Assembly: GCA_048772705.1 (NCBI GenBank)
Contig: JBLWGC010000035.1
Span: forward strand, 124,001-188,000
DNA from: Leidyana gryllorum EB-2025a
Lineage: Eukaryota; Protista; Apicomplexa
Direction of reading: 5' to 3'
DNA: 64,000 nt
Both the position numbers and the translations under genes were made by a program. Positions 1-64,000 of this stretch are shown here, one piece after another. Positions within the stretch are counted from its first letter, which is position 1. Each line of letters begins with the position of its first letter. The notes below the pieces were generated by a model, which saw only the letters and a program-made list of their open reading frames with translations, did no database searches and had not been told where the DNA came from.

Positions 1-492
1 CCAGCTGTCAAAGTCAAGAGAACACCCGAAGATTTTGAGAAGATCTCAGGTCTTCAACGTGAACTCTTGAGAACGGCTGTTGATCTGGTCGATGCTGACT
101 CAAAAACTGGGGGCTATATCGTCTATTCTACCTGCTCTGTGGCCGTAGAAGAGAACGAATGTGTCATCGTAAGTTGCCAAACACTGCCCACACATATACC
201 ATTATCTCAGGACTATATTCTCAAAATGCGCAATGTCAAACTCGTTGAATCCGGTATCACCTGCAAGTTCAGAGAGGGACTCTCCACCTACCGAAATTAC
301 CGATTTGATCCCTCCATGAAGCTCTGCCGACGCTTCTATCCTCACGACCACGATGTCGATGGCTTTTTTGTAGCTAAGCTCAAGAAACTCTCCAATGACA
401 TCCCACAGGTAGCCAAAAGGGATCGTACACCCACCAATGTCCATGTTCGCGATGCTGGCGAGCCAAAGAAAAAGCTCACCAAAAAGAAGTAA
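1..492 (+). CDS. NOP2: NOP2/NSUN1 rRNA m5C methyltransferase, 3' part (gene begins before the window)
   Basis: Motifs GGYIVYSTCS-V-EENE and RFYPH-HD-DGFFVAKL. Intron 169-210 (gtaag...cag, 42 nt). Lys-rich tail, TAA at 490-492. Confidence 0.9.
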   Translation, partial: PAVKVKRTPEDFEKISGLQRELLRTAVDLVDADSKTGGYIVYSTCSVAVEENECVIVSCQTLPTHIPLSQDYILKMRNVKLVESGITCKFREGLSTYRNYRFDPSMKLCRRFYPHDHDVDGFFVAKLKKLSNDIPQVAKRDRTPTNVHVRDAGEPKKKLTKKK

Positions 493-1158
493 CTCACACA
501 TCAGCACTTGACTATTCGGTTCGGGGTAATACAGTCAGTAGACATCAAACGACACCAACCTTCAACAGCCCACTACCTCACTTAAAATTGCCACATGACA
601 CTCAGCGCTCGATCAAGATGGACCACCCGAGATCATCACCGCGACGTCCGTAGTAAAGGCACTCGATAATGATCATCCATCCTGAGAGCAGCACATGACA
701 TGCGCATCATGTCCCTTGTCGCTTGTATACCGATTCTCCTCAACCTCAGACCTCCTGCCCGTTGTGACCTCGCGAAAGCCACACAAAGAGGAGAAATCCT
801 CACGCTGAATTCGGGCATGTCACGTAGACCGCCCATCAACATAGCTGAGGGCCCTTACGAACACGGCTGCTTCAGCACTTCGATCGACCATATCATGCGC
901 TTTTGGAATTGCGCGTATCATCCTCGTAGAATGTTGCCTCCGCTTCGCTATTGCTCAGGCTGCGAAGCGTTCGTGTACACACACTTTCACCAGGGCATCA
1001 ATAACCGTCACTCGAGCATTTGAGGAGGCTCCGGTCGCAACGGATTAACCCATTTCGCCCTGCCCTCCCTCGAGGATCACATAGCACAATTGTAAATGAC
1101 ACTGCTGTTCTCGAAAAAATAGCTTCATATGCTCGCACACTAATCACACTCAGGTCAA

Positions 1159-2511
1159 TCAGATTGTACAAACTCCATCTTCTTCGGAAGACGAACTTAT
1201 AGTAACAGCCACAACTGGTCCAGATCCTCTTTGATAATTTCTCCATCTTCTTCTTGCCACTATCCAAGCTGCTATGCTCAAACCACTTAACATACTTGCT
1301 CCAACGGTATATAGAGTGAGATCAGGCTTCTCCTTAATCCTTCTGCCTCCGTCTTGGATCAGTGTCCAGGTCTTCCCCAGCAGTTGCTGGGCGGAGTTAA
1401 ACAGATCTTGGACAGGACGCGACGTCCTGGTCCCAACGTCCTCCACACTCTGTCCTTCGAATTTGCTTTGAAAAGATCCAAACTTGTCAGTCAGTAACTG
1501 AACAGCTTTATCAGAATTCTTGCGGGCCTCCATGGATATTAAACGTGGATCAGTTCCTGCCAAAGTGGGCCAAGAACCCCTTCCTTCATGCTCGACTTCG
1601 CCTACTCTTCTTGGAGAACTCTCGATACCGATTCTACCGCTTTTGAACAGATCCCCCACTCCTTTGAAATTCCACTTCAGCTCGACTCCCGCTTCTCGCA
1701 CTAGCGAACTCTGTGTAGCGGGAACAAGGCTGGCATCGTCCGAGTCGAAATTATTATCAGCAAGAGCACTGCCGAATTGAGGGTAGCGCGGGGTGACAGC
1801 CCGGCGATTTGAAGAGATGTCATCGGTGGGTGACACGCCTACAATCTCAATACCATCGTCTGGGATCGCATCGACTGGGGCAATCCACAGAGGTTCGTCA
1901 TTGTCGCCAGCAGGAGTCGGCCACGAGCGTCTTTTGCCCTGAGCTGAGGGTGGAGGTAAAGTGCTTGTGACTCGAACTTCCACCGGTATGCGACCTTTGG
2001 TGGACAGAGGGGTAAGAGGGTCTAGGACATCTTCCAAATCCCACGGTAACGAATCCGCATTCCCAACCTCTTGCTCCGCGGGCATACGCGGAGAAGCCGT
2101 CGGAGTTGCTTGCCAAGGCGTGTCCGCCGGCGCAGCGACATTCGTTTGTGGTCTTGTCGGTAAGTCCACAACCTCAAAGCGGCCGCGTGGTTCGGGGGCT
2201 CGCGTGCCTTGAACTTTGAATACTCCGGTTTTGGCAACATTATTCTGCGGTGGGTTCTGTTCATTTATTTCCTGCAGGGTGAGGGGGCCTGCTTGGGTGC
2301 CTGGCAATCCGCCAAAAGGTTCCCGGATTCTACTGAGGTATGCCCAGGAACGTCGTGGGGCCGGGGTAATCGCAATCCTAGCAGGCTCGCCGAACCATGG
2401 ATAAACTTGATCAGCAAATGGAACACCACGATCGCGTACTTCTTGTGAAAATCCTGGTATTTGAGGGTAAGCGTTAGCTGCCGCCGCCAGTATCACGGCG
2501 AATGCAATCAT
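1159..2511 (-). CDS. Secreted type I membrane protein, Pro/Thr-rich ectodomain, unknown function
   Basis: Intronless ORF. Signal peptide MIAFAVILAAAANA from ATG 2511. C-terminal TM LTLYTVGASMLSGLSIAAWIVA followed by the RRRWR stop-transfer sequence. Confidence 0.75.
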   Translation of the reverse strand: MIAFAVILAAAANAYPQIPGFSQEVRDRGVPFADQVYPWFGEPARIAITPAPRRSWAYLSRIREPFGGLPGTQAGPLTLQEINEQNPPQNNVAKTGVFKVQGTRAPEPRGRFEVVDLPTRPQTNVAAPADTPWQATPTASPRMPAEQEVGNADSLPWDLEDVLDPLTPLSTKGRIPVEVRVTSTLPPPSAQGKRRSWPTPAGDNDEPLWIAPVDAIPDDGIEIVGVSPTDDISSNRRAVTPRYPQFGSALADNNFDSDDASLVPATQSSLVREAGVELKWNFKGVGDLFKSGRIGIESSPRRVGEVEHEGRGSWPTLAGTDPRLISMEARKNSDKAVQLLTDKFGSFQSKFEGQSVEDVGTRTSRPVQDLFNSAQQLLGKTWTLIQDGGRRIKEKPDLTLYTVGASMLSGLSIAAWIVARRRWRNYQRGSGPVVAVTISSSSEEDGVCTI

Positions 2512-2525
2512 CCTTATTAAGAAAC

Positions 2526-2537
2526 ACACACGTGTGT
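2526..2537. promoter_or_regulatory. Palindrome ACACACGTGTGT, candidate cis-element
   Basis: Perfect 12-bp palindrome about 15 bp upstream of ATG 2511. The same motif recurs in non-coding DNA across the window. Confidence 0.5.
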
Positions 2538-2845
2538 TGCCGGTGTCTCCAGTGGTTGCCTGCCATTACTGCAATTGAGCGAAACAATGGTTCTTGGAAA
2601 GGCCATACATAGCATAAGTCCGTCGCACAAGTACTCAATATCACACAAAAGCTTCACGTAATCACTGTAGACATAATCAGCAAGTGCGTCTGCCGTCCGG
2701 TTAACATAGTTCAGAAAATGAGGTGCCAGAAGCGAACTCAGACACTGACGTAAAACTTTGGGCGGGAGTGAGGGGTTGGGGTGGCAAAACCTCAACGGCA
2801 ACCCTACAAGATCATAAAGAAAGATCCATCCGAATGCCGAAAGAC

Positions 2846-3556
2846 TTACCTCTTCCTGCTTGCCCACACCATCACCCCCATCAGCGAAGCGGCCGCGGCG
2901 CCCAGAGCATACATGGCAAGCTTTTCAGTTTCGTCGAATACTTGCTGTGCGCTCTCCGAGAACTCGCGGCCCCCAACCAGCACAAAGTCCAACACTTCGC
3001 TCATCCGCGTCAGTAGACGTGCTCCAGGTGAATCCGCCTGAATGCTACTTAGATGATCAGCGGTGGTGTCGGCTTGTGTGGCTCGTGGCGGCGCTTTTCT
3101 CCCACTCGCTCGTTTGGACTTGTCCTCTTTGGAAGCTTTAGACTTCTCTTTGATGGGCATGCCGTTGTCTGCCTCGGCTGTTGAGCTGTCATGGGGCTCT
3201 CGGAGACCCTGTCCATCTGTTGCCTCTCCTGAAAGGGATGCATCCGACCCAACAGAATCGAAAGCACCCTCGACTTCACCCACGGCTGTACTCGTCATTT
3301 CTTGTGCGGCCTCTTCATGTAATCGCAATCTTTCTGTAAGATCCATGCCATCGTTCAAAACTGTGACAATGAGCTTCTCGAGCTCGTGCGCGATGGGCTC
3401 CAACACTTCGGGTTCATATATTCCTGAGTCACGTACGCGATGTAATAAATCATCTCCAAGGATCGTTGAAAGGGCCAAAGTACCAGGTTTTGGCTCAGCC
3501 TTCGCGGCAATAATAAATGCAGCAGCCAATACGACGTTGATAGGCCTCATCGCCAT
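2846..3556 (-). CDS. Secreted type I membrane protein, probable paralog of 1159-2511
   Basis: Signal peptide (MRPINVVLAAAFIIAAKA). C-terminal TM LAMYALGAAAASLMGVMVWA plus SRKR. Intronless. Confidence 0.75.
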   Translation of the reverse strand: MAMRPINVVLAAAFIIAAKAEPKPGTLALSTILGDDLLHRVRDSGIYEPEVLEPIAHELEKLIVTVLNDGMDLTERLRLHEEAAQEMTSTAVGEVEGAFDSVGSDASLSGEATDGQGLREPHDSSTAEADNGMPIKEKSKASKEDKSKRASGRKAPPRATQADTTADHLSSIQADSPGARLLTRMSEVLDFVLVGGREFSESAQQVFDETEKLAMYALGAAAASLMGVMVWASRKR

Positions 3557-3578
3557 TGATCACGTATCGTAGTTCGAG

Positions 3579-3592
3579 CACACACGTGTGTG
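3579..3592. promoter_or_regulatory. Palindrome CACACACGTGTGTG, candidate cis-element
   Basis: Perfect 14-bp palindrome about 23 bp upstream of ATG 3556. Confidence 0.5.
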
Positions 3593-3751
3593 GTGAGACT
3601 TATGAGCACTGCCGCATAGTCACTGCTGCTTAAGTGCGGGCTACGGGGAAGCATTGGCCAAATACAAGGTTGAGATGGTGCCATGTGACGCATCTGGATT
3701 AAAGGAAAGTTGCCTCAACAGCAAGATGGAGAGCGATGAACTTCAGAAAAA

Positions 3752-4280
3752 ATGCGTCTCACATTCTGCTTGCTGTTGTGTGGGTTGGTGAGGGCTGCTG
3801 TGCATCAGTCTTTGGTTCTGTTGAAGCCAGATGTGACGTCGAGAAACTTGACGGAGGATGTTATTAGCAGGATCACTAGCGCTGGATATGCAGTACTTGA
3901 TCGCCGGGGACTGAAGCCGCCTCGAGACCTGGTTCGCAAGGTATGTCGCAAGTGATGGCTATTTGGACTCTACGATGTGGTTGGAACAGCACTATGAGGA
4001 ACATTTGGAGCGCGCTTTTTACCCTGGGTTGGAGGCTTTTATGCTATCGGGAGAAGTAGTGGCTCTGAAGGTGGCGAACGCTACAGATGAGTGTGATGCG
4101 GACGTATATGGATCGTTTCGACGATTTATGGGTGCAACAGATAGTCGAAAAGCTGCGGAGGGGACTCTTCGGCGGGAGTTTGGTACTGATAACCAGCAGA
4201 ATGCTATACACGCTTCAGAGGACGAGGTAGCAGCAAAGCGAGAATTAGCACTTTGGTTCCCTGGGCATGATGAGCTATAA
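3752..4280 (+). CDS. NDK: Nucleoside diphosphate kinase with signal peptide and C-terminal HDEL
   Basis: SLVLLKPD, HYEEH..R.FY..L..FM.SG, GTLRREFG and NAIHAS (catalytic His). Intron 3941-3989. Ends FPGHDEL*. Confidence 0.9.
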
Positions 4281-4299
4281 GATATAACATTATCAAAAT

Positions 4300-7200
4300 A
4301 TGTGGTTGCGAAGAGTGCGACTTCAAGGTTTCAAAGCATACAAGGACGAGACAGTAGTAGAATTCCACCCTGGAAGCAATGCCATTGGTGAGTCTATCTA
4401 TGTCTTATGCTTTGAGTTTACGACGTACCAAGTCGGTTTGAATGGGTCGGGCAAATCAAGTCTGTTGGAGGCTATCACTTTGGTCGTGAGCGAAGTATAT
4501 GGCAGACGTGTGATCGATCCCAAGTCTATATTTCACGTACGTTGATATTGGAGACAGCGTGATAGCTCATATGCAGCATGGAGTTCGCAATCGATCGCTA
4601 TCTGCCTTTGTTGAACTAGCATTCGACAACACTGATAGAAAGTTGGGCGCTGTAAGGAGGGACCCGCTATCCTTTCAATCAAAGTATTGCAGTACCCAAT
4701 GGATGAGGTTTGCGTCTGTCGAACTTTCCTGTCCCATAAGGATGCAGCGAAGAAGGACCAATTCACAGTTGCGGGGAAGAAGGTGACGAAAGGCGACTTT
4801 GCGGCTGTTTTGGAGGCTGGCGGCTTTTCTCGGGCCAATCCGTACTACGTGATCCGGCAAGGCAAGATCATGGAGATGGCCACAATGAGTGACGAGGGCC
4901 GTCTGAAGCTGTTGAAAGACTTTTCGGGAGTACAGTAAGCGTGACATAAACAGCTTTGCACTCCGACTGTCACAGAATCTATGAAGAAAAGCGCCTTCAA
5001 GCACTGGAAACTTTAGAAGCTGCCAAGCAGAAGGCGCGCGATACTGATGTCGTGGTCGAGAACCTAATGACACGGTTGAAGGGTCTTGAGGAACAGCAGA
5101 AGGAACTGCGAGAATATGAGGAGTTGGTCCGTAACGCAGACGTCTACCGTACCGTTGTCGCTGGTGAGCCGTCCACGTTGCCGTAGCCCCACATACAGTC
5201 TCAATGCACAGAGGTTCAGTTGGAAGCAGTGCTGACAGAGCTCGAAGACGTTCAGGCCAAATTGCGATTGCTCGAATCTCAACAAGCCGAAATCCAAAAG
5301 GACATTGCCGATCAGTCGGAGAGTATCAATTCCACCCAATTGAAACTCGATGCCACTCGAGAAGACTTAGACATCGCGCAAAGACGCGAAGAGGAATGCA
5401 AGACGAATGCGCAACGTGCAGTCGTTGACCGGGCTGAACTCGAGGCAGCCCTGGAGAGCAGCACCGCTAACTTGCAGCTTGAGGGTCAGACGAGAGACCG
5501 GATTGAAGAAAGTCTGCGTGTTGCACAGAACTGCGCCACTGAGAAGGAGAAAGCTCTGCAGGAGGAGATCGAACCGACCATTGCTGATCTCAAACCTAAG
5601 ATAGACACGTTGCGCGACGAACTGAAGCAGCTTCAGGACCGCCATCTTGCGGTAAGTCTGATACTTCCCGACTGGAAATGAACATTGACCCGCAGCTCAG
5701 CGAGAAGCGACAGCGGTGCTCCGAGTACACCTCTGTGGCAGCACGAAATAAGCACTTGTCCGGCCAGATTAAGAAGATTGAGGAGGACGTCAAGAAACTT
5801 CGGAAGGAACAATCTCGATGTGAAGAGGAGATCAAAAAGGCACAGCTCGAACTTCAGCAACTCTCACGTCCGGGAAAAGACGTTGAAGCGATCGCAAATG
5901 AGTTGCAGGAGAAAGAGAATGACCTTCGGACCCGATGTCGCGAGCTGTCGTCACGAGCGGAAGCACTTAAGCTCGATGAACTTCAAATTGCCGAACAAAT
6001 TGAGGCTTGTCGGGTACAGTGCAGCCGAACAAAGAGCAATGAAGCGCTGAGTGAGTGAAGTTTGGTGTTATAATGTGTGTGTGTTAATGGCGAGCTATCA
6101 TCGCGTTACTTGAAGTGAGTCTGCGTTAATGGCGACTTTTTCCAGATAATCTCGCCCACACCTGTCGTCATGCGACTTGGCAGGGTAACACAGGTAAGAG
6201 CTCAGCACCTAAAGCGATCATCAACGGTTGCGTGGCCCTCAAAGTACCGTCCAATCAATCCTTCCTTCTGTTTGCAGCCGCGTTGAAGAAGGGACTGAAG
6301 CTCCGTCCGGACACTCACGACGCGGAGGTATACCAGAAACTGGCCGGCAATGTGGAACATTGGCATTCGAATCCGGTCTCGGTGACTGAATACGACACAC
6401 CGTCAACAGTTCACGGATTACCTCCCGTTCTGGGGCCCATATACGCAGTCCTGAGAGTGGAGCCACGGTATCGGAAGGCGGTGTCCCAGGCTTTGGGTGT
6501 CCAGATCGAGAACTTGGTGGTGTGGAGCGATGATGTGGCTTCAGAGCTGTACGAAGAGATCAAAAGACATCAGGCCAGCGCGACTATCACTCCCCTCAAT
6601 CAGGTTGCGACTCGGATGAAATCTTTGTCTTCACCACCGTGGCCACAAGCAGCTCGGGTAGCTGAGGATCCTGCGGCAACGTTTGAAGGGTATGATGCAG
6701 TGCCTTTGTCGACAGTCATCCAGTACCCGTCTTTCCTGGAACCGGTGGTTCGTTCTTTGACTGCTCGATGGCTGCTGGTGCGTGATCTGGATGTTGGCCA
6801 CCGAGTCAGTCGTTCATCCGAATACGACTGCGTAACCTTGGACGGCGACAAAGTCTCGAGCCGCGGAGCTCTCCAGGGTGGGCATTTGACAGAACGTGAC
6901 GCATTCAGTATGTTCGATACGTTCCGTCAAGTCGCCGCCGCAGCTGGCGGGCAGAGTGAGCGCCTGGCCCAGTTGGAGAAGGAATTGAATACTGTGAGAC
7001 AGAAGCGCGGTGATGAGTTGGGTGAGCAACGCCAGACAATGGCGGACTTGGATCGCTTGGCTAACGAGCGGGCAATGCTCGTCAGACAACGCGCGAGTCA
7101 GGGACGGATGCGAGAAAGCACCGAGATGCGGGTGAAGAATCTCGAGGCCGAGAAGAAAGATCTTCAGGAGCGTACTGACGGGGCGCTGGAACGAATTGGT

Positions 7201-8896
7201 GATCTGCGTCGCTTATTGCTGTCGAATGAGATGGAACAATTGGACAAAGCGGAAGGCAAAGAGTTGACAGAGCTTCCGGGGAAACTGGAGAAGATTGAGA
7301 AACGGCTCAAGACGGCCACACGAGCATTGCAGGAAGCGGAGAATTCAAAAGTCTTGATGACCAAAGAGATAGAGAAGTTGAGGCAGGAGGTCATTGACTC
7401 CACGGCTCAGTTGGGAGCACTCCAAGTTGTCAGCGACACTTCAGAGGTTCGGGAACTGCGAGACCGCGTCGAGAAAGCTCGCGCGAGAACGACAGCACTC
7501 GAGGAAGAACTCACCAAGGCGACCGGTGATGTCAAAGAGGCCGAAGCGCGCAAGGCTGCTGCACTGGCCGAGTTTGAGAGGGAACAGGAAATAATGAGAG
7601 ATATCGAGCAACGAATGAGTAAAACTCAACTCGACATTGAAGCCGCGGAACGGCGACGCACTGAAATCGAGTCGACCAGAGATCACCATCAACGAGAACG
7701 AACAAGTGTTTTTGTGTCTGCGGGTCAGACTGACGCTGAAATCGCGGAACTGAAGAAACTGTCTCTAACAACATTGAAGAAACGATTGGCGGAAGCTGAA
7801 TCGGTGAGCTCACGGATCAATCATTATTGACTTGACACACATCACAATAACAGAGATTGGCCAATGGGCCCAAAGTGAATATGAAGGCTTTGACAGACCT
7901 GGTGACATTCCAAGAGCAGTTGAAGAGTGCTCAACAGAAACGGTCGGAATTGACGGAGGGTTTGGAGTCTATCGGCCGTCTGATGGGAGCTCTGGACGAG
8001 AGGCGGAGTCGGACTTTACGCCACTCATTTGACCAAGTGAACATGAACCTCCAATCAGTGTTCGCCGCCATAGTGCCGGGTGGACGGGCCAAACTGGTCA
8101 TCAAGAAGCTCAGTCAGGAGAAAATCGAAGCTCTGCGAGAAGCTCGAATAGCTGCAATGGAGGCCGCTTCACAAATGACAGATCCAGGGTCAGTTGGCTC
8201 GACCAGTCAGCTGAGCGCCAGTCAGGCGTGGCGCCTGGACATTTACAATCCTGGTGGCCATAAGAGGGACGGCAGTGGCCAAGCAGCGGCAGCCGCAAAT
8301 GATGTGTTGCACTGGGATGAGATCGCGTGTGGCATCGAAGTCAGAGCTTCATTCCGACTGGTCGGAAATGAGGGAGCCGTGGAGTACTTCCCACTGATCG
8401 CTCTGTCGGGAGGACAGAAAACTATTCTGGCATTGTCACTGATCTTCGCTATGCAGAGGTGCGACAAAGCGCCCTTCTACGTACTGGACGAGGCGGATGC
8501 GGCCTTGGACGAAGCGTATCGCTCGGCGGTTGGAAAGCTGTGAGTGAATTGTGTGTGTGTGAATGTGCCGCCATCCATGTCTCCCTCGTTATTAGGATTC
8601 AGCAAAGCAGCCGGCACAGCCAGTTTTTGATAACGACGTTCCGGCGAGAACTGTGTGAGATTTGTGACCGCCACTTCCACGTGACTAACGTTGATCGAGT
8701 GGCGACGGTGACGGAATGCAACAAGGATGAAGCTATAAAGGTTATATTGGTAAGATAATATGGACTTCGGGCTTCACTTGCACTCTCGTCCGATCTACAG
8801 GAAGACGCCGCGAGTACCGGAGACCAACATCAACCCTCCTCTGTTGGTGGCAGAAGCGTTGAAGTCTCTTCCCAACTCATGCTGGCAGCTGGTTGA
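4300..8896 (+). CDS. SMC3: Cohesin subunit SMC3 (multi-exon)
   Basis: N-terminal LQGFKAYKD, Walker A VGLNGSGKS, GFSRANPYYVIRQGKI, hinge CVTLDGD...GALQGG, signature LSGGQK, Walker B/D-loop FYVLDEADAALD. Many short GT-AG introns. Inferred last exon ends TGA 8894-8896. Confidence 0.92.
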
Positions 8897-8921
8897 GCGA
8901 AATCGTTCCATACCTCGTTGG

Positions 8922-9493
8922 TCACTGAGCTGCAATCTTTTGCTGCAAGTGAGCTCCAACGAGTTCCACTATCTTGCGTTTCTCAGCCAGCCCCTTGGAG
9001 CACTCCTCCACTTTGGCGTCAATAGAGTCTATCCGTCTGAATGAAGAGACAATGGACTTGGTGTGCAACAGATATAGAACCTTACTTGCTCAAATAGACC
9101 AATTGCTTGTCAAAGGAGCGTTGCAAAGAGTATCCGGCCCCAATGTCAACAATAAAGCGGTCTTTATTGATAAGCTTTCCCGGCTGATAGACGGATTGGG
9201 TCATTGGAATGAGAATCTGAAACAACATCAACTTCCACTCGCCATCCCCCGAAAGGCCACTCACCTCTCCGTCCCCCGGAGCCTCGTGTAGCTTCACCAT
9301 AGTGTTCCGAGCATTCTCAAAACGAGCCTTAGCCGATGTCAAAGCTTCGTATTGGGCTTGCGCAAACTTGAGCTCCTGGCCGCATATGTGTCTTCTCGAT
9401 TGACATACCGTTTCCTACCTGATCGACAGTCTGCTTGAGTTCAGCAAGTTGCTGAACGTTTAGGTCAGCCAAATCCACACTCTTGGGGGCCAT
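8922..9493 (-). CDS. PFDN5: Prefoldin subunit 5 (alpha type)
   Basis: MAPKSVDLADLNVQQLAELKQTVDQ, then ILIPMTQSVYQPGKL...FIVDIGAGY. Spliced last exon ends LQQKIAAQ* (TGA 8924-8922). Confidence 0.88.
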
Positions 9494-9535
9494 TCCGCCA
9501 CTCACTTCACCTCCTACTAGCGGAAAAAATTAAGA

Positions 9536-10507
9536 ATGTCACCTCCTTGGCTTGACAACCCATCAGCCTTCTACCTCACCAATGACAAGTACAAGCTCGC
9601 TTGCAGCGCATATATCAAGGAGGCAAACGTGAGCCAAGTCACTCCAGTCGTGCTATTCTAACACGTGAAACACATTCCAACAGTCCAAAGCTTGGGCGGT
9701 TGTAGTACACGGACTATTCAGCCATCGCAAAGCCCGCGTATTCGAAACCATCTGTAAACACAGCCCTATTAACATGCTTTCCTACGATATGATGGGGTGC
9801 GGTGCCAGCGGTGGCAATCCTGCAGTGAGCTACACCGGCTGCTTGTAGAGTCAGTTTTGAATCCCGTAGGACTGGTCATTGGGCGACTACGACTGTGATG
9901 TTGATGAACTTCGATTTGTCGTTGAACAGCTACGTGCCGAGGGTCAGGAGGTGCGCTTACTGATTGGCCACTCCCGAGGAGCCAATGTTGTACTGATGTA
10001 TCTATATCGTTTCGACGACGTTCCTTTCGTTGTATCACTTGCCGCTCGATACAACAGCTCTACTGGGTTGGAAGGGTATTTTGCTCCCGGGGACCGAGCC
10101 AAGCTGGAAAATGGGGAAGTGGAGTCCGTCACATGCCAGAAGAAGGCACCTGATGGCATTGAACGGAAGGTGAGCACACGTGTGTGCATCTATTACATAG
10201 GGGAACTCAGATCACAAAGCTGGATTTGGATAAGCGATTGGCGATTGATATGTGTCGTATAAAGGAGGCCAAGCAAGCACGCTTTGTTTGGCTCATTCAC
10301 GGCACAGCCGATGAAGTAATTCCATATGAACAGGTCTATGACTTCGGCAAGGCGCTTGAGGACGGAAAAACAAATCACAAAGTGCTTCTGCTACCTGACG
10401 CATCGCACATGATGCGAAGTCCTCATGGGAAAAAGGGATTCGAGCCCCTATATGAGCTGCTTGATGCCGAAGTATACCCCATGGTAGTTGGCAATTGTGA
10501 TTTGTGA
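9536..10507 (+). CDS. Alpha/beta-fold serine hydrolase
   Basis: VVHGLFS oxyanion motif, GHSRG nucleophile elbow, HGTADEVIP and DASH catalytic residues. Three short introns. Confidence 0.88.
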
Positions 10508-10574
10508 GAGATCGTGAGTAAATGAAGCTTTGTGCCAGTCATTTGAGGCAGTGGTCAGTTAGTGAAGAGTTCCG

Positions 10575-11025
10575 TCAGTTACCCAAGCCGACCGGTCTAC
10601 CGGCAGTTCCGATGAGTCCGAGACTTTGAGTCTGGCCGTCATCTTCACTCTGACTTGTCGCACACACCTGTCGTAGTACCGACCACTTTTTGTGGGTCGG
10701 TGTGAAGGAGAGAGAGAGAAAGAGAGAGTGAGCGAGCGTTAAGGCGAGACGTTGATATGTCGTCTTTAGTTTAGTCAGTATTGTTAGTATTGGGAGTGCA
10801 ATTGACCGCGGTGATGACATCGTCGAGGCTTTCCAATATTTCGAAAGCATTCTGACGTCTCAATTGAGGGAGGGTATTCGCCTCTCCTTCTTGTGCGAAT
10901 GGTGCAGTCGGATCCGCTTCTTCACGTTGTCTGACTCCCATTCCGTAGAGACATGCAGCTCGGCACGATGTCGGGTGCGGGCACAATTGGTCCCAGCATG
11001 CAGTTGGGCTAACAGTGTAGAGCAT
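10575..11025 (-). CDS. Small hypothetical protein, exon structure uncertain
   Basis: ATG-initiated ORF at 11025, 41 bp from the divergent ATG at 11067. No recognisable motif. Confidence 0.35.
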
Positions 11026-11066
11026 CGTCAGTAAGCACCTTCAATGGTGCAGTAGGGATCCTAAAA

Positions 11067-12053
11067 ATGTTGATTTATAGGAATGGTGAATCAGTGATAA
11101 TTTGTGAACTGGGGGCAGCAACAGGACGGACAGCGTCTACACTGGACTATGACCCACAACTCGACCTACGAGGTCCCCCTGTTTTACGTCAGCTAGTTGA
11201 TGGAGTGACTTTTTATCACATAGGATCATCGGCTCCGCCAGATCCGTCTGATCTCAGAGCTCTCTTGGGCTCTGGGTGGCGAGCAGAGGCGGTTGTGCCC
11301 GGTACTCCGACCACGCAAGCGCCTGCGAGCCGAGAGACATTCCTGTCTGACCAGCACCGAACCTTCGAGGACTTTGCAGTGACTGCATCCCGTCCGCCAC
11401 CAACGACGACGACGACGGGTTCCCGAATCCCAGCAGCGGCTCTTCCGAGCCGCACATTGTCGGGTTTGCCATCTTTTGCTCCGACATCGAATTCCCCGCG
11501 GCTTCGGTTGCCTCCACGGTCTATAGCGACGACTGGTCGTCATTCAGTGTCTATGGCGACATTAGGTCGAGAGCATATTGTGACTTTGGTGGACGTATCT
11601 AACAGTGACCGATCGGTTCCTCTGCTGCCGGAGACTGGAATTGAGGCTGGCGAGTATCACAGCATGATTTATACGGGTGATTGGTTCCTTTGCAGTGCAG
11701 TTATAGATGTGAGCGGTCAATATCGGGTTCAGCTGACTCAGTTGGAGGGATTGGAGGGGGCTTTGTGGCGACTGAGGCACTATGAAGGACACTTCACAGC
11801 CACCTTCTGGCCGGCTGGAGACGGCAGTGCGGGAATTGACATCTTGGCGAAGCCCTTCTCGTTCTTTGTCTTCTCCAACAAAGGGGGGAAGGTGTCTTCT
11901 AAGGCCATACACTCCCGGGCTATGCACCACACACGTCGTGCCCTCGAGCACTGTCGATCTGCAGTCAAAGGGGCGGCGAGCAAAGTTGCCAAAGCCGTCA
12001 GAGAAGACGCTGCTGTTTCGGACAAACAAATGCAGGGACTCGTCTCCGTTTAG
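11067..12053 (+). CDS. Hypothetical protein (328 aa)
   Basis: Long ATG ORF with a low-complexity middle and a beta-rich C-terminal half. Ends TAG 12051-12053. Confidence 0.65.
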   Translation: MLIYRNGESVIICELGAATGRTASTLDYDPQLDLRGPPVLRQLVDGVTFYHIGSSAPPDPSDLRALLGSGWRAEAVVPGTPTTQAPASRETFLSDQHRTFEDFAVTASRPPPTTTTTGSRIPAAALPSRTLSGLPSFAPTSNSPRLRLPPRSIATTGRHSVSMATLGREHIVTLVDVSNSDRSVPLLPETGIEAGEYHSMIYTGDWFLCSAVIDVSGQYRVQLTQLEGLEGALWRLRHYEGHFTATFWPAGDGSAGIDILAKPFSFFVFSNKGGKVSSKAIHSRAMHHTRRALEHCRSAVKGAASKVAKAVREDAAVSDKQMQGLVSV

Positions 12054-14440
12054 GAAGCTGTCGATAACTCAGCAACAGGTCTATTGGGGGGAAGAACGTG
12101 TTCCATCCCTGGGAGTGCTTGTGGAAGATCGACTGATTTGGTCACATTGATCTGTCCGAGAATTATTATTGTCAAAATGAATCTCCATTAGAAGCGACAG
12201 ACTCACCTTGTGTATCTCACTCTCCATTTCGTGCTGCTTGAGCTTTTCAATTGATTGGAATTCACGGAGACAATAGAAACATATTCTGTCTTCTTCACTT
12301 TCGTCCGCCCCGCCACCTTCTGCATTCATATAGCCCTCCTCACCACCTCCTCCGGTCGTCTGAGCTTCGATCATCGAACTCTGATGCATTCGGAGCTCTC
12401 GAACCGAAGGCTTTCGGGCGGGGTCCACAATATTGATATTCACACCAGTGTTCACTTCAACCTTCTGCTCACTCTGCCGATCCTGCCATTCCTTCCGATT
12501 CTCCACAGCGATCACAGGCGCTGCCACAGCCTTCGGGGCGGCTACAGCCAACTTGACGGGCCCGTGTCGCTCTTCCATCATCGCCTTTTCTGCCTGAACT
12601 TGTTCTTCGAAACTCATCCTCTCCTTGACTCCTCCGCCTCCAACAGTCCCGCTCCCCGTTCCCGTGGGAGCTTTCGGGGCTGCTTTACTCGCTTTGGCGT
12701 TCGCTGCCAGTTGTCGTGCCTGTGCCAACACACTGGCCACCAACGAAGCGTTTGCCAGTCGCTGCTCGTCCCCAGCTGCCTTTTGCGCCGTTACAGTCTC
12801 GGCCGACGGAGTCACAATGGGCCCTCCGGCGGCCTTCACGGGCGACGTACTCGGCACCGCCGCCACTGCCGGTTGCTCGGCCACTGGATGGGCCCCTTCC
12901 TGTTCGACCGCAATGGCGTGGGTCAATATCAGATCTCCAGTTGGGATATCCAGTGTATAGAACAGACCATCGCTGAGGCAAATTACAGACCACTCCGCTG
13001 CCGACACTTACCGCGTGAAGAAACTGTAGCTGTCGCGCTCTGGAACTTCGTCCGGAAGCAAATATAATTCTTCGTCGGTGTTACTGTGCAGCCCGCAGGC
13101 GCCTTGGAGCAGAATAAAGTCCCGCAAGCCTGGCGCCGGACGACGCAAAAGGTGTTGCAGTTCGAAGGGGCAGTCGGGGGCGGTGACAGATAGGGGGCTG
13201 AAGACAGTGCGAGCGCACCCACAACTTGTGCAGTACCGACAGCTGTCACTCGCCACATTAATCATATTGCACGCGATGCATTGCCACTGCAAAGGAGTCG
13301 TAAACAGGGCTCTGGCCTTTCGATCGGGTCCACGTCTCTGGTGGATGAAGAAAGGGCCGGCGACTGGCAATCCCCATACAGTGGGCCCCTTTCCAGTGCC
13401 CGCCGCCTGGGCTTCTTGCTGCCAGCGCAGAGCCGGGCGCGCCCCAATCATCTCTGTACACTTCCTGGCGTAGACTTCCTCCAATCGGTTGGCTTCGAAG
13501 GGGAAGTCCAGGAAGGCCGGATGCGAAGTCACTCGCGTCAACGGGAACAAATCCACTGGAGCGGCCATAACTTGGTGAACGGTCACTTTGACAGTGCCCC
13601 CATCGACAGTATTAACGTCGATGGTACTCCTATTGGTGGCGAAAGAGGTTGCCGCGTCCACGGAACTGAAGAGTGTCAAACACACACGAACAGTGGTCAC
13701 ACTGGCGTCAGGCGCCGCCTGCGTCCGGGGCCGTGTGACCTCGTGGAAGAAAGGAAGGTGGCGACTACGAACAACGCTCGCCACATTGTCCCACGTATGT
13801 TCGGGAATCTGGAAGAACTTGATCGATACTGGTGGGGAGTGTCCCAAATCAATCGCTAAATCCCGAGTGGTACTCTCCAACTCGGCCTCTGTCACTTCTC
13901 GGTCCAAAGGCAAAGGGAACATCATCACCTAAGATGAGATATACATTGACGGGGGGAAGGGGGGATAAGAGGCTTTTGTGTCTAAGGCCGTCCGCTTACC
14001 ACACGGGAACGTTCTAAGCGCAGATTGCGAAGCGGTACGTGATTACGTTCCTTAGCGTAGCCGCTCCGCCCACCGCTGCTCCAACCTTGAGAGGGACGGT
14101 CACCATCTTCGCTATTGTCTCGCCTACGGCGACGAGACTCATTGCCTCCTCGACGTTGACGGTACCACGCGGTACCCTCGTTCGACGACGAGTGCTGGTG
14201 ATGGCCAGATGCCGTGTCCTCGTGTTGATAATAGAGTCGACTGTCACGGTCGCGGTCTCTATCCCGGTCTCTATCCCGGTCGCGGTCTCTGTCTCTGTCT
14301 CGGTCCCGGTCTCTATCCCGGTCACGGTCCCGGTCGCGGTCTCTGTTGCTGCTGCTGGTGCTCCATCGCTGAGATGGTGCACCGCCGCCTGCCGAGCCAG
14401 AGCCGTCACGGCATGAACTTCGCCCACCACGGCCTCGTAT
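12050..14440 (-). CDS. RBM5/RBM10-like splicing regulator (RD repeats, RRM, RanBP2 ZnF, OCRE-like, C2H2 ZnF); start codon uncertain
   Basis: RD-repeat exon joins across intron 13999-13929 to give ERSRV|VMMFPLP, resembling the start of RBM5 RRM1. WQCIACNMIN...CRYCTSC (RanBP2 ZnF). ICFYCLREFQSIEKLKQHEMESEIHK|INV (C2H2). Stop TAA 12052-12050. Confidence 0.75.
14243..14344 (-). repeat. Hexanucleotide coding repeat encoding (RD)n
   Basis: Degenerate GAC-CGN/GAT-AGA repeats reading NRDRDRDRD... on the minus strand. Confidence 0.85.
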
Positions 14441-14521
14441 GGTCGATACTCGCGATATACGCTTTTCTTTTTTGGAGTGAATGTACGGGGGTTTGCAGTG
14501 TAGGTTTCAGCCAAGCATTAT

Positions 14522-15265
14522 TCACGCAACAAGCATGGTCTTGTGGTTGACAATTGGGAAGGCCTCCTTGATGGAAGTAGCCAACTTCTTGTCCGACACA
14601 TCCTTGCGGAGCACATCGTTGGGGACACCACCGTTGCCCTTCTTGGCCTTGGAGCTTCTCGGGAAGACAACAACCTTCTCGAGGTAAGCCTTCAGGCGGT
14701 CAACGTTGGCGGTCAGACCCTCCTCGCTACGGTTCTTGCGACGGAGATCGACGGCGATGCCGATAGTGCGGGCAGCGCGGGGAGTCAGCTTGACAGCCTG
14801 CAAGAAAGAAAACGCATAAACCAAAGCCGCCAATACATCAACCGATCGCGTTTTGCACCCTCCACCGTCCACAAGGCTCAAAGAGAATTCGGACCACACT
14901 GAGTGCGAAGCTCAAAAGCACGTCGACAGGTGCACAGAGCACAAACCGAGACACACAAATTAATGACGAACGGTTCAAAACCATTGCCACACGCGATTTT
15001 GTACTAAGGGGAAGATGCTGCTTACCTTAAGCTCTTCGACAGAGAAACCACGGCCAGCGCGGACCTTGAAGTTGTACTTCTGGGTGGGGCAGTGGACGAT
15101 GGGGCGAAGATTATCAATGGGTTTGCCATTGGACTTGGCCACCTTCTCCTGACGGGTGGTCTGTCTGCGGTGCTTGCGGCCAGCCTGATCAAACCAGGTG
15201 CGGACATGACGCTGCCACCATTTGCGGTGGTGGACGTTGGGAACGGCGTTGTTGTGCTTGACCAT
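14522..15265 (-). CDS. RPL13: 60S ribosomal protein L13 (eL13), about 171 aa
   Basis: MVKHNNAVPNVH...VRTWFDQAGRK...RAGRGFSVEELK|AVKL...ARTIGIAVDLRRKNRSEE. Exons 15265-15026 and 14797-14522. Confidence 0.97.
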
Positions 15266-15403
15266 GGTGTTGCCCTACCCCGTAAAAGGTCCTTCCTTAC
15301 TCCGAAAAACTTCCCAAAACGAAAGCTAAACAATTTTATTCGTTGTGCCTCCCGCTCAAAGAGGCGTTAACTTTTTTTTTGTGCTCCGCCACTCTCGCCA
15401 GCC

Positions 15404-15966
15404 ATGTCCGCCAAACTCGAGCAGCCTGCGGCGTCCAGCTTCAAGAAGACACAGACTTTCGGTCGCAAGGTAAGTTCACTACGTTGATCACCAGTCATAA
15501 ACCGCCATTTTTAGCGCAATGCTGTAGCCGTGGCCACCTGCACTGAAGGTGTTGGCATGATCCGCGTCAACGGAAAGCCCCTTGAGCTCGTCGAGCCCGC
15601 TGAGCTCCGCGTGAAGGCCTTCGAGCCCCTCCTCCTTCTTGGAAGCGATAAGTTCAGCAAGATTAACCTGCGCGTTCGCGTCCGTGGAGGTGGTCACACT
15701 TCTCAGGTCTACGGTAAGCCCTAAGAAAATCAATCTCGCTGCCAACACAACGTTTGTTTGTTCCGTTCGCAGCTATCCGTCAGTCCATCGCCAAAGCGAT
15801 CGTCGCTTACTACCAAAAGAACGTCGATGAGGCCCACAAGAAACTCGTCCGTGACCTCTTGGTTTCGTACGATCGTTCTCTGCTTGTGGCTGATCCGCGT
15901 AGATGCGAGCCCAAGAAGGCCGGCGGTTCTGGTGCCCGTGCCCGTCGCCAGAAATCGTACCGTTGA
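15404..15966 (+). CDS. RPS16: 40S ribosomal protein S16 (uS9)
   Basis: QTFGRK|[21 protein letters not shown]|[38 protein letters not shown]. Two short introns. Confidence 0.97.
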
Positions 15967-16039
15967 ATGGATATTTTGCTGGTGTGTTATATGGTGATGA
16001 GGGACAGCTTCGCTTCTATCGCTCTAAAATCCAAAAACT

Positions 16040-16963
16040 ATGCCCACACGATCCAGTTATCGTGGTACTTTCCCTCCACCGGCAGCTACCTCCGCCTGGG
16101 GAGTGAGCCTCAAGACCCCCCGCTACACCCTCCTGCGTGACTCTATCAGCCCGTTGGAACGGCTATACTTTGAGGATTTAGCACCGCCGCCACGGCGCTC
16201 TAAGCGGCACAAGCAGGACGATGTTGTTCACCATGTCCGCAAAGGGTCGACCAAGATAACCAGCCGAGTCTCCCCGGACACGCCCTTTTACGATACGAGC
16301 TTCTCTGTGACCCCCAAGATGACTGACTGTAATGTCAGAATGCTTACGGCTGAATTAGGTCCGACTGACGGCTTGTCCACTGCCGCCAGCACTGCGAGTC
16401 CTGTTGTTCAACCGATGGAAAGCCCGCCATCCGCAATCGTTGAACTTGGATCACTAAGCCCTCTGGCTCCGCAACGACCGGATCCGACTGGAGCGCTGAG
16501 CGCGATCCCTACAGTGCTACCCACACGCCCACCACCCTCAAGTTTGCCGATACAGCAGTCATCGCCCCCGACAGCGTCACAGCCACAGCTGCCCTCCGTG
16601 AATCCTTTGGCACCTATACCGCCCATTCAGACCGAAGATCCTCTATTGGAAACGACCAACGGCAGAATAACTTTGATCAAGCACGTCAGGCGGCGAGATC
16701 GCATGGCCCATCAAGAGCCCACCATGCAATCCGTCCATGGAACAGCCGCCACCACCCATCGTTCCAAGCACTCATTCAAGAAGCGCAAGAGTATTGAATC
16801 AAAGTGCGGAACATCCACTACAAGTACCGAAGAACAACCGCTGCCGCTTTCCCTTGCTGTACCCCCATCTGCCTATATAATGTACAACAGCCGCGTGCCA
16901 TCAGAGTTCAAACCCCCAAAAGCGGCCGGTTCTCGTAGAGTCGGCTGCACCGGAGGCTGTTAG
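16040..16963 (+). CDS. Ser/Pro/Thr-rich hypothetical protein
   Basis: 307-aa ATG ORF with an A-rich start context (aaaaactATG). Ends GCTGGC*. Confidence 0.6.
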   Translation: MPTRSSYRGTFPPPAATSAWGVSLKTPRYTLLRDSISPLERLYFEDLAPPPRRSKRHKQDDVVHHVRKGSTKITSRVSPDTPFYDTSFSVTPKMTDCNVRMLTAELGPTDGLSTAASTASPVVQPMESPPSAIVELGSLSPLAPQRPDPTGALSAIPTVLPTRPPPSSLPIQQSSPPTASQPQLPSVNPLAPIPPIQTEDPLLETTNGRITLIKHVRRRDRMAHQEPTMQSVHGTAATTHRSKHSFKKRKSIESKCGTSTTSTEEQPLPLSLAVPPSAYIMYNSRVPSEFKPPKAAGSRRVGCTGGC

Positions 16964-18386
16964 ATATCTTCACTTTCCAGGAAGTTCGCGTCCAATGGCT
17001 ATAAACAAACAACAATCGCAAAACCAGTTTCCTCGAACACACACTTACTGCACAACGCTTCTGCTTGGCTTTCCGATCCAGTTCATCTTTGTTAGCCATT
17101 TCTTCCAAGTGACGTTTCAGGCGCATCTCGGACTCGGCACCCATTTGCACAGTCGTAACTTTCATTTTCTAATGTGCCGTCAACCCCACGCCTGCAACCC
17201 AATTCTCACCTTGGCACCAGATGCCTTCACTGTCTTAGCCTCCAATGCTGCCACTGTAGGAGGCTTAAAGATCCGCCGCTGGTAAATCGTCCCATGCACG
17301 TGATACAAAGGGTTCTGTGGATTGATTGGACAGTCACCTAATCTTTACAATCCCTTCCCCTACCTGACTTGTCTCCACTAGTAATAGAGGAGCCTGCGCC
17401 TGACGCGCGTCCGCGTCGTACTGTCGATCCCCGATGTACAACGAACACGTTCCGTCCGAGTACTCCACCAGTCTTGCATTGGACTGCATCTACAGAGCGA
17501 GTTCGGGACAACAGCAATCTGACGCTCCGTCACACAAGACTCACCGATCCATCTGGCTTCTCCTTCACACGAATGGTATCCAAACTCAACGCCTGGCGCA
17601 ATGCCCTCCTTTCCACATTTGAGCTCTGTGAACACACAATTGGGCTCCGACCCTCATGATCGCACTCACCGCTCCTTGTTCCTGACGCGCAAACTCCTTT
17701 TCGTCAAACGGTTCGTAGTCAACGTTCACACTCAGAGGTAACCCGAATAAGCAGAGCTCTTTGCCCGGAGGATGAGGTGCCGGGGCAGCAACAGGCAGAG
17801 TCACCATGTCCTCGGTGCCCTCAAACTCCAGCATGTCATACTGTCCTCCGGCGTCATCTTGCGCCTCTTCCAACGTCGCATCATCAGAAACGCCACCATC
17901 AGCTGCAGCAGCTGCTTCCGCTTCCAATTCGTCATCATCATCGCCAAAAAGGTCACGAGCAGCTTCCTCCTCTTCCTTTACAACTTCTGCTGCATCCTCC
18001 TCCTCATCCTCCTCGAACAAAGCCCCACTAGGCTCCGGCATCTGCGTTTCCCCCGCTTCAACCCCCGCCATTACAGGTTCTACTTCGGCAGCTTCTATGA
18101 CTGGTGATGAGTCGTCTGCTACGGCTCCATCATCCGCTTCGCTCTTCACTATGGACAAATTAGCGTCAGCAGGCTTATCAGGCTCATCCGGCACTACAGC
18201 ATTATCGCTTCCCGTCGCCGATTGGCCTTCCGGCTCGGCCATGTCCATTGTGCCTTCTTCTGCAGCTGCCAACTCTTCATCGGGCAATTCTGCGGAGTTT
18301 GACTCGGCTTTCAGGCCACCGTCACTTGCGCCTTCTGCAATGTCTAACACTTGCGTGGCTCCGGAGAGCTCGGACTCATCATACAT
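16960..18386 (-). CDS. LEO1: PAF1 complex subunit LEO1-like
   Basis: Acidic N-terminus with DLFGDDDD. LP..VNVDYEPFDEKEF, later HGTIYQRRIFKP and terminal LDANFLESEDI*. Several short introns. Confidence 0.65.
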
Positions 18387-18421
18387 AGACCTGCAAAAAT
18401 TGTTCCACACACGAGACACTC

Positions 18422-19444
18422 ATGTCAGCACGCACAGCTGAGGTGCCAAAAGCTGCAACTACACCCATTGGTCGTGTCAATAGAGCTTTTTTGTTGCGCA
18501 AAGAGGCCATCGAACGCAGAATTAAGGACAAGAAGACCGAGTCACCTATACGGATATGCCGCGGAAATTGTTATAAGCACCCACAACGCGAATGCATCAG
18601 ATTACGACTTCTGAGTACTCAGGATTCTTTGACAGTTCCAAAAGCAGATGATCAAATATCCTTTTACAGCTCAGCCAGTGCCAATGAAAACTGCAACACC
18701 TTCGCCCCTTTGAAAGAATGTGATACTCTTCAACCGGCCCCGCAATCGCAGGTGCCCCCACCAGTTTCCGCACCTCCGATAGATCCACCCCTACCCCCTC
18801 CCAGACGATCCCTGTCAGCAGATCAGCTCCCAACGCCCCCTAAAAAGAAGCCAGAATCGCGACGACCCAGCCTTGTCTCGCTGTTGATCCCAAGGTTCGG
18901 TGGATCCCGCAAATCTGCCGGTGCCTCCCCCCAGGCGCCGCCGGTGGCTGATCAGTCATCTCCAAAGCCCGTTTCTCAGGAGAGCCGGCGCAGTGAGGGC
19001 GATCCTCCAACGTTATGCCCACGAAGTCGTCAATCTCCTATTGAAGTGTGGCGGAAATTGGAGCAAGGGAGCTTAGTGGAACGGAGCACGCAGACCGCTG
19101 GAGTTACCACTCTGATGGTCCCCGAGCTGCCACATCCAAGTCTAGGGGAGAAGCGGCGACAGTCCTTTACCATGTCAGAGGACAAGCAACTTCCTCCAAC
19201 TCCTCATTTCGCCAAGCCAAGAGGCGCGACATCACGGCCTTCGATCTCTAGCAGGCCCTCAATACCATCTGAAAGGCTGACAACGCCTGTACCATCCCGG
19301 CCTCGGGACCGCCAGCAGCAACCTGCTGGCGGGCTGGCGCAACGCGGGGTTCGGCAACAATTAGGCTCGACACCGAGTTTCAGATCAGCTGTGTTGACAC
19401 GCGCGCGAGCTCGTCAAGATGCTGCCACTGGAGCCGGTCAGTGA
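18422..19444 (+). CDS. Pro/Ser/Arg-rich hypothetical protein
   Basis: 340-aa ATG ORF, mostly disordered. Confidence 0.6.
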   Translation: MSARTAEVPKAATTPIGRVNRAFLLRKEAIERRIKDKKTESPIRICRGNCYKHPQRECIRLRLLSTQDSLTVPKADDQISFYSSASANENCNTFAPLKECDTLQPAPQSQVPPPVSAPPIDPPLPPPRRSLSADQLPTPPKKKPESRRPSLVSLLIPRFGGSRKSAGASPQAPPVADQSSPKPVSQESRRSEGDPPTLCPRSRQSPIEVWRKLEQGSLVERSTQTAGVTTLMVPELPHPSLGEKRRQSFTMSEDKQLPPTPHFAKPRGATSRPSISSRPSIPSERLTTPVPSRPRDRQQQPAGGLAQRGVRQQLGSTPSFRSAVLTRARARQDAATGAGQ

Positions 19445-19613
19445 AATTAATTGCTGAAGTTCGTTTACTCGCATTGCTGTCTCAACAATTGCTTTGTTCG
19501 TTGCTGATTGTTTATTTGACTAATGGTATATGAGTCATGTTATGTTATGGTGATTTTTTATATAACACAGCGCATGGGGTTGGCGCAGATTTAAAAACTG
19601 GACACTACTGGTG

Positions 19614-22600
19614 TCAGAGTTGTAGTCTCAATCTATCGATCTGATCAAATCTCAGAGGGGATGAGGTGGACATTTTGAGATTGTCGTATGGTTGGGTGAG
19701 GTGTCGCGATGATGATGCTGCTGGTGGAGCTGCGGTTGTTGTTGTTGTGGTGATGACGGCATAAGGGTCGCGAGCTGTAGTGGCGTCTTGGCAACAATGA
19801 GCAAGGAACTCGTGATATATACGTTTGTTTTTGGCTTCTAGACTGAGTCTATTGGCTGCGGCCAGGAGAGGGCCGCTGATGGGTGGTGCATAAGTTCGAA
19901 TGAGTGGTGGGATGAGACAGGTGAAGATGATGGGGTGAGTGAGGAGGGCAGGAAGTTTTTGAGTGAGTTTGAAAGCCAGAATGACAGTGAGTGACTGGGT
20001 GATGGGGATGATAGCCCAGTTGAGGAGAGCGCTTAGAATGATGACTCTGAGGGCTCCATGGATGACTGGGAAGGCACCGCCGAGGTAGAAGATGAGGCAC
20101 AAGCAGAAGCAATTGAAGGCTGTGGATGTGACAATGAACTCGGCGATTTTGAATCTCTGTTTTCGCTGTTGATACAAGATGTGGGCTAATAGGCCATCTG
20201 AGTCGGTGTAGCGATCTTCGGGTTTGGGGTCAAAGCTGCAGTATCTCATAAGAAGGCGAAGGCAGATGACAGCGGCGAGAGTGCAGCCGAAAGAGAGGTG
20301 GGGAAGAGAGACGTGTCCGACTCCCATCCTTGCAGTGGGAGCAATGAGGGCTGATATGAAGGTGGCTGCACAGGCGACTTGGATAAGACAGAGGATCTGA
20401 GCCTCCATAATAGGTTCGACGAGATGTGCGACTCGAATAGCGGGATCTTTGAAGTGAGGTTGAAGAGGGTGCAATGATCTGGACATTGATCCCAGTAGAC
20501 TCCACCAGCGACGGTGGCAGACCTTCTGGAGAGCTGCCACCAGACGGACGATAGAGGGTGAGAAGTTTGGTTGAATGGTGTCTGGGTCGACTTGCATTGT
20601 CGGCAGAAGTTTTTGAAGTGGGGCAGGTGGGGGTGGTTGGGGATAGAGTGGGTAATTGAGGCGTGGGAGGAGGAGATCGTGAGTGCGCTGGGCGCCCTCG
20701 GCTGTTGGCCAGCCAAGTTTGACTTCAGCACAATTGTTGAGTGTAATACTGAGAGTGTAAGGATAGAGCGCGTGTAAACAGGATGCTGGCGAGGGCATTG
20801 ATGATCGGGGGTTGTTGAAGAACGGTCGACTTGAAAGTCTCATCGCAGTGATACACGAGAGAGGGATAGTGAGACAATTGATTTTCTCTCCACTCTGCCA
20901 ACCAGCAGGGCAGGTCTGTAGGGTTGGTGTCGGCCAGAAGGGGACAACACCGAGTTGTCTGAGCAGATCAGCCGGATCTTTCTGTACCAATCTGTAGGGG
21001 GACAGCACAGTTCCGCAATCTGTCTCCTCCACTCTGATAGTACTGCACGTCATGGCACCAGTGTGATGTTGGTGGAAGGAAGCTCCCAAGTGGGCTCCTT
21101 GTTGTTGTTGAGTATGGGCTCGACTTTGTGTTTGGGTGTGGAGGGCCATAGGGGGCAGGTGATTCAGCATCACAGGTTGAGACTGAGTGGCCCCAAGTTG
21201 CTCGCCGTCATAGGTACAGAGCATAGCATCCTGCACTCCGACAACCCTCTCGTCCGCCACCCGCAATTCCCGAAGATCCGCCAGACGCTGCCGACGTTTC
21301 TGAATTGGGAAGATGCTTCCATCAATCTTTGTATTGAGAGTCATCGCCAATCGGCGTGAGTTGTCAGGGGGGTTCTCGGGGTCTTCATCGAACTCTCCAA
21401 TTGAGCTCACGTCGTCAGCTTCGACTTCTTCACCAGCTGAATTGAGTCGTATCTCCGGAGGAATAGAGTCGTTTTCAGCCGGGGCCGTCAAGGACAATTG
21501 ATGAGGGAGTTCCGTTATTGTCATCGTTGCCGATGCCGTCGCGATTGCCCTCGTCACCATAGCTGGTGGCCCAAACAGTGGATCCACCGGTGGCACCGGG
21601 GCGGGCGGTAAGCCCAAAGTCGCGGCCAAATCTTCCAATTGAAAGTCGGTGTCCTTTGGTTCCAAGACTCGCATTGGATCTCCGGCCAGTCTCAGAACTT
21701 TGGGTCTCGAGTCGAACGTCATACTGTCATCTTCATCGGCTCGGAACACATCTCGGGCGTGGAAATTGGTCGACGAGGTTGGGATTCCACAAAGTTGGAG
21801 CTGAGCTGCAGCCGTCTCGTGGGGTTTTGGCATTCTGCACTCCACGCAAATCACTTCCTCCCGAATACCGTCTCTCGACACCGCTTCGCTCAGAAATACG
21901 TTGGTGGGGAATCGCTCTTCGAATAGACAAGTTGAGGCTGTGAAGGGTAATGTGACTCGTTTCAACGTGGGAGACGGCGTTGCGGGCTTTTCCAAATCTA
22001 AGAGAGTTCGCGCTTTTATCCATCGCTCGCCGGCGTTGTCGACTTCCGGAGTGCCCGCTGTAGGCGCGTCGCCCAGTGAAAGTTTCATCTCCAAGTACGT
22101 TTGCGCCTGCAGAGCGTAAGTGTATAAACCTTCGAGAGTCTCGAACCTCTCTGCTGTCAACTCGAACACGCAGGGAGACGAATTCTTCCTGTTTGACGGC
22201 ACAGTGAGGTTGAGTCGTCCGGAATTGTCGCCCGGAGGCGGTTGTAACCGGAACTCAGTGGACATGGAGCTGCCGCCTAAAGTATGCCGCTGAAGGTTAT
22301 CGACCCACAGATCCAATTTGAGGTCCAGAAGGGGCAATGCGATCAGTCCAAAGGCCGGTGCGCATTGACTAAGAATCTTCGCTTCGAGACTCATCAGACT
22401 CAGCGACTCGAAGAGATCGATGGGTAGGAAACATATCTCTTGAGTTTCAGGTCCGAACCAACAGAGGTATTCAGGATGACTTTTCGTCCCCGCGGCTTTT
22501 CTGCCCTTCGGTCTCGCAGACTTCTTCTTGGCCTTCGCGGAGTTCTTCTTGGTGATCCGTTGGAGACACACCCTGACAGCCCCGAGGGGCTCGAGAGTGT

Positions 22601-25600
22601 GAACGCTTCTTTCTTTTGGTGAGATTGTCATTGACTGCTGTTGGATCTGAAGATGACGAGTTGAGAGTCGGGCTGTGGTTTCGGCCCAGACAACAGCATT
22701 GCGTCGTTTGATCCGATTGTAATGTTTGTAGACGGCTCTGGTTCCGCTCTTCATATCAATTGTAACGTAAGCTTCAGTGGATCGAGCGTAAACGTCTGCT
22801 CCAGCGAGCACTGCGATTTCCCACGGTTCCAAGATTTTGATTTTTCCTCCGAGATGTCGGCTGACTCTGTATGCGACTCGGTTCTGATGCTCGCTGGCAG
22901 CGCTGGCGAGAGCCTCCTCGTTTGCTGTGGACTGGAGATTAGTGATGGCGCTAAAGGTGGTGTTGCCAAAGTCTTTCTGCCTGACACCCATTCTGTCTGC
23001 CCCCAATTGGAAGATTGAGGGGCAGAAACGGGCCGCGGCAACGAGTGACCGGCCATTGTAGGGATCCTTGCGGATGAGTGCCCGTGATTTGAGATGTCTC
23101 ACCACTCCCCCTGCGGGGTAACGAAGAAGAAGTACAGCGATAGCAATGAAAGTGACTATCGCCAAATTCATCGTCTGTTTGATGGCGTCTTTCGCCAAAA
23201 GAGCCACTCGCTGGGGGAACAGAGCGGGTGACACGGATGACAGCAATCCATAGGTATCGAAATAGATCTCTGTGACCACACTTCTGACCGAAAGCCCGAG
23301 AGCTTTAGCATCCATGTTGATCACAAAGTCGCTGAACCCGTGGGGATGAGGTCCGTTCCGGTTGCTGCGATATGGTACTGAACACTGCATAGTGGCTATA
23401 ACACGGTCAAAGTTTCTTGAGTCTCCTGCTAACACGTCTTTGATAGTCACCACATCACTTGGCGGTTCTGACGACCAGTGATCACCATTGAGTCGGATAT
23501 TGACGATCGAACACGTCGTTTCTGTGGAGGGGGGATTGAATGAACCCGTTCGGACTCTGAGGAATTGTTTGAGTGGCAGTTCCCCGAACTTGAAATCGAC
23601 AACGCGACTTCGAACATACGATTTCAAGATCTCTTCAACGAAATATATCAACTTTTTGAGGTCATCTTCGCTCAATGGGATCTCTCTCTGCAGGAATACC
23701 AATACCTCAGACACGTGGCTCTTCTCGCTCGCTGCTGCCAATGATCTCCTTATGAGACCTCTGCTCTCCCTCTTCGACTTGGGCGGCTGGGAAACCAGAG
23801 TCCCACTCAGCGTGGTGCTGCCGGCTGCCAACTCGGCAACGGCTGCAGCGCCATTGACAATCATATTGGGATCTTCGACCAGAGTTGTATCTGCGGTATA
23901 ATGGAACAAAGTGATTGGATTGAGTCGATTCAACGGGTGCAATGGATCCATTTTCATCTCTTCGACCAAATCTTCGTGAAGATTTGCGTCATCCTCGCCC
24001 GCTTTGACCACCCACGCGTGTAACGGAATCCAATCGCCCACGGCGATATCGTGTTTGATCTGCATTCGAGCGTCCACCAACTTGGCCAAATATTTCAGTC
24101 TCTCATATCCCTCCTGCACACCGCGAGGCAACGGCAAATCTTGTTGCTGAGCTTTCTCCAATAATGGGTAGAGGACATCAGACGACACGCGCGGTCGCTG
24201 ACCCTCCACAAGTTTCAGGAGACGCGCCGAAGCCCCAATGTCACTGTCTCTGGGCGGCGGAGGCTCGTCTCCTCCTTCCCCCAGATGATACACTTCTTGA
24301 CCAAATAACTGATTGACTCGAGTGCCTTCCCTCTGCAAAGCACTCAGAACACTTTCTCGTTGTTTCAGACAAAGATTGTCCAAATAGTCCTCAAATAGTG
24401 CGTGCTGCGCCTGCAATTCTGTGTCTGTCCTCGTATCTCTCGACTGGAGAGTCTCAGCTCCCTTTCCTTCAGCGGCACCAATCAGTGTTTGATACAATCT
24501 CTCATGCTGGTGTTCACTCAGATGAGTCACATTCACTGGATTCATCCACTCCATAATCTCAATATCTGTCAGCATTAACGCGTTCTCCGTGTCCGATAAG
24601 TCAATGATTCTCAACAAAACTGTCTCTTCATCGCCCGCGGGGCGCAGCTCGAAAGTTCGCGACTTTCCGCCTCCTATTCCGTACTTGTGCAATGCCTCTT
24701 TGCTTCCCTTCTTCGATCCGCCTTGGTGGGGAGCGAGCGGAATGGGCCAAATTGAGGTCCAATCGCCCACCCCCACATCGCTCTTCAACAAAGTCTTCCC
24801 ATTGGTGTACCAATCGATTCTTCTATTCGCCATCTGTTCACTCAGAAAGTCTGTTCTCAGCCTCATAGCCACACTCCAGGACATCTGGGGATCGTGACTC
24901 GCCACCACAGTCGCGTAAGGCTCAATCTCAACTTGAATGAGACCGTTCAGAGGGAGACGCATGAATGGCGAGTACTTTGATCTCAACCACCCGTAGGTCG
25001 CTCGACCATCGAATGATCTCAAAGTTTCGCGCTTATAAACATCCCTCGCCAAGTCAGCGAAACTTGAGAACGGTTTCTCAATCGATGTCACCAACACGTC
25101 ACCCCGAACACTCACTTCCGAACATGGGACATCCAGAATTCCCGGTTTCGACACTTGTGGACTGTATAACACCAATTCCATTGGACAAAGGGGCAAACGC
25201 GGGGCTCTTGGACTCTTTCGAGTAGTGATAGTCGCGAGCTTTCCCGATCCCATCAGTCGCAACGGCGGCGGTAATCGCTGCACATTGCTGGGACCAGACG
25301 CACTCCCACCAACTGATGGTCTCGGGTTCAACGCCGCCACTGCATTCCCTTCGCCCGGCTTTCCACTGATCACTTCTTCTACGTCTTCAGGGTGCTGTTG
25401 CAATGTCGCCCGATACACGTCGTGTTTTGGGCTGCGATATGTGATAGACTCCATCTTCGGGTTCCTCTCCAGGCCATACCAACTCCAGTATAGCATACTG
25501 CCGACCGCCAGTCGTTCACTCGCCGATCCCGGAGACTGTTTTGCGGCCCCACCTGCGCGAGCGTTGAGTGGTAAAACACAACACACCTCCCCTGGGGCTC

Positions 25601-28600
25601 TCAGAATTTCGGATTTCAGCGAGTCAATGTCCCACAGAGTCTCATTGGCCATATTCCGATTGACACACAAGACGGAAGACGAACGCCGTTCCTCTTCCGA
25701 GAGTGAAATCGGGGCCAGATTCTCTATGACAGACTGACTGCAATAGGTGGTCAACTTGGCAGTGTTATGGGCTGCGGCAGCGACCGCAGTCCTTCCGTTG
25801 GCGACAGCCGAGTTCGAGAATGAGGGGCGGATTCCAGATATGCTCAAATATGGATAGACCGGGCGCAGATTGAGGTTGGCTTCAATGTATGCATCAATTG
25901 AACGCACATCAGTGGCTCTGATCCTTATGAAAGGGTGATCGGCGAATTCCGATGACTGATAGACAGCCAATGCCTCAATGAACTCGAGAGGAACTTTGAT
26001 GTGAAGATGTCGCCCCTCCACCGACGAATGGACTGATAGATATTGACACAATCTGCTGTGATCAATTGATTGGATCTGATCACATTTCCACTCCCAATCG
26101 ATCTTTTGAGCTTCAGACGGGATTTCAGCCTCAGTCACACCAAGTCGGAGACCGAGGAACGAAGGACTGAGATGGGTCAGATCCGCAACCAGTCCTTCAG
26201 GGTTGAAAGCCCGTCCTCCGTTGTCGATCACACGGAAACCTGTCAAGCCATCAGAACCTTCGTACAAAACGTGCGAAGGCGGAGGTACGCCTACCGGGAG
26301 ATCCCAGTAAGCCTCATCAATTGCGTCCCCACCTCGAGCACTGCTGGTCACTGTCGCACCGTACAGCCGGGCTGGACGTTGCGGCAGTGCCAGTGTTCGT
26401 CGGTCGGGATCCGATCCAGCCCGATAGGTGACCCACACCCGGTTGAATTCACTGTTCCATCGCACATTGACTGCCTCTATCACTTCAGCTGCAGGGCCAA
26501 ACGACCGCTGAAAATCCATCAAATGGTCAATTTCCTCAAACGTCACCCAATCGGCGTCAGAAACTCGTTCAGTTGTAGTCGTTGTTGTAGAACTCGTTGA
26601 TGTTGTAGTGCTCCTTGTCATCATACGCGGTGGTGATGTACTCAGTGCGGTCGTCCTGCGGGGTTCCGCCATTGTCGTTGTTGTCTTCTTCTTCTTCTCG
26701 ATATCGCTCTCCAACTCAGCCGTCTGCTCACTTCCCGGCATCACAGCTCCCTGACTCAATATTCCATCATTCATTTCTTCCTCGAAAGCCTCAGCATCGC
26801 CAGTCTGACCATTCGTTGGCACGGCCGGATGTGCGGCCGTCTCCAGCGATTGTGGCTGTAGTGGTCCAGTGGGCGTTGTAGTGGTCGTTGTAGTCGTCGT
26901 TGTCGTTGTAGTCGTCGATGTCGTTGCGTCGTTGCCTTTCGGCGCGGATGTCCTCCCCGGTTTTTTCTTCCAACTCTTGTACCACGCTTTGGCGCCGCTG
27001 AAAGGGTCAAATAGCCGCCGAAGAGGGGCTTCTGGTTCCTCGGCGGTGTTCACTGCTTCGGTCGTACTGTGGACGACAGCAGCTTGCGGAGTCGATTCAC
27101 GGGGCGCCGACGGCGGGGCTTTGGCCTCAGAACGTCGGTTGGCCCTGGTTTGCCGTCTTGGTGCCGTCTGGGCTTCCCCTACTGCCGTAGCGACCTCCAC
27201 CAAAATGTCGTCCCACAGTGGATCAGTCCAATGATCGTCTCCTCCACTGCCGTCTTGGTGAGGGTACAACAGATTGAGAGCCGTCGCAAACCTTTCTCTG
27301 GCAATGCCTCCTGTGTTGTCAGGGTCGATGAATTGTTCCCAGGTGACGATCGGTACTTCAGTAGTGGGAGTCACTGGTTCAGACATCTCGGCAGCTGACA
27401 ATTGACGGAGAAGGTATCCTGATTTGCTGCACGAGAAACCCACTCTTCCCACCGCTGAGTGGAAATTGAGCACAGCTTCATCTGAGAGATATCCTCTAAA
27501 CAATAAGTGGTTGCGTCGCATCACTAAGCACAATTGACTCAGAACGTCGGGATGTTGGGCTCCCAGCAGTGATTCGGCGCCGGTCAGCGAGTAACACCTT
27601 TGACTCTCAATCGTTGCTCTGATATCGTTCAGTGATGGACTGAAGAATCGCAACGTGGGACAGACAGGAACTCCCAACATCATCAGATCTGTGGCCTCCA
27701 TTGGGAATTTGGCTGATCGCGCAATGGCTGTGTGCAACACTGCGTCTGTCACATTCAGTGATTCGTCGCTCTCGCCAGGAAGACTCCGCAGTGGTGTGGC
27801 CGGCGAATGGACGAAAGGCAGATAGAACCCCACACTATTCAGCAGTGTGGGATCGGGTAAAGCGATCCAGTGCATCATATTGCGTCCTAATCGAATCTCA
27901 CACTTCTCTGTTATCAGCTGTTGGATTACGGGCATCAGAATCTCAGTCCAGGGAAGCCGCTCTTGACGTAGATAGGCCACTGGCCCATATCTGTCCACCA
28001 GCCGATCCCGCACCCGACTATGGAGCTCACGACATAACTGTGGCGTGGACAATTTCGGCTGACTGTGTTCAATCGTCCACAACAGTGGAGCCCAAACCTC
28101 AATGTCCCTCAGCAAAGATAACGTACGGCCTCTGTCACTCTCGGGCAACCAGTTCAAACCCCGTGATGACTTGTACGATAACGGACCATCAGGCAAGACA
28201 ATCCCGCAAGCCATGAAGACAGGCGGAGAGTGCTGTTCTTCGGAGTCGGCTGACTCCTCATCAGACTCCATCAGCTTCTCGACAGCATAGGTCAATACAC
28301 TGTTCTTGCGTTTGTCATCGCCCAAGTGCCACAGGGTCGCCCGAGTCTGAGGCAAATTCTTGATGTTCACGATGTGTTTGGGAAGAAAGACGCTGCTGGT
28401 GTTGTAACCCAACAGTACTTTGGTGGGATGTGGTTCGGATCCGAGATGGTAAATGGCCAAAGTATTGTTCTCCTGACGGACACCAACTGATGAGCACACG
28501 TGTTCGTCTTCAGCTTCAGTGTCATCAAGATCAGCCTCCGTAATGAGGTCGAACTCCATTATCTGCTCTCTGGGAACCCGCAGGTCACTCAACATCACTT

Positions 28601-31600
28601 TGGCTCCGTTCGGCAATGCACCGACCAATTGAAGCCGCAATGAAGTCCACGACCTGGGGACGGACCCCAGAGGGTCCTCCGTAAAAGGCCAAGGCCCAAC
28701 GAAGGCTTCATCCTTCTTGACTGTCGAGGCAATCTGCTGTTTTTCAATCATATCATCCGGAGTTATAATAAGATCAGCTGTCTGTGGAAAGTATGGAAGT
28801 GGACTCTGACCCCTGTTGAAGTGTAATTGGACGTTTGAGTTCTGAACGGAAAGGCGAAGGCCCTCCACCTTATCGAGACGACTCAGCTCGCTCATACTCC
28901 GAACTGGAACGTGAGGTAGCGTCCACAGATCTATGAGCTCAGACACAGAAGTGGCACTCGATACATCTAGTCCGTACTTGGAGGCAAAGGTTTGGTCGAG
29001 GACAACCTGCACAACAGAGTGGTGCGGTATGAAGAGGAGATCAAGTGCACGGGCGGTGTAACGGCGTCGAGATGTCATCGAGGAGTTTGCAGGAGTGGCT
29101 GTCAACGGTAAGGTGACGGTGGCACCGTTGATGGAGCTGATGGTGACATTGAGAGCGATGAGATTGGGTTCTGGGAGGTCTCGGTTGCCTATGGTATCGA
29201 CGAGGTCGAGGGTGACATTGGGTTTGATCCAACCCCATCTGGAGTCGAGATCGTGGACAGTGGCGAAGAGTTTGAAGGGAGCGCGGGTGAAGCCGGTGAC
29301 TGTTGGATGATTGGTGACAGTTTCATGGAGGACACCCCCGATGTCGACAGAGAGACGACTCCATCCGTCATCGGGCAGTCGTCTGATCAGTCCCACAGAT
29401 CCTTCGGTTCCAATGTATTCCGGACAGCCGACACTCTGAGCGGTGTGTACCCGATTGGGGAACTTTGAGATGTGTCCGACGGTGGTCGGACAGATCTGAT
29501 GAGGATCGTAGAGGAGTTCTGGATCTTCCACACTGTCACTGTATCCAACGGTGAGACTGATTGGCTTTGCGCGAGTCCGAAGACCGTCAGCGTCACCCTC
29601 AACAGTCATCCGCAGATTCCCTGTGGATGAGCTGAGGGTGTTGGCCAGAGGCACGAGGCCAGTTTCCAGCACCACATCATCTTCAGTTTGGGCTTGACTG
29701 CCCACAGATATGACCGGCATCCCATTGACCATCAGTAGCCACCCTTCAGTGTCTCTGGCGACATCCAGCAGCTCGCCGCATGGGGGTGTGAACGTCTCGA
29801 CGTCTGAGTGGGGAGAGGCTTTGAGTCCGATTGTGAACCAAAAACCCTTCTGACTGCACGGAATGAGGAGCGCGTTTCCAATGAGTGACCAACGAGGGGC
29901 TGAGTCCGACGGCCAAGTCATCAATAAGTGGGATTCCAACGGGGCAATGTCCTCAACGTCTGGTGCACTCTTGTTGTAATAGCTGAATCCATGGAACGCC
30001 CCAAAATCTCCGGTGCGATATGCAATATTGGTCATACCCTCGCCTGATTCCATCTTGAGGCCGTTGAGATCCGACACTGTGTTGTAAGCGATTGTGGGCT
30101 TCATGTTTCCAGACCGGTCGAACTCCGACACGGCTGTCGATGTCAAGGGCAACACAATTCGTGATACCAACCAGTCGTGCCACAGAAGCGTACAGGTGAG
30201 GGCCTCTGTGTTGGGGACCGATCGAGGCTTTCTGACACTTCCAGTTGGGATTTGGAGTGTGGCATTGAAGAATGGAGTGTCAGGAGGTGGGATGGTTTGA
30301 CGAGCGACAGGAATCAAAGTGGCCAAATTGCCACCCGCGGGTGTTTTGAAACATTCAATATCCATTGGATCTGTCGGTAAAGGGCCGTCAGAAACCATTC
30401 GGAGGAGAACGGGTCCTCCAACGGCACCAGATTTGGGTTCCAGATTTCGGAAATACGACAGCTCCTCATCGAATCGCACCTCAACAATCTGATCACCGAT
30501 CAGACTACCTCCAGTTTTGAGCGCAGCAGGGCGACGTCGTATATTGGAGGACATTGTCGACGAATTAGCCGCCGCACCGGGTGGTGAAGATGAGACGGCG
30601 GCTCCTTCACGGTCACAATGCACCGCAAAGTCTGTAGCGGTAGTCCCCTGGTCGCTGCGAGCGAACACTCCACTAATGGACATTGAGAATCGTTGACCTC
30701 TCAACTCATCTGGGGTCAAATTGACGAGTGGATAAGTGAAGGTCGACGTCACAAATTCGTCAGTGGCATTGACAGAGTGTGCCCGCAATAGCTCCTGCTG
30801 CTTGCCGCCATTAAGGATCATCCACACCTGTTTAGGAGGTGTATCGCCGTATGCGACGGGGCTGCGGAGATGAATGGTCGCCAATGTTGAGATGGAACGC
30901 GGCCGAGGATCGGTGTCGGGACTCAGATCGAAGGTACAGCTGACTTGGTGTGTGAGTGGTCTCTTGGGACGGGGAGTAATGAGTGGGCGGGTTTCGATGA
31001 TATCGGTATTCTTGAGCAAACGCTGTTCGTCCTCGAGTGTTCTGAGCAATGAGACCTTTCCCGATCCGTCGGCTATGAATAGACTGCGGGTATACGCAGG
31101 TAAGCTCGTGACGAGACCGCGAACGCGCCAAGTGTTATTGAACCGGCGTAAATCCCGCCATTGCATTGTGTGCTGATATGCAGTGGTGTTCTTCCTCCTG
31201 GCGGCTAAGGCTTCAGTGCAACTGAGATACAGTCGGCAGAATTCGGCTTCCATTGTGGTTGAGGTTCTCTCGAGTGTGTCTTCTTCTTGTTCGCGACAAT
31301 CGTAGAGGCCACGATCGAACTCGAGGTTATGATGGCTATCCGGACAGACAGAGAAGCGCAGTAGGCGATTGAAGTCCGGTTCGTCTCCATCTCCATAGTC
31401 CTCGAGCCGATTTGTTGAGGATATCTCAAACTCGGTCTCCCAAAGGGGTCTGGATTTGACAGCTGGCCACAGCACACTCCGGCTGGGCGCTAAGGCGATC
31501 TGATCAAAGGTGAAGAGCTGTTGACTCTTTTCGCGAGCCGCTTGGCGAAGTTGTCGACTTCTCAAGGAGCCCGGGCGCATGGCGTCGAACAGTGGGGATT

Positions 31601-34600
31601 GACTCTGTATTTTCAAGCGAAAGCAGTTGTTGTTAATGCCTTGTTGCCATTCTTTCCTGGATCGCACCACCGTCACCAATGATGCTTTGTGGTATGCCTC
31701 AGCGTTACAGAGTTCAATCACCCATTCACCGTGAGATCTTAAGAGGGTGTAATGATCAGCGGCCACCTGAATCGGTAGCTCGAAAGTGTACCGGCTAGGA
31801 TCTTCGGGACCCATCCCAACCAAAATCTTTCCCAACACGGAGCTGTATGAGGTTCTTCGACGTCGAATCCGCACAACGTATTCGCCAGCAGGGCAAGTCC
31901 AAGTCTGCGTAGGGGCAGTGATGTTCAGCTTGATGCTTCTTTCACCCTCCACAATAAGTTCTCCCACTAGCGGGTCTGGACTCTTAGGTGTATAGTGGCC
32001 TCGCGACCCCCGGAGAGCGACGTCCCCCCGCTCACCGGCGGGGTAGTCGTCGGTCTCGCGAAGCCACACATCTGGATGGTTGTTAAAGACTCTCACGAGA
32101 GGAGGCTGGAGAGACAGCGATGTTCGTTCGTACTCTGACATGCGGAGAAACTCGTCTCGGACGAGTAGCACGCCACCATATCCACTCTGAGCGAATTCAT
32201 TGTCGAACGCCGTGAAGATAGTCGGAGAGGTATCTGCGAGTTCCTCATTCTTGGCTCCCGAAAGCCCCACGGTCTCCATCAGAGACGCAGAGTGTGCAAG
32301 GACGCCAGGTGGGGTCTGAACCGGTGGCAGGGGGTTCATTTTCTGCCGATCGCTCCCATATATATCGTAGAATCCCAGTATGTCCCTGCTCATCATTGGA
32401 CTGCGCTGAGTAGGAGCTGCGAGGCTTGGTTCAGTCTCCCCCGTCGATACGTAGAGGAGAGACGCCGAATGGTGACCACTGTGGTAGCGAGCGGCGGGTA
32501 TCTGACATCGATGGCCCAAAGCTTTGAAGAAAATCTCAGCAGAGTCAGCAGATGTCGGGAAATTGAGTTTCATTCGACTCAGAGCTTTGTGTGTGCTTTT
32601 CGTTGGGAAGCAAAGGAACTGCGTAACGCCAACGGCGCGTTCGAACTCGAGCGGGAGTCGATCATCCACAACACCGTTGCGGTGATCAGACTCATAATCG
32701 GCAGATTTCGTAATCTGTTTGATCGTCTCCGGGGTGTAAACAAAGGCGTTGTCTCGGAACTCCACAGAGACGATGTGTCTCAGGACATTGTCGTGAGACC
32801 TCGGGACCGCGTAGATTCTGTACTGGTTGTGCGCGTCAACATCAACGGCAAAACGCATGCTTCCAGTCCAGTCACCAGGTGTGCGATGGTAGTACGCTCT
32901 GTCAACCCATCCCAGATAGATGGCTGAAGTCATTGTAGAGGTTGACGGGTCGGTATCGTCTCCAACCATAAACATGTCATAAGCTTCGATGTCTTCCTTC
33001 TCGAGTCTTCCGTCCTCAGTGGATTCCACAACGTTCAAGGCGCCCCAAATGTGTCCCGGACGCATATCTACGTCTCGGAAATTGATCATTGAGGGTCTGA
33101 ATACCTTCCTGTATTTGCCTTTGGTACAAATGAAACTCTTCGTGATTTCCCCTTCCAACTCCCAGTGGGGCCCGGTTCGGATCCCCGGCCTCAGAGGGCG
33201 CTCCTCGAACCGCTTCAGCGCCTTCTCCTCCATATATCCCCATATATGACAGATGATCGTCGAGTCCGTGAACGGATAGGGCCGTTTGACGAAGTCCAAT
33301 GTGAAGAAACTGCAATGAATCCGCAGTGTATCGCACCGAGCCCGACACGAAGTATCGGAGAACTTGCCTCTCTCGAGAGGGTAAGTTCGGCGGTCGATCT
33401 CTTGGGGCTCTATGCGGCCATTGCTGAACCCTCTATCGCGACTGTAAGCGTAGGACCGCTGCCACTGATTCTGTTGCATAGAGCTGGGATCAAACCGGGC
33501 CTCGAAACAGGCGTCCTCGTGCGCTATATAATCATAGACCGTGCCGACCAAATTACTTGGCCTCGCCTCGGGTGCGTCTTCCTCCGATAGTAGAAAAGTC
33601 TTGAACTCTTGACTGCTTGGAACGTATTTTCGGACTCCCCTGACGGGATGAGGGATAGTAAAGTTGAGTGTCCGACTACAAGTTCCGTGTATCCAGTCTC
33701 TGGGTGTGAGAACGAGGGTCCAGGACTGGTCGCAGACTTGAATTTGGTCGGCTCGAGGACTTCGATCGGCCATTGTCCTGTCACGAAAGATCGCAGACGT
33801 AGCCTCGAGGGCTATATCTGCGCCCATTTCCCAGGCTCTGACACCTGCTCTGAAGGAAAAGTAATTATCGATAATCTCAAAATGCAATTGGATGGTAAGG
33901 TGGTTGAACTCATCTCTCGTCCCCAGCACAAGCTCCACGGGTGTACGACTTTGATCAGGTGTGAGAAAATTGAAGTTGAAGGGCGATTTGAAGGATCTGG
34001 ACGGGAATGGTAAGTCCGGACACGATAAAATTAGGCCTCCCATCGATAGGAACGCAGGGTCGGGTGCAAAGTCACAGTTGATTCGGTCGACGTAAGTTTC
34101 ATGCTGCACCACCCCTAAGATTTCAACGCTTGCGAAAAGGCGGATCACATTCGTCAAGGACCCCTTTGGGGCGAGCCAAATAGCGTAACCCTTGGGCAGT
34201 TTGGGATGTGTCTTCCAATCTACAAAGTTGTAACGAATATAGAAGCCGTACCGATCCCAATCCATATTGGTGTCCGCGTAAATGTCCGGATGGAAGATCG
34301 TCAAACGTCGACTGCTCTTCGGCAAAGAGTCTTTGACCAAATCAAAGATCGGTGCGTAAGTCACCACTCTATGCTTGTGGTCCAGGTGGTACACAATGCC
34401 GAAGGAGTCCGCCAGACTCTCATCCCACATCTTTGTTGACATTGCTGGCACCTTTATCAGCAAACGATCTGTGCCGTCCTTGTCGGCAATAACGCCTTCG
34501 GCGGTCAATTGGTGACGCTGTCGAAGTCGATCAGTCAGAAAAACTTGATAGCTTCCAGTGAAAGATGGTCGCCGATCTTTATCGAGCGCCTCATCCGATC

Positions 34601-37600
34601 GGGCTGCCGGAGCCTCGACCACTATCGTACCCGAAATGATATACGGCTCCGGCGATTGGTCCATAAACAGCGCTGCAGAAGTAGTCACATCGATCTCACC
34701 CGACTCAAACAATGCTAAATGACGCGTCAACGGATTCCGAATCTTTGACCTCGCGAACATGCCACGGTGACTCTGTGTTGGATGAAGGAGCAGAGTGAAC
34801 CCGCCACTGATTTCTTGCGGGTATGAAAATGTCGCCGAAACTCTCGAGTTCTCCACAGGGCTCAAATAACTGTTCATCAGCGCACCGTTCACCAATACCC
34901 TCGCCAAAGATGTCCCATTCGTCCTTGCCTGCTCACTCTTGTCGGTGAAACTCACTGTGAAAGAATGATCTGCAGATTTAAAGCTGTATATCGCCATATC
35001 AAAATCTTCCACTGATGTCGCTATCCCTTGATCCCTCGACAACGTTTGTGGCGTTGCCCACTGATCGTGTTCTGCTGACGTCGCAACCGCTCCTCGCAGT
35101 TTCTTCTCTTCGCTCTCGTAGTCCACCATCCACTTTCGGCCCCCGACTTCTTTGTACCCTTTTATCTCCTCGTCACAACGTTTCCGGACGATAGCCTCCG
35201 GACTCCAAACGTTTTCGGGTACTCTCCCGAAGGCCACTCTGTGGACGATGTGGCAGGACCCACTCGAGCTGTCGAGATTCAGCAGAAAATCGGTAGCCTC
35301 CATTGGCAATTGCGCAGCAATAGTCACACGCTCCTCCGCCAACCCGAAAATCCGGTCTTCTTTGCCCAACGAACGTACCGAACGCACTCCATTGCCCGAG
35401 ACAGGAATTGTTCTTGTTGAGTTGTTCCCATCTCCCTCCACAATTTCGATGGAGCTCTCCACCCGTAGCACATTGAGTAATCCCGACTTGGCCTGAGCAA
35501 TATCGACAGCAGCACTCACCTTAAAATCTACTCCGGCTGCATTCGCGCCCCCACCCACCGTGGGTAGCTGAGAATAATGGACTATGTGTGGCTCAGACAG
35601 AAGCAGAAGATTGTCCAGTGAAGGAGGCTGCGGACCCACAGTCAATCCAAGCAATTCGGTGGCTGCGTTGGAGACATCACCTTTAGCGCCCTGGGCACAC
35701 GTCATTGAGCCCGAAATCACACCCTCCTGATCCGCGGCATTGTACACATTGGAGAACAGCACACATCGAGCTTTTTGATCCTGTGTCGTAGGACGCTTGC
35801 TGACTTTGTTGTGCGTACGTTTCTCTGATGTCGCAGACGGCTGCGGAGGGGTCAGATAGGGCATAAATGCCCAGCCGGCGCAAATGTCAATCTCCAAGCA
35901 TTGTTCCAAACACTCATGATAGTCCGTGGGCGAGCCCTCCATGGTGGGAATTTGTTCACCGAACAACGTTCGGCCGTGTTTGACACATTCGGTGGGCGAG
36001 TTGTGTATCAAATCCTCAATGAAAGCCGATTCTATCGCGGATGATGAGTACCGACGACTGCCGTGATACGGCGTGATGACTATTTTGTCCTGATCAGGAG
36101 TTTCGAGGGCGAGTGAAACAATACGAGTGAGATCTGGGGCCTCCTCGAGCAGCTCCTGTTTCCGGACCTCGAAGAGGGGTCGAACAAAGTTGGGACTGTG
36201 ATGCTCCACGACAATTCTGTCAGCCAAGTAAGAGTTATCGGTCCATATTCGTGTGGCAGGATGGATTGTGAGTGGACCTTGAACTCTACGAGGCCGTGGA
36301 TCAGTGTCGCGGAGGTTGAAGGTGAGGGAGAAGGGCTGCGTCTCGTACGCATCTGTAACCTGAACATACAACGGGGTGGTGGACTCGCCCAGATCTGTCT
36401 CCGTGGTGACCCTCAAAGTTTCGGTGGTATTCTGTCCAAGAGAATAATAACAAATGGGGATAGAGACACGATTGTTGGCATCAAGAGAGGGCAGAGCGTA
36501 GTGTTCCAGGAGGACATTACCGTCAGCGTCGCGCACATTGACCGCAGAAGCGTTAGTGGAGACGAAATTGGGTACCGCTTCCAGTACAATGGGGCCACAC
36601 AGTTTGGTGGCAGTACTGGACTCATCGGTGAATTTTCCGGTGAAGAAGGGGAAGGGGGTATCCGGCTGGCGACCGTCTTGTATTGTGAAAGCCACGTGGT
36701 GATAGTCTTCAGGCGATGGCTTAAGCAGGTCTGGGTGATCGAGCGCAAAGATGAAGGGTTCTTGAAGAAGCTCTGTTTCCGGTGTCAGGAAGGCGAATAT
36801 GTCAACCTGGCGGTTGACTGCATTAAGATATATTGCGGGAAGTTCAAAGTGAGCAGTAGTTGTGTTGGGGGGTATGACATCCTCGAGCCATAGGACAGGA
36901 CCACCGACATACGACGATTTGATCGCGACCAGGACGGTGAGGTGGTCGGTGGGGGATGGATTGGCAACTGAAACAGAAAGATCTCCTTGTACAACTTTGG
37001 TATCAGGTAACATGTCTTCAAAGCGTACATCGACGATGTATCGTTGATGTCCACTCCGCATGATCTCCAATGTGTCGTTTGACACATATGAGAAGGCAGG
37101 CGCCAGATCGGCTGGTAGTAACCACTCGGTAGAGTCCTTGTCAGGGTAGCTGTTAACACGTATTTCTACAGCACTCTCAGAAGCAACTTCCGGTCCCAAC
37201 CGGATGAGAGCGGTGGCAAGTTCCTCATAAGCGGGCACGTGCAGCAGCCCGCCCTTATCCAGTTGGAAGGCTGATGACGACATTAGTGGAACGTACTGAT
37301 TTTTTCCGAGCCATAAGGCCATATTGATGGTGAAGAAACGCCCTCGTATCCTTTGCGCACACGCGCTCTCAAATTGATGATTGTCACTGATCGTTGGGGC
37401 GTGCTTTATCAGCCAGGAGGCCAACCAGTCATGTACAGATGTTTGGTTGTTCATCGGCGGTGGAGACACCAAACGCCAGTTCACACAATCTTTGAGAGGT
37501 ACGATGCCGTCTGAAGCGACCTGCTTGACTGAGACCGATCCCCAGACATCGGACTGGGTGGGATGGGGAAAGAAGTCAATCCCATCAATCGGACGCGGTT

Positions 37601-38369
37601 TACCCTCAGTAGCACGTCCACCTGCCGCTGCCGTTGTCTCGCGAACGCGAAATGTACACTGATCTGCTGCTGTGGGCCGAATATCCAGTTTGGACACAAT
37701 AGATCGACTTCCAACGCCTCCAAACTCAGCTGTGCCCAAGACAACCGTTGGGGGAGGAAATGCCGCCGCCTCTGACGCCGCTGGACAATCCGCCCCCTTC
37801 AGTGTCACCTGGTGGTGCTGATCTGTCCCATTCCACAGGGCTACAGATTCTGCTGAGTGTACGCGATCCGCATATTGAGGCACAGCTGACGACACAGGTT
37901 TATCAGTGCATTCTAGGTACCCGGGGAAGCCATCTTCGGCGCAAGGGGCGAACTCCATATACAAGCATCGATACGAATCTTTTTCCGTCGCAATTGGAGA
38001 ATTGAGCGAAAGTTCAACCATAGAATGGCTCCGGTCGAAGATCAAGTCCAGCTGTCGGTGAAAGGGTGTGAAGGTTGTAAACTCTACCTTTTGACCAGTT
38101 CTATCCCGCAAATAGCGATAGAAGCAGTTATCATAGCAGTCAACGTAAGCGGAGGATACATCAACATTCCCAGGGATCTGGACGTCCCATATCTTTGGTT
38201 GACAATAAGTCACTCTCTGGGACAATGAATCCGACTGTCGGGGAGTCAAGAGCCATTTCAAGGATCCGAAAAAACCACCTTCGCCAACCAAGTGACGCGA
38301 ACTCAATTGGAAACTGGTACACGTCGTAATAATACTTAGCCAGATTGACCAAATTCTCAAAGATGACAT
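19614..38369 (-). CDS. Giant (6251 aa) polycystin-1-like multi-pass surface protein with PAN/Apple domains
   Basis: Uninterrupted 18,756-bp ORF. Signal peptide, two PAN/Apple Cys patterns, Thr tracts, GPS-like motif, TM at about aa 5067, four further hydrophobic helices at about aa 5970-6140. ORF reality is near certain; the family call is moderate. Confidence 0.8.
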   Translation of the reverse strand: MSSLRIWSIWLSIITTCTSFQLSSRHLVGEGGFFGSLKWLLTPRQSDSLSQRVTYCQPKIWDVQIPGNVDVSSAYVDCYDNCFYRYLRDRTGQKVEFTTFTPFHRQLDLIFDRSHSMVELSLNSPIATEKDSYRCLYMEFAPCAEDGFPGYLECTDKPVSSAVPQYADRVHSAESVALWNGTDQHHQVTLKGADCPAASEAAAFPPPTVVLGTAEFGGVGSRSIVSKLDIRPTAADQCTFRVRETTAAAGGRATEGKPRPIDGIDFFPHPTQSDVWGSVSVKQVASDGIVPLKDCVNWRLVSPPPMNNQTSVHDWLASWLIKHAPTISDNHQFESACAQRIRGRFFTINMALWLGKNQYVPLMSSSAFQLDKGGLLHVPAYEELATALIRLGPEVASESAVEIRVNSYPDKDSTEWLLPADLAPAFSYVSNDTLEIMRSGHQRYIVDVRFEDMLPDTKVVQGDLSVSVANPSPTDHLTVLVAIKSSYVGGPVLWLEDVIPPNTTTAHFELPAIYLNAVNRQVDIFAFLTPETELLQEPFIFALDHPDLLKPSPEDYHHVAFTIQDGRQPDTPFPFFTGKFTDESSTATKLCGPIVLEAVPNFVSTNASAVNVRDADGNVLLEHYALPSLDANNRVSIPICYYSLGQNTTETLRVTTETDLGESTTPLYVQVTDAYETQPFSLTFNLRDTDPRPRRVQGPLTIHPATRIWTDNSYLADRIVVEHHSPNFVRPLFEVRKQELLEEAPDLTRIVSLALETPDQDKIVITPYHGSRRYSSSAIESAFIEDLIHNSPTECVKHGRTLFGEQIPTMEGSPTDYHECLEQCLEIDICAGWAFMPYLTPPQPSATSEKRTHNKVSKRPTTQDQKARCVLFSNVYNAADQEGVISGSMTCAQGAKGDVSNAATELLGLTVGPQPPSLDNLLLLSEPHIVHYSQLPTVGGGANAAGVDFKVSAAVDIAQAKSGLLNVLRVESSIEIVEGDGNNSTRTIPVSGNGVRSVRSLGKEDRIFGLAEERVTIAAQLPMEATDFLLNLDSSSGSCHIVHRVAFGRVPENVWSPEAIVRKRCDEEIKGYKEVGGRKWMVDYESEEKKLRGAVATSAEHDQWATPQTLSRDQGIATSVEDFDMAIYSFKSADHSFTVSFTDKSEQARTNGTSLARVLVNGALMNSYLSPVENSRVSATFSYPQEISGGFTLLLHPTQSHRGMFARSKIRNPLTRHLALFESGEIDVTTSAALFMDQSPEPYIISGTIVVEAPAARSDEALDKDRRPSFTGSYQVFLTDRLRQRHQLTAEGVIADKDGTDRLLIKVPAMSTKMWDESLADSFGIVYHLDHKHRVVTYAPIFDLVKDSLPKSSRRLTIFHPDIYADTNMDWDRYGFYIRYNFVDWKTHPKLPKGYAIWLAPKGSLTNVIRLFASVEILGVVQHETYVDRINCDFAPDPAFLSMGGLILSCPDLPFPSRSFKSPFNFNFLTPDQSRTPVELVLGTRDEFNHLTIQLHFEIIDNYFSFRAGVRAWEMGADIALEATSAIFRDRTMADRSPRADQIQVCDQSWTLVLTPRDWIHGTCSRTLNFTIPHPVRGVRKYVPSSQEFKTFLLSEEDAPEARPSNLVGTVYDYIAHEDACFEARFDPSSMQQNQWQRSYAYSRDRGFSNGRIEPQEIDRRTYPLERGKFSDTSCRARCDTLRIHCSFFTLDFVKRPYPFTDSTIICHIWGYMEEKALKRFEERPLRPGIRTGPHWELEGEITKSFICTKGKYRKVFRPSMINFRDVDMRPGHIWGALNVVESTEDGRLEKEDIEAYDMFMVGDDTDPSTSTMTSAIYLGWVDRAYYHRTPGDWTGSMRFAVDVDAHNQYRIYAVPRSHDNVLRHIVSVEFRDNAFVYTPETIKQITKSADYESDHRNGVVDDRLPLEFERAVGVTQFLCFPTKSTHKALSRMKLNFPTSADSAEIFFKALGHRCQIPAARYHSGHHSASLLYVSTGETEPSLAAPTQRSPMMSRDILGFYDIYGSDRQKMNPLPPVQTPPGVLAHSASLMETVGLSGAKNEELADTSPTIFTAFDNEFAQSGYGGVLLVRDEFLRMSEYERTSLSLQPPLVRVFNNHPDVWLRETDDYPAGERGDVALRGSRGHYTPKSPDPLVGELIVEGERSIKLNITAPTQTWTCPAGEYVVRIRRRRTSYSSVLGKILVGMGPEDPSRYTFELPIQVAADHYTLLRSHGEWVIELCNAEAYHKASLVTVVRSRKEWQQGINNNCFRLKIQSQSPLFDAMRPGSLRSRQLRQAAREKSQQLFTFDQIALAPSRSVLWPAVKSRPLWETEFEISSTNRLEDYGDGDEPDFNRLLRFSVCPDSHHNLEFDRGLYDCREQEEDTLERTSTTMEAEFCRLYLSCTEALAARRKNTTAYQHTMQWRDLRRFNNTWRVRGLVTSLPAYTRSLFIADGSGKVSLLRTLEDEQRLLKNTDIIETRPLITPRPKRPLTHQVSCTFDLSPDTDPRPRSISTLATIHLRSPVAYGDTPPKQVWMILNGGKQQELLRAHSVNATDEFVTSTFTYPLVNLTPDELRGQRFSMSISGVFARSDQGTTATDFAVHCDREGAAVSSSPPGAAANSSTMSSNIRRRPAALKTGGSLIGDQIVEVRFDEELSYFRNLEPKSGAVGGPVLLRMVSDGPLPTDPMDIECFKTPAGGNLATLIPVARQTIPPPDTPFFNATLQIPTGSVRKPRSVPNTEALTCTLLWHDWLVSRIVLPLTSTAVSEFDRSGNMKPTIAYNTVSDLNGLKMESGEGMTNIAYRTGDFGAFHGFSYYNKSAPDVEDIAPLESHLLMTWPSDSAPRWSLIGNALLIPCSQKGFWFTIGLKASPHSDVETFTPPCGELLDVARDTEGWLLMVNGMPVISVGSQAQTEDDVVLETGLVPLANTLSSSTGNLRMTVEGDADGLRTRAKPISLTVGYSDSVEDPELLYDPHQICPTTVGHISKFPNRVHTAQSVGCPEYIGTEGSVGLIRRLPDDGWSRLSVDIGGVLHETVTNHPTVTGFTRAPFKLFATVHDLDSRWGWIKPNVTLDLVDTIGNRDLPEPNLIALNVTISSINGATVTLPLTATPANSSMTSRRRYTARALDLLFIPHHSVVQVVLDQTFASKYGLDVSSATSVSELIDLWTLPHVPVRSMSELSRLDKVEGLRLSVQNSNVQLHFNRGQSPLPYFPQTADLIITPDDMIEKQQIASTVKKDEAFVGPWPFTEDPLGSVPRSWTSLRLQLVGALPNGAKVMLSDLRVPREQIMEFDLITEADLDDTEAEDEHVCSSVGVRQENNTLAIYHLGSEPHPTKVLLGYNTSSVFLPKHIVNIKNLPQTRATLWHLGDDKRKNSVLTYAVEKLMESDEESADSEEQHSPPVFMACGIVLPDGPLSYKSSRGLNWLPESDRGRTLSLLRDIEVWAPLLWTIEHSQPKLSTPQLCRELHSRVRDRLVDRYGPVAYLRQERLPWTEILMPVIQQLITEKCEIRLGRNMMHWIALPDPTLLNSVGFYLPFVHSPATPLRSLPGESDESLNVTDAVLHTAIARSAKFPMEATDLMMLGVPVCPTLRFFSPSLNDIRATIESQRCYSLTGAESLLGAQHPDVLSQLCLVMRRNHLLFRGYLSDEAVLNFHSAVGRVGFSCSKSGYLLRQLSAAEMSEPVTPTTEVPIVTWEQFIDPDNTGGIARERFATALNLLYPHQDGSGGDDHWTDPLWDDILVEVATAVGEAQTAPRRQTRANRRSEAKAPPSAPRESTPQAAVVHSTTEAVNTAEEPEAPLRRLFDPFSGAKAWYKSWKKKPGRTSAPKGNDATTSTTTTTTTTTTTTTTPTGPLQPQSLETAAHPAVPTNGQTGDAEAFEEEMNDGILSQGAVMPGSEQTAELESDIEKKKKTTTTMAEPRRTTALSTSPPRMMTRSTTTSTSSTTTTTTERVSDADWVTFEEIDHLMDFQRSFGPAAEVIEAVNVRWNSEFNRVWVTYRAGSDPDRRTLALPQRPARLYGATVTSSARGGDAIDEAYWDLPVGVPPPSHVLYEGSDGLTGFRVIDNGGRAFNPEGLVADLTHLSPSFLGLRLGVTEAEIPSEAQKIDWEWKCDQIQSIDHSRLCQYLSVHSSVEGRHLHIKVPLEFIEALAVYQSSEFADHPFIRIRATDVRSIDAYIEANLNLRPVYPYLSISGIRPSFSNSAVANGRTAVAAAAHNTAKLTTYCSQSVIENLAPISLSEEERRSSSVLCVNRNMANETLWDIDSLKSEILRAPGEVCCVLPLNARAGGAAKQSPGSASERLAVGSMLYWSWYGLERNPKMESITYRSPKHDVYRATLQQHPEDVEEVISGKPGEGNAVAALNPRPSVGGSASGPSNVQRLPPPLRLMGSGKLATITTRKSPRAPRLPLCPMELVLYSPQVSKPGILDVPCSEVSVRGDVLVTSIEKPFSSFADLARDVYKRETLRSFDGRATYGWLRSKYSPFMRLPLNGLIQVEIEPYATVVASHDPQMSWSVAMRLRTDFLSEQMANRRIDWYTNGKTLLKSDVGVGDWTSIWPIPLAPHQGGSKKGSKEALHKYGIGGGKSRTFELRPAGDEETVLLRIIDLSDTENALMLTDIEIMEWMNPVNVTHLSEHQHERLYQTLIGAAEGKGAETLQSRDTRTDTELQAQHALFEDYLDNLCLKQRESVLSALQREGTRVNQLFGQEVYHLGEGGDEPPPPRDSDIGASARLLKLVEGQRPRVSSDVLYPLLEKAQQQDLPLPRGVQEGYERLKYLAKLVDARMQIKHDIAVGDWIPLHAWVVKAGEDDANLHEDLVEEMKMDPLHPLNRLNPITLFHYTADTTLVEDPNMIVNGAAAVAELAAGSTTLSGTLVSQPPKSKRESRGLIRRSLAAASEKSHVSEVLVFLQREIPLSEDDLKKLIYFVEEILKSYVRSRVVDFKFGELPLKQFLRVRTGSFNPPSTETTCSIVNIRLNGDHWSSEPPSDVVTIKDVLAGDSRNFDRVIATMQCSVPYRSNRNGPHPHGFSDFVINMDAKALGLSVRSVVTEIYFDTYGLLSSVSPALFPQRVALLAKDAIKQTMNLAIVTFIAIAVLLLRYPAGGVVRHLKSRALIRKDPYNGRSLVAAARFCPSIFQLGADRMGVRQKDFGNTTFSAITNLQSTANEEALASAASEHQNRVAYRVSRHLGGKIKILEPWEIAVLAGADVYARSTEAYVTIDMKSGTRAVYKHYNRIKRRNAVVWAETTARLSTRHLQIQQQSMTISPKERSVHTLEPLGAVRVCLQRITKKNSAKAKKKSARPKGRKAAGTKSHPEYLCWFGPETQEICFLPIDLFESLSLMSLEAKILSQCAPAFGLIALPLLDLKLDLWVDNLQRHTLGGSSMSTEFRLQPPPGDNSGRLNLTVPSNRKNSSPCVFELTAERFETLEGLYTYALQAQTYLEMKLSLGDAPTAGTPEVDNAGERWIKARTLLDLEKPATPSPTLKRVTLPFTASTCLFEERFPTNVFLSEAVSRDGIREEVICVECRMPKPHETAAAQLQLCGIPTSSTNFHARDVFRADEDDSMTFDSRPKVLRLAGDPMRVLEPKDTDFQLEDLAATLGLPPAPVPPVDPLFGPPAMVTRAIATASATMTITELPHQLSLTAPAENDSIPPEIRLNSAGEEVEADDVSSIGEFDEDPENPPDNSRRLAMTLNTKIDGSIFPIQKRRQRLADLRELRVADERVVGVQDAMLCTYDGEQLGATQSQPVMLNHLPPMALHTQTQSRAHTQQQQGAHLGASFHQHHTGAMTCSTIRVEETDCGTVLSPYRLVQKDPADLLRQLGVVPFWPTPTLQTCPAGWQSGEKINCLTIPLSCITAMRLSSRPFFNNPRSSMPSPASCLHALYPYTLSITLNNCAEVKLGWPTAEGAQRTHDLLLPRLNYPLYPQPPPPAPLQKLLPTMQVDPDTIQPNFSPSIVRLVAALQKVCHRRWWSLLGSMSRSLHPLQPHFKDPAIRVAHLVEPIMEAQILCLIQVACAATFISALIAPTARMGVGHVSLPHLSFGCTLAAVICLRLLMRYCSFDPKPEDRYTDSDGLLAHILYQQRKQRFKIAEFIVTSTAFNCFCLCLIFYLGGAFPVIHGALRVIILSALLNWAIIPITQSLTVILAFKLTQKLPALLTHPIIFTCLIPPLIRTYAPPISGPLLAAANRLSLEAKNKRIYHEFLAHCCQDATTARDPYAVITTTTTTAAPPAASSSRHLTQPYDNLKMSTSSPLRFDQIDRLRLQL
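26869..26925 (-). repeat. Poly-Thr (mucin-like) coding tract
   Basis: Mixed ACG/ACA/ACT/ACC codons encode ATTSTTTTTTTTTTTTTP. A second Thr-rich tract lies at about 26570-26690. Confidence 0.85.
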
Positions 38370-38524
38370 GATGTTCTAGTACGCCCGTCTCGCCAGAAAT
38401 GCTTGATCAAAGTTTCCAGATCGGTGGTCGTGAAAATGAGTAACGCGGGAAGCAAATAACCAAGCACAATCCAATCAATATAAGTATTATATCGTCAGTT
38501 TTGTCGTTGTCGGAAAACCACACA

Positions 38525-40897
38525 TTAAGCACTCTTCCGATTTGCAGAAAGAATAGCTTCTCTGATCTCCTTGAACCTAGCCAAGCACTCACGTGCTGTT
38601 TTGCCTGGTACATCGGCGGCAATTTCTGGCGTAGTAAAACCCGTACAAGAGAATCAACACTGTAACACAACTCACTCTGCCACCGCTGTTGTGGATTCGA
38701 CGGATCAGGCGGATGCCTTGCCAACGCTTGCTCCAAAGCCTACCGAGCACACATGTGTGTGCGATCAGATGAACAAGCACTTGGAGGGCAACGAACTTAC
38801 AGTTTGCTGCTCGCCAGTCCAGTCTGTCACTGTAGAGGGGTCACGTCTGTCCAATGGCGCGTCTACGCGCTTCTTCTCCTCAGGAATCCGTTTCTGGCTC
38901 ATCTCAAATGCAGCCTTGGGATCAGAGGTAGGAACTACATTGGACGCGGTCTTGAGGTTCTTAGCCTCGTTCAACACCCGCGCCTGGGCGATAACCTATC
39001 CAGACGACCATAACAGTTTAGACAACATTGCGTGCAAACCATACATCGTCAGCAGTGAAATCGCTTCCCAACATCTGAGCTATCTTGGCCCACCGATTGG
39101 GAGTTCCACCAGGGAAGCGCACCAATCCTTTGGATAATGTGGACAACTCCTCCGGAGTCCATGTGTGAGCGGCCTTGACATCAGAAGGCGGTGCCGCTGG
39201 GCTCTCCGTCTGAGGAGGATGGAAGAGAAAGTCAAGTTGCAGTCCCGGTTGGTTGGTGTCCTTACCTTGGGAGTGAATGTGCTCTTGTAGCGGGACGCAT
39301 TCCATTCCGACATTATTCTGCGGATCATCCTGGCCACTTCTTGGCAGACAGCGGGATTTTCAACTGGGGTAGCGTCTGCGACCAAGGCCAATAGCTCTTC
39401 GGCCATCTTGGTCAAGAAGGTCATATTCGCCTGTACACAGAAATCCTGCAGATCATCAGCAGTGAACTCGCAGATGGTACCAGTCTCCTGGCACCACGGA
39501 CGATAGATTCCACGGATTTTCTTGCGCAGCTCCTGCACGTGACGTTTCTCTTGCCGTTTGGCTTCGGCAGCCGCCTTGGCAGCTGCTTCCTCAGCAGCCT
39601 TGGCCTCCTCTGCTGCTTTGCGCTGCTCTTCCTTAGCTGCCCGCTGAGCTGCGTGGAGGTTGGCCTGGCGAGCTGCCTTGGCCTGCTCCTTCTTGAGTCG
39701 CTCGGCCTCTTTCTCAGCAATAATGCGAGGATCTCTGCACAAAAGGTCATCTCAAAAACACATTTAGCGACCAATATACATAACAAGGCAGGGTGATGGA
39801 TGAAAACTCCCGTCAAAACAGGCATCGGCTGTATCGATTTAGAAAGTTGCCCGGTCCAAATCCTTCAACCGGGAAGACGGAGTGAGAGAAGAGGGAGTAG
39901 CGCACGGCATTGCAATAATTATTTACACCAACGTCCACAATGAAATGGAAGTTCAGCTTACTTTGACTCAGCCATAGTGACGAACTTGAGTACTCGTTGG
40001 CGTTCCTGTTTGACGTACTTGGAGACAATCTTCCAGTTTTCCTTCTGCATCCAGCGACGCTCTTCACGGTCCTGAGCCTCTTCGAGCTCGAATTCACCGT
40101 GATTACTAAAGTCGCGCCATGAGACAAACTCCTCTAGCCAAAACTTGTAGAACTTGCGGACTTGCTCTAGCGGTGTGGACATGTCTCCCAGATCCGGAAC
40201 TGGCTTGGCAGACGACCATTTGGCCTCCTTTTTAAAGGCGGGGCCGCAAACCTCGAAGAAGTTATCGGAGTTTACCTCATTCGCCGAAGGGAGCTCATCA
40301 TCGAAAGGCAAAGAAGAATCGAACTGACGTCTTGTAGTCTCGTCCATGAGGATTTCAAACGCATTCTGAATGCCCAGGAAGTGCTGCTTGATGGCTTCAT
40401 CCGTCATCCCGGATGGGTCAGGCCAAGCACCTTTTTCGGAGGACCCAGCCGTGCGTTTGTCCGGGTGGAAAATGAGAGCCAGCTTCTTGTATTGACGCTT
40501 CAGGTCATCGGCTGATGCAGAGGGATCCGAGCAGAGCAGTCTGAACCGAAGGGAAGTTGCAAAATTCACTCATCGCTGCAACTCACCCATAAAGATCCTC
40601 CTGGTCTTCGATGGCCTTCCGAACCCGCGCACTGATAGAAGAAGAGTCTTTGAACCCCTTTTTCTTCTTGTTCGTCTGGGAAACAGGGTCGTTGTCCTCT
40701 TCAGAGGCAGAAAGTTGGGCGTCGAGGGTTGGGGTGGACGCTTTGGTGGTGGTCAGTGCTTCTTTCTCATAGCGTTCGTAAAAGCTGATACCAGCTTGCT
40801 CCATCCGCGCCCGGACGCTCGACCATACGCCGATGAACTGGTCCGTTTCCGCTACATAGTGGGCCGGAACCGGGGGCAGACTCAACATGACCACCAT
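38525..40897 (-). CDS. DNAJC2: Zuotin/DNAJC2 (MPP11) ribosome-associated J protein
   Basis: J domain with LIFHPDK. ZHD FYKFW..F.SWRDF...AQDREERRWMQKEN and DPRI. Two SANT domains (WTPEEL..L.KG..RFPGGTPNRW; WTGEQQ...RW..IAADVPGKT..ECLARFKEI). Stop TAA 38527-38525. Confidence 0.93.
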
Positions 40898-41437
40898 CGC
40901 GCCCCCAAGTTTTCTGAGGCGTAAAAAATACTTCTACTGCGATGCAGATGCTCGCTCAGGTGGTCCAACCCAAATTGCCCCAAGATGAACCTGCCATCCT
41001 TCTTCGGGTATGGGTTGCACTGATCGTGCTGTTGATGGGTAGTTTGCATATATTTTACCGCAAAAGGGTCAATCGACGACGTGCCAAGTAAGAGGGAATG
41101 AATAATGTCTGTCACTTGGTGAACCACAGAGAAACTCGAGTGTACGGAGCTTGAAAAGAAAGCATGGCTTCCCTTACGCCTGAAATAACGTCAAGTCGCT
41201 GGCTCGACCGCACCGCCTGCAAAGACCTCCTAGCCACCAAACATCAACGACCATCAGTCCAGTCGACAACCTTCAGCCAGGACAATGAACAGTCCATCCC
41301 ACCAGATGAAGAGCTAACCCAGACACCCGTGAATCCCAGTACCAGCAACATATCTCAGAGAATCGTCCAACGTCAAAAAGCAGATACTTATCCCTATGTG
41401 CTGTCCAGACAGCACGAGATCACTCAATACCTGTAAG

Positions 41438-41457
41438 GTTGCACACGTGTGTGCAAC
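41438..41457. promoter_or_regulatory. Inverted repeat GTTGCACAC-gt-GTGTGCAAC
   Basis: 9-bp perfect arms filling the gap between the stop at 41436 and the ATG at 41458. Confidence 0.5.
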
Positions 41458-42192
41458 ATGGGAGGAGACGCGCTACTTCCCTCTCCCTTCACCAACCCTT
41501 ATTTCCTCGCACCATATCTATGCCGGCACTTGACGCTAGACGGCTTGGCTCACCTAACAGCTGTGTCCAAGTCGTATGCAAAAGCGCTCCAACAACCGGG
41601 CGTTTGGGCAATTTCCTCCGGCCGGCCAGTGGATTCGCCACCCCCAAATCTACCAGGACCGCGCTGGTTACAATTATATTTCCACTTCTTCGTCATCGGA
41701 ACACCATACCGGGTTGCCGATTTGCAACTGGCTTCAGATAGTCGTTTTGGCCCTTTGGCCATAAGTGAGATGGAAACTATGTCCCCAGCCCTCCCAGAAT
41801 TGTCGGTCCTCAGCGATGCGCTTGAAACTAAGGTGCCAGCGGGTCAGAGTCTACTATTGTCACGTCAGTGTCATCATATGACGTTTGAGGTCTCAGTCGT
41901 TGCCAACCACCCGTTGATCACGCGCTTCCGACAAGCTTTATGCCAAACAACGCACATACAGGCCTGTGCCCTCTCCAATCGATCCCAGTTGATGACCGCG
42001 GACTTGCTACGTTGGACTGCGAGGACATTGACTCCTAATGTGTGGGAGAAGCTCGAGATACCAAGACCTCAGGTTATCGTAGATCGCACAAAAACCTCCG
42101 TGAACCCTCATTGGTGGTTGAGTGGATGGGCGATCCTCCTTGAACCGTACATCACATATCATTGGCGTTCAGGATCCGAGTTTCTCCAATAG
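41458..42192 (+). CDS. F-box-like protein
   Basis: N-terminal LAPYLCRHLTLDGLAHLTAVSKSYAKALQQPGVW matches F-box spacing. The start could lie upstream (ORF 41164-41436). Confidence 0.55.
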   Translation: MGGDALLPSPFTNPYFLAPYLCRHLTLDGLAHLTAVSKSYAKALQQPGVWAISSGRPVDSPPPNLPGPRWLQLYFHFFVIGTPYRVADLQLASDSRFGPLAISEMETMSPALPELSVLSDALETKVPAGQSLLLSRQCHHMTFEVSVVANHPLITRFRQALCQTTHIQACALSNRSQLMTADLLRWTARTLTPNVWEKLEIPRPQVIVDRTKTSVNPHWWLSGWAILLEPYITYHWRSGSEFLQ

Positions 42193-43768
42193 GACTTCAC
42201 AATACTGCGCCACAGCGACCAATGCTACATATCGTTCCATTTTAACGACTCACCTCGTGATACTTCCGGACTTCCTCCTCCAGCTTCTCAATCTCATTCC
42301 CTTTCTTCTGCAGTTCCTGTGTCAACCGTTCATTGGCCTGAAAGATGATCGGCTGAGATTACAAGGAGTTGGTGTGGAAGCTCTCACCGCCTCCAGTTCG
42401 GCCTCTCTCCTGCCCCGCATATGTTCGCCACCTCTAATTGACCCTCGTCCGTCCTCTCTGTGATGCACGATAAGGGGATGAGTGATAGGAAGGTTCTAGC
42501 AGTGTGTCTTCGTCCCTACCGTTTCCCTCCATGTTGTGCTTGATCGAGTTGCTGGAGCAGCTTGTGCCTTTCTGTGGCTAGACGACCATTCTCGTCTTCC
42601 AAACGTCGCAGCTTTAGGCTCATTGTGTTCAGCTATGTGTGTTATAGTTGAGACAATATCCCACCGAATTAGAGTAATTCACCTCTTTTTCACTCGGCAG
42701 ACTCTTGGTCTGCTCTCGAAGCCGTTCGAGTTCGACTTGTTGAGAGTGCACGAGACTCTGAGCTTCATAAAGATCACTCTCTGCTGTCTATCAACGGCAC
42801 AGGAGTGTAACATGTCCGGGAGAGTAAGGAAATTGTACTGTACCTTCATCTTTGCGGAGACTGTATCCAGTTCGGCCTTGATACGATCGCGATCATCCTG
42901 ACACTCTTTGATATGAGTCTGAAAGGAGAGAGCGGAGGTAGCAAGTCGGGGCTGGGTTGCTACCTTGGCTCGCGCTTTGAGGCTGTAATATCGCTTCTCA
43001 AAGGTGGTGATCGCATCTCTGTGCATCTCAACCTGTTGACATTGGCCAAGAGTAGTCGACTGTGGAGTCTCACATCACTAAGGTGGCTGGCTTCTCTGAG
43101 GCGTGCCGAGTCTAGGAGTCGTTCGAGTTCTCTGACTGTGATACGTAGGCTGAGAGACTCGTTGACAGTGTAGTTTCTGCTGTGGTCGAGGAGATGGCAG
43201 TATGCTGTGAGAGATGTCTTTGTTAGTTGATGTTCCTTACTGAGTATTTCTTCACAGAGGTTGGCGAGATCGACATATTTGTCTTGGATGAGTGTGGGTT
43301 CAGTGTTGGCTAAGGGTTCTTTAGCGGGTGCGTCGCGCTGTTTAGCGCGTCTGGAGGCAGTTGTTCTCGTGTTTGGTGGGTTTGGGTTGTGATCGTCATC
43401 GAGGACGAGTCTAGGAGAGTGTGTACCGGAAACTGCCTACTGGAGAAGATGTGTATGCTGTGTAAAGGCTCTCACTGTAATTTCACGTGAAGTGCCTCCA
43501 GTGTGGCCAGGGATGGGTTTAGCACGGGTTGAGTTGACGTTGAGTTGGGGGGCAGTGGGTCCTGTCGGCGGTTGTTGTGAAGGGACGCCATCAGTGGCTT
43601 TGATAGGTGCCGCGCCTTTCCGCTTTAGATTGGCCCTTATCTCTTCGATGGTGAGATTGCGCTTGGACTATACATGAGTGATAATTCACACACAATATTC
43701 ACACTGCTCACAGTGGTGTTACTGTAATTGTAGTTCTCCCCATTATCTGGTTGTGGGAGATCGGCCAT
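42169..43768 (-). CDS. Coiled-coil protein with TACC-like C-terminus (multi-exon)
   Basis: Spliced model MADLPQPDNGRTTIT|SKRNLTIEEIR..., heptad-rich exons, and C-terminus NEIEKLEEEVRKYHE|YCEVLLEKLGS* (TGA 42171-42169). Confidence 0.55.
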
Positions 43769-43849
43769 TACGAAGTGAAATTCTGCACACAAGAGGTAGC
43801 CGAGGGGAAATTATTTGTTTGCAGAGCGCAGTGGTTCGTCGTCTGTCCA

Positions 43850-45187
43850 ATGCGATTCTTTTTGGTTGCTGCTATCGCCGCTGTGCTGGGTAGCCCAGTA
43901 CCTGACTACAATGCTCTCTTGCCGAAAGCCCAAGAGCAGTATGACTGGATGGTCAAATTCCGCCGATCGGTACATCAAGAACCGGAGATTGGATTACACA
44001 CATTCAAGACAGCTGACAAGGTGAAGGACGAGCTACGGCGCATGGGTATCTTCGCCCAAGACAACTGGTGTCGTGGCCCCGACATGGAGAAAGGAGCCGG
44101 TTTGGTGTTCGACATTGGCACTGGCGCCAGTCCCGTCGTTTTGGTTCGTGCGGATATGGATGCGTTGCCGATTGTTGAGGACAACGAACTGGAATTCAAG
44201 TCCAAGCATCATGGCGCTATGCACGCGTGTGGTCATGACGCACACACGACAATGGTACTAGGGGCAGCTCGTTTGTTGAAGAACATGGAGAAGGAGATTC
44301 CAGGTACTGTCCGATTCATGTTCCAGCCTGGTGAAGAAGGCTATCGCGGAGCGTTGTACATGATCAACGAGGGTGTTTTGACTATGGAGCCCCCCGTTGA
44401 GCGCGCGCTGGCTCTCCACGTGGTGCCTCTTCTTCCCACGGGTATCATTGAGACGGGTGTCAAGACCGTACTGGCGGGTGGAACGGATTTCGATATCCAC
44501 ATCACCGGGTTGGGGGGCCACGCTGGAGCTCCCGGCAAAACTCGTGATCCCATCGTCGCTGGTGCAGCTTTGGTACAAGGCTTCCAGTCAATTGTGTCCC
44601 GCGAAACCCTTGGGTTGAGCGCCCGCAAGGTTGGACTGATCTCTACCACTCTGTTCCAGGCTGGTACCACTCACAATGTCATCCCAGGCACTGTTCGCAT
44701 TGCGGGTACAGCTCGGGCCGTGCATCCGGAGACTCTCAAAAGGCTCTTCCAGAGGATGGAGGATATGACAGAGGCGATTGCTAAGGCGTACAATGTCGAT
44801 ATTGAATTAAAATGGGTCAATGAGCCTCTGCCTCCTCTTAACATCAGCCCTGTTGTTCGTGAAGAGATGCAAAACATTGTCGATCAGGCAACTGCCTTCC
44901 CCTTCAAGTACCCGGAGGGAGAGTACTCCTACGGAATGGAAGACTTTGCCTTCATTTCTGACCGCGTTCCCACTGCGATGTACGCCATAGGCACTGGCAG
45001 TGGCCGTTCAACAAAGAACTCGCCCCCCACAAACGCTAACGTCCATGACCCCAAGTTTGTCCTTGATGAATCCATCCTTCCCCAAGGTTCAGCGTTTCTT
45101 GCAAGCGGTGCGCTTAACCTTCTTGATAAGCTCAATGCCGCGGCTGCTAAAGAAGCCGAGAAAGGCCCCACCAAGATTGAACTTTGA
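43850..45187 (+). CDS. M20D-family amidohydrolase (ILR1/hippurate hydrolase type) with signal peptide and KIEL C-terminus
   Basis: RRSVHQEPE, RADMDALP, MHACGHDAH, FQPGEEG, GLGGH, EDF and H.P.F motifs. Intronless. MRFFLVAAIAAVLG signal peptide. Confidence 0.92.
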   Translation: MRFFLVAAIAAVLGSPVPDYNALLPKAQEQYDWMVKFRRSVHQEPEIGLHTFKTADKVKDELRRMGIFAQDNWCRGPDMEKGAGLVFDIGTGASPVVLVRADMDALPIVEDNELEFKSKHHGAMHACGHDAHTTMVLGAARLLKNMEKEIPGTVRFMFQPGEEGYRGALYMINEGVLTMEPPVERALALHVVPLLPTGIIETGVKTVLAGGTDFDIHITGLGGHAGAPGKTRDPIVAGAALVQGFQSIVSRETLGLSARKVGLISTTLFQAGTTHNVIPGTVRIAGTARAVHPETLKRLFQRMEDMTEAIAKAYNVDIELKWVNEPLPPLNISPVVREEMQNIVDQATAFPFKYPEGEYSYGMEDFAFISDRVPTAMYAIGTGSGRSTKNSPPTNANVHDPKFVLDESILPQGSAFLASGALNLLDKLNAAAAKEAEKGPTKIEL

Positions 45188-45285
45188 TTGACTAAGTGAT
45201 TAGACACACCCACAATTCATAGCCCTTCTTCCAAACAGACAGTTTTGCCCTACATAAAACCAAGCTTTGTTCAGTAATTTGATAC

Positions 45286-48200
45286 ATGTTAAACGTCCCA
45301 GCTGCCGCATACAGCTCCCCCAGACTGAAATCCCCCACGGAACGACCCACCACCTTGAGCGAACATGTACGAGATGTCCTTCAGAACCTCGAAGTAGTAC
45401 GCGATGCTGCATCCAAGTTCGCTGCTGGTGTAGCAACACCGACCAATGATGAGATCCTCAACACCACTGTTCGGGCACTGCTCTATCGGATCCCCAAAGT
45501 GCAAGAATTCCTACTATCTCTACTTGGGGATACCGATTCAGTGCCCTCAGACAAAGAAGCAGAACCGACAACTCCTCCTCGACCGACACCCACAATGAAC
45601 CCTGCACTTCTCAACGATATACGATCCTCCTCTAAAGCAACTGCAGCTGGCGGTACTACCACCAATACAAATGCCAACGCGATGAACGCAAGCATTTCTT
45701 CAGGAACATCTGCAACCGCAAGTGCACCTGTTGTAGCAACATCCGCAGGGATGCCACCAGGAAGTGTGTCCACCACAAGAGGTCCCATTGTCAAGAAACC
45801 GCCACCCCAGCCTCCTAGCAAAAAGGCTCCTCCACTTGTGGCCAAGAAGCCCCCACCTATTCTCAAGAAGCCGCCCCCCGGCAAGAAGCCTCCCCCTTCA
45901 GCAAAGAAACCGCCTCCAACTCAAGGTTTCGTTGTTAAACCTGAACCGTCAGGTATGAATGCAATTCTGTCCACCCACACGCGTGTGTGCTTCCTCAGAA
46001 CCCTCCCCTATCGATGCTGATTTGGCACCGGAGGTCCAGCCCGCTAAGAAACTGGTGCCGAAGCCAATTCAATGGCAGGGATTGCCACGTGAAAAGGTGA
46101 TTCCTCAGCGAATTTGAATGCGGCACTTGTTGTTAATTCATTGCATCCAGACCAAAGGCACGATCTGGGAAGATTTGTTGAAGAAAGATCGTCAATTGTT
46201 GCCAGTTAAGGATTGGCAGAAACGAAGCGCCCGGGTTGGTCGGTCCCCTGATGCAGCCAAGGGCGTACCGCCACCACTGCAGCTGCCTTTGGCAGAGGCG
46301 AATTCTGATGCTAGCACCCAGGAAACGGATGTAGGTGCGGGTGGGTCGACGGAGTTCAAGTTCGAAGTGGAATTTGAGGTGAGAGTGTACGGGGTTCGGC
46401 AGCTATGAGCGATCAGAAACTGGACAAGTTATTCTTTGAGGATGAGGAAGTGAAGAAGCAGGCGGCGCAGAAGCGAGCTAGTTTGGCCGAAGCGGCGGCT
46501 GCGGCGGCGAAGAAGAGAGTTTACTCGGTGTTGGATGAGAAGCGGACACGAAATGTTGAGATCTCATTGAAAGGTTTGGGTTTGCGGGACGACTTTGATC
46601 GGATCAGTAACGCGATCAACAACCTCCAATTCGGTGCCGAAGGAGAGGAAGATGACAGTTACCGCCACAAGACAAATGCGAGTGACACGAATGGATCTCG
46701 GCGGCGGCCACTGCGTCCTGAGGACTTGTCACTTTTGTTGGGTTTGTATCCCAAGGAGGAGGATGAGATTCGGAAGTTGCGAAAGTTGGAGAAGGATCCT
46801 CCGGCTGACCAGAAGATCGCGACAGCTGATCGGTTTCTGCTGACATTGTTGAACATTCCTCGCTTCAAGGAGAGGGTGGAAGCCGTGTTGAGTCGTCTGA
46901 CATTCAAGAATGACATTGCTGTGGCATTAGAGAAGGCGACCAAGCTATTTACAATTTGTGATATTGCCTCACAGTCGGTTCGGAGTGGGACACTCAAGGC
47001 TGTGTTGGCTCTAATACTGAAAATGGGAAATTATGTGAATTGTTCGAGCAAGAAGCCGGTGGTTGCCGGTTTGCAGGTGAATGCTTTAGAGTCTCTCAAA
47101 GGTATAAAAAGTGTTGATGGTTCCAAGACGTTCCTGCGCATTGCCGCGGAGCACATTGACGAACAATATAAAGGCGCTTGGGCACAGCTCGAATGGCTGG
47201 AGCGGTGTGGAGAAGCAGCAGACATCAATGTTGACGATCTTTATCAGTTAGCGCGCGGATTACAGAAGAAATTGGATGATATTGGTAACGAATTGACCCA
47301 TGCGCGCGAACATGAAGACACCAAGTTCATCGAAGTATTCGAACCTTTCTTCAAAGAGGCCTGTACCAAACTCAGCGAACTCAAGAATCGATTGGATGAG
47401 GCCAAAGCCAAACTACTCTTAGTAGCTAGTGCCTTCGCGGATAAGGCAAAGGTAAGTGATCAATCGATCACTACGGTGCTTCTACGACTCTGCCACATTC
47501 TCGCAGACACCCAAAGAAGCGCAGGAGATTATGCGCAAGTTGGATCAGTTTGGGAAAGATTTAGGAAAGGCCCGCCGAGAGGTTGAGGCTGAAAAGGTCG
47601 CCATTGAACGACGCCGGGCTCATCAGGAACGGACACCATTGGCTCAACGACCATCGCGAGTAGTCTCGCGGATTCGCCGGCCAACTCCATGTTCGCCCAA
47701 ATTGAGTTCAGTTTTATCATCACCACATCAAGAATCTACGATGGCCGCCGCCGCTGCTGCTGCTACAACAACTACTAACCAGCACGGCAATGGCAATGGC
47801 AATGGTAGCACCACGCCGTTTGCCGTGCCGCTACACCATCACCGCAGCCTGGTGCAACCATCACATCAACAAGTTGAATCACCTCCACAACCTCTGAAGC
47901 GCGGGTTATCGGCCGTCGAGAGCACTCTGGTACCAAAGGTGAGCTCAACACATATGAGAATCTGATCACACCTCGCAGGGGGCAGCGTCGCAGAGTCGAG
48001 CTTCGATCTCAAGACCGCCAGTGGAGAAACACAGGATGAATACCTCGATGGCAGTCGGACACACACCGTCTCCATTGGGGATCGGAGGACTGCCATCCGT
48101 CACGGAGAAGCGACGTAAAGAGTCTTCACAACAAGAACTGCCTGTGGACACCGCCCGAAATTCCTTGGCCAAACACAAGAAGACACGCAGTCATACACTC

Positions 48201-48955
48201 CATAAGAGCGTCAAATCGGTGCACGAATCAATGGGGAGCTCCCCCGGGCCAGTGTAAGTACCAATAACCATCGCACTGCCACTCCGTTCCCCTTTGATTC
48301 TTGTGTTGTCAAGCCTATGCTTCCCCACTTTATACTTTGACTGACTGACTGATCTGATGATAACAATACAATATCCACGGCTATTTCCTACAGACCATTG
48401 TTGCCGCGGCGAACAGTAAAAATGTCGACACCTGGGAGTTCTGAGCGTTATTCTTTGCGTGAGTTCAGTTTGGGTCGTCCGCCCGCGGCATCTGGATATG
48501 AGACTGGTATGCGGTATACGGAATCGGATTCGGGCGACTCGCTGGGACATTTATACCAAAGTAACCGGGAGGCCCGTTATGCGGCTGCGTATGTGCCGAC
48601 GGCATCGTCTGAAGCAGCGTATGTTTCTGTAGCGGCTGCGGGTGAGCCGTTGAGTGCGCGTGTGATGGCGCCGCCTCCGAACAGTGACTATGAGCGCCGT
48701 CTGTCATTGACCGCCGGTCAGCGTTACAGTCCGGCGCGATGGTTGGGTGGTGACGACCCCACTGGGAGTACCTATAGTAGTCGGCACTCCCCGCCAGTGC
48801 GGTATATGGGGCACACCACAATGTCGGAAGCAGCCGCGCAACCTGCACCACGTCACAGTGTAACGCCTCAACGATGGCCACACGATGGGTTTGCTCCGGA
48901 TATGCACTTTTATGATCGTCAGCTACGCTACGAACACCCCCGCCGCCGCAATTAG
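45286..48955 (+). CDS. Formin (FH1-FH2) with long disordered C-terminal extension
   Basis: Lys/Pro-rich FH1 (KKPPP repeats). FH2 motifs KPIQW, GTIWE, RNVEISLKG, LKMGNYVN, L..LKGIKS. Phase-compatible introns extend the frame to TAG 48955. Confidence 0.88.
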
Positions 48956-48976
48956 CTAGAGTCAATCAAAAAATCA

Positions 48977-50413
48977 ATGGGGCCCCTTTCCACTGTCACA
49001 CCCCTCACTCCCTTCATACACTCCCCCCGCGCTTCAGCTGACTTTTCATACACCGGAATGCAACAATTTCAGCATTCAAACGGTCGACTCGATGATATCA
49101 GACAGTCAATACCCCCCTCAGTCCGGGCCCTCCTCCCCAACATCACATTCATAACCCGTCACCCCTTCAATGTCCTCAACACGCGCTCGGCCTTCGCTCC
49201 TTATATACCGAGACCACCCCTCGACAAACCCGACAACGTATATCTACGAATCGGACCCCCCAATATACCTCGAACGTACATCCAGACGGCACCTCTCAAT
49301 GCTCCCACTACAGACTCCAAAGACCCGTCCTTACTACAAGTCTACGCCTTACCAACGCCACAATTCTCTGGCTTGACATCCTGTGCCAAAGACGTAAGTC
49401 ACTTCGACACTCATCATAATCATTCACCTTCAAAAGCTCTGGAAACGTCAAGGACTCTGGGGGTTCTACCGGGGCGCTCTCAGCACTCATCTGGTTGAGG
49501 TCTTCCAGTAAGACTACTACTTCTCTCGCCTCCCCAGGCAACTCATCCACTTGGTTCTGTCTCTCAGTGCGCATTTACACCAGCAATGCGAAGAAGGGCT
49601 CAAACCAATGGCAGATCTCATTCTGCGAGCTACCGCCACAGCCGATGAGGAAGTAGATGAACAAGTTCCCCAATCTCCACCCCCCATACCCAAACAGATT
49701 CGAGCTTATTGGCGCCATGAGCTGCCTAAATTAGTACAACGTTCCGTCGCCCACCTCGTTTCCCTCTCTGTGACGTATCCCCTGTCCACGGTTTGCCTCA
49801 GACAGATCGTGTATGAACCTGCCGATGATGTTCGCGTTGGTAAGCTGCACATTTCATCCTCACACTCACAACGTCACCAAAGGCTTCTTGGACATGACCC
49901 GACTCACCATCCTACACGACGGCTCAGAGTCATTATATCGCGGATTCTGGCACACTGCTTGTGCTCGCATACTCGCAACCTGGATAACTGGAGCTGTAAG
50001 TACTACTTCAATAGGATACCTCAACACATTGCTGCAGGTCAACTGCCTCGCATTCATCAAAAAGTGGCCCTTCCTTGAAGATCAGTCACAAGGTATGCCT
50101 CTCTCAATGACTATTAACACTTCTTCAGATGTTGCTGAATGTCTTGTCGGATGGCTCATCAACTACGCTCGCTTCCAAAGAGCTGTTTCCAATATACCCG
50201 GACTCCCCACTACGGCACCCTCTCTCCCAGAGTGCTTCCGCATCTGGTTGTCCCCCGCCACACTCGTCGATATCATGCTCAACAGCGCAGTCCTGGGCCT
50301 CAAAGCTGCAACGACCCAAAGTTAATGTCACTTACGCGTGACACATGATACGGTACGGTCGGCATCATACTACAGTCTGCGCAACATACGATACTGAGGG
50401 TCCTCCCAGCTGA
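48977..50413 (+). CDS. Divergent mitochondrial carrier-like (SLC25A46/MTCH-like) protein
   Basis: TYPLSTVCLRQ and GFLDMTRLTILHDGSESLYRGFW resemble one solute-carrier repeat. The exon model and both ends are uncertain. Confidence 0.5.
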
Positions 50414-50538
50414 TACAGTTTCAAGGAGCAGTATTGTCAAAGACAGTTTTGTGCCAAGCGCCGACGAAAATGACATACGCGTAAAAGCCAAAACAGGGAT
50501 CAGAGGAACCAATACCGAGCTTCAAAACACGATCTTCC

Positions 50539-52359
50539 TCAATAGATGCCATGCTGTTTGGATGGAGGAGGGCGTTGTTGCCAGCATCCTTTCCCGACGC
50601 AACGAGCAGTGATGGTTCCAACTGGTTCTGCCACCTTCTCCAGAATGCACAAGTTCCTCTCGCGATCAAGATCCAAACCAGGCGGGCAACGAACTCTCGG
50701 TTGGTGATAAGAGACACATGTCTCACCCATCCTGTGACCGTTCTCCGGACAGAACAATTCAATCGGCTCCAGATACTCCAGTTTGCACTGCTCGCCAACC
50801 AACTGTCCTTCGTTGCAGAACCACACAGGCGGAGAGGTGAGAGTCTCGAAGCAATTCTGCGCTGATCGCCCTTTCGTTGAACAAACTTGAGTTGGAGGGA
50901 ATGTGTGAGTCGTGACACAGTGAGTTCTAGTCTCCGTATAGCCTGGAGGACAGTACTCCTCGCTGTAGCCGGGGGCGAAGTTTCTGCGACGGCAAATGTT
51001 GGGCTGCATCGGCGGGGGAGGGGGTGGCGGAGGTGGGGGGGGAGCGACTGGTGCGGGGATGATCGCGCCTCCTTTCTTTCCGTGGTGACCCCCTGATCCT
51101 GTGTTGACACCTGGGTAGACTACAACGTTCCGTTTCAATGACCTGCTCCAACTGTTCGGCCAGCCATTGTAAGCGCCTGGTAGGTTCTGCTGCTGAGGGA
51201 AGCCCTGGTTTCCGAAATTCTGTTGAGGCATAGCTGGAGGCTGCTGAGCTTGCTGATAGGGAGTAGGTTGGATCGGACGCGGCGGATAGGGAGGTTGTTG
51301 AGGGCCATTCTGCTGAGGTGGGTACTGTGGTCCGTTTTGAGGGGGGAACTGGGGACCATTCTGCTGGGGTGGGAACTGGGGGCCATTCTGCGGGGGCGGG
51401 AACGAGGGTGGATAGGGTGAGTTGTTCTGTGGAGGATAAGGGGGGGGAGGGGCGGGTGGATAACCACCGTACTGAGGTTGTTCCTTGCCTGCGTATTGCG
51501 GCGGAGGAGGTGGAGGGGGGGGACCGTAGTTGTGAGGGTAACTGGGTTGGAAAGGGGTCATTGGTGGTTGGAACGGAGCAAATTCTGCAGGATGGTGAGC
51601 ACCGAAATGAAGAGGGGGACCCATTGCCATAGGAGCCGGACCCATAAGCGGGCCTCCCATAGCTGCCATCATATGAGCCACAGCCTTTCCATCATGCATT
51701 GCTGGCAATGCAGCCACTGTTTGGACCGGGCCTGCGCACTCGTAAGTCAACGACTGTTCGCAGCCTTGCCCCATGTCGACATACCCAGGTGGACAAACGT
51801 GTTTGATCAACTTGGGCTGCTGTTCAACAAGCTGGCATTGTCCAGAGGCATCAAGAGCTCCCTGTTCACACACCGGGATCACAGGTAGCACCACCGTTTG
51901 GACACATCCGGTGACGCCATCGTCGTGGAAGCCTTCGGGACAGGTCCAGTGAGCGTCGATGAAATCATATTCCGCACATTCATCTTCGCTGACTTGCGTT
52001 GTGCCTAGCCGGCACTCCTTCCTGACGTCCACGTACTCTATGCAGCGCTCGCCGACAAGTTCTCCGATATCGCACAGGAAATCGGGCTGTGCCGTAACTA
52101 GCTGTTTGCACTCCTTGCCCACCAACTTGAATCCGACAGGGCAATCTATGGACATCTGTTTGTCCCCAAAACCCGTTGGAATTCCATAGTTAGGAGCGTA
52201 ATCATAACCGTAGTTGTAGTTTGGCTCGTAATCTGCTTCAACATAGGGAATGGTGGGGATATCAGCCGGATATAATTCAGGCCCTGGGGGAGCCCAATCT
52301 CCGGGGTAAGGCCCAGCAGCCGTAAGAGATATGACTGCTGCAAGCACAAGCGGACGCAT
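50539..52359 (-). CDS. Oocyst wall protein (COWP/OWP family)
   Basis: Signal peptide MRPLVLAAVISLTAA from ATG 52359. Repeated CPxG(F/Y)...C units with Cys every 10-12 aa. Central Pro/Gln-rich insert. Intronless. Confidence 0.85.
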   Translation of the reverse strand: MRPLVLAAVISLTAAGPYPGDWAPPGPELYPADIPTIPYVEADYEPNYNYGYDYAPNYGIPTGFGDKQMSIDCPVGFKLVGKECKQLVTAQPDFLCDIGELVGERCIEYVDVRKECRLGTTQVSEDECAEYDFIDAHWTCPEGFHDDGVTGCVQTVVLPVIPVCEQGALDASGQCQLVEQQPKLIKHVCPPGYVDMGQGCEQSLTYECAGPVQTVAALPAMHDGKAVAHMMAAMGGPLMGPAPMAMGPPLHFGAHHPAEFAPFQPPMTPFQPSYPHNYGPPPPPPPPQYAGKEQPQYGGYPPAPPPPYPPQNNSPYPPSFPPPQNGPQFPPQQNGPQFPPQNGPQYPPQQNGPQQPPYPPRPIQPTPYQQAQQPPAMPQQNFGNQGFPQQQNLPGAYNGWPNSWSRSLKRNVVVYPGVNTGSGGHHGKKGGAIIPAPVAPPPPPPPPPPPMQPNICRRRNFAPGYSEEYCPPGYTETRTHCVTTHTFPPTQVCSTKGRSAQNCFETLTSPPVWFCNEGQLVGEQCKLEYLEPIELFCPENGHRMGETCVSYHQPRVRCPPGLDLDRERNLCILEKVAEPVGTITARCVGKGCWQQRPPPSKQHGIY

Positions 52360-52587
52360 GATAAAGCGATGGATGAGCAGTGAACAGCAATAGGGTACAA
52401 CACAGAGTTGTAAGTCTTTCACTTAACCTTGAACTTTCGCCGGAAGGGCGTGTGCAAACACAATTGACAGGAGACACGCGTGTCATCAGTAACCATACTG
52501 CCACTCTAGAGTGATTAGCTTCGAGTTGGCAACGTTGAGCTGCTGTTGTTGCGTAAGATTGAACGGCGAGTTTTTTTGAGGTCAGAA

Positions 52588-53744
52588 ATGGGAGCTTTGG
52601 ACTTCAACAAGGCCGGTAAAGGAAGGAAGTCGAAAGAAGCATATGTTGGGCATAAGCCACGTGGGTCGGGCACGTCCAAGCCGAAGAAGGACACAGAAGT
52701 GAAAGACGTAGGCAGAAATTGCATTTCATTATTTTTACGTCCTCGCAGCGTCGACAGGCGGTACTGAAAGACTATAAGTCTGAAGGGAAAGTCAATACCG
52801 GCTCGGTCGCCAGCTCAATATATGACGATTCAGTATCTGCCCGTCAGAAACGATTGCGGACTGTTCGTAAACGCCAGCTCAAAAAAGGAAGCTTCAATCT
52901 CAATGATGACTCAGACGAGGACAGCGAAGAGGAAGTGACTGTGACACGAAAAGGAGTCAACGTGAACGAGCTGGATGAAGGGGATCTGGAGAATGACGAC
53001 TTCGAAGTTGATGACGACTTGATCGGATCTAGTGATGAGGAGGAGGGTAAGTGCATCATTTGACTTTTATGCAATGCGTTTGCAGTCAAGCAAATGAGTG
53101 CGGAGGCCACCGCTATGCACTTTGGTGGAGGCAAACGGGCCAAGTCCGGGGGTGATTCGGAGAACGAAGAGGAGCCCGCAACGAAGAAGAGCCGCCGTGA
53201 GATATACAATGAGCTTCTGAAGAAGGCTAAGGCGGCTAAAGGCGAACGTGCTCGGGACAAGGCGATGCAGGATGCATTGAAACAGGATCTCGATGAACAA
53301 TGGAGGGAGGCTCGAAAGGAGCTGAGCTATCGTCCAACGAAAGATACTCCCGAAGGAGCAGCTTTGGCGAAGCAGTTGGAGGACGAAGAAGCACTGATAG
53401 ATACACGCACCTTGAAAGAGCGAAAGACCGACAACGAATTCGAAGCGTTGCTGCAGGGTATGAAGACCGCGCCACACGGCGTTGCCACAAGTCGTATCAA
53501 GACTGAGGCGGAAATTGCATTGGAGAAGAAATCGAGATTAGAAGCCCTTGAAAAGGAGCGCTTACGTCGTCTGAAGCAGGCAGAAGCAGAGGCGAAAGCT
53601 CAAGGCAAGGAGGAAAGCAGTAGTGAGAGTGATAGCGATAGCGACAGTGGGGACGAGGAGGGCAGTAATGAGGGTTCCGACTCGGAAGGTGTCGTAGCTG
53701 GGTCGGAGGATGCTGAAAGTTCTTCGGAAGCCGAGTCCGAATAG
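52588..53744 (+). CDS. NOP14: NOP14 N-terminal part only (about 358 aa)
   Basis: KKGSFNLNDD, MHFGGG, KKSRREIYNELLKKAKAAKGERA and SRIKTEAEIALEKKSRLEALEKERLRR are typical NOP14 blocks. Introns 52708-52748 and 53047-53085. Confidence 0.8.
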
Positions 53745-53809
53745 TAGCTATCATTCGCATGGTTAACATATGCTTTTGAGGTGTATATTAGTGAGAAAGC
53801 TGCCCAGCG

Positions 53810-54313
53810 CTACGTTGGCGTCACTGCTTGCTGCTCTTGAGCCTTGCGTCTAAGATAGGCTTCGTAGAAGAGCTGGGAGGGAGGTGGTTGTCCGTTGGAG
53901 TAGGCTGAGGAAGAGGTATCATCATCATCCATTGGAACGATGTCTTCTTGGATCTGTTTCATCATCTCGGGTATGCGTGATTGTGGTGAGGGTTGGTGGG
54001 TGCGTCGACGGCGCCTTCGTCGACTACTGGGTGTAGTCATCTCCTCTCCTAGTGAATTGCAACAGTTGTCTGGTGCTTCGACACCTTGCTTGCAAGCTGC
54101 GAACACCCCTCCATCCAATTGGGCCACGAAGATGGCCATTCTGTCCCTCAAATGTCCGTAGAGGTCCACACCTGCTTTGAACAGCAAATCACATTGGGTT
54201 TGGAAGCGATTGGGAGCGCCCGCATCGGTACTGGCCGTACTGCAGCACGTGCTCAATATCTCTTCTTCGTCCTCCAAGGCAAATCGGACAGTCTGTGGGG
54301 CTGAGCGTTTCAT
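53810..54313 (-). CDS. Hypothetical protein with poly-Arg (NLS-like) stretch
   Basis: 167-aa ATG ORF containing SSRRRRRRR. Confidence 0.55.
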   Translation of the reverse strand: MKRSAPQTVRFALEDEEEILSTCCSTASTDAGAPNRFQTQCDLLFKAGVDLYGHLRDRMAIFVAQLDGGVFAACKQGVEAPDNCCNSLGEEMTTPSSRRRRRRRTHQPSPQSRIPEMMKQIQEDIVPMDDDDTSSSAYSNGQPPPSQLFYEAYLRRKAQEQQAVTPT

Positions 54314-54332
54314 GGCTAAAAACTACGATATA

Positions 54333-55378
54333 ATGCGTACGAACCCCCTCCCACTCGAAAGGTTAGAACTCTGCGTGGCGTAATAACATAGTGAACCGTA
54401 GGGGGTACGACGCAGTGTCGCGGTCCTCCGCATCACTTGACAGCGAAGCACGACGGGCACCCACTGGTCGGCCCTGGACCGCTCCGCTGGGCGCCTTCGA
54501 ATCTCCGGAGGAGGGACAACCGATTGTTCCTTCCTCACGTGACTCATTCGCAGAATCGGATGCGGAAGAACAAGACCAGCCTATACGCCGGGCGTGGCCA
54601 ACTTGGAATCAGCTACTCCGATGTTGGGAACCCGAAAGTAAAGTAGCTTGGCGAACGGCTCTCGCCATGCTGCATACACACGCTCTCGCCTCTGTATCAT
54701 TGAAACGAGCTCTTATCTACGTGAACATCTCGGCCGTCATTCTACAAGCCGTAACTATAGCTATTGAGTTCTTTGCCTTGTACCTGGTACATGAGGAATC
54801 TACTTCCTGCTTCGACATCCTCTCGTTCTTACCCCCGAATTGGCCTCATTCCACTATCTGCTTAGCCAGTTTCTACCTGGTCACCCTCGCTATATCCTCT
54901 GCCATCTTGTTTCTCGAATTGGTGTGGTGGTGCTTTATGTTCTATGCCGGTACTCTGTCGAATGCTGGAGGTGGCGGGGGATCGGAAGACTCACTGTCCG
55001 GAGTACGCTCAGCAATGCCACCTGGTAGGCTGTTGATCTCAGCTCTTCTGGAAATCATCGCGTCTTTGGACTTCTGGATTCTCGTTTTCGCGTTGTCTTC
55101 CCTGGTTAAACATGGACTCAACTGCCACGGTGAGTGCTTCTCTGCTTCTAGATTTGTGCCACTCACGCCACGCAGTGGAAGAAGTACCCATTGATATCAC
55201 CTTTGTCGGCCGGCACATCATGCTGAGTGTGGCCTACCTGGTGATATTCTGCAAATACTGGTTCCGGGGCCGCAGTGAGCTCGAAACGGCTCTAGACTAC
55301 AATGATTCCGCCATCATATTCGGCAATGACGAGTATGAGGGTCGGGCATACTACTGGAATTATCAGGAAGCCCCCTGA
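54333..55378 (+). CDS. Multi-pass membrane protein, about 4 TM
   Basis: Intron 54362-54401 supplies an ATG exon. Hydrophobic helices follow, with a further intron near 55130-55175. Confidence 0.6.
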
Positions 55379-55495
55379 ACAGCTAGGAGCACACACGTGT
55401 GCAAGGCATTATTTTTCTTGCGAGTGTCTTCTTGTCTCCCGCCTGTGCGTTCACTTTGGAGAACTTTCGCCATTTTGACACAACCGCTTTTGATC

Positions 55496-56654
55496 ATGCC
55501 TCGAAGAAGCCATCAACAGCCAGCGGACGAGGAGTCACTGGTACATCACCACTCAGATGTCAGCGAGTCCCGGCGTGGATGCTCTTTTAAACGTTGCATT
55601 ATCCCCTTTCTGATCTTTCTCGCCTTCTTTCTGAATTTCGTGGCCAGTGATGTGGGAAATGCGAGTGATAGCCTTCTCACTATTCTCACACCGCCAGGAT
55701 GGACCTTCCTCGTATGGCTCGTGATCTACATCTGTCAGTTCATCTTCGTGCTGTATCAACTATTCGCCCCGAAGCCACGAAACAGTCGGCTGATTCAACG
55801 GCAACTTCCACTGCCATACATCGCACACCAGGTCCTCACTGCAGTTTGGCTGGTTCTCTTCAGTCGCCAGAAGGTGTACGAATCCACAGGCATTATCACT
55901 GGGATCTGGCTTCTTTCCTTGCTGATGTTCTGCTTGATTACCATCAGTTTCCGGACACATGCGTACCTACATTATTCCACTGTGGACTATTTGTAAGTAA
56001 GATTTCAGATCTGCTACATGTCGTGTCCTTCTCGTCAGCCTCATCGAGATTCCCTTCGCTCTCTTGCTCGGATGGGAAACATTGGCTACACTGATCAGTT
56101 GGAATATCTTCTTTGTCAAATGTGAGTTGATCTCAACAGTGGCTGACTCTTTGTACAATTTACTACTTGCCGTTGCAGTAGCAATGAATAATGTAATAAG
56201 CAACCAGACCAGCCAAATTATTCAGGTCGCGGCTGCAATTTCAACTCTGGCTGTAGTGGCGGTGGCCGCAATTCTCTTTGCTGGACTCCCCATGGTGAGT
56301 AATGAAGTGCTCAACACTTCATCTGCCTACCTTCTACCTACGCAGATAATGGACCCGTTTGTTCATGTACCCATCATTTGGGGTTTGTTTGGAATCGGAT
56401 GGCGTTGGACCCAGATTCAGCCCGAGGGTCCTTTACCAAGCCAGCTGAGCTGGGCTGACCCCGCCACTCGACAAGGCGTGGGCTATGCAGCGTGGTTTGT
56501 CGGTGGTATCACTTTAATCTTCTGTATTGTGGCCGGTGTAATCCTTGGCAGCTCTCAAATGTGCTATTCCGGTGAAATGGATTCCACTGACACGAGCCGC
56601 GAGTCCTCGGAACTTGAGCTGCGGCCCGGTCAGGCTCAGAGTATCGAGAACTGA
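55496..56654 (+). CDS. TspO/MBR-related (Trp-rich sensory/DUF1774-like) multi-pass membrane protein
   Basis: LTPPGWTFLVWLVIY...YQ and WLVLF motifs, PFALLLGW.T.A, IIWGLFGI. Multiple short introns. Confidence 0.7.
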
Positions 56655-56682
56655 TTCTCGTTTTCCTTTCCCAATCGATCGG

Positions 56683-57725
56683 ATGACCAAGATTACTCCT
56701 GATGATCGGCTGGATTGGCGCGTGGAGGTCGCCCTCCCCATTATCAGCCTAATGTGTTTTATTACGAATGCAAGCTTCATCTTCGTAGATCCCTTGCCGG
56801 ACGACTTGGGTCGCAGAGACCTCGTCCTCCCTGTAGACGCCGCATTTAGCTTCTGGCTTATTGTTTATGCAGCCGAGCTTGTCAGCCTTGTATATCAGTG
56901 CTGTGTACCTAGATTGAGGCGCAACCTTAGCTTTCATATGGGAGTTACTCTCCCCTGGATCGGACACCAACTCTTAGTCGGCAGCTTTCCACTCATATTA
57001 CAGAAAGCAGCGCGTACAGGCGCTGTCATCGTCCTGGTCTTGATGGCAGCACTAGCTCTCATTGCTACGCACTGGCTGGAACGCCAATGGCATACTTTGG
57101 GAACCCCTAAAGCCACCCTAAAGTACATAGATTATTGGTAGGAGCACCAATGCAGCGAATCAGAGCAAAAACCTCCACTGCACAGGGTACTAGCGCTGCA
57201 TTATCAGCTTTTACTCGGATGGCTGCTGGTTCTTGTTTTATGGGGAGCACTTTCTATGCTGGCAAATGGTTAGTGAGCTTCCGCCTCTCGAGTACATCCA
57301 TTGATACTACTGCAGCCTGCTTCGTCGACATCCAGGATGAATCTGGGCTCTGTGTAGCCATAGAACTTTATGCCAGTCTAGTTGCCCATGTGGCGCTTCT
57401 TTTCGCCTTCGTTCTCAGCGTTTCCCGACAGCGAGTGAGTGTTCTTAGATTCCAACTCGCACCTTCCGATCAGTTGAGAGTCCCTGCGGTGCATGTGCCC
57501 CTTATCTGGGCACTGGCATCCATGACTTACAGGCTTGGGAATCGCGGGGACTCAACCATAGTCCAACGGGTGGATAACCGAACCCGTTTTGCCATTTTTC
57601 TCTTTAGCTTCACTTCGAGCACCTTGAGTGTCATTCTATATCTCACGTCAATCTGCGTTACTTGCGCAGTGCGCTATGTGACTATACTTCGGGATTGGAG
57701 CCTCACTTCTTTGTCTTCAAGCTGA
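56683..57725 (+). CDS. Divergent tandem paralog of the TspO-related protein
   Basis: LPVDAAFSFWLIVY...YQ, LPWIGHQ (vs LPYIAHQ) and VHVPLIWAL (vs VHVPIIWGL). Similar intron placement. Confidence 0.65.
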
Positions 57726-58056
57726 CTGGAAACGTGTGTGCAAACGCATATCATGTTGTCAGCAATCTATTTTCTTCCAATGTGCTCGGCTTTGGGCATA
57801 CCCACTCTATCGGGGGTCGTAGCAGGACGAAGCTTCGCGAACGATTACGCAGGATCAGATTTCGTCAAACTAGGATCACGGAGTGAGTGCGTCGCCTTGA
57901 GAAGCCACATCCAGTCCCCCGCTTGACAGGTCAACTGCTTTACAGCTTAGTCCAGCACAACCCAGGTGACTTCGGACTTGCGCTTGATCGAGGGAAAGTT
58001 TTATAGGGCATTTTACTCATTCTGACACACTGCCGTATGCAGTAGTTGTGGCAGAC

Positions 58057-58643
58057 ATGCCCAACACAGAAGATGAACTAATTGTATCCGAGGGATTGAA
58101 ACGATTGTCTGAGGGGGACCCGTCTCTTGCATACTCTATTGAGCGGGTCGACGACGAGAATGTAGAGAACGAACAGTCCTTGGTGAGTAAACGGGGGAAG
58201 GTGCCTCGTATATGTCCTCAATTGGAATGCAGAAAATACTTGATCCGAATGAGCAAGCAGGTAAGCTTGGATCTTTTCCGAGCTCACATAACTTCCAACC
58301 TCCGACAGAATTACGGGAAGCCCTACCACAAGATACCCGGAAGTTGCTGGACGAGAATATGAGGATGCTGCTGTTGAGGCAAGATGCAATGCTCAAGGGC
58401 GCGATGGCGGTAAGTCCTCTATGAGTCGTACAGCGAATCCGCTCGCAGCGTCTCAAAGCCCTGGAAGCAACCACCGCCTCTGGAGAGATCTCGGTTCATG
58501 CTCACGCCACGAATACCCGTGCTGGAGGTGGCGACGAGCACGCTCACCAGGAGGACATCGGAGAAGAAGCACATGCGGCCCAGGAAGCAGAGGCCGATGA
58601 ATTTGTGTACGACGAAGACTTCGACGAAGAGAATGAGGAATAG
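58057..58643 (+). CDS. Hypothetical protein with acidic C-terminus (4 exons)
   Basis: Three phase-compatible GT-AG introns give an open frame ending DEDFDEENEE*. Confidence 0.55.
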
Positions 58644-58698
58644 CCTCAGCGCTTGCGGCTTTATTGGCGTATCAGAGCTCGCATCGAATAGCTTCATC

Positions 58699-59205
58699 TT
58701 ACATTGGTAAGGTCTCGCCGAGAGTATTCTCCAGTACAGCAACATCATCCATTACGTGCTCCTTCTCTTCCAACTCGTCAGCTCCAACATCGGCATCAAT
58801 TTGCTCCTGCTCGCCATCGGCATCTTTGAAAGCCGCGAGGCATAGTTGAAGCATTTCTGTGACCTGTTCCTCATCAAACCGATTTTGCACCTCTTGAATA
58901 CAAAGGACCAATTCGACGAGCGAATTCGGAGCGGTGTTTGCAACCTGGAATAGTTCGAATGGAGTCAGGCCATATGTCTGGAGGGCAGTCAGGCAGGCCT
59001 GTTGTGCACTGAGATCCTTCCAGCGATAGCCACCCGGCATTTGGCCCAGCCAGTTTTGAACGTTGACTCGATTACGTGCGACCCGAATATCATCACGGGA
59101 AACATTGGAGTCCGCTGCTTGTGAGAGAAGCGGCGGTGCTGAAGTGATAGCGTCAAGCAGCTCCTGTGCTGTTACGGGTTGGGCACTTTTGGGGTCCACT
59201 TTCAT
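58699..59205 (-). CDS. RPC17: RNA polymerase III subunit RPC17/RPC9 (Rpb4 family)
   Basis: MKV.....PVTAQELL start. LTPFELFQVANTAPNSLVELVLCIQEVQNRFDEEQV HRDC-like motif. Confidence 0.85.
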   Translation of the reverse strand: MKVDPKSAQPVTAQELLDAITSAPPLLSQAADSNVSRDDIRVARNRVNVQNWLGQMPGGYRWKDLSAQQACLTALQTYGLTPFELFQVANTAPNSLVELVLCIQEVQNRFDEEQVTEMLQLCLAAFKDADGEQEQIDADVGADELEEKEHVMDDVAVLENTLGETLPM

Positions 59206-59236
59206 TGCTCCTTGCACCTTGTTGGTATTTTTTTTG

Positions 59237-60328
59237 ATGACAACAGTGCGTGACTCTGAGAAACTGCGATACGATGATCTCGCCTCTCAATGGCATGACG
59301 GTGTGACGTTCCGTACACTAAAAGCATTCACCCCATTGCGAGTACGATTCATAAAGGATGCGATCTTGAAGGGCTGTGTGAAGCCGAGTGGCTGCACAAC
59401 CAAGTTAGAGTGAGGAGCGTGTGAGGCGTTGATACACGATTGTGTAGAAAGCATCTGAGTGGTTTCCGTATTCTGGATGTTGGCTGTGGTGGTGGTTTCC
59501 TATCTGAAGCTTTAGCTAAAGAAGGAGCCGAAGTTTTGGGTGTGGATATCAGCGCAAATGTGATTGAGGTGGGTGGCTGTGCTGACGTGGTTTTGACGGA
59601 GCACTAGGAGAATCGAAGTCGTCAACGGACATTGGGTGATCGAGACCTGCAACGAATTGACTACCAAGTCGGTTGTGTGGAGAAGATTGCAGCTCAGCAA
59701 GTGGCGCGTCAGCAGTCCATGGGCAGTGTATGGGGATGGCTATGGCAGCTATTGAGTTGCGGTGAGGAGGATCAGCGGGCAAGTGCGAGAGTGCCAGCCA
59801 AAGGTTTTGATGTGATTGTGGCTTCTGAGGTACTGGAGCACGTAGATCACCCCAGACTCTTTCTCTCGTCGCTGGATCAATTGCTGAAACCACAAGGCCT
59901 AATGGTGATCACGACTCCCAATCGAACACCTGTGTCCAAATTCTCTTTGATACATATGGGAGAGAAGGTTATGGGTCTGTTACCCGTGGTAAGGGACTTG
60001 TGAATAGCAGCATATGTGACTGATCGTTTGGCAGGGTGTGCATGATTGGAAGTTGTTTGTGAAACCCCGAGAGTTGACCGCATTTCTCACTCATCGTCCG
60101 ATTCCACGTGCTTTTAGTCCCATGGCGTGGTTGACTGGGGACAAAGAACGGTACTTGGTGGAGAGTCCATTGGCAGTGGATAAGGCTGCGAACAAATTGA
60201 CCGGGCGGTACCATATGGTGGATAGTTCTGGAGTCTTCTTGTGGCCGGGAAGGGTGTGGACCCGTTTCCCGTTGAAATGGATTGGTTACATGGCAGCATA
60301 CAAGAAGGCACCGACCCCGAATAGCTAG
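59237..60328 (+). CDS. COQ3: Ubiquinone biosynthesis O-methyltransferase (COQ3/UbiG)
   Basis: F.TL....[46 protein letters not shown] and HDWKLFVKP. Three short introns. Confidence 0.92.
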
Positions 60329-60356
60329 TGATGTTTTAGTTGTTAATTTGTCGTCT

Positions 60357-62173
60357 ATGGAAGGCCCTACACACCATCGGTATCAACATTGTCGACAACC
60401 ATCTCTGACCGCTACCGCCCGACAGCCCAGCTGTCCAGAAAGACAAGAAAGCACCGTGGGCGCAGTCGGACATTGGATAAACCCGCGATGGCATGAACGT
60501 GCCAGTCGTGCCGTAACCACAAGTCGGCAGGTATCATCGTCTGCTGTCAAGTGGATCAATCCACCCACAATGACAATGTCAGTGCTGCCGAGGCGATGTA
60601 GTCCTCCTCGACCACCACCTCACTCTCTTTCTCCGAGACAGAGACCACCAGACGCAGACATTGCCGCCCGTATACCATCGAGCGGCAAGCTGCACACTAG
60701 TTTGAGTCCACGAGGTGGCCAAGAACGATACAGATACTCAACCGGCTGTACTGGAGGAGTGTGGTTCAAGCGACACGTCCAAGGGCTTCGTAACTTTGGG
60801 AACACCTGCTATTGCAATTGCATCCTCCAAGCATTGCTGTCTTGCCAAGACTTCATGGCCACCTGGCTACGCTCAAGTGCAACGCCCCAGGAAACTATCT
60901 ATAATCCACATAGTGAATACGGCGGCCAATTGCTCAAAACCTGGCACGCCTTTGTTGTTGAAGCCTACTCCTCCCGAAAGCAAGATCTATCTAGACACCT
61001 CAGTATCATTAATCTCATAAGACAACATAATCCCCAATTCCGCTACCATACTGAAGCGGACGCCCACGAGTTCTTCCAAGTGCTCCTGAAAGCACTCAGC
61101 ACTGAAATGCATACTCCGTTGGACATGGTGAGTGAGCTCCAATGCTGGTACAAGACATGAAGCGTCAAACGCACCCTCCCAGGCTTCCACCACAGCCACG
61201 GAGAGCAGCGACCACTTTGATAAAGAGCTTGCCTCGGCCACCTTCGAGGCTCAGCAAAAGTGCGAGTTGAACAGCTCCGTGGAAACCATGTGGCGTTCAC
61301 AGTTTATGTCCGAAATCAAGTGTGCCGCCTGTCGGAATGGTATGTCCCACCCCAATGTCGTCTGTGCTTCAAACTCTCTCCACAGTGCGCTACCGCTTTG
61401 AATCTGAATATGATTGGGATCTCGAGGTACCCTTAGATGCTCCTACCAAGTGAGTCAGGCGAGATAATACCCTACTGACCATCACCAGTGAGCCAATATC
61501 CCTTCAAGGGTTGATGGCGGACTCTGTGAACAAAGTTCACCATCTTGAATTGCATTGTTCCAAATGTAACGCTGTCACAAGGTCTGATGTGAGGCGGCGC
61601 CCTTATAAGCTGCCGCAGAATTATCTATGTATACAAGTGAGTACTCTCTACAGTCAAAAGACCACATACATACTTTCGACCCCCTGTGCTCAGATTAAAC
61701 GCTTTGCGTATGATCGCGACACCCATCGTACCTACCGACTTGATACGCCAGTTAAGTGGCCTACACACCGACTAGATCTGTCACCTTTCTGCGCGGGACC
61801 CAGTGAGTGATATTGGACGAAGGACTGACGAAGAGGAAATGACTTCGATGCAGAGTGCGACAACCTGTTCGTTCCGTGTGGAGTGACCTTACAGCGTGGG
61901 TCGCTGTTCAGCGGCCACTATTCAGGGTGAGATGCACTGCAGCGTGTCAATACGCGCGGGCACACATGTGTGTCTTAATGTTTGTTTAGCGTTCATTTGG
62001 TATCCGCGCCTCGGGGCGAAGAAGGGACGTCAATAGACAGTCAGTGGTACCACTTTAGTGATGATCAGGTGTGGAAGGCTGATCCCCATCATCAGCATCC
62101 GGACGGTGCAGCGATATATCTCATCTGGTTCAAGCGCGTTAATGCATGGGGAAGAAACAATCTTTACATCTGA
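60357..62173 (+). CDS. Ubiquitin-specific protease (peptidase C19)
   Basis: Cys box GLRNFGNTCYCNCILQAL, DAHEFF, LP..LCIQ|IKRF, His box GSLFSGHY and WYHFSDDQV. Multi-exon. Confidence 0.9.
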
Positions 62174-62284
62174 GAACAAACACACGAGCTCACTGTCGTT
62201 CATTTACTTACACACAGACATACACGAATGTGCTGGGAAGCGAGTGAGTAAAGGAAGTGAGCAAGCGAAGAGCAGACATGCACA

Positions 62285-62683
62285 TCATTCGAAGTCCACA
62301 AGGTCATTTGTGCGTTGTGTTCTAGGCCCTCCACTGCTGATCTTTTTATCGATTAATGCTCCCATAACAGCTTCATCCCCGGCTTCAACAGTCTTCATGG
62401 CTTCAGCGACTAGTTTGCGGACGACCTTCCAGTCTGTGTGGCCGGTAGCATGGGATGGCTTCTGTTGGATCTCCTCCAGTTCCTTTTGACGTTTAGCAGC
62501 TTGCTTCTCGAGTTCCTCAACCTGGTCCTTCATGGCATTGTAGAATCGTTCCAGATCGGCTTTGGCTTCTTTCCGGATCTCCTCCCGTCGTCTGACTTCT
62601 TCCTCGTCTCTCTGTCGCAGGAGAGCTTCATGTTGAGACGATGATGCCGCCACTGTATTCCATTCGGTCGAAGCAGCCGCCAT
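62285..62683 (-). CDS. Clathrin light chain-like protein (132 aa)
   Basis: LRQRDEEEVRRREEIRKEAKADLERFY and DWKVVRKLV match the CLC heavy-chain-binding helix and the W..V..L motif. ATG at 62683. Confidence 0.65.
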   Translation of the reverse strand: MAAASTEWNTVAASSSQHEALLRQRDEEEVRRREEIRKEAKADLERFYNAMKDQVEELEKQAAKRQKELEEIQQKPSHATGHTDWKVVRKLVAEAMKTVEAGDEAVMGALIDKKISSGGPRTQRTNDLVDFE

Positions 62684-64000
62684 TTCACTACGCCCAAAAA
62701 AACCCTCCACTCTAACGAAACAATGTGGAGGCTCAATGGATTTCACTTCCACTTCCACTTCAACCCCACTCCCCTCGAAACAGTCAACAAAGTCAGCGGA
62801 CACAGCTGACGACCAATGGGATTCACCATCAGATGAGTTGACGGTCGCTCCCAGTAACCCACACTCTGTCCATCGTTGTCTATCCAAAGTGCTTTCGGGA
62901 CTCCATTCCCCATTGGCAGCCACGAAGGCACCGCTATTTCTCTGCACCCAGTCAATTACCACTTGTTCCATCACATTTAAACCCAACAACCTCAACAACT
63001 CCTGATTGATTACCACCCGGACCTTCGTCAAAGTCTTCTTGTGGACTGCCAAAGTGTTTCGAGCGCTCACCAGCGCCTGTAACAACTCGGCCGCCAGAGC
63101 GGTGAATACATTGCCTCGGGTCCACATGGCGGTCTGGGGTCCAGCTGAGGTGGAGTTGGGTCTGGAAGGTACTATTGTCGCCAAAGGGGTGATCAACCCA
63201 TCTCGGAAAGGTATGAAGCCATAGCAATCAGACCAGTACACCTCGTCTGTGCCTTGGCATTCCATACTGCCAATGTCTGCGAAGGGGTGGAGGCCCCCCA
63301 GAATGGACAACGAGTGAAGGTGCTGAACATTTTGCGCTCCCTCCAGTGTCACCGTCTTCTTCTCGCCCCCAACGAACAGAGTGTTCTTCTGCACAGTCTT
63401 CCTGAAGCTTTGAAACTTGGAGACAGTTCTTGCAAAGAGCTCTGCCCCGGCTGGTGTCCAGGTTGATGGTACCTCGGCTTCTAATTGAGTGCTCAGCCCT
63501 TCAACCGAAATTCCCGCCATCACAGACAAGAAGCGATAGTGCGACAGAAAGAGATCTCGGAGCTCATCACATTTGCGACTCATCCTCATTCTGTCGGCGA
63601 AAGTAGGAACGTTTGCCTTCTCCCCATTGACAGACGGTACCACGTCTGTCAGAACAGCGTAGCACACGGGATCGAACGTGTTGCCATCGTCACGGCTATC
63701 CCAATGTACACTGTAATCGTCGATGAACGAGATCAACGGATCATCCCACTTACACATCCAGTGCCTTGGCATATCCGGGGGCATCGAGTACAAATGATTC
63801 GAATTCTCCCCCCTCACCACAGACGTTAATTTGGTATTTGGTATTGAGTTTAAGCAGATCCTCTCGGCAGTCTGCCAGAGACATCATTAAATGACGCTTA
63901 TTAAGTCCGATAGTGGCCGTTTTGATTAATCTGACGTCAAACTCCTGAGAACCCCAGAATGAGGTGAGGTGATCGAGCAGATATATCTGAGGCCATCGCC
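62684..64000 (-). CDS. Unknown protein, 5' end outside or near the window edge, in frame with the CLC-like gene
   Basis: Open frame from at least 63820. No confident family. Confidence 0.55.

Follow-up and report, generated by a model that had tools for sequence, protein, structure and literature searches.

A giant gregarine protein with a degenerate GPS-like motif and five predicted membrane helices as a candidate channel-less polycystin-1-type receptor

In the window, meaning the whole stretch of 64,000 nucleotides analysed here, a single open reading frame (ORF) on the minus strand (19614..38369) encodes a giant type-I-like multi-pass membrane protein of 6251 aa, as judged from its translation, the stops of the frames and searches of its own genome. 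We consider it probable that this protein is a strongly diverged contact receptor of a gregarine, of a polycystin-1 type that combines a GPS motif with five helices and has no channel.

Translated from 38369 to 19614 (-), the ORF gives 6251 aa with one terminal stop and zero internal stops, the length that an earlier note on this DNA had reported. The remaining five frames contain 5-28 stops per 500 codons along the whole ORF, and codon statistics are uniform across its entire length. The stop-free frame, the frequent stops in the other frames and the even codon statistics together indicate that the ORF is coding sequence. Since the open frame spans 6253 codons, the ATG of the ORF is the first ATG after a stop. 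GTRWGT splice donor words are rarer in the ORF than expected (9 seen versus 18 expected). The gene had been called intronless; the frame does lack stop codons, but in-frame introns may still occur, their absence being judged from DNA. It is very improbable, in our estimate, that the ORF does not represent one protein, be it through spliced in-frame introns, polyprotein processing or rare expression. The short introns of the neighbouring genes and the basic sites in the ectodomain would suit such a split, but the 18.7 kb are stop-free where the other frames have stops every 20-100 codons, codon statistics stay even from end to end, donor words are depleted, and the order of the segments is coherent from the signal peptide through the membrane helices.

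The genome comprises 15.5 Mb in 237 contigs; its 18S is eukaryotic and its ITS1 is very short. The neighbouring M20 peptidase has its best named matches in Gregarina, Protomagalhaensia and Blabericola (41-44%), so the host is most likely a gregarine, in agreement with the apicomplexan-type genome proposed earlier. Three proteins filed under plant genomes, about twice as long as the M20 peptidase, rank above the named gregarine matches. The neighbours of the giant gene carry many short introns, and the Leo1-like neighbour, which lies on the other side of it from a DnaJ/ZUO1-like gene, has short exons. A contig of a relative (L006) is syntenic with positions 38528-50075 of the window, reaching to within 160 bases of the giant gene's start codon, and stops ~30 nt past the DnaJ/ZUO1-like gene, exactly where the giant gene would start. 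In Gregarina niphandrodes, no synteny was found at the M20 gene.

No homologue of the giant protein was found by phmmer with aa 4945-6144 against 1.84 billion representatives, in metagenome contigs or in PDB sequence searches with pieces of the protein. A word search with aa 4850-6200 and aa 575-735, an exact look-up of the protein and an ESM Atlas search with the GPS region were also blank. We ascribe this to divergence, since even in the syntenic relative the formin FH2 domain is just 21% identical; blank searches do not prove that the protein is novel. Searches of its own genome with four queries from the protein returned only the self-match; within their sensitivity, the gene has a single copy. 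Two other giant PAN ORFs of this genome, the two largest checked, were rejected as paralogues, being secreted PAN-mucins with no multi-pass tail and otherwise dissimilar. Language-model look-alikes of TM2-5 are ciliate hypothetical proteins (0.75), which we treat as a lead. Two single-sequence AlphaFold models (pLDDT 51 and 37, the latter for the GPS/GAIN region) are too poor for fold tests or searches.

A degenerate two-cysteine GPS motif is located at aa 4953-5023 (23301..23513, -), and three GPS profiles score it higher than any other site of the protein. It consists of C4953 (at 23513), W4965-SSE, C4996 and the run F-S-D-F-V-I-N-M-D. The profiles were built from about 130 real GPS loci, retrieved with a degenerate pattern from viral and metagenome contigs, and were aligned end to end with gaps permitted. 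Many short matches among them are bounded by exons and resemble DNA of animal hosts; none was flagged in a word check for primate repeats. For every profile, the top site among all 6251 aa is aa 4924-5025, ending at aa 5023-5025, and it is unchanged with or without the animal-like exons. Within the juxtamembrane 180 aa before TM1, the GPS score has a z of 3.2-4.2 (p 0.003-0.01) and is reached by 0 of 122 real decoy windows. In the same register, the hhalign score is 15.5, compared with 9.4±1.9 for the null (null maximum 15.0). Measured against shuffles of the complete protein, the GPS score stands out less (z about 1.6-3), and an equal score came from one decoy in 15,000 aa. C4953 and C4996 are the sole cysteines in aa 4668-5115, and both align to GPS cysteine columns; polycystin-1's own GPS likewise retains only one such cysteine pair. 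By these comparisons the GPS-like motif exceeds chance in the register proposed by the earlier note, while being degenerate and below Pfam detection: Pfam gave zero GPS (PF01825), REJ, PLAT or PKD matches in the protein, and a Pfam GPS search of the whole genome found none.

The cleavage consensus of GPS is HL↓T/S (PMC9672506). Comparison with it yields a candidate cleavage site H-G-F↓S at aa 5010-5013 (23331..23342, -), in which the nucleophile and the next Phe are retained but the triad is broken, with the His shifted to -3 and a Gly at -2. Because the His is at -3 and not at -2, self-cleavage at this site is doubtful; it is the weakest step of our explanation and we rate it as unlikely; the earlier note had likewise called autoproteolysis uncertain. 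A helical-looking region at aa ~4620-4815 (23925..24512, -) is, from its sequence pattern, a candidate GAIN subdomain A. A profile of the GAIN strands that would precede the GPS gave no signal (z 0-0.8), so a complete GAIN domain here is putative.

The juxtamembrane region also allows a different reading. A SEA fold was initially preferred to GPS and was demoted to a rival by the GPS profile tests. According to this reading, the protein would be an unrelated, lineage-specific giant multi-pass adhesin or surface-coat anchor with a SEA-like (ferredoxin) juxtamembrane fold, acting as a passive tether to host glycans, and its likeness to GPS proteins and polycystin would be coincidental. Indeed, a beta-alpha-beta-beta-alpha-beta order can be traced in aa 4886-5000, with aa 4900-4922 as a strong helix, the weakest structural and sequence matches there include the N-terminal half of the GPR110 SEA domain (Z 2.8) and PII proteins (E 0.14), and neither TM2-5 nor the upstream GAIN strands gave a signal in their tests. 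However, these GPR110 and PII matches are at noise level, Pfam finds no SEA domain (ferredoxin-like fold, G↓SVVV site), and a ferredoxin fold would probably put both cysteines at opposite ends, unpaired. Such a fold would also leave unexplained that all GPS profiles choose the same site and that the helices are spaced as in the GPS family. We regard this reading as a minority possibility, and unlikely.

The layout of the membrane part is consistent with the polycystin-1-type reading. TM1 (aa 5068-5086; 23112..23168, -) is the most favourable helix by hydropathy, is followed by 6 K/R and begins 56 aa from the candidate cleavage site. A cytosolic loop of ~900 aa (20403..23111, -) separates TM1 from TM2 and contains two PH-like segments, a basic patch and Pro/Gln-rich linkers. 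The PH-like segments end at aa 5422 and 5910, and in both the alignment to a PH profile of four sequences stops at the predicted helix; the second scores z 2.2-2.3 (p about 0.03), and the first is not significant. Pfam matched nothing in the loop. No Pfam or PDB match to PLAT was found after TM1. Hydropathy further predicts TM2 (aa 5990-6012) and TM3 (aa 6022-6044; together 20238..20402, -), then TM4 (aa 6076-6100) and TM5 (aa 6105-6134; together 19968..20144, -), with G-A-F-P between the last two and P6122. A weak extra hydrophobic stretch at aa 6139-6159 (19893..19955, -) may be re-entrant, amphipathic or a sixth helix. The helix total is therefore five, at most six, arranged as 1+2+2, with no channel domain. 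The 1+4 layout without a channel that the earlier note described thus agrees with hydropathy, apart from a possible weak sixth stretch, and its signal peptide, C4953, HGFS, TM1, long cytosolic stretch and four further helices are found where it had placed them.

This arrangement sets the protein apart from other receptors and channels. An adhesion GPCR was rejected because the 1+2+2 helices, with a 900-aa loop after TM1, are not seven consecutive helices after the GPS; in the 7-TM GPS proteins that we retrieved the helices are evenly spaced, unlike here. A TRPP channel was rejected because the protein has no PKD channel domain. In the genome, where genes match exon by exon, searches for PF08016, a PKD channel domain or a TRPP partner found none. 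Polycystin-related membrane proteins are represented in an apicomplexan by Toxoplasma TRPPL-1/2 (PMC8216714), which carry a PC2-like PKD channel domain, whereas the giant protein is without one.

The closest counterparts in layout are found among protists and giant viruses. About 20 retrieved intronless GPS proteins from these sources share a five-helix, channel-less layout: GPS, TM1 36-61 aa past the cut, a loop of 100-900 aa, two helices, a loop, two helices and the end. Profiles of this family were made from long ORFs at the retrieved GPS loci, 23 for TM2-3 and 19 for TM4-5. Human polycystin-1 is the first PDB match of the TM2-3 profile (E 9e-5), which argues that the retrieved proteins form a real and widespread channel-less polycystin-1-like family. 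One member also carries REJ (one scanned). The brown-algal (Ectocarpus) protein Esi0130_0068 resembles these proteins (PMC4700764).

The giant protein fits the family layout, with 56 aa between GPS and TM1, a loop of ~900 aa, 2+2 helices and then the end, and its helices align to the family in the expected order. The GPS-TM1 distance of ~55 aa, raised as a concern in the earlier note, is within the 36-61 aa of the family itself and so ceases to be one. The TM2-3 signature of the family includes an invariant His, R-x-D-P or T-R-x-Q, F-I-T-A-L-L-Y and a TM3 Pro. In the giant protein, H5967-P..F-K-D-P is opposite the invariant His and R-x-D-P, and F-I-S-A-L is opposite F-I-T-A-L; the near-invariant TM3 Pro is missing. 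The pre-TM2 segment with H5952-RRWWS and H5967-P..F-K-D-P (20430..20516, -) is in register with the family, not above the null. H-RRWWS, which had been suggested as the counterpart of the polycystin H.WLS, is indeed present, but the counterpart of the invariant His is probably H5967.

Sequence scores of the helices are lower. Against shuffles that preserve hydrophobic patches, TM2-3 has a z of 0.5-0.7 and is not above the shuffles, compared with 2.8-20 for true members. TM4-5 (family signature Y/F-G, W..S, Q/E-P) has a z of 0.1-1.0 in a test of low power, in which true divergent members reach just 1.0-1.2. Among 19 pairwise tests of TM4-5, one gave a z of 4.9, and hhalign of the TM region against the family gave E 0.3. 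The short motifs H..WWS and G..FP alone have p values of 0.02-0.04, as patterns fitted after the fact. We conclude that the giant protein is likely a member of the five-helix GPS family by its layout and GPS-like motif, with TM2-5 sequence scores not above shuffles.

The channel-less REJ/GPS five-helix proteins (for example L134, L053, L090, L106 and L031) share the GPS-TM1 spacing, the loop, the helix pairs and the absence of a channel with the giant protein. The retrieved proteins have a canonical four-Cys HL↓T GPS, for which they were selected, whereas the giant protein has two Cys and H-G-F↓S. It also differs from them in having no REJ, a 5000-aa PAN/mucin ectodomain and no score against the TM profiles.

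Since GPS support is far better than TM support, one may ask whether the GPS is real and the membrane part is not of the polycystin type, the protein being CRMP-like or otherwise a GAIN receptor of alveolates in its own right, with apical secretion as its output. CRMPs (Tetrahymena CRMP1/2, Toxoplasma CRMPa/b) are likewise giant multi-pass surface proteins with lectin-type modules and proposed sensors of host contact. In Tetrahymena, CRMP1/2 control exocytosis; HHpred assigns them a GAIN domain, and their predicted helices number five (PMC9670195). However, the CRMP core consists of two EGF-like domains and helices, nine of them in apicomplexans (PMC9815656, PMC9670195). The EGF-like and Cys-repeat modules beside the helices that define CRMPs are absent in the giant protein, whose Cys content is 1.6% and in which neither an EGF nor a Cys-repeat run precedes the membrane helices, and one recognisable CRMP is already present in Gregarina niphandrodes (PMC9815656). 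Assignment to the CRMPs was rejected on the only two Cys in aa 4668-5115, the lack of an EGF or ephrin-receptor-like Pfam match, and a helix number that is not nine. A CRMP-like or separate GAIN receptor is rather improbable in our view.

The polycystin-1-type reading draws on the order of the parts. Like polycystin-1, the giant protein has a very large adhesive ectodomain, a GPS-like motif close to TM1 (degenerate, p 0.003-0.01), TM1, a lipid-binding position in the cytosol and TM2-5 in the same order. Polycystin-1 has 11 helices, six of them in a PC2-like channel part, as well as PKD repeats, REJ, GAIN and PLAT (PMC9672506). In contrast, the giant protein has five helices without the C-terminal six-helix channel; neither REJ nor PLAT was detected in it, and it has PH-like segments instead. 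No match to REJ (PF02010) was found in the protein or the genome, and extreme divergence could hide one. By analogy, the protein would work like the N-terminal half of polycystin-1; judged on REJ, PLAT, the cleavage triad and the channel, it falls outside the family. The proposal of a PKD1-like receptor is supported by the layout and the GPS; TM2-5 do not score above shuffles (z 0.1-1.0), REJ and PLAT were not found, and the upstream GAIN strands gave no signal.

The ectodomain of ~5050 aa begins with a signal-peptide-like N-terminus, a hydrophobic stretch after a basic residue (aa 1-20; 38310..38369, -). An F-x-D-x-D..G-x-hydrophobic motif marks at least seven copies of a predicted beta module, at aa 450 (36690..37028, -), 580 and 686 in tandem (35991..36638, -), 1235 (34335..34673, -), 1764 (32751..33086, -), and 2483 and 2640 (30120..30932, -). 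A motif profile with four copies as seeds recovered the other three, including the one at aa 450, above the best of 30 shuffles; aa 650-705 match aa 2447-2502 with E about 1e-4. The modules may resemble beta-sandwich repeats known from surface proteins of dinoflagellates, and their fold may be Ig/FN3-like. The ectodomain also contains several basic sites, RRL among them.

Two PAN/Apple domains are predicted among these modules. The first (aa 795-891; 35697..35987, -) has six Cys and matches Pfam PAN_4 with E 0.0023, below the cut-off; against a profile of 19 PAN domains from its own genome, which contains at least 19 PAN_4 matches, it scores 3.5 bits compared with a 200-shuffle maximum of -0.3 (p<0.005). 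The second (aa 1621-1748; 33126..33509, -) is recognised by pattern, from a C-x3-C-x6-C-x2-F..C core at aa 1675-1707, and was not detected by the own-genome PAN profile. The six-Cys pattern with a C-x3-C-x5-6-C core is therefore found by profile in domain 1 and by pattern in domain 2, and two such cores are observed in the protein versus 0.001 expected. The apicomplexan adhesion modules noticed earlier are accordingly borne out for PAN.

By eye, a possible galectin-like beta sandwich lies at aa ~1075-1232 (34674..35147, -), and a second galectin-like candidate was seen at aa ~2800-2915; Pfam was blank for both, and the PDB for the second and for a piece spanning the first. Further on (26505..27323, -), two Thr-rich mucin-like stalks (aa 3760-3935) are flanked by a degenerate EF-hand-like loop (aa 3683-3702) and half an EF-hand-like helix (aa 3938-3955), both EF-hand-like fragments being read by eye. 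PAN cores and Thr-rich stalks are common to the giant protein, the apicomplexan PAN/Apple microneme adhesins and the gregarine PAN-mucins.

We then propose a model for the giant protein, in which we infer its localisation, its ligand and its output. The protein would be secreted to the parasite surface, probably where the parasite meets the host gut. Its PAN and possibly galectin-like modules would bind host glycans, as the PAN domains of TgMIC4 bind host cells (PMC2575384), and the beta modules, at least seven in number, would hold them outward together with the mucin-like stalks. Binding or pull would be relayed via the GPS and the stalk to the five-helix bundle. With no pore of its own, the protein would signal through the cytosolic loop rather than by ion conduction, and the PH-like segments there would take the part that PLAT has in polycystin-1, binding phosphoinositides or partner proteins. 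The likeliest output would be contact-triggered secretion or anchoring, by analogy with the alveolate CRMPs, in which apical secretion is coupled to contact with the host (PMC9670195).

The earlier note had described the system as possibly undescribed, which is too strong for the layout: channel-less five-helix GPS proteins are known in outline (PMC9670195, PMC4700764), including the reported Tetrahymena CRMPs, and are common in public protist and giant-virus contigs. What would be new is the occurrence in an apicomplexan, the size, the ectodomain of lectin and mucin modules, and the PH-like segments in place of PLAT. We found no report in the literature of a GAIN/GPS protein in an apicomplexan; the alveolate cases found there are ciliates only (PMC3321182, PMC9670195). 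A more far-reaching idea, which we put forward tentatively, is that the giant protein is the first GPS receptor of the polycystin-1 type in Apicomplexa, with microneme-type lectin modules on an ancient channel-less chassis and PH replacing PLAT, and that it serves as a TRPP-independent sensor of host attachment or force. Other gregarines and Cryptosporidium may have orthologues that have diverged just as far and escaped recognition.

Conservation of the canonical adhesins is poor in gregarines (PMC9250747), and a GPS receptor that bears lectin modules and is encoded by a single-copy gene is a concrete candidate for attachment to the host gut and its sensing. If our reading is true, the N-terminal five-helix half of polycystin-1 can act as a channel-free receptor unit, which bears on its role in animals. 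The same channel-free receptor role is suggested by the wide occurrence of five-helix GPS proteins in contigs of protists and giant viruses.

Gene order is conserved in the syntenic relative from SRR31860986 (contig L006), which aligns with window positions 9669-16023 and 38528-50075. The synteny breakpoint between L006 and the window lies between ~16030 and ~50080, and is consistent with an inversion of the giant-gene-bearing segment. Introns appear to be fewer in this relative. The window also carries an intron-rich gene on the reverse strand (16960-18419), identified by eye as Leo1-like (PAF1 complex).

Within the extracellular part of the giant protein, an EF-hand-like pair, read as such by eye, and Thr-rich stalks are encoded at window 26505-27323 on the reverse strand. 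A segment of ~240 aa with two Thr-rich stalks seems to interrupt the pair.

Elsewhere in the gregarine genome, two giant PAN-mucin ORFs of 3595 and 2888 codons are located at G000:C230:131387-142171 and G000:C194:79828-88491, respectively. Thr/Glu tandem repeats make up the bulk of both, and the longer ends in a His/Pro-rich tail. A PAN-domain cluster with at least nine matches and an extended Cys pattern lies at G000:C230:776500-796400. Contig C73 harbors two rDNA units in inverted orientation (G000:C73:1-6159; loci L003 and L004). The ITS1 is 70 bases long; a 5S gene separates the two units, and a tRNA sits at the contig end.

About a dozen contigs filed as giant-virus in IMG/VR (L031-L041, L162 and L163; 23-420 kb) code for ~1200-aa proteins that combine the channel-less five-helix layout with a canonical GPS. 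In profile searches, a TM2-3 profile whose members include these IMG/VR giant-virus proteins matched human polycystin-1. Protist five-helix GPS proteins are encoded on metagenome contigs with a GC content of 0.60-0.65 (L043, L062, L066, L090, L106, L117, L118 and L149), and their inter-helix cytosolic loops reach ~900 aa. No Pfam model for TM2-5 was matched in any of the three protist proteins scanned, and thus the five-helix GPS family is largely invisible to annotation.
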